Shown piece after piece: positions 1-64,000 of a DNA stretch of 64,000 nt. The notes under the pieces are model-generated. The model searched no databases and was not told the DNA's origin. It saw only the letters and a program-made list of their open reading frames with translations. The number at the start of each line of letters is the position of its first letter. Within the stretch, counting starts at the first letter, position 1. Both the position numbers and the translations under genes were made by a program. The stretch is from Tateyamaria sp. (GTDB lineage: Bacteria > Pseudomonadota > Alphaproteobacteria > Rhodobacterales > Rhodobacteraceae): the NCBI RefSeq assembly GCF_039945315.1, contig NZ_JBDUXB010000049.1, forward strand, positions 21,891-85,890. Reading direction: 5' to 3'.

Positions 1-585
1 CGCTGTTTCCACCGCAGAGCTCAGGTCGACTTGCCGCGCACCGGTCACCCGCACCGCTTCGGCCACGTTGTCTTGCGTCAACCCGCCAGCGAGCATCCAA
101 GGCACAGGCCAACGACGCCCAGCAATAAGCGTCCAGTCAAAGGTGGCACCATTCCCACCCGGCAAATCCGCACCTTTCGGTGCTTTGGTGTCGACAAGCA
201 GTTGATCCGCAACAGCACCGTAAGAATCGAGCGCCGCAATATCGCTTGCGTCACCCACGCCCACGGCTTTCATCACCGGCAGGCCGTAACGCGCCTTGAT
301 ATCGGCCACGCGCTCAGGGCTTTCAGAGCCGTGCAATTGCAACATGTCCAGTGGGACAGTCGCCGTCAGGTTATCCAGAAAGGCATTATCAGCGTTCACC
401 ACCAACGCAACCTTGGCCACACCCGGTGGCACCTCAAGCGCTAGGGTGCGCGCTTGCTCAAGGCTCACATTGCGGGGGGACTTGGGGAAAAACACGAAAC
501 CGATGTATTTCGCGCCCGCCTCGACAGCAGCGGCCACGTGCTCGGCCTGGCTGAGGCCGCAAATTTTCACAGACAGGTCGGACAT
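1..585 (-). CDS. trpF: N-(5'-phosphoribosyl)anthranilate isomerase, C-terminus cut by window edge
   Basis: Not in the ORF track because there is no stop in the window. Reverse-strand translation from ATG 585-583 gives [40 protein letters not shown]...[13 protein letters not shown]...GGNGATFDW...MLAGGL. This is the TrpF motif pattern. The frame stays open to position 1. Confidence 0.85.
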
Positions 586-595
586 ACGACGCGGT

Positions 596-946
596 TTAGC
601 TTGCCTCGTCGAGCAGGGCCAGCACTTCGTCTTTGCCCTCGTGCTTTTCGTTCTTGAGGCGCTTCACCTCGCGCTCAAGCCGCCGCACTTCACGCGCATT
701 GCGCGCGTTTTCCGCGCGCACGGTATACTCGCGCATCCATTCCCAGACAAAGCCGACCAGCAATCCAATCAGAACGCCGCCAAAAATTACAATGAACAAA
801 GGAAGTTGAACGGTAGGCGTAACAGCAAAAAGGCCCGCAATTTCATCCGGCAACATGTGGAGGGTGACCATATTGCGATTAGCCAAAGCCACGGCAATCA
901 GTGCAATGCCAAAAACCGCGATGCACGCATAACGAACGTAGTGCAT
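596..946 (-). CDS. LapA/DUF1049-like small inner-membrane protein
   Basis: 116 aa with two hydrophobic helices followed by a charged coiled tail ([17 protein letters not shown]). It sits immediately downstream of ihfB, as is typical in alphaproteobacteria. Confidence 0.7.
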
Positions 947-1230
947 CAGGCCTTCCCGTTAAGTCGATCACGCAGCAGTTTGCCCGTCTTGAAAAACGGA
1001 ACGTGCTTTTCTTCGACATCAACGGTCGCGCCGGTGCGCGGGTTGCGCCCTACGCGCGCATCACGCTTTTTGACGGAGAACGCGCCAAAGCCGCGTAGTT
1101 CGACCCTGTCGCCCCGCGCCATGGCGTCTGTCACTTCGTCAAAGATGGTATTCACAATGCGTTCGACATCACGCTGATAGAGGTGCGGGTTTTCGTCTGC
1201 GATTTTTTGGATCAGCTCGGACCGGATCAT
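946..1230 (-). CDS. ihfB: integration host factor subunit beta
   Basis: [70 protein letters not shown] is a classic HU/IHF fold sequence. I chose the start at MIRSEL; the track ORF begins 5 codons earlier. Confidence 0.9.
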
Positions 1231-1475
1231 GGCATTCCCCCTCAAAACGATGCGACGTTTTGTTACAGATTTCTCGAGCGACTATAGGAACAATTTTGCG
1301 GCCCGTGAATAGCAAGGCGTTGGTTTAGGCGGATTTTTAGGCTGCGAAATGCCGTCATTCTGCTACGCTGCCCATGAAATCACCCGCCCGTAGCGTTCGG
1401 ATTGCCCCAGCCTCGTTTGTTTCTTCCTGTGGGTCGCGTGTTGATTCGGGCGCTGGTTGAGCCTGTTTGAAACGT

Positions 1476-1505
1476 AAAAGGGGGGCCGTGAAGCCCCCCT
1501 TTTTC
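1476..1505 (-). terminator. rho-independent terminator downstream of rpsA
   Basis: Stem GGGGGGC (1480-1486), 6-nt loop, GCCCCCC (1493-1499). It is flanked by an A-run and a T-run, so it gives a U-tail on either strand. It lies about 35 nt after the rpsA stop. Confidence 0.8.
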
Positions 1506-1536
1506 GAATGTTCTGGCAAGGCCCGCAGGCCCGTCC

Positions 1537-3213
1537 TTACTCGTCGGTTTTCAATGCCGCGCCAAGGATATCGCCCAAGCTCGCACCGGAGTCAGAAGAG
1601 CCATACTGTTCGACGGCCTCTTTCTCTTCTGCAATCTCGCGCGCCTTGATGGACACACCCAGACGACGGGTCTTGCTGTCGATGTTGGTGATGCGCACAT
1701 CCACCTTGTCACCGACCGAGAACCGCTCGGGGCGCTGTTCGGCGCGATCACGGCTGAGGTCAGAGCGGCGGATGAAGGACTTCATGCCTTCGTATTCCAC
1801 TTCGACACCGCCATCTTCGATCGCCGTTACTTCGACAGTCACGATCGAACCGCGCTTCACGCCGCCAACCGCTTCTGCGAACTTGTCACCACCGACACCT
1901 TTGATCGAGAGCGAGATGCGCTCTTTCTCAACGTCGACTTCAGACACAACCGCGCCGACCATGTCGCCCTTGCGGTAGTCCTGAATGGCTTCTTCGCCAC
2001 GCTGGTCCCAAGAGAGGTCGGACAGGTGTACCATGCCGTCGATGTCGCCAGGCAGACCAACGAACAGACCGAATTCGGTGATGTTCTTGACTTCGCCTTC
2101 GACTTCGGTGCCCTCGGGGTGCGTTTCTGCAAACACTTCCCATGGATTACGCTGAGTCTGTTTCAGGCCCAGAGACACGCGGCGCTTGGCACCGTCGATT
2201 TCCAGAACCATGACTTCGACTTCTTGGCTGGTCGACACGATTTTACCCGGATGGACGTTCTTCTTGGTCCAGGACATTTCAGAAACGTGCACGAGGCCTT
2301 CGACACCGGGCTCGAGTTCAACAAAGGCACCGTAATCCGTGATGTTGGTCACGCGGCCTGTGTGGTTGGATTCCAGCGGGTATTTCGCGGCCACCAGATC
2401 CCATGGATCTTCTTGCAGCTGTTTCATACCAAGCGAGATGCGGTGCGTCTCTTTGTTGATCTTGATGACCTGCACCTTGATCGTTTCGCCAATCGTCAGG
2501 ATTTCCGACGGGTGGTTCACACGACGCCATGCCATGTCGGTCACGTGCAACAGACCGTCTACACCGCCAAGGTCCACGAACGCACCGTATTCAGTGATGT
2601 TCTTGACCACGCCGTCGACTGTCTGACCTTCAGTCAGGTTACCGATAACTTCGGCGCGCTGTTCGGCGCGGGATTCTTCAAGGATGGCACGACGTGAGAC
2701 AACGATGTTGCCACGACGACGGTCCATTTTCAGAATCTGGAACGGCTGCTTGAGACCCATCAGTGGCCCTGCATCCCGCACGGGGCGCACATCAACCTGA
2801 GAACCGGGCAGGAAGGCCACGGCGCCGCCGAGGTCAACCGTGAAGCCACCTTTGACACGGCCAAAGATCGCGCCTTCGACGCGTGCTTCGCCAGCGTAGG
2901 CGGTTTCGAGACGATCCCAAGCTTCTTCACGGCGTGCCATCTCGCGAGAGATAACCGCTTCGCCCTTGGCGTTTTCGGCCGAGCGCAGGAAGACTTCCAC
3001 TTCATCGCCAACTGCGATTTCAGGGGCTTCACCGGGGTTTGCGAATTCTTTGAGCTCGACGCGGCCTTCCATCTTGTAGCCTACGTCGATGATGGCTTGA
3101 CCCGCTTCGATCGCGAGTACTTTGCCTTTGACGACAGACCCTTCTTCGGGTGTGTCCATTTCGAAGCTTTCTTCAAGGAGGGCTTCGAATTCCTCCATCA
3201 TTTTATCAGCCAT
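1537..3213 (-). CDS. rpsA: 30S ribosomal protein S1
   Basis: 558 aa with six repeated S1 domains (repeated G.V..I...GAFVDLGG..GL.H.S motifs). Confidence 0.97.
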   Translation of the reverse strand: MADKMMEEFEALLEESFEMDTPEEGSVVKGKVLAIEAGQAIIDVGYKMEGRVELKEFANPGEAPEIAVGDEVEVFLRSAENAKGEAVISREMARREEAWDRLETAYAGEARVEGAIFGRVKGGFTVDLGGAVAFLPGSQVDVRPVRDAGPLMGLKQPFQILKMDRRRGNIVVSRRAILEESRAEQRAEVIGNLTEGQTVDGVVKNITEYGAFVDLGGVDGLLHVTDMAWRRVNHPSEILTIGETIKVQVIKINKETHRISLGMKQLQEDPWDLVAAKYPLESNHTGRVTNITDYGAFVELEPGVEGLVHVSEMSWTKKNVHPGKIVSTSQEVEVMVLEIDGAKRRVSLGLKQTQRNPWEVFAETHPEGTEVEGEVKNITEFGLFVGLPGDIDGMVHLSDLSWDQRGEEAIQDYRKGDMVGAVVSEVDVEKERISLSIKGVGGDKFAEAVGGVKRGSIVTVEVTAIEDGGVEVEYEGMKSFIRRSDLSRDRAEQRPERFSVGDKVDVRITNIDSKTRRLGVSIKAREIAEEKEAVEQYGSSDSGASLGDILGAALKTDE

Positions 3214-3302
3214 GTGGCGTCGGTTTCCTAACTATTTCTGTTTTTCACGGGCCGTGCGGTTGTCTCCGCCGGTCTTGATCGGGTTCATTGGTCAGATGCA
3301 TC

Positions 3303-3337
3303 AGCAAAACAAAGAGGGCCGGAATAGTCCGACCCTG
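3303..3337 (-). terminator. candidate rho-independent terminator for the 3474-4037 gene, inside the rpsA upstream region
   Basis: Minus-strand RNA reads AGGGUCGG-ACUAUU-CCGGCCCU (8 bp including one G-U) followed by CUUUGUUUUGCUG. The wobble pair forms only on the minus strand. Confidence 0.5.
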
Positions 3338-3473
3338 CTCTTCTCGATGTCTTGCGTGGTGTTTACACCTTGGCGACGAGCGCGCGTATAGCGTCAGTTG
3401 CGGCTCAGGGCAATAGGCGTGATGCAAAGCTCTCCGAACCGCAAATACTCCAGAGTGCTCGCCTTGGCGGGTA

Positions 3474-4037
3474 TCAGATCTCCTCACCCAGTTCCTGCAA
3501 CTCTTTCAAAAGTTCCTGATAGATCCCGTTGCTGTCTCCGCCCCCATAACTGAGCGCCCCGCCGGAATAGGTTTGCCCGTAGGTGCGCGCCACGTTGATA
3601 GTCTGGACAAACGCCGACAACAGCTGGTCCTTTTCGAGTGGACTAAGGGGGTGAATAAACACCCCCCACAAACGCCCCTGCGCCACCGCATATCGAGCAT
3701 CAAGCGCGGTGTCGAAATTTGCCTGCATCAGACGCATCAGTTCATCCGTTGCCAAACCCTCAGCAGACCGGATCGGGACCATAGCGCGCATACGGTCAGC
3801 GATCGGGTCTGCAACGACAAACAATGGAATGTCGTCAATCACGAACTGGATGGCATTGCCTGCAGCCTGCGCTTCAGGGTCAATCGCACGGATAATCTCA
3901 GCCATCCTTACCATCGTCATCGGTGGTTCGGTCGTCGGTGGGGACTGAGGGGCCTCGCCGTCTTGCGCAAACGCGAAGGATGCACAGACGAAAAGGGCAG
4001 AGAGCAAAACAATCAGGCGAAGCAAGCGCAGTGGCAT
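3474..4037 (-). CDS. hypothetical secreted protein
   Basis: Signal peptide MPLRLLRLIVLLSALFVCASFAFAQDG followed by a soluble domain. A CesT/YbjN-like chaperone fold is only an impression. Start set at the Met that precedes the signal peptide. Confidence 0.6.
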   Translation of the reverse strand: MPLRLLRLIVLLSALFVCASFAFAQDGEAPQSPPTTEPPMTMVRMAEIIRAIDPEAQAAGNAIQFVIDDIPLFVVADPIADRMRAMVPIRSAEGLATDELMRLMQANFDTALDARYAVAQGRLWGVFIHPLSPLEKDQLLSAFVQTINVARTYGQTYSGGALSYGGGDSNGIYQELLKELQELGEEI

Positions 4038-4107
4038 AGGGCGAAACCTTTCGTATGATGACGAAAGGCTAGGCCGACTGCGCATCAAAAGCCACGCACC
4101 GTTTGGT

Positions 4108-4143
4108 GATCGAAAAGAGGTAAGGCGCAGGTATTCTGCGCCC
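4108..4143 (-). terminator. rho-independent terminator downstream of metK
   Basis: Stem GGCGCAG (4123-4129) pairs with CTGCGCC (4135-4141) around a 5-nt loop. On the minus strand it is followed by UUACCUCUUUUCG. Confidence 0.65.
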
Positions 4144-4152
4144 CGCCTGATG

Positions 4153-5334
4153 TCAGAGTGCTGATTTCAACGCATCCACAAGATCAGTGCGTTCCCAGCT
4201 GAACCCACCATCCGCATCCGGAGCACGGCCGAAGTGGCCATAAGCGGCAGTGCGCTGATAGACAGGGCGGTTCAGTGACAGATGTTCACGAATGCCGCGA
4301 GGCGTAAGATCCATGACCTTTGCCACAGCCGCCTCAATCGCGGCATTGTCCACGCCGTTCGCGCCCACAGTGTCGCAATAGATCGACAGAGGTTTAGACA
4401 CCCCAATGGCATAGCTCAGCTGGATCGTACATTTGTCAGCCAAGCCCGCCGCAACCACATTCTTAGCCAGATAGCGCGCTGCATAGGCCGCCGAGCGGTC
4501 TACCTTGGTCGGATCTTTTCCGGAAAATGCACCACCACCGTGAGGGGCCGCGCCACCGTAGGTGTCCACGATGATCTTGCGTCCTGTCAGCCCGGCATCT
4601 CCATCAGGACCACCAATGACAAATTTTCCCGTTGGATTCACGTGCCATTCGGTTTCATCGGTCAACCAGCCGTCAGGGAGGACTTCGGCAATGTAGGGTG
4701 CCACGATATTTCGGATGTCTTCGCTGGACAGGTCTTCTACGAGGTGCTGGGTCGACAGCACAAGCGAGGACACGCCCACCGGTTTGCCGTCGCGATAAAT
4801 CACAGACAGTTGTGATTTGGCGTCCGGGCCAAGAGCGGGTTCGGTCCCGTCTTTGCGCACTTCTGCCAGACGGCGCAGGATCGCGTGGGCATAGTGGATT
4901 GGTGCTGGCATCAACTCTGGCGTTTCATTGGTGGCAAAGCCGAACATGATGCCCTGATCTCCGGCACCCTCGTCCTTGTTGCCGGACGCGTCGACACCTT
5001 GAGCGATGTGCGCAGATTGCTCATGCAAAAGGTTGGTGATCTCGCAGGTATTCCAGTGGAATTTGTCCTGCTCGTATCCAATATCCTTGATGCAGGCCCG
5101 GGCAATCTCGTCGATCTTGCCCATGTAATCTGTCAGTTTGTCCTGATCGCTTAGGCCGACTTCGCCCCCGATGACAACACGATCTGTCGTCGCAAAGGTT
5201 TCGCAGGCTACACGCGCCTCTGGCTCTTCGGACAAAAAGGCGTCGAGGACGGCGTCCGAAATACGATCGCAGACCTTATCAGGGTGACCCTCGGACACGG
5301 ATTCCGAGGTAAAGGTATAGTTTTGACGGGACAT
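4153..5334 (-). CDS. metK: S-adenosylmethionine synthetase
   Basis: 393 aa with [19 protein letters not shown] and [19 protein letters not shown] signatures. Confidence 0.97.
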
Positions 5335-5336
5335 AA

Positions 5337-5386
5337 GCGCTCCATTTTAAAGTCCATACACCACGTCAGGAAGCCGTTGTAGTGCG
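5337..5386 (-). promoter_or_regulatory. SAM/SAH-type riboswitch candidate in the metK leader
   Basis: The leader RNA is GCACUACAACGGCUUCCUGACGUGGUGUAUGGACUUUAAAAUGGAGCGCUU-AUG. A CACUAC/GUGGUG helix encloses the loop AACGGCUUCCUGAC, and the loop GCUUCC can pair with the GGAGC Shine-Dalgarno sequence to form an H-type pseudoknot. This matches my recollection of the Rhodobacterales-restricted SAM/SAH motif found upstream of metK. Confidence 0.65.
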
Positions 5387-5397
5387 TAGCGGGCGGC

Positions 5398-6915
5398 TTA
5401 CGCCCCACTCTGGTCTGCGTCAATGGATATCGGGCGGGCGGTAAACAAACGCCGCAACACCATGGCCAAAAGGCCAGACAACAGGACAAGCGCCCAAGGA
5501 AGATCGCCAGTGCGCGCATATAAAGTCAGCGCGCCTGGCGCAGGCAAGGGTGCATCAATGAAGCCCGCTTGGTTCAAACCAATTGACGAAATCACCCGGC
5601 CCTGCGGATCGATCATCGCGGATATCCCTGTGTTGGCGGCACGGACCATCGGTAACCCTTGTTCGATTGCGCGCATCCGGGCTTGGGCAAGATGCTGCTG
5701 CGGGCCTGAACGTGACCCGAACCAAGCATCATTGGTCAGTTGCATCAAAAAGGCAGGTCGATTCAGGGCGCGCCCGACATCGTGCGCAAAAACGGCTTCG
5801 TAGCAAATGAGTGGCAAAGCCGTGCCAATATCTCCGAAATCCAGCAAACGCGGTCCCGGCCCGGCGGCATACCCGCCCTCGGCCCTTTGGGCGAGACCGC
5901 CGACATTGATGTGGCGAAACAACCATTCCGCCGGCATGTATTCTCCGAACGGAACGAGATGGTGTTTATCATAGGTCTGCGTGACCTGCCCGCCCTCATT
6001 CAGCACGACAAGGCTGTTGAAATAGTCACTCTTTTCACGCCGCTGAATGCCCAGAACGACCGGCGTGCCGCGGGCCGCATCGGCGATCACGTCAAAGACA
6101 ACCTGCGCATTTTCGGCCAGATAGGGCAGCGCCGTTTCAGGCCAAACAATCAGGTCCGGTGCACCGGGGCTCGCAGTGTATTCGATCTGGCGGTTCACAA
6201 AAACGGAGATTTTTTCAGGGTCCCACTTTTCGTCCTGCGGGGCATTTGGTTGGACCAAACGAACGGTGTGATCGGTCATTGGAACATCGCGCGCAGAGAT
6301 CGGGACCAGGCCAAGGGCTGCGATCAAAACAGATGGAAAACCCCACAGCAGCCAGTTCTTTGGCACCGAATTTGCCGCGGTGACGCCACCGCACACCAAC
6401 AACGTCAGACCATGTGGTCCAAGCCACGCAAGCCCCTGCCCGGCCCAGACATCCACAAACGCCTGAACTGGCGTCGCCCAAGGAAAACCGGTGAAGACGT
6501 AAGCGCGCAGCATCTCAACCCCCGCCCAAGTCACAGCAAGCATCCACGCCCGCCCGCCAGTCCAATGCGCGATTCCAAGTGCAAGCGCCCAGAAACTGCC
6601 CAGCAGCAGAGCAAGCAGTACGAGCGCGAACGGGGCCATCCAGCCGGTTGTGGCAGCATCCACCTGAAAAGGTTCAGTGATCCAAGTGAGCGTGAGCACG
6701 AAGTAGCCTGTGCCCAGCGCCCAGCCGTTCCAAAGCGCCGTGCGCCAATTGGGCGAGCGGTGCAACAGAACAAAACCGGTTGCGAGGGGAACAAAAATCG
6801 CTGCCGCAAAAGCGTGCGGGTCGTGGGCCAACGCCCCGATCCCGCCCGAAGCAAAGGCCAACACCACCAGCGCCCAACGTGGAAGGGCCGCAAGGCGGGC
6901 CGTCATTTGGATCAT
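5398..6915 (-). CDS. lnt: apolipoprotein N-acyltransferase
   Basis: 505 aa. The N-terminal half is polytopic membrane; the C-terminal half is a CN-hydrolase domain (LIVWPE, LICYE). It sits in the conserved ybeZYX-lnt position. Confidence 0.9.
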   Translation of the reverse strand: MIQMTARLAALPRWALVVLAFASGGIGALAHDPHAFAAAIFVPLATGFVLLHRSPNWRTALWNGWALGTGYFVLTLTWITEPFQVDAATTGWMAPFALVLLALLLGSFWALALGIAHWTGGRAWMLAVTWAGVEMLRAYVFTGFPWATPVQAFVDVWAGQGLAWLGPHGLTLLVCGGVTAANSVPKNWLLWGFPSVLIAALGLVPISARDVPMTDHTVRLVQPNAPQDEKWDPEKISVFVNRQIEYTASPGAPDLIVWPETALPYLAENAQVVFDVIADAARGTPVVLGIQRREKSDYFNSLVVLNEGGQVTQTYDKHHLVPFGEYMPAEWLFRHINVGGLAQRAEGGYAAGPGPRLLDFGDIGTALPLICYEAVFAHDVGRALNRPAFLMQLTNDAWFGSRSGPQQHLAQARMRAIEQGLPMVRAANTGISAMIDPQGRVISSIGLNQAGFIDAPLPAPGALTLYARTGDLPWALVLLSGLLAMVLRRLFTARPISIDADQSGA

Positions 6916-7820
6916 TCGGCGGCGTCCCGCCCAGTCAAGCGCACACGGAGCCGCTTGATTCGGCGCGGATCGGCATCGATCACTTCGAACTCCGGGCCAT
7001 CCGGATGCTGAACGACTTCGCCGCGGCCCGGAACCCGCCCCGCAAGCATAAAGACAAGCCCGCCGAGTGTTTCGATATCTTCCTCATCCACGTCATCGTG
7101 GGTGGTAAGTGAAATACCAACCTCTTCTTCAAACTCATCCAACGGCGTCTTGGCAAGAGCCAAATAACACCCTGTCTTTTCGCGGGTGAACATGACGTCT
7201 TCGTCGATGTCGTGCTCATCCTCGATCTCGCCAATAACCTGTTCGATCAGGTCCTCGATGGTGACCAAACCATCTACACCGCCGTATTCGTCGATCACCA
7301 ACGCCATGTGACGACGCTCGGTCTGCATTTTGGTCAGCAGCACACCAATACTCATGGACGGGGGCACAAAAAGCAGCGGGCGCAGACCTGCGCGCAGATC
7401 AAATTCCGTGCCACCGCCGTTGAACCCATAATTAAGCGCGATATCTTTGAGATGTGCAAAGCCGATCGGGGTATCGATCGTTCCCTCAAACACCGGCAAC
7501 CGTGTCAGTCCGCTTTCCTTGAACACGCTGACCAGTTCATCAAGCCCAACAGTGTCTGGTACAGCCGTAATATCAGCCATCGGAACGGCCACATCCTCAA
7601 CCCGCATCCGACGCAGATTTATCATACCATGCTCTTGCGGGCGCGGCACGTCTGGCGCGTCTTCCAAGCCATTTGTTTCTGAAGGGGTGAGTGCGCCAAT
7701 CACACGCGCAAAAAAACCACCAGCCTGTACGGGTTCGTTGGTGTCGTTGTCTGACTGCGCGCGCTGCGCTGCGCCAGACGATCCGTCGTTTTCGCCCATT
7801 GGCTCCTGTCCAGTTTTCAT
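6912..7820 (-). CDS. corC: CBS-pair/CorC-HlyC domain protein (TlyC/CorC family)
   Basis: 302 aa with a CBS pair and a C-terminal transporter-associated domain. ATGA overlap with lnt. Confidence 0.85.
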   Translation of the reverse strand: MKTGQEPMGENDGSSGAAQRAQSDNDTNEPVQAGGFFARVIGALTPSETNGLEDAPDVPRPQEHGMINLRRMRVEDVAVPMADITAVPDTVGLDELVSVFKESGLTRLPVFEGTIDTPIGFAHLKDIALNYGFNGGGTEFDLRAGLRPLLFVPPSMSIGVLLTKMQTERRHMALVIDEYGGVDGLVTIEDLIEQVIGEIEDEHDIDEDVMFTREKTGCYLALAKTPLDEFEEEVGISLTTHDDVDEEDIETLGGLVFMLAGRVPGRGEVVQHPDGPEFEVIDADPRRIKRLRVRLTGRDAAE

Positions 7821-7852
7821 GCCCCCCAGATTCGGAGGGGCGTCGATGCCTC

Positions 7853-8395
7853 CTAATATGGGTCAGTGACCCCCAAATTGCCAAGTATTTCGACCTCAAG
7901 TGCTTCCATCCGCGTGGCGTCAAGGTCACGGATATGGTCGTAGCCCAGCAAATGTAGCGTTCCGTGAACGATCAAATGAGTGACATGGTCAACCATGGGC
8001 TTGTCCTGTTCGACCGCTTCGCGGGCACAGGTGTCATAGGCGATGGCAATGTCGCCGAGGCTGATTGTGCCGTCTGGATCGGGTGTCGGGGCATCCGGTT
8101 CTGCGCCTTCTTTCTCGGGATTGAGATCGGTCTCGGGCCAACTGAGTACGTTTGTCGCGGTTGTTTTGGTGCGAAATTCGGCATTCAGTTTTGTGATACG
8201 CGCATCATCGCAGGCCAACACGGACACTTCTGCCGGCCGGCGGACAAGCTCATCCAGAACATAGATGATGGTGCGTGCAGCCAATTGACCAAAGTCCAGC
8301 GCTTGCCAGCGGTCATCTTCGATCAGGATGTCGATGTCATGTTGCAGGTGTTTGCTCACCGGGGACCAGGCCCCGGACCCCCGAGATTTTTCCAA
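7853..8395 (-). CDS. ybeY: rRNA maturation endoribonuclease YbeY
   Basis: Contains the [15 protein letters not shown] zinc motif. The track start at 8395 is TTG. An internal GTG at 8359 is an alternative start. Confidence 0.9.
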
Positions 8396-8406
8396 AACAG
8401 AGAAGG

Positions 8407-9423
8407 TCAGGACGCCTCTGTATCCGCCTCATATGCCTCGATAATCGCCGCGACCAGCGGGTGACGCACCACGTCCTTGGACGTGAAGTAGTTAAAGCTG
8501 ATTTTTGGCACAGATTTCAGTAACCGTTCGGCATCCCACAAGCCCGAGGGCACGCCGCGCGGCAGGTCGATCTGGGTGCGGTCGCCGGTGATCACCATGC
8601 GCGACCCTTCGCCAAGGCGCGTCAGGAACATCTTCATCTGCATAGTGGTGGCGTTCTGCGCCTCGTCCAACACGACATAGGCATTCGACAATGTACGGCC
8701 GCGCATAAAGGCCAGCGGCGCAATCTCGATTGTCTTTTCCTCTTTCAGCTTGGCCAGTTGTTTGCCCGGGAGAAAGTCATTCAGCGCATCATAAAGAGGC
8801 TGCATGTACGGGTCGACCTTTTCCTCTTGCGTACCGGGCAGAAAGCCGAGGCGTTCGCCGGCCTCGACCGCCGGGCGGCAAAGAATGATCTTGTCGACCT
8901 CGCCAGAGATGAACATCGACACACCCACAGCCACAGCAAGATATGTTTTGCCCGTGCCTGCAGGCCCGATACCAAAGGCCAATTCATTATCAAACAACGA
9001 CTGGACATAGGCCTTTTGCGCATCCGTGCGCGGCTCAACCAATTTCTTTCGAGTCTTAATCTCGATCCGGTTGCCGACGGGCATTTCCAGTTGGTCGCCA
9101 TCGCGGGTGCCGGTGTCTTCTTCGGATCTGCCCATGCGCAATTCGCGATCGACATCCGCAGGGGCGACTTCCTTGCCCCCCTCCAGACGCAGATACAGAG
9201 CCTGAAGCACCTCTTTGGCGCGGGCCTGTGCGGCCTCTTCACCAAGTAAAACCAGCACATTTCCGCGACGGACGATCTGGACATCAAGCGCAGCTTCAAT
9301 CGCTGTGAGGTGCCCGTCATAGGGACCACACAGATCAATCAACAGTCGGTTGTCGGGAAATTCGATCTGCACCTCTGCAGGTGCAATTTTCGATGGCGAT
9401 GGGGTCAGGGCACCAATGGCCAA
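8407..9423 (-). CDS. phoH: PhoH-like ATPase
   Basis: Walker A GPAGTGKT and the PhoH C-terminal region. I prefer the TTG at 9423 because it is preceded by GAGGAGAG 4 nt upstream. The longest ORF reaches 9558 (also TTG). Confidence 0.85.
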
Positions 9424-9575
9424 TCCGCTCTCCTCGTCTGGCGTTCTGGGACCAGCGTGCCAAGTTCGGCGGTGACGCGCAAGCGGTGCATGCAAAAATT
9501 CGTCAATTTGAAACAATTCCGCAATTGAACCGATCAGATCTTGGGTGTCAGATCGCAATACGCCCGATCCCAGCC

Positions 9576-9725
9576 GCTCACATTATGCCGGTTTTCCCTA
9601 CGCAGTATGCTTAACGGGGCGCATTGTTGACAGTCAGCAAACAAACTAACGTGCCTATAGGGTCGACGAACGCAGGATCATTCCATCAAAAGCGAGTGTG
9701 GTTAAATATTGCTCACATTATGCCG
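9576..9725. repeat. two perfect 15-nt direct repeats GCTCACATTATGCCG
   Basis: Copies at 9576-9590 and 9711-9725, 135 nt apart, in the lower-GC spacer upstream of phoH. The minus-strand reading CGGCATAATGTGAGC contains a -10-like CATAAT. Confidence 0.6.
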
Positions 9726-10041
9726 ATAGATGAAAGCAGACTGCGTCAGCTTTCTGACCCATGGGGTGTGGTGCCAGCGTCCGGTCTGCCAAGCGGTCTG
9801 GCCAGACGCCGTATCAAAGAGGATCGAATCATGACGATTTTAGCCCTCAGCTCTGTCGCCAGTTCCTAAACAGTCTCTCGGACTAAAACCTGTTTTGCCC
9901 ATAAACCAGACAATGATACCGCCCCAGTTGCCCCAGTTGCAAAAAGCCGCTCGCTTGGGTTGAGCATGATTGCAGCCCTAAAAAAACCGCAGTACCGTCA
10001 CATTCTGTAAATTTTAAATGGTAAAAGAAGGCGTATAGACA

Positions 10042-10437
10042 ATGCGTTCATTTCTCAAAGTTCCAGGTTCGGCTCGTATATCGATCATGGCGATGATTGC
10101 GGCGCTTTTGACCGCCACGACTTTTTTGGCCGCAACACCGGCGGCCGCCGAGCGAGTTAGTGAACCCACCAAGCCCGGCACTTCAGGTAACGAGTTCATT
10201 ATCAGTTGCTTTCGCGGCCCATGGAAGGTGGTCCACTGGGACCGTCCAGCCGCAATTTTCATCGATGAACTTGTCGAGTACGGCTACACGCAAACACAAG
10301 CCCTTGCGATAGGCGAGCGCATATGCCGTGAGGAATATGGCGTCGACCGTCCTGAATGGATGGAGGCACAGCTACGCCGGATCGTCGCCGAAACACCGCC
10401 GCTTCACCCCAGTGGTAAGTTTGTTTTTAGTGACTGA
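10042..10437 (+). CDS. hypothetical small secreted protein
   Basis: 131 aa with signal peptide ...IAALLTATTFLAATPAAAERV. No motif recognised. It lies on the opposite strand, between phoH and miaB. Confidence 0.55.
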   Translation: MRSFLKVPGSARISIMAMIAALLTATTFLAATPAAAERVSEPTKPGTSGNEFIISCFRGPWKVVHWDRPAAIFIDELVEYGYTQTQALAIGERICREEYGVDRPEWMEAQLRRIVAETPPLHPSGKFVFSD

Positions 10438-10467
10438 CGATTGGTCGCTCCGGTCCGCTGGTCCGAT

Positions 10468-11793
10468 TTAGTCCAGCAGTGCGCCCTGAAGTGAATTCGA
10501 ACCTGACCCAATAATCTGAACGCGCCGCAAGTCTCCCGTTTGCACTTTGGGGTCTGCGACGTGGACAGCATGCAGGTACTCGCTTTTGCCAACCATCTGA
10601 CCGGGGAGGCGCCCAGACTTTTCGAAAAGTACGCGAACTGTCCGCCCAACCATACCTTCCTGAATGGCGCGCTGTTGCTTGGTGATCAACTGTTGCAGGC
10701 GTTGCAGCCTCTCGTCGGCCTCTGCTGCATTCACTTGCGCGCGTTCAGCCGCAGGTGTCCCCGGCCGGGTCGAATATTTGAATGAATAGGCGTAGCCGTA
10801 ATTCACGGCCTCAACTAGATCGAGTGTCGCCTGAAAATCTTCTTCCGTTTCTTCCGGGAAGCCAACGATGAAGTCTCCAGACATCAAGATGTCCGGGCGT
10901 GCTGCGCGGATACGTTCAATCATCCGCAGATAGCTTTCGGCAGTGTGGCTGCGGTTCATCCGCTTCAGGATTTTGTCACTGCCAGACTGCACAGGTAAGT
11001 GTAGGTATGGCATCAGCTTCTCGCATTCGCCATGTGCCGCGATCAGGTCATCAGTCATGTCGTTGGGATGGGACGTGGTAAAGCGGATGCGCTCGAGCCC
11101 GTCGACCTTATCGAGATCCCAGATCAGTTTAGCCAGGGTGTGATCCGAGCCATCCGGTCCGGCGCCGTGATAGGCATTCACGTTCTGGCCCAAAAGCGTG
11201 ATCTCACGCACGCCCCGTTCAACCAGATCGCGGGCCTCATCCAGAATGCGGGCAGCCGGACGGCTGACTTCGGCACCACGGGTGTAGGGCACCACGCAAA
11301 AGGCGCAGAACTTGTCGCAACCTTCTTGCACAGTCAGGAAGGCTGAAGGTCCACGCGCAGCCTTTGGGCGAGTTTTCAGACGCTCAAATTTGTCTTCCTC
11401 GGGGAAATCCGTATCGATCGCTTTCTCGCCCGAGCGCGTCTTGGCCTCCATTTCTGGCAGGCGGTGATAGCTTTGCGGGCCAACCACAAGGTCGACCGCC
11501 GGTTGGCGGCGCATTATCTCGGCACCTTCAGCCTGGGCCACGCACCCAGCCACGCCGATTTTCAGGTCGGGCTTTTCAACCTTGAGCGCTTTCATGCGAC
11601 CGAGTTCGGAGTAAACCTTTTCCGCCGCTTTTTCCCGAATATGACAGGTGTTGAGCAGGATCATATCCGCCTCGCCCGCCTCTGTGGTCTCCTCATATCC
11701 CTGCCCGCCCAAGGCCTCGGCCATGCGTTCGCTGTCATAGACGTTCATCTGGCAGCCATAGGTCTTGATAAAGAGCTTTTTCGGCGTCGTCAT
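10468..11793 (-). CDS. miaB: tRNA-i6A37 methylthiotransferase
   Basis: N-terminus [18 protein letters not shown], radical-SAM [11 protein letters not shown] motif and a TRAM C-terminus. Start set at MTTPKK. Alternatives are 11802 (ATG) and 11844 (GTG). Confidence 0.93.
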
Positions 11794-11908
11794 GGGGCGC
11801 ATCCAGGTGTTGAAGGGATCAGGTTGGCGATCTAGCAGCGGCACGGCTCTCTTGCAATGCGTGGCAGATTAACCGAATGAAAGGGAGAAACCGTGAAGAT
11901 CTAGCCTG

Positions 11909-12775
11909 ATGCACTACGACAGCCTCTCCACGATGATCAAATCCACCGCTGCGGTGCCGCCGCAGGGGCCAGTGGCTTTGGTCCTTGTCGAGGACGATGT
12001 GGAAGTCGGCACCACTCTGCGCCATCACCAGCAGATTGGGTTCAAATCGCTCATCGCCTGCATGCCGCGCAGCTTTACCCTGCCCCGTGACCTGGAAGAC
12101 TCCGTGATCCGGGTTGACTATGACATGACAGCTCCGGCCGCCATGGAAACGGCTGTCAATCTGCTTATCACGTCGCTGCCCGCTGACACGTGGATGTATT
12201 ACTGTTTTAACGCCGAATACTTGTTCCATCCGTTTTGCGAGACGCGCACGGTCGGCGAAATGCTCGCCTTTCATGCTGAAGAGCGGCGGTCTGCGATGCT
12301 GACATACGTGATCGACCTTTACGCGGACGATCTGCATGAATTTCCCAATGCGGTGGCCCTCGAGCGGGCATATCTGGACAAATCAGGCTATTACGCGCTC
12401 GCCCGCCCTGATGAGAAAGAGCATCCGAAGGAACGTCAGTTGAGCTTTTTCGGCGGGCTGCGATGGAGGTATGAAGAACATGTACCGGCAGCCCGGCGCA
12501 AGATCGACCGGATTGCCCTGTTCAAGACCAAGCCGGGTCTCAGCTTGCGTGAGGATCACACGTTTTCGGACGAGGAATACAACACCTATGCCTGCAAATG
12601 GCACCACAACCTGACCTCGGCGATCTGTTCATTTCGCACCGCCAAGGCCCTCAAACTGAACCCGGGCAGTACCTTTGATATCCCTACGTTCACGTGGCAC
12701 AACTCGGCGCCCTTTGAGTGGCATTCGCGCCAGCTCCTTGATCTGGGGTTGATGGAGCCGGGGCAGTGGTTCTAA
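11909..12775 (+). CDS. hypothetical protein
   Basis: 288-aa ORF with coding-like composition that fills the gap. No motif I can name. Confidence 0.6.
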   Translation: MHYDSLSTMIKSTAAVPPQGPVALVLVEDDVEVGTTLRHHQQIGFKSLIACMPRSFTLPRDLEDSVIRVDYDMTAPAAMETAVNLLITSLPADTWMYYCFNAEYLFHPFCETRTVGEMLAFHAEERRSAMLTYVIDLYADDLHEFPNAVALERAYLDKSGYYALARPDEKEHPKERQLSFFGGLRWRYEEHVPAARRKIDRIALFKTKPGLSLREDHTFSDEEYNTYACKWHHNLTSAICSFRTAKALKLNPGSTFDIPTFTWHNSAPFEWHSRQLLDLGLMEPGQWF

Positions 12776-12897
12776 GAGCCATCGCGGTTTTGGGGCACCA
12801 TGCCGCGCATCGATAATTTTACGAAGGCAGTGAACGGCCCGGCTGGACGCGGCAGTCCAGAGAGCAAGCAACGCACTGCAGACCCCGACCCGCTTGG

Positions 12898-13503
12898 TTA
12901 GTCTGCGAAGAAGGTCGCCAACGCGTCGATCTCTGTTTGGCGCAACTCATGCCCACCCTCGTGCACTTCCTAGCGCACGTCCGCGCCTTCGAACTTGAAC
13001 CACGCAATCAACTCTTCGCTCATTGGCCAAGGCGTGATCGGATCGCGTTGCCCTGCAGTGACCAACACGCGGCGGTCTTTCATTTGGGGCGTGGTGACCG
13101 GTGCCCAAGTGACCAGAGGATGCAAAAGAGCAACCCGGTCAAACAGATCGGGACGCTGCAAGAAAACAGACGCCAGTATGTTCGCCCCGTTCGAATAGCC
13201 GAAGGCGTAGACTGGGCTTGCGGGGTGATCTGTGCGATGGGCTATTACAAAGGCGATCATCTTGTCACGAGCCCGGGCCAAATCGTCCATGTCATAAACG
13301 CCCTCTCCCGTGCGCCGAAAGAATCGCGCCGCACCCATTTCAGATACGTCCCCTCGGGGCGAGACAACGCCCGCCTTCGGAACCAGATGGCCGGCAAGCT
13401 CAAAGAACTGATGCTCATCCCCGCCAGTCCCATGAAAAGCAAAGACCAGCGGGCGTCCGGCTTCGGGCGCTTTGACAAGCGCCTCATACGAAGTTGTTGT
13501 CAT
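12898..13503 (-). pseudogene. phospholipase/carboxylesterase-family alpha/beta hydrolase interrupted by an in-frame TAG
   Basis: The 177-aa ORF carries GYSNG (nucleophile elbow) and GQRDPI (Asp) and stops at TAG (12972-12970). The same frame then continues EVHEGGHELRQTEIDALATFFAD-TAA (stop at 12900-12898). That continuation is the expected catalytic-His C-terminus. Confidence 0.7.
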
Positions 13504-13514
13504 GGCACCCTCCG

Positions 13515-14450
13515 TCAGTTTGCGATTGGCGGCAGTCCCGCCTCGATCTTGGCGCGAAGCGGTTCGTAACGGGTCGGCAGTTTGAGCGCCTCACCCAGAT
13601 GTGCCGTGTCTTCATCCCGATCAAAACCGGGTTCGTTCGTGGCAATCTCAAACAGCACACCGCCGGGGGTGCGGAAGTAAATCGCCCAGAAATAATCGCG
13701 GTCGATCACAGGTGTAACCTGATAACCAGTGTCCATCAGAGCCTCACGCACCCGCAATTGTGCGGCGCGATCCTCGACGGCAAAGGCGATGTGGTGGACG
13801 GACCCCGCTCCTTGGTTTGCAGTGGGGGCAGCGCCTGTCACCCGCTCAAGGTCAATGGTGTCTGCAGCATTGCCGCCTTCGATCACATAGCGGGTGACAT
13901 CGCCGGCGGTTTCGCCCTTTTGGTACCCCATGAACCCCAGCAACTCGCCCGTTGCGTCCACGTCGCGCAAACGGAACCGTGCCCCGTGAAAGCCAAGGAT
14001 GCCCGTATCGTAAGAGATACCGTTGCCTGTCCATGGCGCCCTGTCGCGCGCCTCGCTTTCGACCAGCGCAAAGCCGTCGCCGTCCGGGCCATCAAAACTG
14101 AGCCGGGTTTCGCCAAAGGCGGTGTCTTTGTTCAGGCCCGTGACGCCCTGACTGGCAAGGCGATCGGACCAGAACCCAAGGCTGCCGGTTGGCACGGCAA
14201 ATTCGGTGATCCCAACCTCGCCCGCGCCACGGTTGCCTTTGGGCATTTGGCCAAAGGGAAAATAGGTCATGACCGAGCCGGGCGTGCCTGCCTCGTCCCC
14301 GTAATAGAGGTGATAGACGTCAGGTGCGTCGAAATTCACGGTCTTTTTCACCCGGCGCAATCCCAGCGTTTGCGTGAAAAATGCATTGTTGGTGTTGGCA
14401 TCCCCGGCCATCGACGTGACGTGGTGCAGTCCTTTGATATCTTTGATCAT
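13515..14450 (-). CDS. VOC-family ring-cleaving (hydroquinone-type) dioxygenase
   Basis: N-terminus IKGLHHVTSMAGDANTNNAFFTQTLGLRRVKKTVNFDAPDVYHLYYGDEAGTPGSVMTYFPF and a two-module glyoxalase fold, similar to B. subtilis MhqA/MhqO-type enzymes. Confidence 0.8.
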   Translation of the reverse strand: MIKDIKGLHHVTSMAGDANTNNAFFTQTLGLRRVKKTVNFDAPDVYHLYYGDEAGTPGSVMTYFPFGQMPKGNRGAGEVGITEFAVPTGSLGFWSDRLASQGVTGLNKDTAFGETRLSFDGPDGDGFALVESEARDRAPWTGNGISYDTGILGFHGARFRLRDVDATGELLGFMGYQKGETAGDVTRYVIEGGNAADTIDLERVTGAAPTANQGAGSVHHIAFAVEDRAAQLRVREALMDTGYQVTPVIDRDYFWAIYFRTPGGVLFEIATNEPGFDRDEDTAHLGEALKLPTRYEPLRAKIEAGLPPIAN

Positions 14451-14511
14451 GGCTGGCTCCTTATTTTTGGTTCCATGTGCTTGTCGTTAGACATACCTGC
14501 TTGGGGGGCAA

Positions 14512-14539
14512 AATAAATGGACAAAGATATCCATTTATT
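14512..14539. promoter_or_regulatory. perfect 10-bp inverted repeat, candidate LysR-type operator
   Basis: AATAAATGGA-N8-TCCATTTATT in the divergent intergenic region between the dioxygenase gene (start 14450) and the LysR gene (start 14569). Confidence 0.5.
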
Positions 14540-14568
14540 ATTGATGAAAACGGAATTATGACTGCCGT

Positions 14569-15480
14569 ATGATCGAGTTGAAACCTATTAGGGTGCTGCG
14601 CGCGGTTTCTGACCTCAAAAGCTTTTCACAGGCGGCTCGCGCGCTTGACCTCGCACCTGCGTCTGTGACCCGGATCATCAACCAGTTGGAACAGGACCTT
14701 GGCGCGCAATTGTTGGTGCGCACCACGCGGCAGGTTGCGTTGACCAGCGCCGGGGCGACCGTCTTGTCCCGTTACCGCCCGCTGCTGGAAGGGTTCGAAG
14801 AGGTCACCCAAGACCTGCAACGCTCTATCCGCCCGGATGCGGGCCATCTGCGCCTGACTGCGCCCATTTCACTGGGCATCGCCTTGTTGCCGCAAGTTAT
14901 TGCGGGCTTTCGACTGGCCTATCCCGGCATATCGGTCGAGATCAATTTCACCGACACTCTGATCGACGTGATTGAGGAAAATTGTGATCTGGCGGTGCGT
15001 GTGTCAGGCCCACCCACAGACAAATCCACCATTTGGCGCAAGCTGTGTGAGGTGCCCCGGCGTGCCATCGCAGCCCCTGCCTTGTTTAACCGGCAGCCTA
15101 GTCCGCAACATCCCGACGATCTGATCGCCGCGCCATTGATGTCCTATGGTGCAAAGGGGGAACCGGAGCAGTGGTCCTTTGCCCGCGCCGGGGCGCAACG
15201 CACTGTCCGTGCGGGCAAAACCGTGATCTCGAACAATGGTGATTTTCTTTATGCCATGGCGCGGATTGGCGAGGGCATTTGTGTGCTGCCTGATTTTATC
15301 ACCGCAGATGGTTTGCAATCTGGCGCGGTGATCGAAGTTTTGCCGGACTGGTCCATTCCGTCTTTGTGGCTGACCCTGTTTTATCCACCCTACGAGCGCT
15401 TGCCCCCGGTGGTTGGCACCTTTGCCGATTATTTCGAGGCATTTATTGACGATCACCCGGATCTCCGCGTGCCTGTGTAG
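14569..15480 (+). CDS. LysR-family transcriptional regulator
   Basis: N-terminal winged HTH (SFSQAARALDLAPASVTRIINQLEQDLGAQLLVRTTR) and a LysR substrate-binding domain. Confidence 0.9.
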   Translation: MIELKPIRVLRAVSDLKSFSQAARALDLAPASVTRIINQLEQDLGAQLLVRTTRQVALTSAGATVLSRYRPLLEGFEEVTQDLQRSIRPDAGHLRLTAPISLGIALLPQVIAGFRLAYPGISVEINFTDTLIDVIEENCDLAVRVSGPPTDKSTIWRKLCEVPRRAIAAPALFNRQPSPQHPDDLIAAPLMSYGAKGEPEQWSFARAGAQRTVRAGKTVISNNGDFLYAMARIGEGICVLPDFITADGLQSGAVIEVLPDWSIPSLWLTLFYPPYERLPPVVGTFADYFEAFIDDHPDLRVPV

Positions 15481-15527
15481 GCGCGAGGCGATTTGGTTGG
15501 TGGCCCTTGAGTGAGAACGGACGTGCC

Positions 15528-16310
15528 TTAGGCAAGCAGCATGGGGAACCAGTCGCTGCGCAGCCGTTGCCCGGGCACCATGTCGTGCCCCGGGAAGGGC
15601 GGTGATGTTGGGCCGGGCCGCGTGACATAGTGCGCATCGTCCCCAACCAGCCGCAGCGAAAAGGCCCGTCTGCGCGCATCGCTGTGATTGCCCCGCGCGC
15701 CGTGCAGTGTGCGAAAGTGGAAGGCGACCGCGTCACCCGGTTCCATTTCAAATTCCACGATCCGCATCCCTTCGGCCTCTGGATCAGGGATTGCCATGTA
15801 GTCGCCTTCGAAAAAGGCGGTCTCTGACGCCCAGCGCGTGGGCAGCACGTCTTTTTCCCAGAGGTGAGAACCCGCCACGCAGCGCAAGGACGCGTCCCGC
15901 ACCGGATCGAGCGGTGACCAGAAGCTGACCGTCTGTGTCCCTTCGACGAAGTAATAGGGTGCGTCCTGATGCCATGGTGTCGCCATCGAGGTTCCCGGTT
16001 CTTTCACCAGCACGTGGTCATGGAACATTTGCACGGTGTCGCTGCCCATTAGCGTTGCCGCCGCGCGCGCGATGGCTGGATCGTGCACAGGTGCGTGGAA
16101 TTCCGGGATCCGTTCCCAATTGCAGTAGTCGTCAAAGAAGAGCCCGGTATCGCCCGCCCGGTCGTTGGTGGACGCATAGGGCCCCGGTTCAGCCATGTTG
16201 CGTGCGATGCCCGCCCGCAGGGTGTCCACATGATCGTCAAAGAGCCCGCGGATCAGCAAAACGCCGTCGGCCTGATAGGTGGCGGCGTCTTGCGCAGTGA
16301 CGTCAGTCAT
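15528..16310 (-). CDS. phytanoyl-CoA dioxygenase (PhyH) family Fe(II)/2-oxoglutarate oxygenase
   Basis: 260 aa with PhyH-like layout (WHQD, HGARGN regions). It starts 3 nt after the irr stop. Confidence 0.75.
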   Translation of the reverse strand: MTDVTAQDAATYQADGVLLIRGLFDDHVDTLRAGIARNMAEPGPYASTNDRAGDTGLFFDDYCNWERIPEFHAPVHDPAIARAAATLMGSDTVQMFHDHVLVKEPGTSMATPWHQDAPYYFVEGTQTVSFWSPLDPVRDASLRCVAGSHLWEKDVLPTRWASETAFFEGDYMAIPDPEAEGMRIVEFEMEPGDAVAFHFRTLHGARGNHSDARRRAFSLRLVGDDAHYVTRPGPTSPPFPGHDMVPGQRLRSDWFPMLLA

Positions 16311-16313
16311 GGG

Positions 16314-16733
16314 TCAGGGTTTGCGGCGCAGCCGGATCACCACGTCGACCGAGGCGATCTCGGCCCCGTCCGGTGCGTCTGGCAGTTGTGCGATCACCAG
16401 TTGATCGGATGGCGCGTCTGTCAGCTTGGCATCGTCTTCCCAGAAGAAATGCGGGTGGTCGTGGGCGTTTGTGTCAAAGTAGCTTTTGGAGCCGTCCACC
16501 ATCACTTCTTGCATCAGCCCGGCATCGCAGAAGGCGCGCAGGGTGTTGTAAACAGTGGCGAGAGACACGCCGTCGCCTTGGGATTTGGCCGCGTCAAACA
16601 GGCTTTCGGCGGTGACGTGGCGGTGCTGACCGTCGCCAATCAAGAGCGAGGCAAGCGCCATGCGTTGGCGCGTCGGGCGCAGGCCCGCGCCTGCGAGCCA
16701 TTTGGTTTCAATGTCCTGTTGACCCTGTGCCAT
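16314..16733 (-). CDS. irr: Fur-family iron response regulator Irr
   Basis: 139 aa with LRPTRQRMALASLL and SLATVYNTLRAFCDAGL (Fur-type wHTH) and an HDHPHFF His-rich motif. It is divergent from fabA, as in other alphaproteobacteria. Confidence 0.75.
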   Translation of the reverse strand: MAQGQQDIETKWLAGAGLRPTRQRMALASLLIGDGQHRHVTAESLFDAAKSQGDGVSLATVYNTLRAFCDAGLMQEVMVDGSKSYFDTNAHDHPHFFWEDDAKLTDAPSDQLVIAQLPDAPDGAEIASVDVVIRLRRKP

Positions 16734-16925
16734 CGTGATCCTCGTCTTCGTCGCTTAACATATAAGGTCGAAGGGGCCCGCAATTCAATTGAAAATCAGT
16801 GTTAACACATTATACCGCAGGGCTGTGGTCCCCCTGCCCTGCCCTTGCACAGACGGACCCGGCGATGCTAAACGGAGACCGACCCTGGGGCCCCTATAGC
16901 CCGCGCGCACACGAAGAGGCTGACC

Positions 16926-17435
16926 ATGGCAGATTATCCCACGAGCTTTGACAAAGAGGGCTTGCTGAAATGCGCCGCCGGAGACCTGTTCGGACCCGGC
17001 AATGCGCAACTGCCCGCACCGCCGATGCTGATGATGGACCGGATCACGGACGTTTCCGGCGACGGCGGCGCGCATGGCAAAGGCCACATCGTGGCAGAGT
17101 TCGATATCACTCCCGATCTGTGGTTCTTTAAATGCCACTTTCCCGGCAACCCGATCATGCCCGGCTGTCTTGGCCTTGACGGCCTGTGGCAACTCACTGG
17201 CTTTAACCTCGGCTGGCGCGGCTGGCAGGGGCGTGGCTATGCGCTTGGCGTGGGTGAAGTGAAGCTGAAGGGCATGGTCCGCCCGGACCGCAAAATGCTG
17301 ACCTACAAGATCGACTTCACCAAAGCGATCCAGACCCGCCGCCTGACCATGGGTGTTGCGGATGGCATCGTCGAGGCAGACGGCGAATTGATCTATGAGG
17401 TCAAGGACATGAAGGTCGCGCTCAGCGAGAGTTAA
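16926..17435 (+). CDS. fabA: 3-hydroxydecanoyl-ACP dehydratase/isomerase
   Basis: 169 aa with [24 protein letters not shown], the FabA active-site region. Confidence 0.95.
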
Positions 17436-17866
17436 CCCATCGCACGTGCAACGCCTCGATTGCACACCTGACGCGACGTTCGAAGCTTCCCGTTAAGACC
17501 TGCAAAACAAGGCGCATCGGAGTGTCACACCCTGTACACACTGCGTGCACAGACCGTGCACCGCGCGGCATACGAATTGGCCTGCATCCTTATGTAAACG
17601 CAACGTTCGGTGGTGCTTGTTAACAGAAAGTGAACACCGTCCTGCCGCGGACGATCACCAGAGCCATCTGGCACCGTACGCTATGCGGGACAAAATGTGA
17701 ATTCGCAACAAATTCTTCGATGACGATTTTGGGCATGTGTGTTTTGCCATCAAATGCCAGTTAAAACAGATGAGGTTGCTTGACGACCTAGGTCCCGGAA
17801 TTTGATTTCTCCCAAGGAAACCACTATCTGGAGGTAACAACAAAAAAATAATCGAGCGGTTTCAGA

Positions 17867-18325
17867 ATGCTATCTTCCATGCACTCCACTTTGGGCGCAT
17901 TTATTAGTCCAATGCTTCGGCGACCTAAACGCTTGCAAATGGCGGCTTTGTGTCATCGCGGTCAGGGCGATGATAAAGAATACCTGTTGGTTACCAGTCG
18001 CGACACGGGCAGGTGGATTATCCCCAAAGGTTGGCCTGTTCGCGGGCTGAAATCCAATGAAACCGCTCTGCAAGAAGCATGGGAGGAAGCGGGCGTCAAA
18101 AACAGTTCGGCTTCAGCACAGCCCATTGGCAGGTATAACTATCAAAAACATCTGGGGGGCGGTTACGCGGTTCCGGTCGAAACATTGGTCTATTCAGTGG
18201 CAGTCAACGAACTTTCTGATGATTTTCCAGAGGCGCATGAACGAACCCGCAAATGGGTCAGCGCCACACTTGCAGCCGCCATGGTTCAAGAACCTGAACT
18301 CAAAGCTATTTTTTGCGCGCGATAA
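17867..18325 (+). CDS. NUDIX hydrolase
   Basis: Contains a PKGWP...ETALQEAWEEAGV Nudix box. Local GC is lower. The start codon is uncertain. Confidence 0.75.
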   Translation: MLSSMHSTLGAFISPMLRRPKRLQMAALCHRGQGDDKEYLLVTSRDTGRWIIPKGWPVRGLKSNETALQEAWEEAGVKNSSASAQPIGRYNYQKHLGGGYAVPVETLVYSVAVNELSDDFPEAHERTRKWVSATLAAAMVQEPELKAIFCAR

Positions 18326-18410
18326 ATATTCCTTTTTTCTTGATGGGCGAACGTTGATTTCTTGGTGCCCAACCCGTTAACGACCCTTTGGAAACGGGAG
18401 GGATTCATTC

Positions 18411-19895
18411 GTGACAGACAATCAAGGCGATCCACGCCATTTAGAAACGTTGGACCGCGACCTTGCGCGGTTCTCCAACCTTGAAACGGCAACCGCACTA
18501 GTCGGTAAGCCAATGGTTGGAATTGGCGTGTCATTCATCTTCGTTGTTTTGGCAGGCCTCACTGCGATGCTGTTCTTTGGCGATGCCAACAACACCTTTA
18601 TCGTCGTCGTTGCGGCGTGCCTTGGTGCCTATATGGCGCTGAATATCGGCGCCAATGACGTGGCCAACAACATGGGGCCAGCGGTGGGCGCAAATGCACT
18701 TTCAATGGGCGGAGCCATCGCAATCGCAGTCGTGTTTGAAAGTGCCGGAGCCTTGATTGCAGGCGGGGACGTAGTGTCAACTATCGCAAAGGGTATCATT
18801 GAACCTGAAAGCATGGGCACCGCAGATGTGTTTATCTGGGCTATGATGTCTGCCCTGCTGTCTGCGGCGCTTTGGGTGAACCTAGCCACCTGGATCGGCG
18901 CACCTGTGTCAACGACGCATTCGGTTGTGGGCGGTGTTATGGGGGCTGGAATCGCCGCCGCGGGCTTTTCGGCTGTGTCTTGGGGCACGATGTCTGGCAT
19001 TGCAGCGTCTTGGGTCATTTCGCCGGTGCTTGGCGGTGCGATTGCTGCTTTCTTCTTGTTCGTCATCAAATCACGCATCATCTACCAAGACGACAAAATC
19101 GCTGCGGCGCGCAAATGGGTGCCAATCCTAGTTGGAGTTATGGCAGGCACATTCGGGTCTTATCTGGCGCTAAAGGGCCTGAAAAAGATCATTAAGATCG
19201 ACATGCCAACCGCCCTGTTGATCGGCCTCGCCATCGCGATCGCCGTGTGGATGGTCATGATCCCTGTGATCAAAAAACAATCCGAAGGTTTGGAGAACCG
19301 CAACAAATCTCTCAAAGTTCTGTTTGGCATTCCGTTAATTGTGTCTGCCGCATTGCTGAGCTTTGCGCATGGCGCAAATGACGTAGCAAACGCAGTGGGT
19401 CCTTTGGCGGCCATTGTTCAAGTGTCCCAGTCTGGTGATTTTACCCGCTCTTTTAGTATCCCCGCCTGGGTTATGGTTATTGGAGCCTTCGGCATCTCGT
19501 TCGGGTTATTCCTGTTTGGTCCAAAACTGATCCGTATGGTTGGCGGCCAGATCACCAAACTGAATCCGATGCGCGCCTATTGTGTGGCCCTGTCAGCCGC
19601 GATCACCGTGATCGTGGCCAGCTGGTTGGGTTTGCCGGTCAGTTCCACCCATATTGCCGTCGGTGCCGTGTTTGGCGTCGGCTTCTTTCGCGAGTGGGAT
19701 GCAGAACGCCGCATCCGTACGGCGCGCCTCGTCATGCCTAACCGCCCACAATACGCCCCAGAGGAACGTAGGCGCCGCAAATTGGTGCGCCGGTCCCACT
19801 TTATGACAATCATTGCCGCTTGGGTTATCACCGTGCCAGCCGCCGCGCTTGTGTCTGGGATAATATTTTTCCTCATCAGCGTAACAATGACCTAG
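18411..19895 (+). CDS. PiT-family inorganic phosphate transporter
   Basis: 494 aa with the duplicated GANDVAN signature (twice). GTG start with GGGAGGG 8 nt upstream. Confidence 0.9.
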   Translation: MTDNQGDPRHLETLDRDLARFSNLETATALVGKPMVGIGVSFIFVVLAGLTAMLFFGDANNTFIVVVAACLGAYMALNIGANDVANNMGPAVGANALSMGGAIAIAVVFESAGALIAGGDVVSTIAKGIIEPESMGTADVFIWAMMSALLSAALWVNLATWIGAPVSTTHSVVGGVMGAGIAAAGFSAVSWGTMSGIAASWVISPVLGGAIAAFFLFVIKSRIIYQDDKIAAARKWVPILVGVMAGTFGSYLALKGLKKIIKIDMPTALLIGLAIAIAVWMVMIPVIKKQSEGLENRNKSLKVLFGIPLIVSAALLSFAHGANDVANAVGPLAAIVQVSQSGDFTRSFSIPAWVMVIGAFGISFGLFLFGPKLIRMVGGQITKLNPMRAYCVALSAAITVIVASWLGLPVSSTHIAVGAVFGVGFFREWDAERRIRTARLVMPNRPQYAPEERRRRKLVRRSHFMTIIAAWVITVPAAALVSGIIFFLISVTMT

Positions 19896-20149
19896 TCGAT
19901 TTCGGACCACTTTGCAGCCTGCATCTGCAGGTCGCAATACAGACATTCGTACTCGTGATAGAGAATTTTTAAGAGGGCCCAATGCGGGCGTTCGCAGCGC
20001 AGGTATTGGGAGTCTGCTTTGGACTCAAAGCAGCCCTTCACGGCAGCACAGCCATCATGAAGTGGCAAGGCGGGCGGACAAGTGATTGGCTCATTACCAT
20101 GGCATTCATTCCCTGTGCGGCTACTTGCCCCTGCCCCACAGTCCTTCAT
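19892..20149 (-). CDS. possible small Cys-rich protein (low confidence)
   Basis: 85 codons from ATG 20149 (96 from 20182), with 9 Cys including a terminal ECLYC. It exactly fills the PiT/lipoprotein gap. There is no clear SD, and GC3 (about 59%) is lower than in neighbouring genes. Confidence 0.25.
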   Translation of the reverse strand: MKDCGAGASSRTGNECHGNEPITCPPALPLHDGCAAVKGCFESKADSQYLRCERPHWALLKILYHEYECLYCDLQMQAAKWSEID

Positions 20150-20242
20150 GGGCACGGCAAGAAATCGTGAAGGAGTGGGCATTTGCCGTCCAGCATGATG
20201 CCCCCTGACAACTGTATGGAGGTCTGACCCTTGCAGAGTTGA

Positions 20243-21280
20243 TCAGCGTAGTGCCACGTTCTCCAGAAACGCAACAGTCTCTCCTTCGGCGGAGCGTAAC
20301 TCCATCGTAGGGCCGGTCACGATCGCTTCGCTGACGGACGCGATGCCCTGGACCCACGCCCGTTCGATCTCATCAAGAGGCGGTGGGCACGCCATCAGCG
20401 TCATCGGCCCCGGTTGCAGCGTCAGGGATGAACCATCCAGCGCGTAGCCTCCGTTGACTGTGTTGCAGCCAATGGTCGAGGTGAAGGTGCCTTCGCCGGA
20501 TCGAAAGATGACGTGCGGTTCGCGCTTGCCTTCGACGGCACCGAGTGTTTCCCCGCCAATCGACAAAATGCGCCAGTAGGCGTCTCCGATATCCGAATCT
20601 GCCATGGCCCGTTCACAGGTTAGTCCGGGCACAAACCCGGCCAGCCGATCCATCACCACCATATCACGCTGGCCGCCTTCCATGCCTTCACGTTCAGCGA
20701 TTTGCCCGTCAAAAACGACAACCGTTGGCGCCCCAGGTTCGGCCTGTGCGTCGCGGTATGCGCGCTCGGCGTCGAGATATGCGCCCTCCATCGCAACCGG
20801 GTAGGTTTCCTCACTCCCGCATGCGGTAAACGTGGCAGCGTCCGCGAAATACACAAATTCACCGATGAGGCGGCGGGTCGGCTCGGCCTGAGCTTGCACC
20901 TTCACCATGGTAATCAAGGCATCTGTGCCTGTGTCGTTGGTCAAGACCGGGGTGTGCGTGTCTGTGGTGAACAACAGCTTGTCGCCCATCCGCAGACTGG
21001 CCCGCACTGCGTAGCGCCGACCGTCCTGAATAACGTCCGGGTTGAAAGGAAGTGCAACCTCATAGGGCGGATTGCCCGCGTCGTTTACTGTTACCGCCCC
21101 AAGGATTTTGGCAGGTGCATCTGCCAACGACACATCCTGAAGCTGCGCCTCAAAGGTCACTCCGGGCAGCATCGCAATCCGTTCTCGGTACGTGGCGGAC
21201 ACCGTTATCGTCTCCATCGCAGTTACAATACCTCCTGTGATGGAAAGGCCCACCGCGAAAATGAATAGAAGAGCCCGCAT
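20243..21280 (-). CDS. secreted YbaY-like plus META (HslJ-like) domain protein
   Basis: Signal peptide, then YRERIAMLPG...LQDVSLADAP (YbaY-like), then a C-terminal META-like block (GCNTVNGGYALDGSSLTL...MTLMACP). Confidence 0.7.
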   Translation of the reverse strand: MRALLFIFAVGLSITGGIVTAMETITVSATYRERIAMLPGVTFEAQLQDVSLADAPAKILGAVTVNDAGNPPYEVALPFNPDVIQDGRRYAVRASLRMGDKLLFTTDTHTPVLTNDTGTDALITMVKVQAQAEPTRRLIGEFVYFADAATFTACGSEETYPVAMEGAYLDAERAYRDAQAEPGAPTVVVFDGQIAEREGMEGGQRDMVVMDRLAGFVPGLTCERAMADSDIGDAYWRILSIGGETLGAVEGKREPHVIFRSGEGTFTSTIGCNTVNGGYALDGSSLTLQPGPMTLMACPPPLDEIERAWVQGIASVSEAIVTGPTMELRSAEGETVAFLENVALR

Positions 21281-21614
21281 AGACCTGATCCTTTGTTTGG
21301 TGTCCTGTTAGAAAGTTATTTCAGGTGACCCATTCAAGTCCACCAACCAAATAGGTGCATTTTTTAAACTAAGGCGGGATCACCATCCCCGATAGGGATG
21401 AAGCGTCTGCAGCCCTCCATCCGTCTTTTATGAACCAACATCACTGCGCCTTTGCAGTCCGGCCACCGATATGTTGGGCGGATGTCTTATGCGTGATCGA
21501 TGACACAGCCCCCCCCTAACGCCTTGCACGCCCCTGCCCCCCTGTCCTACATGGGACTGGCACTAAAGTGCGCGGGACCACCTCTGTGTCCGGCGTCAAA
21601 ACTGAGGTTTGCAG

Positions 21615-22844
21615 ATGAAAAGAGTTGTCGTTACCGGATTGGGCATCGTCTCATCCATCGGGAACAACGCAGACGAAGTCCTGGCTTCGCTCAAGTCAGG
21701 CACTTCGGGCATTGTCGCCTCCGAAGAGATGGCCGAGCATGGCTTTCGCAGCCAGATCGCAGGCACGTTAAAGCTGGATGTGGCCGAGCACGTAGAAAAA
21801 CGCACGCTGCGCTTCATGGGCCCTGGCGCAGCTTACGCCCATATCGCCATGAGTCAGGCGATTGCGGATGCCGGGCTGGAAGAGGCCGACATCGTAAATC
21901 CCCGCACGGGTCTTGTCGCCGGCTCTGGTGGGCCATCGACATCCGCCATGCTGGCAGCTCATCAGACCGTGCTGAAGACGGGCGCGACAAAGCGCATTGG
22001 CCCCTTTGCGGTGCCCAAGTGCATGTCCTCGACCATCAGCGCAAACCTTGCCACGGCCTACAAGATCAAGGGCATCAACTATTCCATCACGTCGGCTTGT
22101 TCGACATCGCTCCACTGCATCGGCAACGCGGCCGAGCAGATCATGCTGGGCAAACAGGACGTGATGTTTGCTGGTGGCGCCGAAGAACTGGACTGGACCC
22201 TGTCCTGCCTGTTCGATGCGATGGGCGCGATGTCGTCCAAGTACAATGACGCGCCTGCCACGGCGAGCCGTGCTTTTGACGCCAACCGCGACGGGTTCGT
22301 GATTTCGGGTGGTGGCGGCATCGTCGTGCTGGAAGAGTTGGAACATGCCCTTGCCCGGGGCGCGAAAATCTACGCCGAAGTGACGGGTTATGGTGCCACA
22401 TCCGATGGCCATGACATGGTGGCGCCTTCAGGTGAGGGTGGCGAGCGGGCAATGCGCGTCGCTCTTGAGACGCTGCCAGAGGGGCGTACAGTCGGCTATA
22501 TCAATGCACATGGCACCTCGACCCCCGTGGGCGACGTGGGTGAGATCGAAGCGGTGCGCCGCGTGTTTGGGCAAGGCACGACACCGCCGGTCAGCTCCAC
22601 AAAATCAATGACAGGCCACGCACAAGGCGCGGCAGGTGCACTTGAGGCGATCTTTAGCCTGTTGATGCTGGAACATGACTTTATCGCGCCATCCATCAAC
22701 GTTGAAACACTGGATGAAGCGCTGGATGCGGCAGAGATCGCAACATCACTGCGCACAAACGCAGGGCTCGATAGCGTCATGACCAACTCATTCGGGTTTG
22801 GTGGCACGAACGGCTCCATGATCCTGTCGAAATTTCACGGGTAA
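21615..22844 (+). CDS. fabB: beta-ketoacyl-ACP synthase I
   Basis: MKRVVVTGLGIVSSIG and the active-site ITSACSTS motif. Start set at ATG 21615 (GAGG 7 nt upstream). The track start at 21609 is TTG. Confidence 0.95.
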   Translation: MKRVVVTGLGIVSSIGNNADEVLASLKSGTSGIVASEEMAEHGFRSQIAGTLKLDVAEHVEKRTLRFMGPGAAYAHIAMSQAIADAGLEEADIVNPRTGLVAGSGGPSTSAMLAAHQTVLKTGATKRIGPFAVPKCMSSTISANLATAYKIKGINYSITSACSTSLHCIGNAAEQIMLGKQDVMFAGGAEELDWTLSCLFDAMGAMSSKYNDAPATASRAFDANRDGFVISGGGGIVVLEELEHALARGAKIYAEVTGYGATSDGHDMVAPSGEGGERAMRVALETLPEGRTVGYINAHGTSTPVGDVGEIEAVRRVFGQGTTPPVSSTKSMTGHAQGAAGALEAIFSLLMLEHDFIAPSINVETLDEALDAAEIATSLRTNAGLDSVMTNSFGFGGTNGSMILSKFHG

Positions 22845-22853
22845 GAACACAAA

Positions 22854-23645
22854 ATGTCCGATTTGATGCAAGGTAAACGCGGTCTGATCATGGGGGTCGC
22901 CAATGACCGCTCTATCGCGTGGGGGATCGCCAAAGCGCTGCATGAGGCGGGGGCCGAACTGGCGTTCACCTATCAGGGCGAGGCCTTTGGCAAGCGGCTC
23001 GAGCCATTGGCGGCAAGCGTCGGCTCGGATTTCATGGTGGACGCGGATGTCACGGACGACGCGTCACTGGATGCAGCCTTTGATGCGCTTGGTGCCCGCT
23101 GGCCCACTATTGATTTTGTGGTCCATGCCATCGCCTTTTCCGACAAATCCGAGTTGACGGGTCGGTTCCTGAACACGTCGCGCGCCAATTTCAAACACTC
23201 GATGGATATCTCTGCCTACAGCTTTATTGAGGTCGCGCGCCGCGCTCATCCGCTGATGATTGAGAATGGCGGGACGCTGTTGACGCTGACCTATCAGGGC
23301 TCAAACCGCGTTGTGCCGAGCTACAACGTGATGGGCGTGGCCAAGGCCGCGCTTGAGTCCGCCACTCGCTATCTGGCCAATGATCTGGGACCCGAAGGCA
23401 TCCGCGTTAATGCGATCTCGCCGGGTCCAATGAAGACGCTCGCCGGTGCCGCCATTGGGGGTGCGCGTAAGACGTACAAGCATACGGACCTCAACGCGCC
23501 TTTGCGCAGCAATGCCACGCTGGAGGCGGTCGGTGGTACGGCCGTCTACTTGTGTTCAGACGCGGGCGCGTGCACGACCGGAGAGATCATCCGCGTCGAT
23601 GGCGGCTTTCACGTGCTGGGCATGCCGCAGCCGGATCACCTCTGA
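22854..23645 (+). CDS. fabI: enoyl-ACP reductase (NADH)
   Basis: 263 aa with GKRGLIMGVANDRSIAWGIAKAL and YNVMGVAKAALE (Tyr/Lys motif). Confidence 0.95.
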   Translation: MSDLMQGKRGLIMGVANDRSIAWGIAKALHEAGAELAFTYQGEAFGKRLEPLAASVGSDFMVDADVTDDASLDAAFDALGARWPTIDFVVHAIAFSDKSELTGRFLNTSRANFKHSMDISAYSFIEVARRAHPLMIENGGTLLTLTYQGSNRVVPSYNVMGVAKAALESATRYLANDLGPEGIRVNAISPGPMKTLAGAAIGGARKTYKHTDLNAPLRSNATLEAVGGTAVYLCSDAGACTTGEIIRVDGGFHVLGMPQPDHL

Positions 23646-23699
23646 ACATTTCCATTTTGTCGTCAAACTCTCGCCAAAGTAGAGCGATAGCGCTGAGCC

Positions 23700-23996
23700 A
23701 TGGAAATGGCAGAAGTATACCGTGCCCGGGCACATGAGCGGGCGTTCGAGCGCCGCGCGGCACGCACGCGACGAGTCAAACGGCTGGTGGGCACCTTGTT
23801 CGCGCTGATCGGCGCGGGGTTGATGTTTTCGCTGTTTTTACATCCGCAACTGATCAGCGACGCTGTTGCCTGGTCACATGGAACGGATGTGCCGGAGGCC
23901 CTGCGCACCGTGGAAAAGTCAGACGATACCCACGTCCGGTCGATGCCCAGCAATGTGGTCCCCGTGCGCCGAGGCGGTGGGGCGTTCGGCAACTGA
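23700..23996 (+). CDS. hypothetical single-pass membrane protein
   Basis: 98 aa with a basic N-terminus and one TM helix (LVGTLFALIGAGLMFSLFL). No recognised motif. Confidence 0.45.
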   Translation: MEMAEVYRARAHERAFERRAARTRRVKRLVGTLFALIGAGLMFSLFLHPQLISDAVAWSHGTDVPEALRTVEKSDDTHVRSMPSNVVPVRRGGGAFGN

Positions 23997-24208
23997 GAGA
24001 TTGGGTTTGTCATTTCGGCAAGCGAACAAGCTCGTATTCCACTAACTCGCCACTTTGCGAGCCGGAACGCATCGCACCTTACTTGTGGGGGATAACGAAG
24101 GTCGTTTAAACACCGCGCCCCTACTGACTGACTTCCACCCAAAATCAGTACCTGATCGCAGTCATAGTCTGTACGGATATTAGACGGTTAAGGTGCCGCG
24201 AAACAGGT

Positions 24209-25081
24209 TCATGCAACGAAAAATTTGCGATGCTTTTTGCAGTATCTCACCAGAATATCGCGGAAGGCGCGGAGTTTTGGGGAAGGCCATACATCAGGGT
24301 GCCCAACGACCCAAATGTCCGCATAGGATTGCGGCTGGAGCACAGGAACCTGCACAAGACCGGTGGAAGATCGTCCGAGGAACATTGGCATTCGGACCAA
24401 ACCCAACCCTGCCTGAGCAGCTCCAACCATAGCGACCATATCGTCGAACCGAAACCGAACCCTGTTGTTGGGAAAATCTGTGGCAACGCCTTTGGGAACA
24501 TCGGGATATGCATCATATACCACCCAGTCGATCATCGCAGAAGGATCGGCCAAAATCCGGTCGGCCAGTTCCTGATTGGCAAAGCTTGCGGTTTCCTGTT
24601 GCAAAAGCCTCAAGCCGGTCAATGTATCGCCTGGGTTTCGGCTGATCCGAATTGCAAGGTCAGCTTCCAGCCGGGTGAGATCCAAAAGCTCATTCGTCGC
24701 AAGGATACGCAGCTCAATAAGTGGGTACGCCTTGGTGAATTGATCAATGACTGGTGCAAGAAAGCTGGCAATCAGCAATTGAGGGGCTGTTATTGTCAGA
24801 CGCCCCGACAATTCTGTCTCGGCGCCTTGCAGCTGGCGTTTCAAGCTGTGTTCGGCCTTCTCCATTTGAGCAGCGTGTTCGGCGAGCAAATGAGCTGTTG
24901 CGGTTGGTCGATAACCATCCGGCAGTCGCTCAAACAGCAATTGGCCCGAAGCCTCTTCAGCGCGGCGAATCCGACGTGCGACGGTCGTATAGTTCAAGCC
25001 TAAAGCCGCAGCCGCTCCAGCCAGAGAGCGGTGGCGTACCAGCATCAAAACCGTTCGCAGATCATCCCAAGCAACATCCAT
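24209..25081 (-). CDS. LysR-family transcriptional regulator
   Basis: wHTH RSLAGAAAALGLNYTTVARRIRRAEEASGQLLFER and a LysR effector domain. Confidence 0.9.
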   Translation of the reverse strand: MDVAWDDLRTVLMLVRHRSLAGAAAALGLNYTTVARRIRRAEEASGQLLFERLPDGYRPTATAHLLAEHAAQMEKAEHSLKRQLQGAETELSGRLTITAPQLLIASFLAPVIDQFTKAYPLIELRILATNELLDLTRLEADLAIRISRNPGDTLTGLRLLQQETASFANQELADRILADPSAMIDWVVYDAYPDVPKGVATDFPNNRVRFRFDDMVAMVGAAQAGLGLVRMPMFLGRSSTGLVQVPVLQPQSYADIWVVGHPDVWPSPKLRAFRDILVRYCKKHRKFFVA

Positions 25082-25099
25082 ACATGCGTTTTCGCATGT
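25082..25099. promoter_or_regulatory. perfect dyad ACATGCG-TTTT-CGCATGT abutting the LysR start codon
   Basis: 7-bp arms with a 4-nt spacer, in the divergent LysR/DUF1330 intergenic region. Confidence 0.4.
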
Positions 25100-25176
25100 T
25101 CATTGTGCAAAGACACGCGCTTTCTCATGGCCCGGATCGCGATAAATTACCATTATCAACATTTGAGGAGACCACG

Positions 25177-25458
25177 ATGATCTACGCCTATGCAATGCTA
25201 ACAGTGAACAATCCCGATGCGCTCGTCGAATATCGCGATGTGGCAGGTGCAGCGCTCGCCAAGCACGGTGGGAAGGTTGAAAGTGCCACGCGCGAATTCA
25301 CGGTGCTAGACGGCGCACCCGAAGCGCCTAATGTAGCAGCATTACTGGGTTTCCCTGATAGGGACGCTGCTATAGCCTGGTCAACGGACCCCGAACTAGC
25401 CGATGTCCACACCCTGCGTCGCAGCGCCGGTGCATCGGACATTTTGCTTTTGGGTTAG
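25177..25458 (+). CDS. DUF1330-domain protein
   Basis: 93 aa: MIYAYAMLTVNNPDALVEYRDVAGAALAKHGGKV...FPDRDAAIAWSTDPELADVHTLRR. GAGGAG lies 6 nt upstream of the ATG. Confidence 0.75.
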   Translation: MIYAYAMLTVNNPDALVEYRDVAGAALAKHGGKVESATREFTVLDGAPEAPNVAALLGFPDRDAAIAWSTDPELADVHTLRRSAGASDILLLG

Positions 25459-25562
25459 TCAGGGCTCTTGCAAATAAACAGACTGCCGTTCGTTTTTGAG
25501 AAGTGAGCGGCAGCACTGCCCGCCGTAGCGATCGGGCACATCACCACTCAAGACTGGTCCAT

Positions 25563-25997
25563 TCATCCCGCCTCGACCGACACGACCTCAAAATCAAACA
25601 CCAGATCACGCCCCGCCAGCGGGTGGTTGGCGTCCAGCATAACTTGTTCGTCGTCAATCGCCGTCACTGTCACGGGCATTGGCTGACCTTGAGGTGTTTG
25701 CATTTGCAACTGCATACCAACCTCAAGCTCGATATCGTCCGGAATCGCGTCGCGGGGTACGCCTTGGTGCAACGCGGGATTGATCGGGCCATAGGCATCC
25801 GCGCAGTCAATGCTCACTGACTTTTTGTCCCCTGCCTGCATGCCCGGCAGGGCTGTATCCAGCCCTTTGATGATGTGGCCCGCACCCACGACAAATTCCA
25901 GCGGATCGCGCCCCTCTGAACTGTCAAAGGAGGTTCCGTCCTTCAAAGTGCCTGTGTAGTGGATGCGCACGGTGTCGCCGTCTTTGATTTCGGCCAT
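25563..25997 (-). CDS. FKBP-type peptidyl-prolyl cis-trans isomerase (SlyD-like)
   Basis: VRIHYTGTLKDGTSFDSS...PLEFVVGAGHIIKGLD with an insert-in-flap region. Start set at MAEIKDG (GAAGGAG 7 nt upstream). Confidence 0.88.
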   Translation of the reverse strand: MAEIKDGDTVRIHYTGTLKDGTSFDSSEGRDPLEFVVGAGHIIKGLDTALPGMQAGDKKSVSIDCADAYGPINPALHQGVPRDAIPDDIELEVGMQLQMQTPQGQPMPVTVTAIDDEQVMLDANHPLAGRDLVFDFEVVSVEAG

Positions 25998-26164
25998 GTG
26001 CATGCTCCTTCAAGTTCGGCGTTCACACTGCCTGTATGTGAAGGGGGGGTAAACCCCGTCTGGCAGTCTTTTCGCACCCCGGATTTTGTTTTTCCAACCC
26101 GTCGCCCCTTTTCGTCGCTGCATCCCCATGTCAGTGTTTGCCCAACTTGAGAAAGGTTGCTGCC

Positions 26165-26851
26165 ATGCCCATTACCACCTGTATTTTTGACGCCTATGGC
26201 ACTCTGTTCGATGTCGCCGCTGCAGCACGTCAGGCGGCGGGTGATCCGTCCTTTGCCGCGATCAAGGATGACTGGCCCGCGCTGGCCGAGCATTGGCGCG
26301 CCAAACAGTTGCAATACACGTGGCTGCGCGCGATCACCGGTGCGCATACGGATTTCTGGGAAGTGACCCAGAACGGGCTAGACTGGGCTTTGGAGAAGAC
26401 CGGCCATGCCCATGATCCAGCTTTGCGCGAGCGCCTGTTGGCGCTCTATTGGGAATTGCAGGCCTATCCCGAAGTGCCCAAGATGTTGCACACCCTCAAG
26501 AACGCAGGGATGAACACCGCCATCCTGTCCAATGGATCGCCCGAAATGCTGGACGGGGCGGTGCAATCAGCGGGCATTGCTGATGTACTGGATGACAGCC
26601 TGTCGGTGCAATCCGTCGGCATCTTCAAACCAGACGTGCGGGTCTATGACCTTGTTGGGCAGCGGTTTGGCTGCGCCAAGGAAGAGGTTCTTTTCGTCTC
26701 TTCGAATGGTTGGGACGCCGCCGGGGCCACCGGTTACGGGTTTACAACGGCGTGGGTCAATCGCGGCGGAGAACCGGTCGACCGTTTGCCTTGGACCCCA
26801 CACACAACCCTTACCGATTTGACAGGTATTCCGGCCCTGGCGGGCGTGTAA
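26165..26851 (+). CDS. haloacid dehalogenase type II (HAD superfamily)
   Basis: N-terminus CIFDAYGTLFDV, then W...QL.YTWLR, SNG and FVSSNGWDAAGA motifs. Confidence 0.85.
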   Translation: MPITTCIFDAYGTLFDVAAAARQAAGDPSFAAIKDDWPALAEHWRAKQLQYTWLRAITGAHTDFWEVTQNGLDWALEKTGHAHDPALRERLLALYWELQAYPEVPKMLHTLKNAGMNTAILSNGSPEMLDGAVQSAGIADVLDDSLSVQSVGIFKPDVRVYDLVGQRFGCAKEEVLFVSSNGWDAAGATGYGFTTAWVNRGGEPVDRLPWTPHTTLTDLTGIPALAGV

Positions 26852-27669
26852 TGGCCACGTTCACGACGTCAGATGGGTTGAGCCTTTTTTACACCGATGA
26901 AGGCTCTGGGCTGCCACTGTTGTGTTTGCCGGGGCTGACAAGAACCACGGTGGATTTCCAGTATGTGACGCCACACTTGCCCCCCTGCCGTCTCATCAAG
27001 ATGGATTATCGCGGGCGGGGGCAATCAGACGTCGACCCGAATTGGCAGAACTACACATTGCCTGTGGAAATCCGCGATGTGATCGAATTGATGGACCACC
27101 TGTCCCTGCCCGCCTGCGCCATCCTTGGCACATCGCGCGGGGCGCTGAACGGGATGGGCCTTGCCGCCGCAGCGCCTGAGCGGGTGTTGGGTGTGGCCCT
27201 CAACGATGTGGGCCCTGAACTGGACCCCGAGGGCCTTGCCGGGATCATGGTCTACCTTGGCCGAAATCCCGCTGCGCGCAGCCACAGCGAAGCCGCAATG
27301 GCCCTGCCTTATGTGCTGAAAGGGTTCGCGAATGTGCCCCCTGAGCGCTGGATGCAAGAAGCGCAGACCCATTTTGTGCAAACACCCGAAGGCCTCAGCA
27401 TCACTTACGATCCTCATTTGCGCGATGCAGTCGAGGCAGGTGGCGAAGTCCCTGATCTGTGGCCGTTCTTTGACGCACTTGCAGGCAAGCCAACTTGCCT
27501 GATCCGGGGGGGCGGGTCGGACTTGCTGAGTGCCGCCACAGCCCAGAAGATGCAGGATCGCCGCCCTGACATGATCTATGCCGAGGTGCCGGACCGGGGC
27601 CACGTGCCATTTCTGGACGAACCCGAGGCGGTCGCCGCCCTAGGGGCATGGATGGAGGAAATGCAATGA
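26851..27669 (+). CDS. alpha/beta hydrolase
   Basis: PLLCLPGLTRT and the GTSRG nucleophile elbow. TAATG overlap with the upstream gene. Confidence 0.8.
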   Translation: MATFTTSDGLSLFYTDEGSGLPLLCLPGLTRTTVDFQYVTPHLPPCRLIKMDYRGRGQSDVDPNWQNYTLPVEIRDVIELMDHLSLPACAILGTSRGALNGMGLAAAAPERVLGVALNDVGPELDPEGLAGIMVYLGRNPAARSHSEAAMALPYVLKGFANVPPERWMQEAQTHFVQTPEGLSITYDPHLRDAVEAGGEVPDLWPFFDALAGKPTCLIRGGGSDLLSAATAQKMQDRRPDMIYAEVPDRGHVPFLDEPEAVAALGAWMEEMQ

Positions 27670-28637
27670 ATATCGATATGATCCGCGCCGCTGCAAAGCG
27701 CCTTGAGGGGCATGCACGGGTGACCCCGCTGCTGAACTCGCCCTTTCTTGACGAGATCGCGGGCCGTCGCGTCTGGATCAAGCCGGAGTGCCTGCAACGC
27801 ACGGGAAGTTTCAAGTTTCGGGGCGGTTGGTCGGCGCTGTCTGCGCTTGATGCTGACACACGCGCGCGCGGTGTCATCGCGTTTTCCAGCGGCAATCATG
27901 CCCAAGGCGTCGCGCATGCGGCCACATTGCACGGGGTGCCATCAGTCATCGTAATGCCAAGCGACGCGCCTGCCCTCAAAATCGCCAACACAAAGGCCTT
28001 GGGGACCGAGGTGGTTCTGTACGATCGCGGCAACGAGGACCGCGACCACATCGGTGCGCAGTTAGCACAAGAACGCGGGCTAACCCTGATCAAACCCTAT
28101 GACGAACCACAGGTCATCGCCGGGCAAGGCACAACCGGTCTTGAGATCGTAACCCAAGCCCGAGAAGCAGGCGTCGAGAATGCTGACATTCTGGTCTGTT
28201 GCGGTGGGGGTGGTTTGACCTCGGGCATTGCATTAGCGGCTGAGGCAGAGGCGCCGGGGCTGCGCGTGCGCCCTGTTGAACCTGAGGGGTTTGACGACGT
28301 TGCCCGCTCGCTGAGGTCGGGGGGCATTGAGCGTAACAACCGGGTGTCCGGGAACATTTGCGATGCGATCATCACGCCGCAGCCCGGCAACATTACCTTT
28401 CCGATCATGCACCGGTTGTGCGGCCCCGGATTGGTGGTCACTGAGGATGAGGCGCTACAGGCCATGGCGCTTGCCTTCCTGCGCCTGAAGGTGGTGGCCG
28501 AACCAGGAGGGGCTGTTGCCCTTGCTGCCGCATTGTGTCGGCAGGATCAGATTGAAGGAGAGGACGTGATCGTCACCATATCAGGTGGCAACGTGGACCC
28601 TGAAATCTTTGCACGGAGCCTCAAGACCCTGACATGA
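27666..28637 (+). CDS. PLP-dependent threonine/serine dehydratase or racemase-family enzyme
   Basis: GSFKFRGG (PLP lysine), SSGNHAQG and GGGGL motifs. ATGA overlap. Confidence 0.85.
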   Translation: MNIDMIRAAAKRLEGHARVTPLLNSPFLDEIAGRRVWIKPECLQRTGSFKFRGGWSALSALDADTRARGVIAFSSGNHAQGVAHAATLHGVPSVIVMPSDAPALKIANTKALGTEVVLYDRGNEDRDHIGAQLAQERGLTLIKPYDEPQVIAGQGTTGLEIVTQAREAGVENADILVCCGGGGLTSGIALAAEAEAPGLRVRPVEPEGFDDVARSLRSGGIERNNRVSGNICDAIITPQPGNITFPIMHRLCGPGLVVTEDEALQAMALAFLRLKVVAEPGGAVALAAALCRQDQIEGEDVIVTISGGNVDPEIFARSLKTLT

Positions 28638-29824
28638 CCGATTTTTCCATCGCCAGCTTTAACGTCAAGAACCTTATTGGTCCGGACGCCGAATACTATC
28701 GCTTTCAAAGCTATACCCCTGAGGAATACGCATGGAAGGCTGATTGGCTGGCCGAACAGATGCAGACGATGGACGCCGATATCGTCGGCTTTCAGGAGAT
28801 ATTTGAAGAAAGCGCGTTGCGTAATGTGATCCGCCAAGCCGATGTAGAAGGGATCGCGGACAACGATGCCCACATTCCCGGGCCGAACAAACGGTACCGG
28901 CGCAAGGCGATCTTTCGCAAGCTGGCTTACCGTCCGTATACGGACGCGGCCCTTGCCGTGGCGCCCAACGTTAACGACGGCGGTCCCGGACAGCGCCGTC
29001 CCGGTGTGGCGATCCTGTCGCGGCTGGGCTTTGTGGGTCAGCCCGAGATCATACAGGACTTGGCAGAGCCATTGGACATCGACTTTGGCCCGATGGGCCC
29101 CGACGGTGGGGGCAGTTTTCGCCTTACCCGCCTCAGCCGTCCCATCCTGAAAGTGCGCGTGCCTGTGGGCGGGCATGTGATCACGGTGTTCAACTGCCAT
29201 CTGAAGTCCAAGTTGGGGGAGTATGTCCCGCCAAAAGGGGGCGGAGCGCCCGCTGAAGTGGACCTGACGGCATATGACCCTGTTGCCCGTGCCCTTGGTG
29301 GCTTGCGCGCTGCCCTGCGCCGTATGGCCGAGGCGTGGGTGTTGCGCCGTGCCATTGTCGCAGAATTGCAGGCTGGCCATCCAGTGATGGTGCTGGGTGA
29401 TTTCAACGACGGCGAACATGCCGTCAGTTCCGAGATCATCAGCGGCGAGGTGCCATTCAAAAATTATGCCTGGATGCTGCGCCATGATGCTGAAACGCCC
29501 CGTGATCGCTACTCCGACGCGGAAAACGAACAGATTCAGGAAGACATAGAAGCTGTCCGCCTGCATTCGGCAGAAAAGCAGTTTGTGCGCAAATCGGCCC
29601 GCGATATGGTTTATACGGCGGCCTTTGGCGGAAATTACGAGAGCATTGATCAGATCTATATGTCCCGACACTTCCTAGCTGACGCAAAGGGAAGCATTGG
29701 GCAGATGGACTATTTCAGCGTGCTGAACGATCATCTGACCGACGGCAGCCATCCCGAGGCGCCCTATAACAAACTGGCCTCTGATCACGGACAGATCATT
29801 GCCCATATGCGATTAAAGGACTGA
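28634..29824 (+). CDS. endonuclease/exonuclease/phosphatase (EEP) family protein
   Basis: SFNVKNL, VGFQE, NCHLKS, LGDFND and SDHG motifs. ATGA overlap. Confidence 0.8.
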   Translation: MTDFSIASFNVKNLIGPDAEYYRFQSYTPEEYAWKADWLAEQMQTMDADIVGFQEIFEESALRNVIRQADVEGIADNDAHIPGPNKRYRRKAIFRKLAYRPYTDAALAVAPNVNDGGPGQRRPGVAILSRLGFVGQPEIIQDLAEPLDIDFGPMGPDGGGSFRLTRLSRPILKVRVPVGGHVITVFNCHLKSKLGEYVPPKGGGAPAEVDLTAYDPVARALGGLRAALRRMAEAWVLRRAIVAELQAGHPVMVLGDFNDGEHAVSSEIISGEVPFKNYAWMLRHDAETPRDRYSDAENEQIQEDIEAVRLHSAEKQFVRKSARDMVYTAAFGGNYESIDQIYMSRHFLADAKGSIGQMDYFSVLNDHLTDGSHPEAPYNKLASDHGQIIAHMRLKD

Positions 29825-29830
29825 AATCAC

Positions 29831-30619
29831 ATGCACATGGCAGATTTGGGCGACGTCCGCCTGCACTACCGGATTGATGGACCAGAAGACGGAGCGCCTG
29901 TGGTTTTCGCGAACTCGCTGGGCACGGATATGCGTCTGTGGGACCCGATCCTGCCCTTGTTGCCTGCTGGTTTGCGCATCCTGCGCTATGACAAGCGCGG
30001 ACATGGGTTGTCGAGTTGTCCGAGTGGTCCTTATGCGATGGGTGCGCTTGTCGGCGACGCGGAACGCCTGATGGATCATCTGGGCTTCAAAGATACCTTG
30101 TTTGTCGGGCTATCCATTGGTGGGCTGATTGCCCAAGGGTTGGCCGTGAAACGGCTGGATTTGATGCGCGCGATGGTGCTGTCCAATACGGGTGCCAAGA
30201 TTGGCACCAAGGACTTGTGGGCGGAACGGATCGCGAATGTTGAGGCTGACGGCATTGAGAGCATGGCAGATGCCACGATGGAGCGTTGGTTTTCCAAGGA
30301 TTTTCTGGCCCATGTCGATCTTGAACTGTGGCGCAACATGCTGACTCGCCAACCCGATGCGGGATATGCGGGCTGTTGTGCCGCGATTTCGGGCAGCGAC
30401 TTTTTCGCGACCACGGCCACGTTGCGCCTGCCCACATTGGGCATTGCCGGGTCCGAGGATGGGGCCACGCCCCCTGATCTGATGCGCGAGACGACCGCCC
30501 TGATCCCGGGCAGCCAGTTCCATTTGATCCGCCGTGCGGGCCACTTGCCTTGTGTTGAGAAACCGCAGGAATATGCGCAGGTGATCACCGATTTCATGCG
30601 AAGCGTGGGGCATATCTGA
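29831..30619 (+). CDS. pcaD: 3-oxoadipate enol-lactonase-like alpha/beta hydrolase
   Basis: VVFANSLGTDMRLWD, YDKRGHGLS and GLSIGG. Typical PcaD length and layout. Confidence 0.7.
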   Translation: MHMADLGDVRLHYRIDGPEDGAPVVFANSLGTDMRLWDPILPLLPAGLRILRYDKRGHGLSSCPSGPYAMGALVGDAERLMDHLGFKDTLFVGLSIGGLIAQGLAVKRLDLMRAMVLSNTGAKIGTKDLWAERIANVEADGIESMADATMERWFSKDFLAHVDLELWRNMLTRQPDAGYAGCCAAISGSDFFATTATLRLPTLGIAGSEDGATPPDLMRETTALIPGSQFHLIRRAGHLPCVEKPQEYAQVITDFMRSVGHI

Positions 30620-30622
30620 GCC

Positions 30623-31945
30623 ATGGCGGCGAGTGTTTTTGCATCCCGTTTGTTGGGTAAGCTGTTTGGCACCGGTGACGTTGGGCGGCTTTGGAGCGAC
30701 AGCGCCGAAGTGCGCGCGATGTTGCTGGTTGAAGGGGCATTGGCCAAAGTGCAGGGCGCGCAAGGTGTGATCCCCGAGATCAGTGCGGCGTTCGTTCACC
30801 GCGCAAGCCTTGAGGTGCAGATCGATCCTGCGGGATTGGCCAATAGCACGGCGACGAATGGCGTTTGCGTACCGGGACTTGTGGCCGCGTTTCGCACGGC
30901 GATGGAGGCCCCGCAGCATGCGCAATACGCTCATTGGGGGGCGACAAGTCAGGACATCATCGACACGGCCCTGATGCTGCGTTTGCGCCAGACTCTCGCC
31001 GCACAAGAAGAGGTCTTGCGGGCGGTGTTGCGTTTGATGTCCCAGCAGGCGATGGACCACGCAGACACGCCAATGGCCGCACGCACCTATGGGCAGCACG
31101 CGACTGTGACGTCATGGGGCGCGGTTCTGGCGCAATGGGGTAACCCGCTCGCGGATGCGCTGGAGGCATTGCCGAACCTGCGTGCGTCCTCCCTTTGGGT
31201 GAGTTTGAGTGGCGCGGCCGGGACGGCCTCGGCCCTTGGACCGCAGGCGGCATCGACTCGTGCGGCTCTGGCCGATGCCTTGGGTTTGGGTGATCCGGGC
31301 CGCAGTTGGCACACTGACCGCGGACCCATTTTGCGGATCGCGGAGTGGATGAGTGGCGTAACAGCCACCCTTGCAGCATTTGGTGACAGCCTGATCGGAC
31401 TCACCGGCTCGGAAACGGGCGAAGTTAGTCTGGGCGGTTCAGGAGCATCCTCGACCATGCCGCAAAAGCAGAACCCGGTGGCACCATCTGTTCTGGTCGC
31501 GCTGAACCACCAGATGACCGGTCTGCGCGCGAGTTTGCAGGCATCCTCTGCCCACCAGTATCAGCGCGACGGGGCGGCGTGGTTCTCCGAATGGATGGTG
31601 CTGCCGCAGATTGCGCTGTCAACGGCGTCGGCGCTCGAAACAGCGCGCGCCGTGATGGTGGGCCTGAGCCCGCAAACGGACAAGATGCTGAGGCATGTCG
31701 AAGGCTTGGGGCTGATGCATGCCGAAGCCCTGAGCTTTGCCCTCGCAGCCCAGATGTCCCGCCCAGAGGTGCAGGCCGCAACCAAGGCGCTGGTGGCCCA
31801 GGCCGTTGAGACCGGCGTATCCCTGCAAGCTGTGGCCCAAGCGGCGCATCCTGATTTAGCGGACGATTTGTTTGATCCTGTCAGGCAAATGGGTTTGGCC
31901 CCGGACGCGGCACGCGCCTTTGCCAAGCGGGTTTCTAATCTGTGA
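30623..31945 (+). CDS. pcaB: 3-carboxy-cis,cis-muconate cycloisomerase-like lyase (fumarase/ASL superfamily)
   Basis: 440 aa with the GSSTMPQKQNP signature loop and a PcaB-like N-terminus. Confidence 0.7.
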   Translation: MAASVFASRLLGKLFGTGDVGRLWSDSAEVRAMLLVEGALAKVQGAQGVIPEISAAFVHRASLEVQIDPAGLANSTATNGVCVPGLVAAFRTAMEAPQHAQYAHWGATSQDIIDTALMLRLRQTLAAQEEVLRAVLRLMSQQAMDHADTPMAARTYGQHATVTSWGAVLAQWGNPLADALEALPNLRASSLWVSLSGAAGTASALGPQAASTRAALADALGLGDPGRSWHTDRGPILRIAEWMSGVTATLAAFGDSLIGLTGSETGEVSLGGSGASSTMPQKQNPVAPSVLVALNHQMTGLRASLQASSAHQYQRDGAAWFSEWMVLPQIALSTASALETARAVMVGLSPQTDKMLRHVEGLGLMHAEALSFALAAQMSRPEVQAATKALVAQAVETGVSLQAVAQAAHPDLADDLFDPVRQMGLAPDAARAFAKRVSNL

Positions 31946-33171
31946 AGCTGCCCGTCGCCTTTATTCTGTTTACGGTGATGCTGGATGCGATGGGCATCGG
32001 GTTGATTGTCCCCGTTATGCCCGATCTCATTCAGGAAGTTCGGGGCGGAAACATTGGGTCGGCCGCATTGTGGGGCGGCGTGTTGTCGACGATATTTGCG
32101 TTGATGCAGTTTCTGTTTGGCCCTGTGATCGGTGCACTATCAGACAGGTTTGGGCGGCGGCCTGTATTGCTCATTTCATTGGTTGTTATGGCAGCAGACT
32201 ATCTGGTGATGGCGGTGGCAGGCTCTATCTGGCTATTGCTCGCGGGTCGGGTTGTGGGCGGGATCACAGCGGCCACGCAGTCAACGGCGAACGCCTATAT
32301 GGCCGACATTTCCGAGCCCGCGCAAAAAGCCGCAAATTTCGGGCTGATCGGGGCGGCCTTTGGGATGGGGTTCGTCTTTGGCCCGCTGATCGGCGGTGTT
32401 CTTGCCGAGTATGGCACCCGCGCGCCGTTTTATGCGGCTGCGGGGCTGGCCGCGCTTAATGCAGTTTTTGGCTATTTCGTGTTGAAAGAAACAGTGGATG
32501 ACCGCATCCGCCGCCCGTTTGAGTGGCGGCGCGCAAACCCGTTTGGCCTGTTCAAATACCTCGCCCGCCTGCCCGGCCTTGGCCCGCTGCTGGTGGTGTT
32601 TTTCATCTATCAGGTGGCCTTTACCGTCTATCCGGCGATCTGGAGTTTTTATACGCTTGAGCGCTTTGACTGGTCGCCAGGGATGCGCGGGTTGTCACTG
32701 GGTCTGTTCGGGATTTCGATGGCGATTGTTCCAGGCGGATTGATCCGGCCCATTCTGCGCCTGATCGGTGAACGTGGGTCAGTCATCTATGGGCACATTG
32801 CGGATGTGGGTGTGTTCCTTTTGATTGGATTTACGAGTTCGGGATTTTGGCTGCTGATGCTGACGCCTTTAGCCGCACTGCCCGCGGTGATTACGCCTGC
32901 GCTTCAGGGGATTATGTCAAAGGCAGTAGATGACAATCAGCAGGGCGAGTTGCAGGGCGCGCTGACCTCTGTTTCGGCGCTGGCGATGATCATTTCACCG
33001 ATGATCATGACTTACGTGTTTTATGCGTTCACCGAACCGGGAGCCCCAGTCTACATGCCCGGAGCATCGTTTTACTTATCCGCAATTCTTATGGCTGTAA
33101 GTTTGATGGTGTTCTTGCGCGTAGGAAAAATTGCGGTCTCTCGCGACGTTACCGGCGATCAACGACCTTGA
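31942..33171 (+). CDS. MFS transporter (TetA-like DHA1 type)
   Basis: 12 TM helices and motif A GALSDRFGRRPVLL. GTG start overlaps the pcaB stop (GTGA). Confidence 0.85.
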   Translation: MKLPVAFILFTVMLDAMGIGLIVPVMPDLIQEVRGGNIGSAALWGGVLSTIFALMQFLFGPVIGALSDRFGRRPVLLISLVVMAADYLVMAVAGSIWLLLAGRVVGGITAATQSTANAYMADISEPAQKAANFGLIGAAFGMGFVFGPLIGGVLAEYGTRAPFYAAAGLAALNAVFGYFVLKETVDDRIRRPFEWRRANPFGLFKYLARLPGLGPLLVVFFIYQVAFTVYPAIWSFYTLERFDWSPGMRGLSLGLFGISMAIVPGGLIRPILRLIGERGSVIYGHIADVGVFLLIGFTSSGFWLLMLTPLAALPAVITPALQGIMSKAVDDNQQGELQGALTSVSALAMIISPMIMTYVFYAFTEPGAPVYMPGASFYLSAILMAVSLMVFLRVGKIAVSRDVTGDQRP

Positions 33172-33271
33172 GATGTCACAATTGTTCTTGCGAGTGTCGC
33201 GCGCCTGCGCCACCGTCCCTAAAATCGAAACACCAAACGCAGTCACAATGAGCGCGCTACAAGGGACAGAC

Positions 33272-34363
33272 ATGCAGACAATCAAAGCGGCCGTTTGCCA
33301 CGAATTCGGCGCCCCCCTCGTAATAGAAGACATCCAATTGAGAGAGCCCAAGGTGGGCGAAGTTGAGGTGACCCTACACGCGGTCGCTATTTGCCACTCT
33401 GACATTTCCTTTGCAGATGGTGCATGGGGCGGCAGTTTGCCTGCGGTTTATGGGCACGAGGCCGCTGGTGTCGTCAGCGCCGTTGGAGAAACCGTGCAAG
33501 GTGTCGCGGTGGGCGACAGTGTCGTCGTTACACTGATCCGGGCCTGCGGCACCTGCCCGTCTTGTGCCGGGGGCAAGCCCACCATTTGCGAGACTCCATA
33601 TGACGGAGATCAGGGCCCGATCCGCACGGCAGATGATGGTATGCTGCATCAGGCCATGGCCTGCGGCGCATTTGCCGAAAAAGTCGTCGTGGATCAGAGC
33701 CAGTTGGTCAAAGTCCCCGCCTCAATGCCGATGGACGCGGCCAGCCTGATTGCCTGCGGTGTGATCACCGGCGTTGGCGCTGTGGTGAACGCAGCAGGCT
33801 TGCGGGCAGGTGAGGATGTCGTGGTCATCGGTGCCGGCGGCGTGGGCCTGAACGCTATTCAGGGTGCACGTATCGCCGGGGCCCGCCGCATCGTCGCCGT
33901 TGACATGACCGAGGACAAACTGGACGACGCGACCGCCTTTGGAGCAACGCACGGTGTGTTGGCCACGAGCGAGGCGCCATGGCGCGAAGCCTATAAAGCC
34001 CTTGGCGGCAAAGGCGCCGAGGCCGTCATCGTGACTGTTGGCGCGATCCCCGCCTATGATCAGGCTCCAAGGTATCTTGGTCGTGGTGGCAAGGTCGTTA
34101 TGGTCGGCATGCCGCATTCCGGCGCGATGGCGGAATACGAACCCGTCAATCTGGCATATCTGGGTCAGGGTATGGTCGGCTCAAAAATGGGCGATGTGGT
34201 GATCCAGCGCGACATCCCCTGGATGGTCGACTTGTATCTGCAAGGCCGCTTGCAATTGGACAGTCTGATTTCGGGCCGGTGGTCGCTTGATCAGATCAAT
34301 GACGCGATTGCCGATACTAAGGGCGGCAAAGCCCGGCGCAACGTGATCATGTTTAACCGGTAA
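33272..34363 (+). CDS. zinc-dependent alcohol dehydrogenase
   Basis: CHSD, GHEAAGVV, CGTCPSCAGGKPTIC and GAGGVGL motifs. Start set at MQTIKAAV. An alternative ATG is at 33248. Confidence 0.88.
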   Translation: MQTIKAAVCHEFGAPLVIEDIQLREPKVGEVEVTLHAVAICHSDISFADGAWGGSLPAVYGHEAAGVVSAVGETVQGVAVGDSVVVTLIRACGTCPSCAGGKPTICETPYDGDQGPIRTADDGMLHQAMACGAFAEKVVVDQSQLVKVPASMPMDAASLIACGVITGVGAVVNAAGLRAGEDVVVIGAGGVGLNAIQGARIAGARRIVAVDMTEDKLDDATAFGATHGVLATSEAPWREAYKALGGKGAEAVIVTVGAIPAYDQAPRYLGRGGKVVMVGMPHSGAMAEYEPVNLAYLGQGMVGSKMGDVVIQRDIPWMVDLYLQGRLQLDSLISGRWSLDQINDAIADTKGGKARRNVIMFNR

Positions 34364-34428
34364 AGGGGACCAGCCCCCGCCCCTGCGGGACTCCCCCGGG
34401 ATTTCATAAATCAGAGAAGGGACGCATC

Positions 34429-35664
34429 ATGAAACTGCGCGATCTCGACATCATCATCACAGCCCCGCCTGCTCCCGGTTGGGGTGGCCGGTATTGGATA
34501 TTGGTGAAGCTGACAACAGATGACGGGATTGTCGGCTGGGGCGAGTGTTATGCGTCGTCTGTCGGCCCTGAGGCGATGCGCGCCGTTATCGAAGATGTGT
34601 TTGACCGCCATATGGCCGGTGAAAACCCCGAGGATATCGAGTTGATGTTTCGCCGGGCCTATTCCTCGGGCTTTACCCAGCGCCCAGATTTGACCGTGAT
34701 GGGCGCCTTTTCGGGGCTCGAGATCGCGTGTTGGGATATTGTGGGCAAGGCACGTGGGCGGCCTGTTCATGCAATGTTGGGCGGCCGGATGAATGATCGT
34801 ATACGCGCCTATACTTACCTCTACCCCCTGCCCCATCATTCGCTTGAGGATTTCTGGACGTCGCCGGAGATGGCGGCTGAGTCAGCGCTCGACTGTGTGG
34901 ATCGTGGATACACCGCCGTAAAATTTGACCCCGCTGGCCCCTACACCATGCGCGGAGGGCATATGCCGGGCATGCGTGACATTTCGATGTCTGTGGCCTT
35001 TTGCAAAGCGATCCGGGAAGCGGTGGGAGACCGGGCCGATCTGCTTTTTGGCACCCATGGGCAGTTCACCACGGCGGGGGCGATCCGTTTGGGTCAGGCG
35101 TTAGAGCCCTATTCGCCGCTTTGGTTTGAAGAGCCGATTCCACCGGATGCGGTAGAGGAGATGGCCAAGGTCGCCCGCGCTGTGCGTATTCCGGTGGCGA
35201 CGGGCGAACGTCTGACCACGAAGGCGGAATTCGCACCTGTTTTGCGCAGTGGTGCGGCAAGCATTGTGCAGCCAGCACTTGGCCGGGCTGGCGGTATCTG
35301 GGAGATGAAAAAAGTCGCGGCCATCGCGGAGGTCTACAACGCTCAGATGGCGCCGCACCTGTATGCAGGCCCTGTTGAGTGGGCAGCAAACGTGCAACTG
35401 GCGGCTTCGATCCCGAACATCCTGATGTGCGAGACAATAGAAACGCCGTTCCATGATCAACTGATCAAAGGCACGATCCGGGTGGAGGATGGTTTCATCA
35501 CGCCCTCGGATGCACCCGGTCTGGGGATTAACGTTGACGAAGCTCTTGCACGTGCCCACCCTTATGAAGGAGACGGTTTGCATTTGCAGATGCAGGACGC
35601 GCCTTGCGATTATCAGAATGGCAATTGTTTTGAGGGCGGTGCGCCCGCGCCGCACGAGGTCTAG
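34429..35664 (+). CDS. enolase-superfamily dehydratase (mandelate racemase/galactonate-mannonate dehydratase-like)
   Basis: N-terminus ILVKLTTDDGIVGWGE with the FEEP and GER metal-ligand regions. Confidence 0.85.
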   Translation: MKLRDLDIIITAPPAPGWGGRYWILVKLTTDDGIVGWGECYASSVGPEAMRAVIEDVFDRHMAGENPEDIELMFRRAYSSGFTQRPDLTVMGAFSGLEIACWDIVGKARGRPVHAMLGGRMNDRIRAYTYLYPLPHHSLEDFWTSPEMAAESALDCVDRGYTAVKFDPAGPYTMRGGHMPGMRDISMSVAFCKAIREAVGDRADLLFGTHGQFTTAGAIRLGQALEPYSPLWFEEPIPPDAVEEMAKVARAVRIPVATGERLTTKAEFAPVLRSGAASIVQPALGRAGGIWEMKKVAAIAEVYNAQMAPHLYAGPVEWAANVQLAASIPNILMCETIETPFHDQLIKGTIRVEDGFITPSDAPGLGINVDEALARAHPYEGDGLHLQMQDAPCDYQNGNCFEGGAPAPHEV

Positions 35665-36551
35665 TCGACCTGCACCACTTCGTAGGCGATCCGCGGGGCT
35701 TCGCCTGAGGCGACGCCGCCAAGCGCGATGGATCCCGAACCGGTGAGAGCCACAGTCTGTCGGCAAATGTAGAATTCGGGGGCGGTGCCGATGGTCAGCG
35801 TCGTTCCTGCGGATGAGCTGTCCTTATACTCCACGATCCCACCGCGCACAGAGATGGCTGCATGCACCCGAGACACCCAGGCTTCGGGTACCACGAGGCC
35901 GCAAGCAGACGAGCGGCCAACGGTGATCTGCTGGCCTTCTTGGATGTCCTGAGACCAGTTCATCCAAGACAGCCGCACGGCGGTTTTGGCCACTGTTTCC
36001 TTGCGTTGTGCCTGAAACATAGTGGGTTGGGCGGCAAAGCTGGTCACACCACCGTCTTCGTCCCCACCGGCCATCAGAGCGAAGATCTCGGTCGGCATGT
36101 TGATGCCTTTGAGTGTGTGTTCCCCGATCGAGCGCAGCGTGGCCCGGTCCACAGACTTGGTATAGTTGACCAATTCGCGGCTCATCAGTACTTCGTTTTC
36201 TTTGGCCTGGCTGGACAGACGCGCCGCGATGTTGATGGCGTCTCCAAACAATTCCGTGCCGCGATGAACAACAAGGCCCCAATGGAGTCCTGCATGCAGT
36301 GACACCTCACCCCGCGCGCCGTGGGTCATCATATCGCCCGCAGCAGCAATCGCCGAATCTGCGCCTTCAAACAGGCAGAGCACGTCATCGCCCTTGGAGC
36401 GCACAAATTCACCACCGTGGATCGTGGCAATCTTTTGCATTCCTTCCACGCATTCAAACACAAGCTGGCTTGCGCGTTCGTCGCCGTGGCTTCGGTACAG
36501 CGCCGTGCTGCCCGACACGTCGGCAAGCAATATTGCGCGCTCAACCCTCAT
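35661..36551 (-). CDS. class III adenylate/guanylate cyclase fused to a C-terminal FHA domain
   Basis: ILLADVSGSTALY...KGDDVLCLF...GDAINIAARL (cyclase) followed by ITVGRSSACGLVVPEAWVSRVHAAI (FHA). Start set at MRVERAIL (GGAGGG upstream). Confidence 0.8.
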   Translation of the reverse strand: MRVERAILLADVSGSTALYRSHGDERASQLVFECVEGMQKIATIHGGEFVRSKGDDVLCLFEGADSAIAAAGDMMTHGARGEVSLHAGLHWGLVVHRGTELFGDAINIAARLSSQAKENEVLMSRELVNYTKSVDRATLRSIGEHTLKGINMPTEIFALMAGGDEDGGVTSFAAQPTMFQAQRKETVAKTAVRLSWMNWSQDIQEGQQITVGRSSACGLVVPEAWVSRVHAAISVRGGIVEYKDSSSAGTTLTIGTAPEFYICRQTVALTGSGSIALGGVASGEAPRIAYEVVQVD

Positions 36552-36745
36552 GGCAATGGACCCTCCAACAATGCTGGCCTCTTCCCCAAAAAGAGAACGC
36601 AGCGCGTAATTCAAAACACAAAAAAAATCGCTAATCAAAATGCGTGACTGTATTTAGCGTCATATGTTCAGAAAAATAAAGGGGTAGTGCGTTTGGGTGC
36701 CCATCTCGTATGCACATTAGGCTGTGAGTGCATGCACCCTTTTGG

Positions 36746-37318
36746 TTAGCGGTAGAACCTGATGGTGGATATGGAAATGTCCGCCTGCATGACTTTTCCA
36801 ATTGCAAGGATCCCAATTCGACGCAGGGTTGCAGGATCAAATTCCGCATCCGTCCGATGGGCTGCGAGTGCGTCAAAGGGCACACGCACTTTTGTCCATT
36901 TGTCTGGCGCGACAAAGCTTGTGCGGAAGGACTGCCATGGACGGTTGAGCGCACGCGTGCGCAGTCGCAGATCATAGGTTTCGCCGTTGCCCAGCACCTC
37001 GAAAACCAGCCCAGCATAGCTGCGTGCATCAAAATCGCGTCCCTCGGCCAGATCAAATGCGATCTGCACAAACCCGCCATTGTTGTCGAGTGATACGGCC
37101 CCCGTCAGCCGGATGGCCTTTCGTCCGGCCACCGTTTCCTGACGTGCTTGGCCTTGGGACTCGCCGCCCATGACGGTGTCCGCCACGTACTCCCAGTTTG
37201 GAGACAATTTCATATCAGCCTCTTGTGCTTGGGTCGGGGCCGCCAACAGCGCGCACAGGACGACCGCCTTAAGCGGAGACAAGGCCCGCGCCCAAAGACA
37301 ACGCCTCGAGTTTGGCAT
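36746..37318 (-). CDS. secreted CIA30-domain protein
   Basis: WEYVADTVMGGESQG, the CIA30 hallmark, preceded by signal peptide LKAVVLCALLAAPTQAQEA. The start is uncertain: ATG 37318 overlaps the upstream gene by 50 nt, and TTG 37282 is the alternative. Confidence 0.7.
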   Translation of the reverse strand: MPNSRRCLWARALSPLKAVVLCALLAAPTQAQEADMKLSPNWEYVADTVMGGESQGQARQETVAGRKAIRLTGAVSLDNNGGFVQIAFDLAEGRDFDARSYAGLVFEVLGNGETYDLRLRTRALNRPWQSFRTSFVAPDKWTKVRVPFDALAAHRTDAEFDPATLRRIGILAIGKVMQADISISTIRFYR

Positions 37319-38393
37319 AGGCGATGTCGGGATCGACCGCGCCAAAGCCTGCAAAAGTGCCAAAGCCGCAATCGCTGCCCGCCACAACGCGGTCTTTGCC
37401 CACGATGTCAGTGAAGCGTTCGATTCGTTGCGAGACCACTTGCGGGTGTTCGACAAAGTTCGTGGTGGTGTCCACGACGCCCGGCACCAGAACCTTGTTG
37501 TCGGGGATTTCCGCCTTGCGGTCGCGGAATACTGTCCATTCGTGCGCATGGCGCGGATTTGATGTTTCAAAAAGCAGGTACGAGGCCCGCGTGGACATGA
37601 GTGTCGGGAACACAGTGTCCATGTCGATGTCGCAGACATGTGGCCCCTCATAGTTGCCCCAGCAGATGTGCACCCGCACCTTTTCCGCAGGAATGTCGCG
37701 CAATGCGTGATTGAGCGCTTCCACATGGGCGTCGGCGATCTTGACGAAATCAGCATCCGACAGGTCTGCAAACAGCATGTGACGGCTGAGCGCGAGGTCC
37801 GGGCAATCAAGTTGCAGATCGAGCCCTGCGGCGATGATCGTGTCGTATTCTGCCTTCATCGCATCGGCCAGAGCGGCGAGGTATGCGTCGCGTGTTGGAT
37901 AGAAATCGTTCTGAAGGAACAGAGAGATAACTCCGGGTGAGGCTGCGTTCATGAACCCACGCGGTGCGCCATGCTTGGCCATAGCGGCTTTGAGGTTTGC
38001 GATGTCTTTTTCCAACTCGCCCTGTCCGCGGCTCTTGACCTCGCCCCTGCACATGGGGCGGGCGTATTGCGGTGTGCCGCCTTCGTTTGCGAGCCGTTTG
38101 AGGAAGCCGGGGAATTGTTTGAGGTCGGCAGGTGCGTTGCGCGGGCTGTCGCCGGAAAAGCCGGTGTAGCGGTCTTTGACGTAGGTTGCATAGCTGATTT
38201 TTGACGTCTCGCCGTCGCTCACGATCCCGACGCCTGCGGCCACCTGTTTGCCGACCGTGACATCGACCGCAGCCGTCATGGCCGCATCAAATGCGGCTTG
38301 GTCGTAATCCTTGCCGTGTTCGCGCGCAAAAATGAAATCCACGACCTCTTGGGTCCGTGGTAGGCTGCCGGCGTGGGTGGTCAGAATGGTCAC
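37269..38393 (-). CDS. cobalamin-independent methionine synthase (MetE C-terminal-like, type II) family protein
   Basis: 374 aa. N-terminus TTHAGSLPRT and a UROD/MetE-like barrel with C-terminal GSDCGF. Confidence 0.75.
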   Translation of the reverse strand: MTILTTHAGSLPRTQEVVDFIFAREHGKDYDQAAFDAAMTAAVDVTVGKQVAAGVGIVSDGETSKISYATYVKDRYTGFSGDSPRNAPADLKQFPGFLKRLANEGGTPQYARPMCRGEVKSRGQGELEKDIANLKAAMAKHGAPRGFMNAASPGVISLFLQNDFYPTRDAYLAALADAMKAEYDTIIAAGLDLQLDCPDLALSRHMLFADLSDADFVKIADAHVEALNHALRDIPAEKVRVHICWGNYEGPHVCDIDMDTVFPTLMSTRASYLLFETSNPRHAHEWTVFRDRKAEIPDNKVLVPGVVDTTTNFVEHPQVVSQRIERFTDIVGKDRVVAGSDCGFGTFAGFGAVDPDIAYAKLEALSLGAGLVSA

Positions 38394-38394
38394 T

Positions 38395-39021
38395 TTAAGT
38401 CTCCTGATCGTGGTCTTTGCGTGCCATCAGCACGCTGTGTTTATTGGCTTCTGGGTCTTCGGCCAGAAATCCGGTGAGACGCAGGCCGTGCGCTTCAAGG
38501 CAAGACGCGTAGCCTGCCGGCGACAGGGATGCGTGGTAAACTGTGTCCTCGCCCACGGTGCCGCTGACTTCGCCTGCACGCGGGCCGACGGTGATCATCA
38601 ATGGCGCGCCCGGAGCAAGATGGTTTGCGAGATGTGCGATGCAAACGCGCTGTTCGTCGGGCCGCAAATGGAAAAAGCTGTTCCACGCGATGATCCCGTC
38701 GAATGTCTGTCCCAGATCGAGGGTGCGCATGTCGCCATCGCGCCAATCCCCATCCGGCCAGCGACTGCGGGCAATGTTGAGCATCGCGTTCGCGAAATCG
38801 ACGCCGGTGACTTTGAACCCTTCAGCCATGAACCAACGCGCAATTGGTTCGCCTGTGCCGCAGCCCAGATCAAGCACATGCGCACCCGGCGCGAGGCTGG
38901 CTGCAAATCGCGCCAGCCATCGCGCCTCGAACAAGGCGCGCGACCGGTTGGCGTCATAGCGCGCCGCTTGCCGCTCATAGATCGCTTGGGTTTCGTCCGC
39001 GAGGGGATCGAGTTCGCTCAT
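38395..39021 (-). CDS. class I SAM-dependent methyltransferase
   Basis: VLDLGCGTGE motif I and a typical post-I/II layout. 208 aa. Confidence 0.85.
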   Translation of the reverse strand: MSELDPLADETQAIYERQAARYDANRSRALFEARWLARFAASLAPGAHVLDLGCGTGEPIARWFMAEGFKVTGVDFANAMLNIARSRWPDGDWRDGDMRTLDLGQTFDGIIAWNSFFHLRPDEQRVCIAHLANHLAPGAPLMITVGPRAGEVSGTVGEDTVYHASLSPAGYASCLEAHGLRLTGFLAEDPEANKHSVLMARKDHDQET

Positions 39022-40019
39022 TTCAGTTGCACCAGTTCAGCCCCGTTCCAATACCAGATAAAGTTGCAGGCCCCGCCTGTTTGCCCTGCCGCATCGCACA
39101 TTGAAAGAGACCCACCCAGCGAGACGCCTTGCAGGCCATTGGTGAGCGGTTGCAGTTGAACGCCGAGCGCGAGCAGGTTGAGTGGGCCGCCAATGCGCGC
39201 GTATGCGCTGGACAGGTACACATCTGCGCTGCACATGGATGCGCCGCAGAACGGGCGGGGTAGCCCTTGGGTGCAGGTAATGCGGCCCCAGTTCACCACT
39301 GCGTCTTCCTGCCCGTCGCCGTCAATCTCGCCCAGAAGGATCGCGCTGTCTTCGATTTGCGCCGGTCCGGAGCAACCATCGCGGATATGCGCGCGGGCGT
39401 AGCCGACCATACCATCAGGTATGGTAGGTCCAGTATCGTCTGCCATCAGGCTGTTGTTCGCTTGTGGCCAGAATTGATCCAGCGGCGCCGGAGCTGGCAG
39501 CCCCGCCCGGCGGTATTCGACAACACAGAACGCCATCGCTTCGGCCACCGATTGGTTCATTTGGTCGGTTGTAACGCGGGTATGTGGCCCGGCCTCTGGC
39601 CCCACGACAACATCCGCCGACGTCATCAGCGACAGGGACAGTGCATCGGTCATGCCCACCTGCACCTGCCATTCACCGTCAAGTTCGTTCCAGATGGTTG
39701 GCGGCAGACGGTAGCCGGTGCCACCCGACCAGATCACCACATCACTGCGCTGATACACCGTGGCGGGTGCCGCCATCAGTGGTGGGCGCAGGCTGTAGAT
39801 CAAATGGAACGGATCTGTGCGCGCCTCTTCGTGGGCGCCGACGCTCACTGCGGGCAGCCCTTGGCGCGATGTGCCGTTGCAACGCACGGCAAACCCTGTT
39901 CCCTCGGCCACGGCAAGTCCGTAAAAAAGCGCGCCGTCATCCGCCGTGCGCGCAACCCAACTAGCATGCACAGGTGTCGCCAGCACGAAGGCGCAAAGGG
40001 TTGCCCTTAGCCCATCCAT
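39018..40019 (-). CDS. hypothetical secreted protein with Cys-rich C-terminal region
   Basis: Signal-like N-terminus (ATLCAFVLATPVHAS). C-terminus DGDGQEDAVVNWGRITC...FCGASMCSADVY...MCDAAGQTGGACNF. No motif I can name. Confidence 0.6.
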   Translation of the reverse strand: MDGLRATLCAFVLATPVHASWVARTADDGALFYGLAVAEGTGFAVRCNGTSRQGLPAVSVGAHEEARTDPFHLIYSLRPPLMAAPATVYQRSDVVIWSGGTGYRLPPTIWNELDGEWQVQVGMTDALSLSLMTSADVVVGPEAGPHTRVTTDQMNQSVAEAMAFCVVEYRRAGLPAPAPLDQFWPQANNSLMADDTGPTIPDGMVGYARAHIRDGCSGPAQIEDSAILLGEIDGDGQEDAVVNWGRITCTQGLPRPFCGASMCSADVYLSSAYARIGGPLNLLALGVQLQPLTNGLQGVSLGGSLSMCDAAGQTGGACNFIWYWNGAELVQLK

Positions 40020-40972
40020 GTGGGCCCTGCTGCGTCATCCGTCGCGACGATGTGATACAGCGACGCCTCACCTGTCATTGAAGGAACCGCACTGTGGGGA
40101 ATGTTCTCGGGCACGCTCATCGTGTCGCCTGGGGCAAGTGTTGTTGCCCCACCTTGCCACGTCACACGCCAATGGCCGCGCATTGGCATCAACACCGACG
40201 GGCGCTCGTGTTGGTGCATCTCATTGGTCGCGCTGCCCCGGGTGATCAGGTCCACCTCGAACCCCGGTTTGTCGCGAATGATGCCTGTTTCGCCAATCAC
40301 CTTGCAGGGCGCGTGCTGGCCTAGCGCCATCATGTCGTTGTAGCGGCGTACCCCCATGCCGACGACCTGCATCGGCGTCATCTCAGGGTACTCGGTCAAT
40401 TCGTCCTCGGTCAGGATTGGCATCGGTTTCACCCCATCGGGTAGCGCCTGACCCTGTTTGGTATCATAAAGCTTGCCGTTTTCGCCCAGCACCAACCCGT
40501 GATCGGCGGCATCCTCGATCACTTGGGGTGCCCAGATGACACCACCGCCCGCATCATCACCGCCAAGGATCGCCATGATCATCCCGTAGTCGGTGCCGAT
40601 GTTTTCAAACCCACGGAAGATGCCGGTTGGGATGTTGATGATGTCGCCCTCTTCCAGCACCACCTCGCCCGCATCTCCCCAGCGGCCCCAGAAAAAGCGC
40701 CAACGACCCGACAGCACAAAGAACGCCTCAGCCGTGCGGTGACTGTGCAGCGAGTTGCGGCATTTGGGCGGTTGCCCTGCCGCCCCAATATTAAAGCCAT
40801 GCGGGATGGAGATGTGGACGTGCTGATCCGCGCTCTCTGAGACTCCGCCACCAATGATGGTGAAGTTTTCCTTTTGATCACTGCCCGGCGTATGTGCGTC
40901 GATGAACGCGGTCTTGCAGGGCATCAGATCGCCGTAACGCACAATGCGCGGCTCCATCTCAGCGGGGGTCAT
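40007..40972 (-). CDS. bicupin protein
   Basis: Two cupin modules (SLHSHRTAEAFFVLSGRW...GDIINIP and MHQHERPSVLMPMRGHW...GDTMSVP). Confidence 0.75.
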   Translation of the reverse strand: MTPAEMEPRIVRYGDLMPCKTAFIDAHTPGSDQKENFTIIGGGVSESADQHVHISIPHGFNIGAAGQPPKCRNSLHSHRTAEAFFVLSGRWRFFWGRWGDAGEVVLEEGDIINIPTGIFRGFENIGTDYGMIMAILGGDDAGGGVIWAPQVIEDAADHGLVLGENGKLYDTKQGQALPDGVKPMPILTEDELTEYPEMTPMQVVGMGVRRYNDMMALGQHAPCKVIGETGIIRDKPGFEVDLITRGSATNEMHQHERPSVLMPMRGHWRVTWQGGATTLAPGDTMSVPENIPHSAVPSMTGEASLYHIVATDDAAGPTWMG

Positions 40973-40976
40973 GGGC

Positions 40977-41507
40977 TTAGGTCCTTTCGGGGGGCATTAG
41001 GGGTGTTGAGAGAGGTGCTCCGGGTGTGGTCCCGGTCATTTCCGCGTGGATCCAGACCATGCGATCACAGAACCAGAGTTTTGGCAGTATGATGGCCACA
41101 AGCCCTGCCAGAACGGCAAAGGGGTCAAGCACAATCAGGCCGTATGCGAGGGGCAAAAGGCCTATGGCTGAAAGGCTTGTCAGCACATGAGAGGCACGAA
41201 TGTGGTGATCAGGGATGTCGTAACGGTCTCGGGCAAGGAAGATACGTTCGCCCAACGTGGCGCGCGACGCCCACGACCCAAAGTCCGACGGCACTGGAAA
41301 GACCCGCGGATTTGCCCAAGTCCAGAGGCACGCCAGCATAAACAATGGCAATGACCACCAACCGATCCATTGGCGCGCGTAGATCGCGAGCGCCAGCAGT
41401 GGCAGGCAGGTGAACCGCGACCAGACGCTGAGCGGGTTTGCATGGCGCTGCCAATCAGCGTCCTGCATCCCCATCAGTCGTTCTGCGGCGCGGTAGATGT
41501 CTGTCAT
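40977..41507 (-). CDS. hypothetical integral membrane protein
   Basis: 176 aa with about 4 hydrophobic helices. ATGA overlap with the upstream gene. Confidence 0.6.
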   Translation of the reverse strand: MTDIYRAAERLMGMQDADWQRHANPLSVWSRFTCLPLLALAIYARQWIGWWSLPLFMLACLWTWANPRVFPVPSDFGSWASRATLGERIFLARDRYDIPDHHIRASHVLTSLSAIGLLPLAYGLIVLDPFAVLAGLVAIILPKLWFCDRMVWIHAEMTGTTPGAPLSTPLMPPERT

Positions 41508-42118
41508 CCCTGCCCTCGCAGCGCCGCGTTTTCAGCCTCGAGTTCTTGGATACGTGCGCTCAGATTGTCCATTTCCGGGCCAACCAGTTGCGCAATTTCT
41601 GCACTGTCAAAGCGCGGCGTGATGAATTGCGGGCAGTTCCAGTCGAAGGCTGCCAGCTTGATGGTGACGAGGCGTTCTACACGTCCCTGCCCTTCGACGG
41701 TAAGGCGTGCGGCGAGGTCGGCACTGTCGGCTGCATTTTGGAACGTGGCGTGACCTTGCAGCTTCAAACGGGCTTTGCGCGGGTAGTCCATCAGGAACAG
41801 CGACACCCGGTCGTCATGGTCCACGTTGCCATGGCTGATATGCTGCTTGTTCCCTTTGTAATCGGCAAAGGCGAGCGTGTGATCGTCAAGCACCTGGAGG
41901 AATCCCACGGGACCGCCCCGGTGCTGGATGTAAGGCCAGCCAGTTTCAGAGACGCTGGCCATGTAGAACGAGGTTCGGCTGGTAATGAACGCGATGTCAT
42001 CCGCGCCCATTGGTCGCGTGCGCGCACCGTAGTTGCGGGCATACATCTCGCGCGTGCCCTCGACGTCTTGAAGCGCTTGCACGGCGAGTGTGAACATCAA
42101 TTCGTCATAGCGTTGCAT
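41504..42118 (-). CDS. pyridoxamine 5'-phosphate oxidase-like FMN-binding protein with coiled C-terminal tail
   Basis: Split-barrel pattern (SFYMASVSETGWPYIQHRGGPVGF...NVDHDDRVSLFLMD). The C-terminus ARIQELEAENAALRGQG looks like a coiled coil. Confidence 0.7.
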   Translation of the reverse strand: MQRYDELMFTLAVQALQDVEGTREMYARNYGARTRPMGADDIAFITSRTSFYMASVSETGWPYIQHRGGPVGFLQVLDDHTLAFADYKGNKQHISHGNVDHDDRVSLFLMDYPRKARLKLQGHATFQNAADSADLAARLTVEGQGRVERLVTIKLAAFDWNCPQFITPRFDSAEIAQLVGPEMDNLSARIQELEAENAALRGQG

Positions 42119-42135
42119 AGGTCAGATCCCTTTTG

Positions 42136-42158
42136 TCGTCTGCGGTGTGTGCAGACGA
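42136..42158 (-). other. intercistronic hairpin
   Basis: TCGTCTGC-N7-GCAGACGA (8-bp perfect stem) between the NTF2-like gene (stop 42205) and the PNPOx-like gene (start 42118). No U-tract. Confidence 0.45.
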
Positions 42159-42204
42159 TTGAGAGTTGGAGACCGTATGGTTCCCATTCAAGGCCATTCG
42201 CGCG

Positions 42205-43182
42205 TTATCCTGTTTGAAGCAGGATCTGTTTCCAGATCGCCGTTTCATCAAACAGTGCAAATTCACGGCGCAGACCCCATGGGCCGAATTCGGCATGGCT
42301 GATGCCCAGCACGTAAACCTCTGCCCCTGTCGGCGCGCCAAAGTAGCCCCAGCCGTCATGTTTGCCATGCAACGCCCAGCGGATCGCTGCGCGGGGTGGC
42401 ATATGATCATCGTCGCGCCCAATCTGGTGGTCGATGGTAAAGGTTGCATCCGGGAAAGACGCGCGCAGGCCCATCCAGAACCGATCAACCGGGCCATGGC
42501 TGTGCCCGGTGGTGCCGCCGGGATATTCGGACTGCACGGCGCGATCGTATTCAGCCGGGATCACGGCCATGTCCGCGCTCATGATCCGGGTGAGGATATC
42601 GGCGTATTTCTTACCCCATGCGTTGTCATTGCCCCGCCCTTTGTAGGGCCCGGGCTGATCTGTTGCAGGGGTCAGCGGGCGCGCTGCCTTTTCTGGTCCG
42701 CCTTCGCGTGCGATCAGATCAGCGGCGTATTCCTTGGCGTCCCAGCCGATTTGATTGACGATGGCCGTTTGATCCCGGATCAGCCATTCATCGTTGATTT
42801 GATTGTTGATCGCGTGGCAGTCCGCAATGATCCGGTATTGCAGCTTCTTGCCAGACGCAGGCCCATAGACGCCGTCGGCCGTGTGTGTCGCTGTCGACAG
42901 GATGCGGTGGGACGACAACATGCCCTCTTCCGGGGTGCCTGACCAAATGACGTCTTCACCCAGAAGCGTGCGGTCAGGGAATTCCGCAAGCGTGGCCATT
43001 GTCGCCCCGATGACCTTTTCGTTCCCGATCACCACACTTCCGGGCGAACGCACCACAATGTCGTTGCTGTAGTAATGGTGCAGTGTCGCGATGCCGCGGT
43101 CTTCCCATATCTCTTTGGTGATGCCGATGATGTAGTCGGGGAAATCTTTCCACCGGTTTGAAAAACCCTTCATGAGGTCCAT
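42205..43182 (-). CDS. tandem SnoaL/NTF2-like (ester-cyclase-like) domain protein, paralog C
   Basis: 325 aa, two NTF2-like halves, divergent from paralogs A and B. Start at 43182, or at 43173 (ATGA overlap with the LacI stop). Confidence 0.65.
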   Translation of the reverse strand: MDLMKGFSNRWKDFPDYIIGITKEIWEDRGIATLHHYYSNDIVVRSPGSVVIGNEKVIGATMATLAEFPDRTLLGEDVIWSGTPEEGMLSSHRILSTATHTADGVYGPASGKKLQYRIIADCHAINNQINDEWLIRDQTAIVNQIGWDAKEYAADLIAREGGPEKAARPLTPATDQPGPYKGRGNDNAWGKKYADILTRIMSADMAVIPAEYDRAVQSEYPGGTTGHSHGPVDRFWMGLRASFPDATFTIDHQIGRDDDHMPPRAAIRWALHGKHDGWGYFGAPTGAEVYVLGISHAEFGPWGLRREFALFDETAIWKQILLQTG

Positions 43183-44189
43183 CCTTTGGGAATGCGGGCA
43201 GAGCCGCGAATGATCAGGGGGCCGTCAAGTGCAACACGGCGCGGTTTGGTGTCGGGATCGCTCAGGCGATCCATCAGGATACCCACAGTGGCTTGCGCCA
43301 TTTGCCCGGCAGGCTGGCGCACTGTGGTCAGATCATAGCTGGGCCATGCGGCAAGCGTCACGTCGTCGTACCCCACAACGGACACGTCGCCCGGAACCGA
43401 AAGCCCCAGTTCGAAACGCAGGACATCCATGACCGCAAAGGCCATGTGGTCATTGGCGCAGAACACCGCATCAGGAATATCGGTTGCGGAAAATATGTCG
43501 CGCGCGACCGCCTTGGCCTGCTCAAACTGAAAGTCACTCATGGCGCGGGCGAACAGGCTCTGGCCTGCTGCGTTCAACCCCGCAACGAACCCCGCCTCGC
43601 GGTCCCGCTGCGTCGAGGCCCCCTCCCAACCAGCGATATGGGCAATGCGGCTGTGCCCGCCCGCGACAAGGAATTCAGCCAGCTTGCGCCCACCGTGGTA
43701 GTTGTCGGATGTCACAGCAGAGAGGCGATCATCATCCTGCGCGCGGTTGAACAGCACGATCGGGATGCCTGCGGCCTCGCATCGACGCGTCAGATCATTG
43801 GACATTCCGACAGAGGCCGCGATGATCCCATCGACCTGGTAGTCGAGCAGTTCTTCCATCACCTCGTCCGCCTCTTCGCCGGAGTTCGCAGCCATAAAGA
43901 CGAGGACGTGATAGCCCCGCTTTTGTAGCTCGTGGCTGAGCCGTTCGATGGCTTCGGGATAGAATTGGTTTTCGAGATAGGCGACCAGAAGACCGATAAT
44001 ACGCGAGCGCCCGGTGATCAGGGAGCGTGCCAGTACGTTGGGGCGATACCCGAGGGCTTCGGCTGCCGAGCGGACTTTTTTGGCCGTGCGTTCGGACACA
44101 GAGGCACCCGGCGTGAACACACGAGACACAGCCGAGCGCGACACACCCGCCCGTTCCGCCACGTCCAATGCTGTTACCTTTTCGCCCAT
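43170..44189 (-). CDS. LacI-family transcriptional regulator
   Basis: N-terminal HTH VTALDVAERAGVSRSAVSRVF and a periplasmic-binding-fold core. Start set at MGEKVT (TGATG overlap with the SDR stop). Confidence 0.9.
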   Translation of the reverse strand: MGEKVTALDVAERAGVSRSAVSRVFTPGASVSERTAKKVRSAAEALGYRPNVLARSLITGRSRIIGLLVAYLENQFYPEAIERLSHELQKRGYHVLVFMAANSGEEADEVMEELLDYQVDGIIAASVGMSNDLTRRCEAAGIPIVLFNRAQDDDRLSAVTSDNYHGGRKLAEFLVAGGHSRIAHIAGWEGASTQRDREAGFVAGLNAAGQSLFARAMSDFQFEQAKAVARDIFSATDIPDAVFCANDHMAFAVMDVLRFELGLSVPGDVSVVGYDDVTLAAWPSYDLTTVRQPAGQMAQATVGILMDRLSDPDTKPRRVALDGPLIIRGSARIPKGWTS

Positions 44190-44950
44190 CAGTCTGCCGT
44201 CCAACCTCCGTCGATCAGCATTGAAGTGCCTGTCACCATGGCCGAGGCGTCACTTGCCAGAAACTGCACCGCGCCCATGATGTCACTCACCTCGCCCACG
44301 CGGGGCAATTTGATCTTGTCCATGATCCACGTATAGCGGTCCGGGTCGTTGAACGTCGGTTCCGTCAGCGGCGTGCGTATGAAGGTCGGGCAGATCGTAT
44401 TGATGCGGACACCTGATTTACCCCACTCGATTGCCATGGCTTTGACCATCCCTTCGACCGCGTGTTTGGTCGCGCAATAGACCGTGCGGTCGATACCGCC
44501 CACGTGGCCCATCTGGGATGAAATGTGGATGATCGAGCCGGGTTTGTTTGCCTTGATCAGCGCGCGTGCGGCGGACGTCGACAGGAAGTATGCACCTTTG
44601 ACGTTGATGTCGAAAACCGCGTCATAATCCTGCGGTACAGTGTCGAGGGCTGCACTGTGCCGCGCAAGGCCAGCCGAGTTGACGACGACATCACAGGGCG
44701 TCTCAAAGGCGGCGTAGACGGCGGGAATGTCGGTCTGATCCAGCTGCAACGCCTCTGCGCTCAGCCCGGCGGCTTGCATGGCGGCGACCGCATCGTTCAG
44801 CACGTCTGCGCGTCTTGCCGCACACACCACATGCGCGCCGGCCTCGGCCAACGCCACGGCGCAGCCCAGCCCAATGCCCGACGATGCCCCTGTCACCAGA
44901 GCGCGTTTTCCCGTCAAATCGAGCGATGGTGTGCGTGGCAAAGTTCTCAT
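44189..44950 (-). CDS. SDR-family oxidoreductase
   Basis: TGASSGIGLG, NSAG and YCATKHAV motifs. ATGA overlap with the upstream gene. Confidence 0.9.
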   Translation of the reverse strand: MRTLPRTPSLDLTGKRALVTGASSGIGLGCAVALAEAGAHVVCAARRADVLNDAVAAMQAAGLSAEALQLDQTDIPAVYAAFETPCDVVVNSAGLARHSAALDTVPQDYDAVFDINVKGAYFLSTSAARALIKANKPGSIIHISSQMGHVGGIDRTVYCATKHAVEGMVKAMAIEWGKSGVRINTICPTFIRTPLTEPTFNDPDRYTWIMDKIKLPRVGEVSDIMGAVQFLASDASAMVTGTSMLIDGGWTAD

Positions 44951-46002
44951 AGCGCCTGCCCCGTTTCAGGACCAAACCCAGCGCGTGCCTTATTGAACTC
45001 GCGCATGCGCCCCAGCACGTCTACCCCGATCTGGTCATACATATGCAGCAGGTCCACCATCACCCAATTCTCCCGTATCAACCCGTTCTCAAGCCGCCAG
45101 AAATCCAGGCTGCGCATCGCAACCTTTTTATCTGTCGGGGGCAGGCCCAACCATCCATCGTGCGTTATGGTCTGATACATGTTCGGCCAGCCCGTGACCG
45201 CCGCATAGGCGCGGTCCCCGAAGAAGTGATAGACGATGTCATCCACAAAGGCACCACGATCCGGCATCCCATTCAGAAACGGGATCTGGTGCCAGTTGCG
45301 AAAACCCGCGATACCCCGTCCCGAGCCGATGCCAGAGGGGCCGTACCACATCACGCGCGGGTGCCAGAACCGTTCCATCTCCATCACTTCAGGGCCGCCC
45401 TGGCTGGGGTGGCGTTTCATGTGCTCCAGCATGTCGATGATATGCTGGCAGGTGGCCGCGCCCTCTTTGTCGTCATAGGGTCCCGGCACCAGCCCATCGC
45501 AGGTGGCAGGCCCCGGCACGTGCCATTCGCGCCCAAGGCTCCGCACCATTGGCCACGCGCCCGCCTGCATCATCACCTCGGGAATATCCCAGAGCGCCTG
45601 CATCTCGACCACGCGACCGTCAACAAAGCGGTAAAACTCGTGGAACCGCATGTGCACGATGTGCCCCGTGGCCGGGATATCCAGCCAAGGGTGCTGGAAG
45701 GTGCCGGTGTAGTAGCCGCCACATCCAACCCAGTCGTGCCCATCCGGGGTGGGGCCGGCCATAACGATGAAATCGCGCCGTTCCAGATCAGGGATCGCAG
45801 CCAGCAGTGGGTCGTAAGCCTTGTCAAAATAGGCGTCCACCCCCGCAGTCGTTTCGAACGGAAAAGCCAAATTGAATTGGACATCGGTGTCACAAACAGC
45901 ATGCAGGGCGGCGCGCACTGCGTTCGCGTTAAAATCATACATGGCAGCCCGCAAAGGGGCCAAAAGAGTCTTGTGCAGCGTATGTGTATCGCTCATGGCC
46001 AA
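44947..46002 (-). CDS. tandem SnoaL/NTF2-like domain protein, paralog B
   Basis: Shares blocks with paralog A: AAIPDLERR, GGYYTG, IPATG, FWHPRVMWYGPSGIG, LDFWR and ENWVMVDLLHMYDQIGVDV. An alternative start at 45996 gives an ATGA overlap. Confidence 0.7.
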   Translation of the reverse strand: MAMSDTHTLHKTLLAPLRAAMYDFNANAVRAALHAVCDTDVQFNLAFPFETTAGVDAYFDKAYDPLLAAIPDLERRDFIVMAGPTPDGHDWVGCGGYYTGTFQHPWLDIPATGHIVHMRFHEFYRFVDGRVVEMQALWDIPEVMMQAGAWPMVRSLGREWHVPGPATCDGLVPGPYDDKEGAATCQHIIDMLEHMKRHPSQGGPEVMEMERFWHPRVMWYGPSGIGSGRGIAGFRNWHQIPFLNGMPDRGAFVDDIVYHFFGDRAYAAVTGWPNMYQTITHDGWLGLPPTDKKVAMRSLDFWRLENGLIRENWVMVDLLHMYDQIGVDVLGRMREFNKARAGFGPETGQAL

Positions 46003-47003
46003 TGCCCCTTGGCCCGCGCAAATAGATCGACACCCATCTGAGCAAAGAGATGGATCATATCTACAAACACCCAGTTTTCGGTGAATTGCCCGCCAGTGCG
46101 CAGCCAGAAATCAAGGCCCGAGACCTCCAGATGCGCAGCACTGGCAGGCTGGCCCAGATAAGGACCGGTATGTGTCGCGACAACGCCCTTGGGTCCAGAG
46201 GCGGCGACCATACGGCCTTCGGCAAATAGGCTTTCCAGATGCATCACCTTGCGGTCAGGAAAGGCCGTCAGCCACGGGCGTTGGTGCAAGGTTTCGAACT
46301 CGTGCAATGACAGGCAGGCTCCGATCCCGCCGGGGCCATACCATTTGATTTTGGGATGGAAAAAGCGGGCCATACCCATGCTTGAGAGATCACTTTCGTC
46401 AAAGGTGTTGAGACCCCCAAAGATCAACGCCTGACCCAACCCCATGCTTTGCTCGGTCTCTTTGACGTTTTGGGCATCAGCCAGTACTCCATCATAGCCC
46501 GTCGGGGCCGGGTAGACATGCGAGGCCCCGTTCGGGCGCGGCAGGATGGGCAGTCCAATCTGTTCGAACCAATCGACAAAATCCCAAATGGTCTGGGCAT
46601 GTGTCACTTGCCCGTCTGCATCAAAGCGCAAAAATTCACCCCAGCGAATGCGCAGATCGCGCGTCGTTGCCGGAATGCCAAAGACGTCCGCGATGGCGCG
46701 GCCAGTGTAGTAGCCCGTGCCAGCGACCCACCACGCACCATCCCCCTGCCCGCTTTCATTGGCCGAAGACTGACCGCCCATCAGGATATGGGTCTGGCGC
46801 TGCAAATCCGGGATCGCGGCCCGCAGGGGGGTAAACATCGCAGCAACGATGCCCGCACCGCTGCTGTGGATGCCAATGGGTTCGGGTCCCTGCCACTGCT
46901 TGACCTTGTCCAGCAACGCCAACGCTCTGTTCGGGTCGCGGTCAAGTTCCGCCCAAAGTGTCAGTGCCTTCGCCTTGTTGCGTTGATTGATGTCGGTCCC
47001 CAT
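45993..47003 (-). CDS. tandem SnoaL/NTF2-like domain protein, paralog A
   Basis: AAIPDLQRQ, GYYTG, IPATT, FFHPKIKWYGPGGIG, LDFWL and ENWVFVDMIHLFAQMGVDL. Start at MGTDIN (ATG 47003). The track ORF carries a spurious 61-codon N-terminal extension. Confidence 0.7.
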   Translation of the reverse strand: MGTDINQRNKAKALTLWAELDRDPNRALALLDKVKQWQGPEPIGIHSSGAGIVAAMFTPLRAAIPDLQRQTHILMGGQSSANESGQGDGAWWVAGTGYYTGRAIADVFGIPATTRDLRIRWGEFLRFDADGQVTHAQTIWDFVDWFEQIGLPILPRPNGASHVYPAPTGYDGVLADAQNVKETEQSMGLGQALIFGGLNTFDESDLSSMGMARFFHPKIKWYGPGGIGACLSLHEFETLHQRPWLTAFPDRKVMHLESLFAEGRMVAASGPKGVVATHTGPYLGQPASAAHLEVSGLDFWLRTGGQFTENWVFVDMIHLFAQMGVDLFARAKGHWP

Positions 47004-47068
47004 AGGGTCTTCTTCTCTGATTTCAAAAATCCTGGGGGAGTCCGCAGGACGGAGGCTAGCCCCCCTTT

Positions 47069-48397
47069 TTACTCTGCGGCATCCCGTGCTGGGGCACCGG
47101 TGCCGTAAGGCACGTTCACACCGCCGTAGCGGCGCACACGCAGGTTGCACTGCTCCGCATGGCCCACGAACCCTTCGAGCATGCACAGGCGCGAACCATA
47201 GGCGCCGATTTCAGCAGCCGCCGCGTCTGTTGTGACCTTTTGATAGGAATGCGTCTTGAGGAACTTGCCGACCCACAGACCGCCCGTGTACCGCCCCGCC
47301 TTTTTGGTTGGCAGCGTGTGGTTGGTTCCAATCACCTTGTCCCCATTGGCCACGTTGGTGCGTGGACCAAGGAAGAGCGCGCCGTAGCAGGTCATATGCT
47401 CGAGGAACCAGGCGTCGCGATCAGTCATCACTTGCACATGTTCCGACGCGATGTCGTCTGCGACTTCCAGCATCTCGTCATAGGTATCGCACAAGATCAC
47501 TTCGCCGTAGTCCTCCCACGACTTGGACGCAGTGTCGGCCGTTGGCAGGATGGTCAGAATGCGGTCTATCTCGACCAGCGTCGCCTCGGCCAGCTTGCGG
47601 CTGTTGGTGAGCAAAACAGCCGGAGAGTTGTACCCATGCTCGGCCTGCCCCAAGAGATCGGTGGCACACATTTCAGCGTCCACCGTGTCGTCCGCGATCA
47701 CCATCGTCTCGGTCGGCCCGGCGAACAAATCAATGCCCACCTTGCCGAACAATTGCCGTTTGGCCTCTGCCACAAAGGCATTGCCGGGCCCGACGAGCAT
47801 ATGCACAGGTTCAATCGTTTCGGTGCCCAAAGCCATCGCGCCGATCGCCTGAATGCCACCCATCACGTAGATCTCGTGCGCGCCGCCCAAGTGCATGGCC
47901 GCGATCACGCCCGGGTTGGGTTTGCCCTGAAAGGGGGGCGTGCAGGCGATGATCCGCGGGACACCAGCGACAGAAGCTGTCGCGACCGACATGTGGGCCG
48001 AAGCCACCATCGGGAACTTGCCACCGGGCACGTAGCAGCCAACGGACTGCACCGGGATATTCTTGTGCCCGAGGATCACACCCGGCATCGTCTCAACCTC
48101 GATGTCCAGCATCGAGTCCCGCTGGGCTTGGGCAAAGTTGCGTACCTGCTCCTGTGCAAAACGGATGTCCTCCAACTCGCGCGGGGTCAGTTGCGCGATC
48201 AACGTATCGATCTCTTCGGCCGACAGTTTGAACGCAGGTGGCGAGTAATTGTCGAACTTTTCCGACAATTCGCGCACGGCCACGTCCCCGCGTGCCGCGA
48301 TATCCGCCAGAGTCGCCTCAACGATCGCACGCGTTTTGGCATCGTCTGCGTCCCGCTCCGTTTCCGGCTTCCCGGTTTTCAAATACTCAATTGTCAT
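47069..48397 (-). CDS. histidinol dehydrogenase-family (HisD-like) NAD-dependent dehydrogenase, catabolic paralog
   Basis: 442 aa with HisD-type layout throughout. Embedded in a transporter/regulator cluster, not in a his operon. Confidence 0.8.
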
Positions 48398-48401
48398 TTC
48401 G

Positions 48402-48938
48402 TCACCTCATCCCTGAGGGGTGGGGCGCGACCCTGTCGCCATTATCGAACGCCTCCCATCCCTCACCTTTGAAAACATCGACCCCAAGCTGGGCCAGCAC
48501 ATGCGGGAAATCGACCATGACGTAGTTGTCGGTGATCCGCCCGTCTTCGACTTTCCAGAAATCCATGTAGCGGATGTCGATCCGCTTGCCCGTGGGGGCG
48601 ACCCCCATGAAGTCACCCGAATGCGTTGCCTCTTGCCGTCCAAAGGCTGCGGCCCATTCGCCCATATAAATGCGCGCCTCGTCCACACAGACCTTGTCGC
48701 TGAAGGCGGCCTGAAACGGGCGCTGCCAGTTGTCCTGAAACTCTTGCAACCCGGTCTTGGTCCCGCAGCCCTGATTGCCCATCCAGCGAAAGCTTTCGGC
48801 AAAGAACTGGCCAATATCATCAATGCGGTGATCGTTGAGGCCGTCCACCATTCCTTCGATCACAGCGCGGGTTTCGTCTGTTTTGCTGAGATCGGTGTCG
48901 CGTGTCAGCACGGCTTGTTCGGGGCGAGACCCTTTCAT
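48402..48938 (-). CDS. single-domain SnoaL-like (ester cyclase/NTF2) protein
   Basis: 178 aa. [10 protein letters not shown]...[31 protein letters not shown] matches the second domains of paralogs A and B. Confidence 0.7.
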
Positions 48939-49017
48939 GCAACGTCATCCTTGATTTTTGAGAACAGGACCGGGGCGCTGCCCCGGACCCCGTGGTATTT
49001 TGGGTCAGAAGAAACCA

Positions 49018-50169
49018 TCAGCCTTTGACGGCCCCCGCCGTAAGCCCGCTCACGATCTGGCGCTGGAACACCATCACCAGCAAGAACAAAGGCGCTGTGA
49101 TCGACACCGCCGCCGCCACCGCCTCGACCTGATCTGTTGTTGTGGTTTCACGGTTGAAGTAGCCCGCGATGGCCGGAACCATCGTCTGGTTCTGCGCATC
49201 CAGAAGCAGCGAGGTCACAAGGAAGTCGTTGTAGCCCAAGAGGAATGAGAACAGGCCCGTTGTGATTACCCCCGGCCACATGACCGGCATGATAACGCGG
49301 CGGAAGGCCTGGAAGTGGCTGCACCCATCCACCCGGGCGGCCTCATCTAGTTCGGAAGGAATGTTCTGGAAGAAGCTGCGCAGCATCCAGATCGTGAACG
49401 GTTGGTTGATGGACACAAGCACCGCGATCACCGCCCACGGTTGCCCGTAGAGCGTCGGCGAGAGGTCCCCAAAGATGGGCCGCAGGATTTCAGCGGAATT
49501 GATGAACCACGGCAGGTACCCCGCCACCAGAACCGAATGCGGCAGTGCGCGGAAAACAAGAGCGAGGATCAAAAGCCAAAAGGCAAGGTTCGAACCCGAA
49601 CGCGCCAACCCGTAGCCTGCCAGCGTACCCACGGTCAAAGAGATGAGAACCACACCAGCCGTCACAATCATCGAGTTCATAAAGTTGCGGTAGAACTGGT
49701 TTTCGCCCCAGACAGCCTGATAGTGTTCGGTCGTAAGCCCAATGATCGGCTCGCCAATGGGTCCTAGGATCGAATTGATCACCCCGAATACCGGCGGCAA
49801 TATCCCAAAAAAGATCAGCACGAATGCGAGGCCAAAGACGGCCGCGCCGACCAGCCATCCCACAACGATCAGCCCCGGACGAGAGAACCGCTCAACCAGT
49901 TTTGGCAGGCCCGTAAAGGCCCAGCGGATCGCAAAGAACAGAAATGCCAGCCCCAGCACGATGTCGATGATCGACAGCCCGTTGCCCGCGGCCCGGGTCG
50001 CAGGCCCGGTTATGACGTCCCAAGCGCTCGCCGCAAAGGCGTCGCGCGGGGATTTGACGCTCATCACCGCGATCCACACGATTGGGAAGGCCGCCAGCAA
50101 GCACCAGAAGGCGAGGAATGCGCCCGATGCAACTTTGAGCGAAAGCGGTTGTGCGGTTGCCTTCGACAT
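49018..50169 (-). CDS. carbohydrate-type (CUT1) ABC transporter permease with extra-TM insertion
   Basis: MalG-like core (EAARVDGCS EAA loop). 383 aa, about 100 aa longer than usual. Confidence 0.85.
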   Translation of the reverse strand: MSKATAQPLSLKVASGAFLAFWCLLAAFPIVWIAVMSVKSPRDAFAASAWDVITGPATRAAGNGLSIIDIVLGLAFLFFAIRWAFTGLPKLVERFSRPGLIVVGWLVGAAVFGLAFVLIFFGILPPVFGVINSILGPIGEPIIGLTTEHYQAVWGENQFYRNFMNSMIVTAGVVLISLTVGTLAGYGLARSGSNLAFWLLILALVFRALPHSVLVAGYLPWFINSAEILRPIFGDLSPTLYGQPWAVIAVLVSINQPFTIWMLRSFFQNIPSELDEAARVDGCSHFQAFRRVIMPVMWPGVITTGLFSFLLGYNDFLVTSLLLDAQNQTMVPAIAGYFNRETTTTDQVEAVAAAVSITAPLFLLVMVFQRQIVSGLTAGAVKG

Positions 50170-51197
50170 CAGTGTGCCCCCCCTTTGTGGTCACGCCATG
50201 TGCGGCGCAACGGCAGGATCAACAGAACAACGATCCCAATCATGGTCAGCATGGCCGAGGCCGACGCCCGGCTAATCGCACGGTTGCCCGCATCATCCGG
50301 CACCATGAAATCGTAGGTGAGCCACTGCAGCGAAATCACGTGCGCCTGAGAGCGGAAGCCGACGATTTCTTCGAACGTCCGGTAGCAGTCCATAAGGTGG
50401 ATCAGCGCAATAAAGATGATCAGCGGCATCAGGTGCGGCACGATCACATAGCGAAGACGTTCGAACCGGCTGGCTCCGTCGATGATCGCGGATTCCAGCG
50501 TGTCCATATTCACGGTTTGCAGGCCCGCATAGAAGATCACGAAAGCAAAGGGCGCCACGTGCCAGACGCGGTAAAAGTACATCAGGAGTTCAATTGTCCA
50601 AGCCTGAGCGAACATCGCAATGTCCTGCCCGGTCCAGCGTTCCAGCGTTGCCGTAAGGATGCCGTCGCCCACGAAAAGCCAGTAGATCGACAGTGACCCA
50701 ATCACCGGCGTGATGATAAAGGGCAGAAGGGAGACGAAGATTATGGGGCCCTTGAATGCCTTGGCTGCATTGTTGACCGCCAGCGCAATCATCAGCCCTA
50801 CACCGATGACCAAAGGCAGTGTCAGCAGCGTGAACATCAGGGTGAAACGCAGCGCCTTCCAGAAGTCGATCTGCAGAATGTCACCGACAGCTCCGCTGCT
50901 AATCGCCTCCCAAACCTTGTCCATTTGCAGCACGTTGGCATAGCTCTGAAAACCAACCCACGAGGTTGTCGTGATCGTCTTGCCTGTCTCTTCGTCGATC
51001 GTTGGCACTGTTTTCATTTCAGTGGTGCAGGTCTGGGTCAGGAACCCGGGCGTGCAGGTTTCCACCTCGATCTGTTGCATGACCGGTTGGGTCACCTGAA
51101 AGGACTGGATGAACACCGAAACCAGTGGCGCTGCGATAAAGAGCAGCATCATGAATACCGACGGCGCGACGAACCAGAAGAAAGTCTTAAACTTCAT
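50169..51197 (-). CDS. carbohydrate-type (CUT1) ABC transporter permease (MalF-like)
   Basis: Start at MKFKTFFWFVAP (AAAGGA upstream), EAA-like loop ESAIIDGASRF. TGATG overlap with the next permease. Confidence 0.85.
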   Translation of the reverse strand: MKFKTFFWFVAPSVFMMLLFIAAPLVSVFIQSFQVTQPVMQQIEVETCTPGFLTQTCTTEMKTVPTIDEETGKTITTTSWVGFQSYANVLQMDKVWEAISSGAVGDILQIDFWKALRFTLMFTLLTLPLVIGVGLMIALAVNNAAKAFKGPIIFVSLLPFIITPVIGSLSIYWLFVGDGILTATLERWTGQDIAMFAQAWTIELLMYFYRVWHVAPFAFVIFYAGLQTVNMDTLESAIIDGASRFERLRYVIVPHLMPLIIFIALIHLMDCYRTFEEIVGFRSQAHVISLQWLTYDFMVPDDAGNRAISRASASAMLTMIGIVVLLILPLRRTWRDHKGGAH

Positions 51198-51427
51198 GTT
51201 GCAGTCCTTTCGTGGGTGGCAGCGGCCATTGGGCCCCCGATCTGCCAGCCGTTCATCATGGATGCGCCATTGGTGTTGGCGCCAAAGGTTGCTCTTGGTC
51301 GACGCGGATGCCGCAATCGGGCCGGCGGCATTCCCGCCAGTGCGCCCGGTTGTTCGGCAAGACGCGCAGCAACCGCGCATCCAGCAGAGCCACCGCCCAC
51401 AACGATATGATCGAATTCAGTTTGCAT
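51194..51427 (-). pseudogene. relic of a GMC-family FAD oxidoreductase (N-terminal 77 codons only)
   Basis: MQTEFDHIVVGGGSAGCAVAARLAE is the GMC-type Rossmann FAD motif. Recognisable similarity then ends, and the stop overlaps the permease ATG. Confidence 0.6.
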
Positions 51428-51445
51428 GACATCCCAGTGTTTGGA

Positions 51446-51476
51446 TTGGCTGGCCGGGAACGCCCCGGCCAGCCAA
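51446..51476 (-). other. perfect 13-bp GC-rich intercistronic stem-loop after the binding-protein gene
   Basis: TTGGCTGGCCGGG-AACGC-CCCGGCCAGCCAA, starting 10 nt after the SBP stop codon. No U-tract. Confidence 0.7.
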
Positions 51477-51485
51477 GTAAGTGGC

Positions 51486-52706
51486 TTACTTCAGCACACC
51501 GGCCTCTTTGGCCGCGGTAGCGTAGGATTCCTCAATCGCGACGAGCGTGGCTGCTGCGTCACGTTCCCCTGTCAGGAATGCAGGCAGTTCGTTCCCAAGC
51601 GCCGTGTGCATCAGACCCATTTGAGTGGTCGACGGGTAAGGCGGAGCCGCGGGAGACGCGGTGGCCGTTGCAATCGCACCTGCGGCCAGAGGACCGGGCT
51701 CATAGCCTTTGACCAGCCAGATCGCGGCTCCGTTGTTGGCCTTGACCATTTCCTCGTCCAGACCTTCCATCGCCAGACGGAAAGCAGCGTCAGCTTCCTC
51801 ATCGGTGATGTTCGCCGCGATCACAATGCCGTCCCACCACAGTGTGGTGGCAGGTGCGCCGCCCTCCATGGCAAGCGGTGCGGCAGCCATTTTGACTTTG
51901 CCTACAACTGTACTTTCGGCTTCGTCATCCATGGCGGCGCCACGGCTCGCCCAGAGGTTCGACATGGCAATTTTGCCCTGTTGGAACTGCTGTTGCACGT
52001 AAGTTGAGTCGCTAACCAGCACCTCTGGATCGGCGTATGGAAGCGTTTTCGCCAATGTTTCCAGGGCCTTCACACCCGCCTCGGAGTTCACCGCGGCAGA
52101 GTTGTCTGCGTTGAAGAACGCACCACCAAAGGCCGGGTACATGTTCACGAATTCCTGCGCGAGGTTCCAGCCCGATTTCATCGTGGCACCGATGGCGTGG
52201 TCCACAACACCGGCCTCTTTGATAGTTTCGGCGGCGGCAAACACTTCGTCCCATGTGGTGGGCACTTCAAGACCGAGATCGTTGAAGATGTCTTCGCGGT
52301 ACATCAGGTGCTGGGTGTTGACCATCATGGCAATCGCCATAGTCTTGCCGTCAACTTTGATCAGCTGGTTGGGCGACAGGTTCTGACCGTATTTTGCGAC
52401 CAGATCGTCCAGCGGGCGGATCGTGCCAGCGTTCAGCAACGGTGTGACGGTGCCGTTGGATACGCCACCGATGTGATAAAGTGATGGGTTCGCTTCGAAG
52501 GCGGCAGGCTGCTTGGTGCGGAATTCCTGATCAAGCTCGGCCTGAAAATTCCCGCACTCGGCCATGGCGTCTGTGACGGCTTTCCACGCTTCAAATCCAG
52601 CGCTCAGCGATTTCAGCGGCACCGTGTTTTCGTAAGAGCACGCCGCGAACGCGGATGTGCCCATAAGCGAGACAGCGCCCGCCAGTGCCAGTTTCTTAAG
52701 ATACAT
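51486..52706 (-). CDS. ABC transporter substrate-binding protein (family 1, sugar-type)
   Basis: Start at MYLKKLALAGAVSLMGTSAFA (signal peptide, AGGGAG upstream). About 406 aa with an SBP fold. Confidence 0.85.
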   Translation of the reverse strand: MYLKKLALAGAVSLMGTSAFAACSYENTVPLKSLSAGFEAWKAVTDAMAECGNFQAELDQEFRTKQPAAFEANPSLYHIGGVSNGTVTPLLNAGTIRPLDDLVAKYGQNLSPNQLIKVDGKTMAIAMMVNTQHLMYREDIFNDLGLEVPTTWDEVFAAAETIKEAGVVDHAIGATMKSGWNLAQEFVNMYPAFGGAFFNADNSAAVNSEAGVKALETLAKTLPYADPEVLVSDSTYVQQQFQQGKIAMSNLWASRGAAMDDEAESTVVGKVKMAAAPLAMEGGAPATTLWWDGIVIAANITDEEADAAFRLAMEGLDEEMVKANNGAAIWLVKGYEPGPLAAGAIATATASPAAPPYPSTTQMGLMHTALGNELPAFLTGERDAAATLVAIEESYATAAKEAGVLK

Positions 52707-52808
52707 GTGCAAACTCCCTGTTGCGTTTTTTGTCAGTGCACCTTGCAAGCCTGCACCAACTTGGATTGCCCGATGCCCGGGTGCCCCCGGGGACAACGGG
52801 GTGTCATG

Positions 52809-53855
52809 TCAGCCGAGGCGTTCGCCTGACGTACTGTCAAATGCGTGACAGATCGTGTTCGGGATCGAGAAGGAGATCATGTCGCCTATCTCTGCCCGGA
52901 ATTCTTTGTGCGCCTTGACCGAAACCAATTGTCCGCCCGCACGGACCGTCAGCATGGTCGCATCACCCAGAAGTTCGATTGTGTAGATCGGGGCGTTGAT
53001 CTGGCCGTCGGCTTCAGCCAATGCAGCGTCTTCGGCACGGAACCCCAAGGTGACAGGCCCGTCGGGCACGCCAAGGCCGCCGATCTTGACCTTGTCGCCG
53101 GTAAATGTACCGCCCGCCATTGTGCCGTCCATCAGGTTCATCGCAGGTGAGCCGATAAAGCTTGCTACGAAAGTGTTGGCCGGGTTGTCGTAGATTTCAG
53201 TTGGGGTGCCCACTTGTTGGACCTTGCCCTGTTTCATCACCACGACGCGGTCAGCCAATGTCATTGCTTCGATTTGGTCGTGGGTCACGTAGACGGTTGT
53301 GACCTTCAACTCGTGGCTTAGGTTCTTGATCTGGGCGCGGGTGGAAACCCGCAGTTTGGCGTCCAGATTGGAGAGTGGTTCATCCATCAGGAACACGTTC
53401 GGCTCGCGCACAATCGCTCGGGCAAGAGCGACGCGCTGACGCTGACCACCAGAAAGTTCAGCGGGCTTGCGGTGCAGAAATTCATCGAGCTCAACCATTG
53501 CGGAGGCGCGGCGTACCCGCTCGTCATGCGTTGCGGGGTCTGCTTTTCGCACCTTCAACGGAAAGCGGATGTTTTCATAGACATTGAGGTGCGGGTAGAG
53601 CCCGTAGGATTGAAACACCATCGCCACGTCGCGGTCTTTTGGGTCCAGATCGTTGACCCGCTTGCCGTCGATCACGATGTCACCGTCTGTTGCGTCCTCT
53701 AGCCCCGCAATCATCCGCATCGTCGTGGTTTTTCCACAGCCTGAAGGACCCAGCAGTACGAGGAATTCCTGGTCCGCAATCGTGAGGTCGAAGTTGTCGA
53801 CCCCGACAAACGTACCCCAGCGCTTGTTGATGTTGCGTAGCTGAATTTCGGCCAT
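52809..53855 (-). CDS. ABC transporter ATP-binding protein (MalK/UgpC type)
   Basis: GPSGCGKTT, LSGGQRQRVALARA and FLMDEP, plus a C-terminal regulatory/TOBE domain. Start at MAEIQL (GAGGGA upstream). Confidence 0.92.
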   Translation of the reverse strand: MAEIQLRNINKRWGTFVGVDNFDLTIADQEFLVLLGPSGCGKTTTMRMIAGLEDATDGDIVIDGKRVNDLDPKDRDVAMVFQSYGLYPHLNVYENIRFPLKVRKADPATHDERVRRASAMVELDEFLHRKPAELSGGQRQRVALARAIVREPNVFLMDEPLSNLDAKLRVSTRAQIKNLSHELKVTTVYVTHDQIEAMTLADRVVVMKQGKVQQVGTPTEIYDNPANTFVASFIGSPAMNLMDGTMAGGTFTGDKVKIGGLGVPDGPVTLGFRAEDAALAEADGQINAPIYTIELLGDATMLTVRAGGQLVSVKAHKEFRAEIGDMISFSIPNTICHAFDSTSGERLG

Positions 53856-53919
53856 AATGATCCCTCGCGACAGCTTGATATCAAACGCTAGCCACCGCAC
53901 GTACGTCTTGGCAACAGTT

Positions 53920-53939
53920 TTTTGCACACGTGTGCAAAA
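53920..53939. promoter_or_regulatory. perfect 20-bp palindrome, candidate LacI-family operator
   Basis: TTTTGCACAC|GTGTGCAAAA, 65-84 nt upstream of the first gene (the ATPase) of the array that contains the LacI-family gene. Confidence 0.6.
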
Positions 53940-54013
53940 TAGTTAACCCAACGTCGCCAAAGCGATGGAATCGCGTGCTTTCACGGAATTCTGGAACGTT
54001 CGAAAATGTCTTT

Positions 54014-56170
54014 TCAGGCTGTATTCGTCGCCTGCAAACCGGCAACTGCCGCGCGAATCCCCTCAACGGAAGGCAGCGTGTCGCCATAAGCACGCCCCGT
54101 AGGAATAAAGCTGTCTTCGGCGGTGTAGCGCGCAATGTTTCGATGACCGGCCTCGAAAAGCGCGGTCATGACGCCTTCCGAGACTCCGCCAGAACGGCGC
54201 GTTTCATCGACGACAAGGATATGTTTACTGCCCTGCACAGCGTCCAGAAGACTGTCGATGGGCAGCGGTGCCAGCCAACGGAGATCAATCAGCCGCGCAC
54301 CAGGAATATCTACCTTTTCGGCGAGGTATCGGCCATTTGCAAAGGTCACAATGGCCAGATCGCCTTGGCCCTGCACACCGACCTCACCAACCTCAATACG
54401 TTGATCCAGATCGGGATAAGTGCGCATCCACGCGCCATCTCCGGACTGCACATCCCGCATCGGGTAAAGCGCAATGGGTTCCACAAAGACGCACAGACGG
54501 TTTTCTTCGCGCGCAAGGCGGTGGCACTCGCGCAGCATTTGGACGGCCTCTGCCCCGTCCGATGGACAGGCAAGGATCAGCCCCGGAATGTCGCGCAGCA
54601 CAGCAAGCGCATTGTCGTTGTGGAAATGACCGCCGAACCCTTTTTGATAACCAAGACCGGCGATACGCAGCACCATCGGATTGGCCCATTGCCCGTTGGA
54701 AAAGAACGGCAGGGTCGCCGCTTCGCCGCGTATCTGGTCCTCGGCGTTGTGCAGGTACGCAAGAAACTGGATTTCAGGCATCGGGACAAACCCGTTATGG
54801 GCCATCCCGATCGCAAGCCCGAGAATGGACTGTTCGTCCAAGAGTGTGTCGATCACACGGGACGTTCCAAACCGCGCAGACAGCTTTTGCGTGACGCCAT
54901 AGACCCCTCCCTTGCGCCCAACATCTTCGCCCATGATCACCGTTTCAGGATGGGCGAGCATTAAGTCGGTCAGCGCCCAATTGATCAGTTTCGACATTGG
55001 TTGTGGGCGGTCCATCTGGGCAAAGTCCGTCCCAAAGGCAGCAGTACGGGCCGAGGCGTCCGGACCATTTGTCAAAGAAGCGGCCCGCGCAGGAGGCACG
55101 ATGGCGGACATCACCGCCTCTGCCCCTTTTAGGGGTGGGGAATCGGCAATCTGCGAGGCCTCATCTCGGGTGCGGGCAAGGGCGCCCGTGTAAATAGCAA
55201 GGACAGCATCGGGCTCCATCCCTTGAGCGACCAGCCCAGCCGCTGTGTGCAACAGTGGATCGTTAGCCTCATCCGCCTCGACTTCTGCGCGCGGCAAATA
55301 GCTTGTCGCCACATCGGCACCGGCATGTCCATACAAGCGCACGGTGCGCAGATGCAGGACGGCGGGTTTTCGTGTACGACGCACATAGTCTGCGGCCTCG
55401 GATGCAGCCGCATAGGCATCCCACATATTGCAACCATCACCGCTGAAATACGTCAGCCCCGGACGGTGCGCGAGGCTGCTCTCGACCCAGCCTGTCGGGG
55501 TCTTGGTCGAAATCCCAATTCCGTTGTCTTCGCAGATGAACAACAAGGGCAAGGGAGCGCCCTGTACACTGGTCCAGCCTGCCGCGTTGATCGCGCCTTG
55601 CGCCGTTGAGTGGTTGAGCGAGGCATCCCCAAAACTCGCGACGGCGATCGTATCGTCTGGAAGGATCGCCAGTTCGGGACGATTACGGCGGGCTAACGCG
55701 ATGCCATAGGCCGCACCAACGGCCTTGGGCAGGTGACTGGCAATTGTCGAGGTCTGCGGCGGAATGAAAAGATCGCGGCTTCCCAGCACCTTGTGACGCC
55801 CGCCGCTGGTGGGATCACTTGCGGCGCAGGCATAGCTGAGCAGCATATCGCGACAGGCGTCCTGCCCGGCCTTGGCTGCTCGGGCCACCTGAAACGCGCC
55901 ATCCCGGTAATGCAGAAACGCGATGTCATCCACGCGCAGCGCATGGGCAACCGCCGCCATGCCCTCGTGCCCGGACGAGCCGATGGTGTAAAACCCCTGA
56001 CCCGCTTTCTGCATTTCACGGCTCACAATATCCAGCGCACGGGTCAGGCATTGGTGTTCGAACAGACGATGCGCGGTCTCGGCGTCCAGCCCGTGCGGCG
56101 TGACCTCGGGCAGGTCACGCGCTGCCACCTGTCTCAGGAAGTTATCGTGAACGATCGAAACGCGGTCCAT
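54014..56170 (-). CDS. TPP-dependent 2-oxoacid dehydrogenase E1 component, fused alpha-beta subunits
   Basis: 718 aa. The N-terminal half is E1-alpha (GDASLNHSTAQGAIN, ICEDNGIGIST). The C-terminal half is E1-beta/transketolase-like. Confidence 0.8.
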   Translation of the reverse strand: MDRVSIVHDNFLRQVAARDLPEVTPHGLDAETAHRLFEHQCLTRALDIVSREMQKAGQGFYTIGSSGHEGMAAVAHALRVDDIAFLHYRDGAFQVARAAKAGQDACRDMLLSYACAASDPTSGGRHKVLGSRDLFIPPQTSTIASHLPKAVGAAYGIALARRNRPELAILPDDTIAVASFGDASLNHSTAQGAINAAGWTSVQGAPLPLLFICEDNGIGISTKTPTGWVESSLAHRPGLTYFSGDGCNMWDAYAAASEAADYVRRTRKPAVLHLRTVRLYGHAGADVATSYLPRAEVEADEANDPLLHTAAGLVAQGMEPDAVLAIYTGALARTRDEASQIADSPPLKGAEAVMSAIVPPARAASLTNGPDASARTAAFGTDFAQMDRPQPMSKLINWALTDLMLAHPETVIMGEDVGRKGGVYGVTQKLSARFGTSRVIDTLLDEQSILGLAIGMAHNGFVPMPEIQFLAYLHNAEDQIRGEAATLPFFSNGQWANPMVLRIAGLGYQKGFGGHFHNDNALAVLRDIPGLILACPSDGAEAVQMLRECHRLAREENRLCVFVEPIALYPMRDVQSGDGAWMRTYPDLDQRIEVGEVGVQGQGDLAIVTFANGRYLAEKVDIPGARLIDLRWLAPLPIDSLLDAVQGSKHILVVDETRRSGGVSEGVMTALFEAGHRNIARYTAEDSFIPTGRAYGDTLPSVEGIRAAVAGLQATNTA

Positions 56171-56218
56171 GCGGCCTCTGTCAGGATGTTTGATTTCGTT
56201 CCTCTGGCGGGTTTTTCA

Positions 56219-56254
56219 GAACAGAAAAGAACAAAACCCCAACCTTTTCTGTTC
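56219..56254. promoter_or_regulatory. perfect 11-bp inverted repeat upstream of the fused E1 gene
   Basis: GAACAGAAAAG-N14-CTTTTCTGTTC, 49-84 nt upstream of the E1 start (56170) and 41 nt downstream of the gcdH stop. Confidence 0.45.
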
Positions 56255-56294
56255 CCAATCACTCCTCCGGGGACAGACCGCCCCCGGCAATGGG

Positions 56295-57518
56295 TCAGAA
56301 AAAGGCCTGCAGCCCAGTTTGTGCACGACCCAAAATCAAGGCGTGCACGTCATGGGTGCCTTCATAGGTGTTGACGGTTTCAAGGTTCATCATGTGGCGC
56401 ATGACCTGAAACTCACCCGAAATCCCGTTTCCGCCGTGCATATCACGGGCGTTGCGCGCAATGTCGAGCGCCTTGCCGCAATTGTTGCGTTTGACGATGG
56501 AAATCATTTCTGGCGCAGCCTCGGCTGCGTCCATCAAACGACCCACCTGCAGCGAAGCCTGCAAGCCAAGCGCAATCTCCGTCTGCATGTCCGCCAGCTT
56601 TTTCTGGAACAGTTGGGTCTGAGCCAAAGGCTTGCCGAATTGCTTGCGGTCCAATCCGTATTGGCGCGCGGCGTGCCAGCAAAACTCGGCTGCCCCCATC
56701 GCCCCCCAGCTGATCCCGTAGCGGGCACGGTTCAGACAGCCAAAAGGCCCTTTGAGACCTTGAACATTCGGCAACAGTGCGTCCTCACCGACTTCAACAT
56801 CTTCCAACACAATCTCGCCGGTGATGGAGGCGCGCAAAGACAGTTTTTGTTCGATCTTTGGTGCGGACAGACCTTTTGCCCCTTTTTCGAGAACGAAACC
56901 CCGGATTTTTCCACCGTGTGCGTCGGACCTCGCCCAGATCACAAATACATCCGCAATGGGTGAATTCGATATCCACATCTTCGCGCCGTTCAACACATAG
57001 CCACCGTCTGTCTTTTTGGCATTTGTCTTCATGCCCGCCGGATCGGAGCCCGCGTCCGGTTCGGTCAGCCCAAAGCAGCCAATCCATTCTCCGCTCGCCA
57101 GCTTGGGCAGGTACTTGGTGCGCTGCGCTTCGGACCCGTAGGCATAGATGGGATACATCACGAGGCTCGATTGTACCGACATCATCGAACGATACCCGGA
57201 ATCGATCCGCTCGACCTCGCGCGCAACGAGGCCGTAGGACACATAAGATCCGCCTAGCCCTCCGTATTCCTCAGGCAGCGTTACTCCCAGTAGCCCCATT
57301 TCACCCATCTCGCGGAAAATGTCCGGGTCCGATGTCTCTTCGGCAAAGGCCTGAACGACCCGCGGTGCCAGTTTTTCCTGCGCATAGGCTGCAGCCGAGG
57401 CTTGGATCATCCGCTCATCTTCGCTGAGCTGTTCAGACAGGCGGAACGGATCTGCCCAGTCAAAGCTGCCCAGATCAGGGGCGTCCTTGGCTTTGAGTAT
57501 TTTGGCTTCTGCATTCAT
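56295..57518 (-). CDS. gcdH: glutaryl-CoA dehydrogenase
   Basis: [32 protein letters not shown] and [15 protein letters not shown]. Start at MNAEAK with AAGGAGAG upstream. The long track ORF is an artefactual extension. Confidence 0.9.
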
Positions 57519-57815
57519 CTGAACTCTCCTTTGCGGATATCGTGGCGCGCGGGCTATGCCATACTTGGGCACGACCTCTTCAGCACCTATGTGTTGTGCC
57601 GCGAACCGGTGTCCAATGGCAATGCGTACAAGCTTATTTTTTCGACAATACGCACGGTTCTCCATTTGGCGAACTCGGTGGGATACGATCTCGATTGGGC
57701 AAAAGTGCCAGATCCTCGACGCGCCGTTGCCCCATTTTCGCCGCAATAGCAGCCGATAAAACAGCCCTATGATTCTGACATTCGGGTGGGGCCGAAATGT
57801 AAAAGGAGTGCTGCC

Positions 57816-58163
57816 ATGAAGCGCGCGTTTACCCTCGCGGCCACAGTTGCCGCAATGTCCATCGCCACCGCTGCGGCGGCGGACGAACACACTGTTCTCA
57901 TACTGCCCGACGCTTATTTCCCGCAGGTGACTTATCTGGACAACGGCGACTCGGTTCGCTTCATCAACATGTCCGGAGGTGAACACAATATCATTGCCGA
58001 AGGTGCGGCTTGGGAAATCGGACCCATTCCGGATCAGGGCGAAGCGGTCTTGGAAGTCAGCAACGTGGTCGAGAAAGCCTTTTTCAACAAAGATGCCACT
58101 GCTGAAGACGGCACAATGCTTGTCCAAGGCGAGATCAGCTTTGACACAGCGCCACTGAACTAA
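57816..58163 (+). CDS. hypothetical small secreted protein
   Basis: AAAAGGAG 7 nt upstream of the ATG. Signal peptide [24 protein letters not shown]. Beta-rich and without Cys, so not a copper cupredoxin. Confidence 0.6.
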
Positions 58164-58837
58164 GTCGGCGTATCGCTTAGCGGTTCAATCAGCGCAGGCC
58201 CGGCGGCCCGGTTGGAATTGACCGTGGTGTCGACACGATACCAACTCAAAGTTTCTTCCGGGGCCGCACGCATCAACGTCGCGGCCCCTTTTCCCTTTTC
58301 GCCCAGCCAAAGCGGGATGTCGTCCGGCTCGAGAATTACAGGCATGCGGTGGTGTATCGCGGACATGGCTTTGTTCGCTCCTGTAGTCACGATCGCGGCC
58401 GTGCGCATTTCGTCAGTGTCATCCTTGGTCGACCACGTCTGCCAGATCGCTGCGAAAGCCAAAGGCGCGCCGTCTGTTCGGCTGATATACCACGGCAGCC
58501 GAACATCCCCATCCCGGGTCCATTCATAAAAGCCTGAGGCAACAATTATGGCCCGCCGTTCTCGGCAAGCTGCACGAAAGGCCGGCTTCTCTGCAATCGT
58601 TTCTGCCCGTGCGTTGATCAGCAACGGCCCGTCATTTGGTTTCTTGTACCAGTGCGGAATGAACCCCCACCGCATGGCACCCAGTCGGCGCTGCCCTTCA
58701 TATGTGGTCACAACATGCACAGCGTTGGTCGGGCAGACATTGTAGTTCGGCACATTCGGCAGGTCGTTTGCGGGCGTAGCCTCAAACAGCTGCGCCATGG
58801 CGTCCGTGGGCAGGGTGATGGAAAAGCGTCCGCACAT
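58160..58837 (-). CDS. SOS response-associated peptidase (SRAP/YedK family)
   Basis: Start MCGRFS (catalytic Cys2), then WGFIPHW and HHRMPVIL motifs. Confidence 0.9.
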
Positions 58838-58913
58838 AGGCACAAGAATGGAACGACGCGGCCGCACAGGCAACCCGCTTGCAGGCCAATGATCAGCCGG
58901 GCAAGGTGGCGCA

Positions 58914-59489
58914 AGGGATCGCACACAACGCCTCATCGTCCTGCCCTATTATTCCGGCGCCGGTCACACCGCGCAGGTAGCCCAAGCCATCGCAAGCGGT
59001 GCAAGAGGCGATCAGACCCGGGCAGAGGTCATCGATATCGAGCATATGACGGCGGATCATTGGGCCCTCTTGGATAGTGCGGACGCGATATTGCTTGGCG
59101 CTCCGACATATATGGGTTCGACCGCCGCACGCTACGGCGTTTTTCTTGAAGAGGCGGGCGAACGATGGATGGACCTGGGCTGGAAGGACAAACTCGCCGG
59201 TGGATTTACCGTCGCTACGTTTCCGTCCGGGGACAAGTTGGCGACCTTGCAGCGATTTTCGATCTTTGCCGCGCAAATGGGCATGATCTGGGTTGGCCCC
59301 GTTGATATTGGCGCTCCTGTCTTTCCTGAGCGGGAAGGCGTGAACGCAGATGGCGGCTGGCTTGGGTTGATGGCGACCAGTGCGCGCAGCCGGCGTGGCG
59401 CTGTGCGTGAGGGCGATCTTGAAACCGCCGCTCAGTTTGGCGCGAGGGTGGCCGGTATTGCCCAGCGCTTGCGAGGATCAGACAGCTAA
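58914..59489 (+). CDS. flavodoxin-like NAD(P)H:quinone oxidoreductase (WrbA-like) without a canonical start codon
   Basis: The in-frame sequence RLIVLPYYSGAGHTAQVAQAIASGA (FMN loop) lies upstream of the first ATG (59046). No ATG, GTG or TTG occurs between the stop at 58890 and 59046. AAGGTGG (58903-58909) is followed 4 nt later by AGG at 58914. Confidence 0.55.
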   Translation, partial: RDRTQRLIVLPYYSGAGHTAQVAQAIASGARGDQTRAEVIDIEHMTADHWALLDSADAILLGAPTYMGSTAARYGVFLEEAGERWMDLGWKDKLAGGFTVATFPSGDKLATLQRFSIFAAQMGMIWVGPVDIGAPVFPEREGVNADGGWLGLMATSARSRRGAVREGDLETAAQFGARVAGIAQRLRGSDS

Positions 59490-59497
59490 GCCCGGGC

Positions 59498-59538
59498 AAG
59501 CAAAGCAAAACCCCCAACGGCACTGGCCATCGGGGGTT
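59498..59538 (-). terminator. candidate rho-independent terminator for the 5'-nucleotidase gene
   Basis: Minus-strand AACCCCC-N16-GGGGGUU followed by UUGCUUUGCUUGCC. The loop is large. Confidence 0.45.
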
Positions 59539-59582
59539 CGCAATCAGTCTCGTTAGGCGCACCTGATGGTGCGCACTGCCGC

Positions 59583-61142
59583 TTACTTGGCAGTGATACG
59601 TCCATCCGTATAGGGCGTGAACGGACCTTTCGCGGCTAGGAATTCAGCCGTGACATCAGCAAGATCCGGTCCAAAGTCGTAGGCATTGAGCGCCTCTTTG
59701 AACATGCCGTAGCCATCACCGCCGTTGCGCACATAGTTGTTGGACACGACGCCGTAGAGCTTGTCAGTATCAATCAGCGAACCGCCAACCATCACATCAC
59801 TGATGCGCGCACCTGGTTCGGCTGCCGCATCAAAGGCATAGCTCATGCCTGCCACTTGTGGGAAACGGCCTGCGCCATCTTCGATTTGGCCTACACCATT
59901 TTCCAGAGCAGCAACTATAGTCGCTCCGGTCACCTGGAACGTGGACAGTGTGTTCTGGAACGGCAGAACAGTCAGGACTTCACCCATGGTAACAGGCCCT
60001 GCATCGATGGACGCACGAATGCCCCCGCCGTTCTGGATCGCGATCTCGATCCCCTGATCCGCTACCCGGTCAAGCATCGCATCAGCGATAAGCGAACCCA
60101 TGGCGCACTCCATCGCGCGGCAGGTGTCACGGCCGCCTTCGATGACGTCAGCCGCTTCGGCAACGACACGTGTCTTCATCTCTTCGATCGGCGCACCCAT
60201 TTCGGTGATCCGGGCAAGGAAGGCGTCGTTCGGAGTGACCGAGGCATCCAGCACCATCGGATCACCTGAAGCCGCAGTCACGTTGCCATCATCATCAAAA
60301 GTGACGGTCATATGGCCCAGATACTTGGTGTAGGCATAGGCCTGTGCCACGGGTGTGCCGTCGACCATCGTGGGATAGGCAGGCGTGCCGTCATCGTCAT
60401 TGGACATCAACGTGTGGCTGTGCCCTCCGATCACAACGTCGATGGCGGGAACGGCTGCGGCGATGTCCAGATCCTTGTTCAGGCCGACGTGGTTAAGGGC
60501 GATGATGATATCGACGCCTTCGGCTTCAAGGGCGGCGGCATCCGCGCTCAGCGCCTCGATCTCGTCCTGAAAGATCACGTTTTCGCCGGGGCTGGACGTT
60601 TCAACGGTGTCTACGGCCAAGGCCGAAATCACACCAATTTTCTTGCCGCCAACCTCAAGAACAACGTGGTTCTCAACTTTGCCCGCCAAAGTGGCTTCGC
60701 CAGATACATCCAGATTGCCTGAAATCACAGGAAAGCTGACCGTGTCTACAAAGCTGCCCAAACCGGCAGGACCATCGTCAAATTCGTGGTTGCCCACGGC
60801 CATGACGTCATAGCCCATCTGTTCCATGAATTCGGCTTCTGCGGCCCCTTTATAGGTGGTGTAAAACAGAGAGCCCTGAAATGGGTCGCCTGCGTCCAGA
60901 ACCACAACGTTTTGGTTGTCGAGCGACGCCTTCTTGGCATCAATGGCCGTCTTGACGCGCGCAATGCCGCCAAAGCACTTACCCTCGGCTTCGCCGTCAG
61001 CGTTGCAGGTGGAATCATATTTGTTGATCGATTCGATCCGGCTGTGCATGTCGTTGGTATGCAGAATGTGCAGTGTATACTCGGCCGAAGCGACGCCAGC
61101 GCTCAATGCCAATGCCGCTGTGCCCATCAAAAGTCGGGTCAT
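59583..61142 (-). CDS. periplasmic bifunctional 5'-nucleotidase/UDP-sugar hydrolase-like metallophosphoesterase
   Basis: Signal peptide MTRLLMGTAALALSAGVASA, then ILHTNDMHSR, DAGD, GNHEFD, and a C-terminal 5'-nucleotidase domain. GGGAGAAA upstream. Confidence 0.88.
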   Translation of the reverse strand: MTRLLMGTAALALSAGVASAEYTLHILHTNDMHSRIESINKYDSTCNADGEAEGKCFGGIARVKTAIDAKKASLDNQNVVVLDAGDPFQGSLFYTTYKGAAEAEFMEQMGYDVMAVGNHEFDDGPAGLGSFVDTVSFPVISGNLDVSGEATLAGKVENHVVLEVGGKKIGVISALAVDTVETSSPGENVIFQDEIEALSADAAALEAEGVDIIIALNHVGLNKDLDIAAAVPAIDVVIGGHSHTLMSNDDDGTPAYPTMVDGTPVAQAYAYTKYLGHMTVTFDDDGNVTAASGDPMVLDASVTPNDAFLARITEMGAPIEEMKTRVVAEAADVIEGGRDTCRAMECAMGSLIADAMLDRVADQGIEIAIQNGGGIRASIDAGPVTMGEVLTVLPFQNTLSTFQVTGATIVAALENGVGQIEDGAGRFPQVAGMSYAFDAAAEPGARISDVMVGGSLIDTDKLYGVVSNNYVRNGGDGYGMFKEALNAYDFGPDLADVTAEFLAAKGPFTPYTDGRITAK

Positions 61143-61283
61143 GTCGGTTTCTCCCATGTTGATTATGAGCGTTACGTGACAACAATCCGCGTCCCGAGTC
61201 AAAGGACATCCTGCATGATTGACGCAACGCACACGTGACAACGCCCACTTGATTGTTTGATAAGCGGCGGGCATCAGGGGCGC

Positions 61284-61631
61284 ATGCTGATTTACAAAAT
61301 TTTCCGCGCCCCCGAATGGGCAGCTTTGCGTCGGGACACAACCACGACGGGGGCACCGATAGACGTCACGGACGGCTATATCCACTTCTCGACGGCTGAA
61401 CAGGCCGGCGAGACTGCGGCAAAGCATTTTGCGGGCATAGATGATCTGTTTCTGATCGCAGTTGAGACCGATGCACTGGGCGATGATCTGAAATGGGAGC
61501 CTTCGCGCGGTGGTGCGTTGTTCCCGCACCTCTATCGCGAGATGAGACTGGCAGACGTACATTGGGCGCAGCCTTTGCCGATCGTCGACGGAGCGCATCA
61601 GTTCCCCGTCGGGGCCGGGTTTGACACATGA
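61284..61631 (+). CDS. DUF952-domain protein
   Basis: MLIYKIFRAPEW...DGYIHFSTAEQ...WEPSRGGALFPHLY is the DUF952 pattern. Confidence 0.8.
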   Translation: MLIYKIFRAPEWAALRRDTTTTGAPIDVTDGYIHFSTAEQAGETAAKHFAGIDDLFLIAVETDALGDDLKWEPSRGGALFPHLYREMRLADVHWAQPLPIVDGAHQFPVGAGFDT

Positions 61632-61852
61632 GCGAGGCGGCCTTTGTCGATCCTACACGCGCACAATTCGATGCGTTCAAAGGACTGGACAGAGACCAAC
61701 AGATCGAATTGTTGAATCTTGTCCGGTTTCGTGACCTCGCCATGATTTCAGACCCTGACTATCAAAGCGCCGTGGTGCACGGACAAGCCGGTGTGGCCAC
61801 GTCCCGCCTGATGGGCACTAAAACGGGCACAATCGGGACCAGTTTTGGATGA
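61628..61852 (+). CDS. short DUF1330-like ORF, probably internally deleted
   Basis: 74 aa. The N-terminus [31 protein letters not shown] joins directly to the C-terminus [29 protein letters not shown] overlaps on both sides. Confidence 0.5.
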
Positions 61853-62892
61853 AACGCACAATTGAAAACCTCGGCATGGCAGCCTTGCGTCGCATTGACC
61901 CGGAAACCGCACACGGATTGGCCTTGCGCGCTGTTCACACGCCACTGGCGCATTTGCCCGGCCCCGTAACCAGCGACCGGCTGTGCACCGAAATTGCCGG
62001 GCTTACCCTGCCCAACCCCGTCGGCCTTGCCGCAGGCTTTGACAAGAACGCCACGGCCATCGCGCCTTTGTCACGCGCCGGATTTGGCTGGATTGAGGTG
62101 GGGGCCGCTACTCCAGTCGCGCAACCCGGCAATCCGCGCCCACGCCTCTTCCGACTGCCCGAGGACGGAGCGGCGATCAATCGTTTCGGGTTTAACAACG
62201 ACGGGATGGAGGCGATTGCGCAGCGCCTTTCCAAACGACCTAAAGGGGTGCCTGTCGGGCTTAACCTTGGGGCCAACAAGGACAGTGCGAACCGGGCTGA
62301 GGACTTTGCAAAGGTGCTGGCCCATTGCGCACCGCATATCGACTTTGCCACTGTGAACGTTTCAAGCCCCAACACCGAGCGCTTGCGCGATCTGCAGGGC
62401 CCCATGGCACTTGCCGCTCTGCTTGATGGTGTGATGCAGGTGCGCGGCAACGTGCCAGTCTTTCTCAAAATCGCACCAGACCTGACGGATCAGGATCTGG
62501 CCGATATTGCCAAAGTGGCGCAAGACGCCCGGATCAGCGCGATCATTGCGACCAACACCACGCTTGACCGTTCTGGTTTGCGCAGCGCGCATGCACAGGA
62601 AAAAGGCGGGCTGTCCGGCGCGCCCCTGTTTGAAAAATCCACGAGAGTATTGGCCAAGTTGCACAAGTTGACAGACATCCCGCTGATCGGTGTAGGCGGC
62701 ATCTCGTCTGCCGAAGACGCCTATGCCAAAATCTGCGCTGGTGCATCGGCGGTGCAACTTTACACCGGCCTTGTCTATGGCGGGCTAAGCCTTGCGGCAG
62801 AAATCGCACGGTGTCTCGACGGGTTGTTGGAACAGGATGGGCATGCGTCGGTCACGGATGCTGTCGGAACCAAAGTCCAGAATTGGCTCTGA
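61849..62892 (+). CDS. pyrD: dihydroorotate dehydrogenase (quinone), class 2
   Basis: 347 aa with [23 protein letters not shown] and IGVGGI motifs. Confidence 0.95.
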
Positions 62893-62943
62893 CCCACCTT
62901 CATCTCGCAGATTAAACTCAAGGCTTGGGCAGCACCCCAGCTC

Positions 62944-64000
62944 TCAACCCGCGGCCCGTTCCAGCGCGGGATAGCGCGCACCCAGCGTCACCCCACGTGC
63001 CACAAAGGAGATCAGCAGAGCTGCCCAAAGGCCGTGATTGCCCATCACCGGCAACAACACGAAAATGGCCCCCCAGTAGATCAAAAAGGACAGCGCCATC
63101 ATGTTGCGCATGTCCCGCCCCCGCGCGGCCCCGATGAAAATGCCGTCCAGCATCCACGCCGCACAGCCCAGCAAGGGTGCTGCCACCATCCACCACAAAT
63201 AGGCGCGCGCCTCCTGTTGGACGTCCGCGTCCTTGGCCATCAAATCAATCAGCCACGGACCAGCCAACAGGAACGCCGCGGCCGTGATCACGCAGACCGT
63301 CAATCCCCACATCCCCGTTATAAGCGCAGCACGGCGGACACGGCGCCCGTCTCCGCGCCCGTAGGCCCGCGCGATCAGCGTCTCAGCCGCAAAAGCAAAC
63401 CCATCCATAGCGTGTGCGGTGATATACATGAACTGGATCAGCACCTCGTTGGCCGCAAGCGTCACATCGCCAAACCGTGCGCCGATAAAAACAAAGCTGG
63501 AAAAGATGACCATCAACATGGCTGAGCGCAGCAAGATATCTGTGTTTAGCAACGCCATCCGAACCAGCTTCGCCCTCTCAAGCACCCGCGTCCGGTCCCG
63601 CCATGCAGGACGCACAAAGGCCGAGCGGCAAAACCAAAGCCCCAGAGCCGCGCCCAGCACTTCGGCGATGACTGTGGCGATGGCCACGCCCTCAACCCCC
63701 CAACCAAAGCCGAGCACAAAGACAAAGTTCAACGCGATGTTAACCCCGTTCATGCCCAGCTGAATCCAGAATACAGCGCCTGTGCGCTCCATCGCGATCA
63801 GCCAACCGGTAAGGGCGTAAACCGCAATCGCCGCAGGAGCCGTCCAAATGCGAATGGTCAGGTAACCACGGGCAAGGCTTTCGACCTCGGCACTGGCCGG
63901 TGACAGTTGGAACGCTGCCCAGAACAGCGGGATTTGCAACACGATCAGACTCAGACCACCAAGCCCCGCGACCAGCAGCGCGCGTGTCAGCCATGCAGAC
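62944..64000 (-). CDS. MATE-family efflux transporter, N-terminus beyond window edge
   Basis: Polytopic and DinF/NorM-like. The reading frame remains open upstream of the track start (GTG 63942) to position 64000. Confidence 0.8.
   Translation of the reverse strand, partial: SAWLTRALLVAGLGGLSLIVLQIPLFWAAFQLSPASAEVESLARGYLTIRIWTAPAAIAVYALTGWLIAMERTGAVFWIQLGMNGVNIALNFVFVLGFGWGVEGVAIATVIAEVLGAALGLWFCRSAFVRPAWRDRTRVLERAKLVRMALLNTDILLRSAMLMVIFSSFVFIGARFGDVTLAANEVLIQFMYITAHAMDGFAFAAETLIARAYGRGDGRRVRRAALITGMWGLTVCVITAAAFLLAGPWLIDLMAKDADVQQEARAYLWWMVAAPLLGCAAWMLDGIFIGAARGRDMRNMMALSFLIYWGAIFVLLPVMGNHGLWAALLISFVARGVTLGARYPALERAAG

Follow-up and report, generated by a model that had tools for sequence, protein, structure and literature searches.

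The minus strand of the window (the whole 64,000-nucleotide stretch of DNA from Tateyamaria sp., Roseobacteraceae, that was analysed) carries a conserved set of importer, enzyme and regulator genes, which is best explained as one LacI-repressed operon for the import and degradation of a small polar metabolite. We put the probability that this cassette is a single co-regulated catabolic unit at roughly 0.9. The sequence-only reading had proposed a LacI-linked importer-plus-enzyme cassette without an experimentally assigned pathway, and this is borne out: the neighbourhood is strongly conserved, and no published function for the cassette was found in the full-text literature or among PDB, NCBIfam and Pfam names.

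Composition and conservation of the cassette

The eleven-gene co-directional array (42205-53939) stands in its gene order and minus-strand orientation, and profile and structure searches upheld every gene call; its extent, however, had been drawn too small, the bicupin (40007-40972) and the MetE-like enzyme (37269-38393) being members as well. The features, with the number of loci out of 80 where it was determined, are as follows.

53921-53938, no strand: LacI-type operator, a perfect palindrome of 18 bp (TTTGCACACGTGTGCAAA) that lies 66 nt upstream of the start codon of the ATPase gene
52809-53855, minus: MalK-type ABC ATPase (Pfam ABC_tran, OB_MalK, TOBE_2; 74/80 loci, 76-99% identity)
51486-52706, minus: CUT1-type periplasmic solute-binding protein with signal peptide (SBP_bac_1)
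50169-51197, minus: ABC permease 1 (BPD_transp_1; 76/80)
49018-50169, minus: ABC permease 2 (BPD_transp_1; 76/80)
48402-48938, minus: Sno1, single-domain SnoaL-fold protein, core (SnoaL, 69 bits; 80/80)
47069-48397, minus: HpsN-like histidinol dehydrogenase family member, core (Histidinol_dh, 444 bits)
45993-47003, minus: NTF2 protein A, double-domain, accessory paralog (SnoaL twice)
44947-46002, minus: NTF2 protein B, double-domain, core in marine versions (SnoaL twice; 80/80, 71-96% identity)
44189-44950, minus: classical SDR oxidoreductase, core (adh_short/adh_short_C2, 176 bits; 78/80)
43170-44204, minus: LacI-family repressor, inside the operon (LacI and Peripla_BP_1/3/4; 77/80)
42205-43182, minus: NTF2 protein C, double-domain, core (SnoaL and SnoaL_2; 77/80)
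41504-42118, minus: PNPOx-like FMN-binding protein, accessory (PNPOx_N; 36/80)
40977-41507, minus: DUF6653 membrane protein, accessory (DUF6653; 22/80, only Tateyamaria-type loci)
40007-40972, minus: bicupin, core (Cupin_2 twice; 74/80, 67-98% identity)
39018-40019, minus: secreted protein of 333 aa, accessory (no Pfam match; 16/80)
38395-39021, minus: SAM-dependent methyltransferase-fold protein, accessory (Methyltransf_25; 32/80)
37269-38393, minus: MetE-like single-barrel zinc enzyme, near-core (Meth_synt_2; 71/80, 79-99% identity)

Gene junctions had been described as 1-13 nt overlaps or 4-nt gaps, which is right for the tightly packed enzyme genes, but several other junctions are wider. 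Overlaps join the two permease genes (1 nt), A and B (10 nt), B and the SDR gene (4 nt), the SDR and LacI genes (16 nt) and LacI and C (13 nt), and 4 nt separate Sno1 from the HisD-type gene; with the most plausible start codons, the distances are about 100 nt between ATPase and binding protein, about 290 nt between binding protein and permease 1, 79 nt between permease 2 and Sno1, and 65 nt between the HisD-type gene and A. In Octadecabacter, overlaps of 1-4 nt run from the hisD-like gene through to an alpha/beta-hydrolase gene, followed by a short gap and an RraA gene, the bicupin being translationally coupled to its neighbours.

A palindrome had been noted upstream of the ATPase gene; it is present (TTTGCACACGTGTGCAAA), is the sole site of its motif in the window and is conserved in related loci. 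The motif TGCAnnCGnnTGCA has 95 sites in the 1.56 Mb of 80 related loci, and 93 of them lie in cassette promoter regions, upstream of the ATPase gene, a divergent NTF2-D gene or the HisD-like gene. The palindrome is a conserved LacI-type operator, predicted to be the cognate site of the repressor embedded in the operon.

Synteny was assessed in 80 species-representative genomes taken from at least 593 matches. The core genes keep one order in 74-80 of the 80, across two alphaproteobacterial orders and at 62-99% identity, so that the suggested co-occurrence as a conserved cassette holds far beyond chance; synteny across orders together with the shared operator excludes fortuitous adjacency. Carriers include Roseobacter, Sulfitobacter, Ruegeria, Roseibium and Hoeflea, diverged versions are found in Vibrio, soil rhizobia, a haloarchaeon and metagenomes (contigs of the latter keep the cassette with the HisD-like protein at 62-70% and the cupin at 34-45% identity), and the cassette is plasmid-borne in Octadecabacter, Ensifer and Mesorhizobium. 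One locus has a rearranged gene order and retains the full membership. Phaeobacter piscinae and Vibrio possess minimal modules of transporter, LacI and NTF2 genes only. Some loci carry a second type of binding protein and permease (40-46% identity) in place of that of the window, whose binding protein has distant PDB relatives only (top match 5iai, 65 bits).

The enzymes and their nearest relatives

The supposed HisD-family dehydrogenase is indeed a Histidinol_dh family member of the Zn/NAD four-electron alcohol-to-acid type, but it falls into an HpsN-like third subfamily: its top PDB match is CpHpsN 8v35 (388 bits, 46.6% identity), with HisD at 250 bits. The specificity motif reads GKFPM in the window enzyme, GRYAH in HpsN and GSAPL in HisD, and the form G-K-F/Y-P-M/L recurs in 94 of 94 homologues examined, diverged ones included. 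Whereas the HpsN signature G-R-Y-A/S-H holds the sulfonate-binding His126, the window enzyme is without that histidine; Lys353 is retained. No close homologue supplies an assigned pathway, the nearest characterised one (HpsN) being about 47% identical with another specificity residue. The SDR stays below all NCBIfam equivalog cut-offs in the profile search.

Seven NTF2/SnoaL domains had been counted, and all seven, in Sno1, A, B and C, are upheld by the Pfam profiles. The structure test agrees: the AlphaFold model of B (pLDDT 79) consists of two NTF2 cones, and its Foldseek matches include MonBI/BII, Lsd19, IdmH and AclR. A and B are paralogs as claimed (32% identity, with the motif blocks named for them common to both), and C is the more divergent, with 23% identity to B. 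Orthologues of A (at least 60% identity) occur in Tateyamaria and some Roseobacter and Sulfitobacter loci only, and A is a lineage-specific extra outside the core; protein C is found in the soil rhizobial versions too (71% identity in Ensifer, 56% in Mesorhizobium). Where SnoaL has the catalytic residues D121, H107 and H119, Sno1 has V140, D126 and N138.

The N-terminal cupin of the bicupin has an intact HxHxxxE metal motif, with an arginine where the fourth metal-binding histidine would be, and its C-terminal cupin is degenerate. H76, H78, E82 and R120 are invariant down to 34-45% identity. The model (pLDDT 72) is nearest to quercetin 2,3-dioxygenase, oxalate decarboxylase and salicylate/gentisate dioxygenase, with moderate confidence (TM about 0.5); cupin functions also include isomerases and decarboxylases. 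The MetE-like enzyme, annotated as 'cobalamin-independent methionine synthase II family', is present in Roseibium, Hoeflea and Ruegeria, missing from the Ensifer and Mesorhizobium versions and linked to NTF2 genes in the haloarchaeon Halobellus; H242, C244, E276 and C342, zinc ligands among them, and the GSxPR and DGE motifs are invariant.

Most relatives possess in addition a class II pyruvate aldolase and an alpha/beta-hydrolase (esterase or lactonase) that is most similar to 3-oxoadipate enol-lactonase and to the methyl esterase BioH. Neither is present in the window, for which the earlier remark that an aldolase is missing is correct, but it does not extend to these relatives. The aldolase is RraA-like alone in 75 loci and HpcH/HpaI alone in 7, and the two never occur together, a case of non-orthologous displacement in which one family of class II pyruvate aldolases stands in for another; the RraA-like protein scores 29 bits against the LigK equivalog, far below its cut-off of 304. 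The PNPOx-like protein and the alpha/beta-hydrolase are mutually exclusive among the 80 loci.

Proposed pathway and its rivals

With its cupin, esterase, aldolase and methyl-transfer genes, the cassette looks equipped to cleave the ring of a methylated enolic compound, and our best inference from the sequences is that it would import a cyclic enol ether bearing a hydroxymethyl group and cleave its ring oxidatively. The imported compound would first meet the NTF2 proteins, since the minimal modules combine these with transporter and LacI genes only. The HpsN-like enzyme would then convert a CH2OH beside a carbinol to COOH, the bicupin (2-His-1-Glu metal site, invariant Arg) would open the enolic ring with O2, the hydrolase would remove the resulting ester, and the aldolase would act on a 4-hydroxy-2-oxoacid, releasing pyruvate together with another keto acid. 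A lower pathway of cleavage, hydrolysis and pyruvate aldolase seems fairly probable; the cupin, (MetE-like), hydrolase and aldolase genes succeed one another in the order of the proposed reactions.

As the substrate we tentatively consider a mycosporine-like amino acid (MAA) or gadusol, foremost the 4-deoxygadusol core of MAAs, a possibility that the majority of the odds still oppose. NTF2 paralogs would release the imine- or enaminone-linked amino acids by hydrolysis; C7 oxidation and dioxygenolytic C2-C3 cleavage would yield the 1-methyl ester of 4-carboxy-4-hydroxy-2-oxoadipate (CHA), and an esterase and CHA aldolase would lead to pyruvate and oxaloacetate, the enol-ether methyl being salvaged to homocysteine via the MetE-like enzyme. 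Characterised RraA-family aldolases act on CHA, exactly the product predicted for this cleavage. Also in favour of the scheme, bacteria have been reported to turn shinorine and porphyra-334 into mycosporine-glycine and 4-deoxygadusol, without known enzymes (PMC3083659). Against it, carbohydrates are the usual targets of CUT1 transporters and LacI regulators, genes for glycine, serine or threonine catabolism do not recur around the cassette, and the core SDR is left without a step. The Vibrio pelagius version adjoins soxBDAG-purU and the Halobellus version a GcvT-like gene, neighbours that suit an N-methylated substrate no less well than an MAA. Further counterpoints are the lack of the MetE-like gene in the Ensifer and Mesorhizobium versions and of hydrolase and aldolase in the window, the cupin's arginine and moderately confident model, and the low LigK score of the RraA-like protein.

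The original guess of a polyol, glycoside or lactone-like substrate finds little support, in transporter type, regulator type and weak SDR similarities. Developed into a non-phosphorylative oxidative route for an uncommon sugar or glycoside, which may be O-methylated or 6-substituted, it appears rather unlikely. The SDR would be a sugar 1-dehydrogenase (its sub-threshold matches include KduD and glucose, gluconate-5 and L-rhamnose-1 dehydrogenases), the alpha/beta-hydrolase or an Amidohydro_2 protein (in 8 loci) the lactonase, an NTF2 protein or the cupin the missing dehydratase or isomerase, and RraA/HpcH the 2-keto-3-deoxy-acid aldolase, KD-rhamnonate and KD-glucarate aldolases being HpcH family members; yet no RraA-type aldolase is known to act on keto-deoxy sugar acids, and the similarities of the hydrolase are to enol-lactonases and methyl esterases, not to sugar lactonases. 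The HpsN-like enzyme would oxidise an alpha-hydroxy-aldehyde or diol product; an alpha-hydroxy aldehyde is a reported substrate of HpsN (PMC11382572). Of the 80 loci, 39 have a gene of the MR/MLE enolase superfamily close by, but on the opposite strand, and it is missing in Ruegeria, Roseibium and gamma-type loci; the conserved core is without kinase, glycoside hydrolase or known sugar-acid dehydratase, alkyl methyl ether demethylation is implausible for a zinc-thiolate MetE-like enzyme, and four to five NTF2 paralogs are left without explanation. That multiplicity is equally unexplained, as are bicupin, esterase and pyruvate aldolase, if the substrate were an N-methylated osmolyte or lipid head group bearing glycerol or an amino alcohol, such as glyceryl-homoserine betaine or glyceryl-carboxyhydroxymethylcholine, both derived from algal betaine lipids; we regard this reading as unlikely. 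Here the HpsN-like enzyme would act on the glycerol CH2OH (the HpsN substrate is a 3-substituted propane-1,2-diol, and Lys353 is kept), the cassette-linked MetE-like genes would encode a betaine:homocysteine methyltransferase, and ether cleavage would fall to the SDR and NTF2 proteins, through oxidation and beta-elimination. Glycerol derivatives are among the substrates of CUT1 systems, but a betaine-type (BCCT or ProU) transporter is absent, and the Sox and GcvT neighbours, which would suit such a substrate, are single instances that do not recur in 160 other loci. Deacylated betaine-lipid head groups are reported as naturally occurring (PMC10362313).

A variant pathway for 2,3-dihydroxypropanesulfonate (DHPS) or another organosulfonate is suggested by the automatic name 'sulfopropanediol 3-dehydrogenase' used in some JGI records, by HpsN as the top solved-structure match and by DHPS degradation known for the host clade (PMC11131964). 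It is nonetheless very improbable: the HpsN signature is replaced in all 94 homologues, and the HpsO/HpsP pair, SuyAB, Xsc, the CuyA sulfolyase, a sulfite exporter and the HpsKLM TRAP transporter occur in no locus examined; in a published survey of HpsN, hpsO/hpsP neighbours accompanied only 272 of 1000 homologues. Least credible of all is a cluster that makes or tailors a polyketide-like product, or mere chance adjacency. The names 'SnoaL-like polyketide cyclase' and 'ester cyclase' in Pfam and NCBI and structural neighbours among polyketide cyclases and polyether epoxide hydrolases favour such a product, but PKS, NRPS and exporter genes are absent, the catalytic Asp and His of SnoaL are missing, and the operon is headed by an importer with periplasmic binding protein and a LacI repressor. 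Synteny and the shared operator effectively refute both.

Organisation and conservation of the cassette

Mapping the open reading frames and scanning them against Pfam and NCBIfam, we found on the minus strand every gene of the importer and enzyme array that the sequence-only reading had described, in the same order and with the seven NTF2 domains attributed to it. All features of a CUT1 ABC importer are present (SBP_bac_1, two BPD_transp_1 and a MalK-like ATPase ending in an OB/TOBE domain; Pfam), and the regulator combines an N-terminal LacI HTH with a periplasmic-binding-protein-like effector domain (Pfam), a palindrome with a central CG lying in the promoter of its own operon. Translational coupling, proposed for the whole array, applies to part of it only: the enzyme genes overlap or nearly abut, but with the most plausible start codons the transporter genes are spaced by 79-290 nt. 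The cassette is real and conserved, but its extent had been set too small, as two further genes, encoding a bicupin and a MetE-like protein, also travel with it.

Genes of the cassette in the window, with window positions (from the ATPase to protein C assigned by Pfam/NCBIfam; for the last two, occurrence among the 80 compared loci is given)
52809-53855, minus strand: MalK-type ATPase
51486-52706, minus strand: SBP_bac_1 binding protein
50169-51197 and 49018-50169, minus strand: two permeases
48402-48938, minus strand: Sno1, single SnoaL protein
47069-48397, minus strand: Histidinol_dh protein (HisD-like)
45993-47003, minus strand: double-domain SnoaL/NTF2 protein A
44947-46002, minus strand: double-domain SnoaL/NTF2 protein B
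44189-44950, minus strand: SDR
43170-44204, minus strand: LacI regulator
42205-43182, minus strand: double-domain NTF2 protein C
40007-40972, minus strand: bicupin, 321 aa; 74/80 loci
37269-38393, minus strand: Meth_synt_2 (MetE-like) protein, 374 aa; 71/80 loci, 79-83% identity even between orders

Protein B was scanned against one genome per GTDB species, which gave at least 593 matches, and the best 80 were analysed by tblastn with every protein of the window. Among these, the order ATPase, SBP, Perm1, Perm2, Sno1, HisD-like, B, SDR, LacI, C is shared by Tateyamaria, Roseobacter, Sulfitobacter, Ruegeria, Defluviimonas, Roseibium and Hoeflea; the latter two belong to the Hyphomicrobiales, the order of genes thus being common to two taxonomic orders, and the Roseibium proteins are 86% (HisD-like), 82% (Sno1), 80% (C) and 77% (B) identical to those of the window. 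One locus (L060) is rearranged with all members retained, and the plasmid-borne sets of soil Ensifer and Mesorhizobium lack the MetE-like gene. Copies were found on plasmids and chromids, and thousands of metagenomic proteins match at 75-90% identity; the HisD-like protein is 100% identical to a Tateyamaria MAG protein and 99% identical to that of Tateyamaria sp. Alg231-49, which assigns the window to Tateyamaria (Rhodobacterales, Roseobacteraceae). True orthologues of paralog A occur, among the 80 loci, only in Tateyamaria and some relatives, and a further paralog (D), divergent from the ATPase gene, is present in many other genomes. The 3.8-Mb chromosome of Tateyamaria sp. SN6-1 encodes two distinct HisD-like proteins (P0119, P0120), each about 90% identical to that of the window, and may hold two cassette copies. 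In Roseibium album the permease and Sno1 genes are separated by an inserted GMC oxidoreductase gene, which is also found in Mesorhizobium and many Tateyamaria loci.

Clustering of the unexplained ORFs of the 80 loci identified, besides the bicupin and the MetE-like protein, two more members by Pfam: an RraA-like protein (58 loci, outside Tateyamaria-type loci) and an alpha/beta-hydrolase (22 loci). On plasmid pOA238_160 of Octadecabacter arcticus, overlaps of 1-4 nt run through hisD-like, NTF2, SDR, LacI, NTF2, cupin, MetE-like and alpha/beta-hydrolase genes, which indicates one operon, the RraA gene following after a short gap. Synteny and translational coupling thus place the bicupin and the MetE-like gene within the cassette. 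Neither the hydrolase nor the aldolase was found in the window, where a class III nucleotidyl cyclase-FHA fusion and a CIA30-like gene (35661-37261, minus strand) stand at the position of the RraA-like gene in Roseobacter sp. S98 (L053) and many Tateyamaria loci; the terminal aldolase appears to have been lost or relocated in this lineage. None of the 80 species loci contains both the alpha/beta-hydrolase and a PNPOx-like flavoprotein.

The palindrome TTTGCACACGTGTGCAAA (53921-53938) is present in a single copy in the window, and recurs as TTGCAyACGTrTGCAA in nearly all loci, preceding the ATPase start codon by 37-128 nt, in most cases by 73-106 nt. A relaxed motif, TGCAnnCGnnTGCA, has 95 sites in 1.56 Mb of loci: 81 precede the ATPase gene, 23 of them within an intergenic region that this gene shares with paralog D; 12 precede the HisD-like gene of Roseibium and Hoeflea; and two lie elsewhere, against about 1.5 expected by chance. 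Judged by this distribution, the palindrome is a genuine, cassette-specific LacI-type operator, that is, a predicted repressor site. A motif scan of the window and the related loci found no second LacI operator before the bicupin or MetE-like genes. The cassette very probably constitutes a single co-regulated catabolic unit, in which known superfamilies are joined in an undescribed combination.

Diverged versions were recovered from PLSDB and from a metagenome scan seeded with a Vibrio homologue. Low-GC gamma-type contigs have a TonB-dependent receptor and an SSS symporter instead of the ABC importer, and an HpcH/HpaI aldolase (Pfam) instead of the RraA-like protein. Considering all loci with HisD-like and cupin genes, 75 contain only the RraA-like protein, seven only HpcH, none both and 25 neither: a non-orthologous displacement between two class II pyruvate-aldolase families, and our strongest evidence for a pathway ending in aldol cleavage of a 4-hydroxy-2-oxoacid. 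Minimal modules consisting of LacI, transporter and NTF2 genes only (Phaeobacter piscinae, Vibrio) imply that the first step on the imported compound is taken by the NTF2 proteins. On a plasmid of the haloarchaeon Halobellus, four double NTF2 genes, a small SnoaL gene and the MetE-like gene occur together with genes for an ABC system, AldA, an oxidoreductase and a GcvT-like protein, and in Vibrio pelagius the NTF2/ABC module adjoins soxBDAG-purU. About 12 kb from this module, the V. pelagius plasmid (L081) carries a pair of 'methionine synthase' and DUF1852 genes (26539-28569), the former product being 23% identical to the cassette MetE-like protein and probably part of a different MetE-like system. 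At E <= 1e-30 the double-NTF2 family falls into 182 clusters (50% identity); some relatives (P0374, P0383, P0388) of 540-710 aa with two or three matched stretches are fusions with more than two NTF2 domains per chain.

Enzymes of the cassette and their characterised relatives

The HisD-like protein has the PF00815 fold (Pfam, 444 bits), and its best solved relative is CpHpsN (388 bits, 46.6% identity), a 2,3-dihydroxypropanesulfonate (DHPS) 3-dehydrogenase, HisD structures scoring 217-250 bits. HpsN is recognised by the signature G-R-Y-A/S-H, the final His126 of which binds Zn or sulfonate, and the HisD counterpart is G-S-A-P-L (PMC11382572). At the same site our protein reads G-K-F-P-M, and 82 close and 12 diverged homologues G-K-F/Y-P-M/L; Met130 takes the place of His126, with Met or Leu in 94/94 homologues checked. 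The Zn ligands Q251, H254, D353 and H413 and the catalytic pair E319/H320 are invariant, diverged homologues included, as is D353-K354, which matches Asp352-Lys353 of HpsN. The protein, which the sequence-only reading had assigned to the HisD family, thus lacks the G-S-A-P-L motif, and its nearest structure is HpsN, not HisD. We place it in a putative third subfamily beside HisD and HpsN, predicted to act on a different substrate, for which a primary alcohol with a vicinal hydroxy (or amino) group is still to be expected.

All four SnoaL/NTF2 proteins match Pfam with the NTF2-like alpha+beta cone fold (PF07366); paralog A shares 32% identity with B, and the more divergent C 23%. In the AlphaFold model of B (pLDDT 79) two NTF2 cones are visible, and Foldseek relates them to the two-domain polyether epoxide hydrolases MonBI/BII and Lsd19 as well as to single-domain IdmH, AclR and SnoaL2 (TM 0.7-0.8 per domain for the latter three). 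With the SnoaL/AknH aldol cyclases and the Lsd19/MonB double-NTF2 epoxide hydrolases the cassette proteins therefore share the cone and, in the case of Lsd19, which is among the best two-domain structural matches, the two-domain architecture. They differ in their own conserved motifs (DFW, ENW-x-VD, WYGPxGIG) and in the SnoaL catalytic residues, Asp121, His107 and His119 being V140, D126 and N138 in Sno1 aligned to 1SJW; canonical SnoaL chemistry was rejected on the missing residues.

The bicupin contains two Cupin_2 stretches (Pfam). In the N-terminal cupin, motif 1 is intact (H76-x-H78-x3-E82) and the usual His of motif 2 is Arg120; none of these four residues varies in homologues down to 34% identity. 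The C-terminal cupin, in contrast, has degenerated and its site is not conserved, for which reason a 3-His site there (HQH...H), considered as a candidate, was rejected. Foldseek places the bicupin model (pLDDT 72) closest to quercetin 2,3-dioxygenases, oxalate decarboxylase and the dioxygenases for salicylate and gentisate; its top hits are 1y3t, 1juh and 2phd (E ~1e-13, TM ~0.5). Quercetin degradation, in which a bicupin 2,3-dioxygenase is followed by a depside esterase, thus offers the best fold matches, and, together with the Dke1/ARD cupins acting on beta-diketones and aci-reductones, a proposed parallel in O2 cleavage at an O-substituted enol carbon, yielding an ester that needs an esterase. 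Identity is, however, 12-17%, the cassette site is formed by His, His, Glu plus Arg rather than 3-His(-Glu), and its second cupin is degenerate. A transcript encoding a bicupin 92% identical to that of the window (P0245) is present in an MMETSP marine-eukaryote transcriptome, which suggests that the gene is expressed by bacteria in algal cultures.

The MetE-like protein is a single 374-aa barrel. It shares with MetE and the BHMT-type Zn-thiol methyltransferases the zinc site His-x-Cys, Glu, Cys (H242, C244, E276, C342, all invariant) and the GSxPR and DGE motifs, which bind homocysteine in MetE structures; it lacks the N-terminal folate-binding barrel, falls below every methionine-synthase equivalog cut-off (best NCBIfam score 79 bits against 406) and resides inside a catabolic operon. 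The alpha/beta-hydrolase of related loci comes closest to 3-oxoadipate enol-lactonase, the methyl esterase BioH and carboxylesterases, and the RraA-like protein matches PF03737 (63 bits) with an invariant 'RD' (compare the G-x-x-R-D pyruvate and metal motif of HMG/CHA aldolases). For the NTF2 proteins, the bicupin, the solute-binding protein and the RraA-like and MetE-like proteins, sequence searches of the PDB brought up remote or uncharacterised relatives only.

A candidate pathway and its rivals

The gene set comprises an importer, hydrolase- or lyase-like NTF2 proteins, a dehydrogenase that would oxidise a CH2OH beside a carbinol by four electrons, a metal-cupin, a hydrolase for esters or enol-lactones, a pyruvate aldolase and, optionally, a Zn-thiol methyl acceptor. 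The reading that accounts for it best is a pathway that would oxidatively open the ring of a cyclic enol methyl ether carrying a hydroxymethyl group. 4-Deoxygadusol, the core of the mycosporine-like amino acids (MAAs), which with one more OH becomes gadusol, is one natural scaffold that would fit every step, and we tentatively give a substrate of the MAA/gadusol class a probability of about 0.25-0.3. The NTF2 proteins would strip imine- or enaminone-linked amino acids from MAAs to leave 4-deoxygadusol, the C7 hydroxymethyl of which the HpsN-like enzyme would oxidise to a carboxylate, with cupin Arg120 as its plausible partner. Dke1- or quercetinase-like O2 cleavage of C2-C3 could then turn the methoxy-bearing carbon into a methyl ester, giving the 1-methyl ester of 4-carboxy-4-hydroxy-2-oxoadipate (CHA), from which an esterase and a CHA aldolase would produce pyruvate and oxaloacetate; the single-barrel MetE-like enzyme might use the enol methyl ether as methyl donor for methionine synthesis. 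Aldolases of the RraA family are known to cleave CHA.

A lower pathway in which cleavage is followed by hydrolysis and an aldolase step is rather likely. It resembles the lower segment of protocatechuate 4,5-cleavage and gallate degradation (LigI/LigJ, then LigK/GalC) in that a hydrolase (alpha/beta or Amidohydro_2) precedes an RraA-fold class II aldolase, with pyruvate and oxaloacetate as predicted products. In contrast to that segment, the cassette has no LigAB-type extradiol dioxygenase, LigC or LigU, its transporter and regulator are of carbohydrate type, the RraA-like protein scores 29 bits against a LigK equivalog cut-off of 304, and the window lacks both hydrolase and aldolase.

For the MAA/gadusol substrate speaks the gene order, in which cupin, (MetE-like), hydrolase and aldolase follow the order of the reactions, as well as the varying number of NTF2 paralogs, which fits the variety of MAA substituents. 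Bacteria are reported to convert shinorine and porphyra-334 to mycosporine-glycine and 4-deoxygadusol, with enzymes not known there (PMC3083659). Against it, the core SDR has no role in the scheme, the last two enzymes are missing from the window, and the cupin could be an isomerase. The carbohydrate-type transporter and regulator also count against it and would rather suit a non-phosphorylative pathway for an unusual sugar, which shares with the L-rhamnose/L-fucose route (LRA1-4) an SDR dehydrogenase, a lactonase and an HpcH-type pyruvate aldolase in series, under an importer and regulator of sugar type; we consider it unlikely, the cassette core having no enolase-superfamily or IlvD dehydratase, its usual aldolase being RraA-type, and its NTF2, cupin, MetE-like and HpsN-like enzymes having no counterpart in LRA1-4. 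The Sox/PurU and GcvT neighbours hint at N-methyl chemistry, as in catabolism of a glycerol-linked betaine or N-methyl osmolyte, a quite doubtful alternative; the amino-acid catabolic genes adjoining individual versions in Vibrio and Phaeobacter (serine ammonia-lyase, alanine/glycine symporter, sox) were dropped as evidence since they did not recur in 160 genome and metagenome loci.

Degradation of DHPS or another sulfonate has in its favour that HpsN is the closest characterised homologue of the HisD-fold Zn/NAD dehydrogenase, sharing its Zn ligands and Glu-His and Asp-Lys pairs, and that HpsN-dependent DHPS catabolism (hpsNOP with suyAB, xsc or cuyA; Cupriavidus, Roseobacteraceae) also features an adjacent SDR and the same host clade. 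However, GKFPM replaces the His126 motif, and neither the window nor 168 related loci contain an hpsO/hpsP pair (a single SDR only), a sulfolyase (SuyAB, Xsc, CuyA) or an HpsK-type transporter; the cassette is without HpsP and a TRAP/MFS DHPS transporter and adds five to seven NTF2 domains, bicupin, MetE-like enzyme, esterase and aldolase. DHPS itself was rejected on the motif and the absent partner genes, and a sulfonate pathway in general is very improbable. The HpsN study set aside 728 of 1000 homologues, without hpsO/hpsP neighbours (PMC11382572). A biosynthetic cluster, suggested by the resemblance to polyketide-type NTF2 folds in an array lacking PKS context, or chance adjacency of genes that keep their order across two taxonomic orders, is hardly credible.

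Significance and flanking genes

Roseobacter-group bacteria handle a large share of phytoplankton-released carbon and possess many substrate-specific operons to which no function has been assigned, the cassette being among the better conserved of these. MAAs and gadusol are the main UV sunscreens of algae, corals and zooplankton. A full-text literature search found no paper on the gene combination or on catabolic genes for MAAs or betaine-lipid head groups ('ester cyclase' results were dominated by chlorophyll cyclase); in the literature and databases searched the cassette has no assigned function, and it constitutes a strong lead that can be tested directly. Automatic annotation misnames three of its families, and finding the substrate would give functions to these widespread 'ester cyclase', 'histidinol dehydrogenase / sulfopropanediol dehydrogenase' and 'methionine synthase II' proteins, allow databases that count HpsN homologues as DHPS degraders to be corrected, and provide a new currency for models of phytoplankton-bacteria exchange. 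Should mycosporines or gadusol be the substrate, the turnover of abundant UV-screening compounds would be explained and enzymes for biotransforming them would become available. A bolder claim, and an improbable one, is that no catabolic pathway for MAAs and gadusol was genetically defined before this cassette, which would then bring three new activities (double-domain NTF2, HpsN-like, MetE-like) and pass the whole carbon skeleton via CHA to pyruvate and oxaloacetate.

Six kb from the cassette, on the opposite strand, an alpha/beta-hydrolase (262 aa) and a Lyase_1 protein (440 aa) are encoded (29831-31945, plus strand), a pair that looks like PcaD/PcaB of the beta-ketoadipate pathway. Genes for an MFS transporter, a Zn-dependent alcohol dehydrogenase and an MR/MLE enolase-superfamily protein occupy 31942-35664 (plus strand) and may form a sugar-acid module of their own or belong to the pathway as accessory genes; an MR/MLE enolase-superfamily gene stands beside the cassette in 39 of the 80 species loci. 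Directly upstream of the operator (54014-57500, minus strand) lie the genes for a 718-aa thiamine-diphosphate enzyme, in which E1 alpha and beta are fused, and for an acyl-CoA dehydrogenase, syntenic with the cassette in 19/80 and 23/80 loci, respectively, and probably unrelated to it. An SRAP (SOS-response-associated peptidase) family gene is located at 58160-58840 (minus strand).
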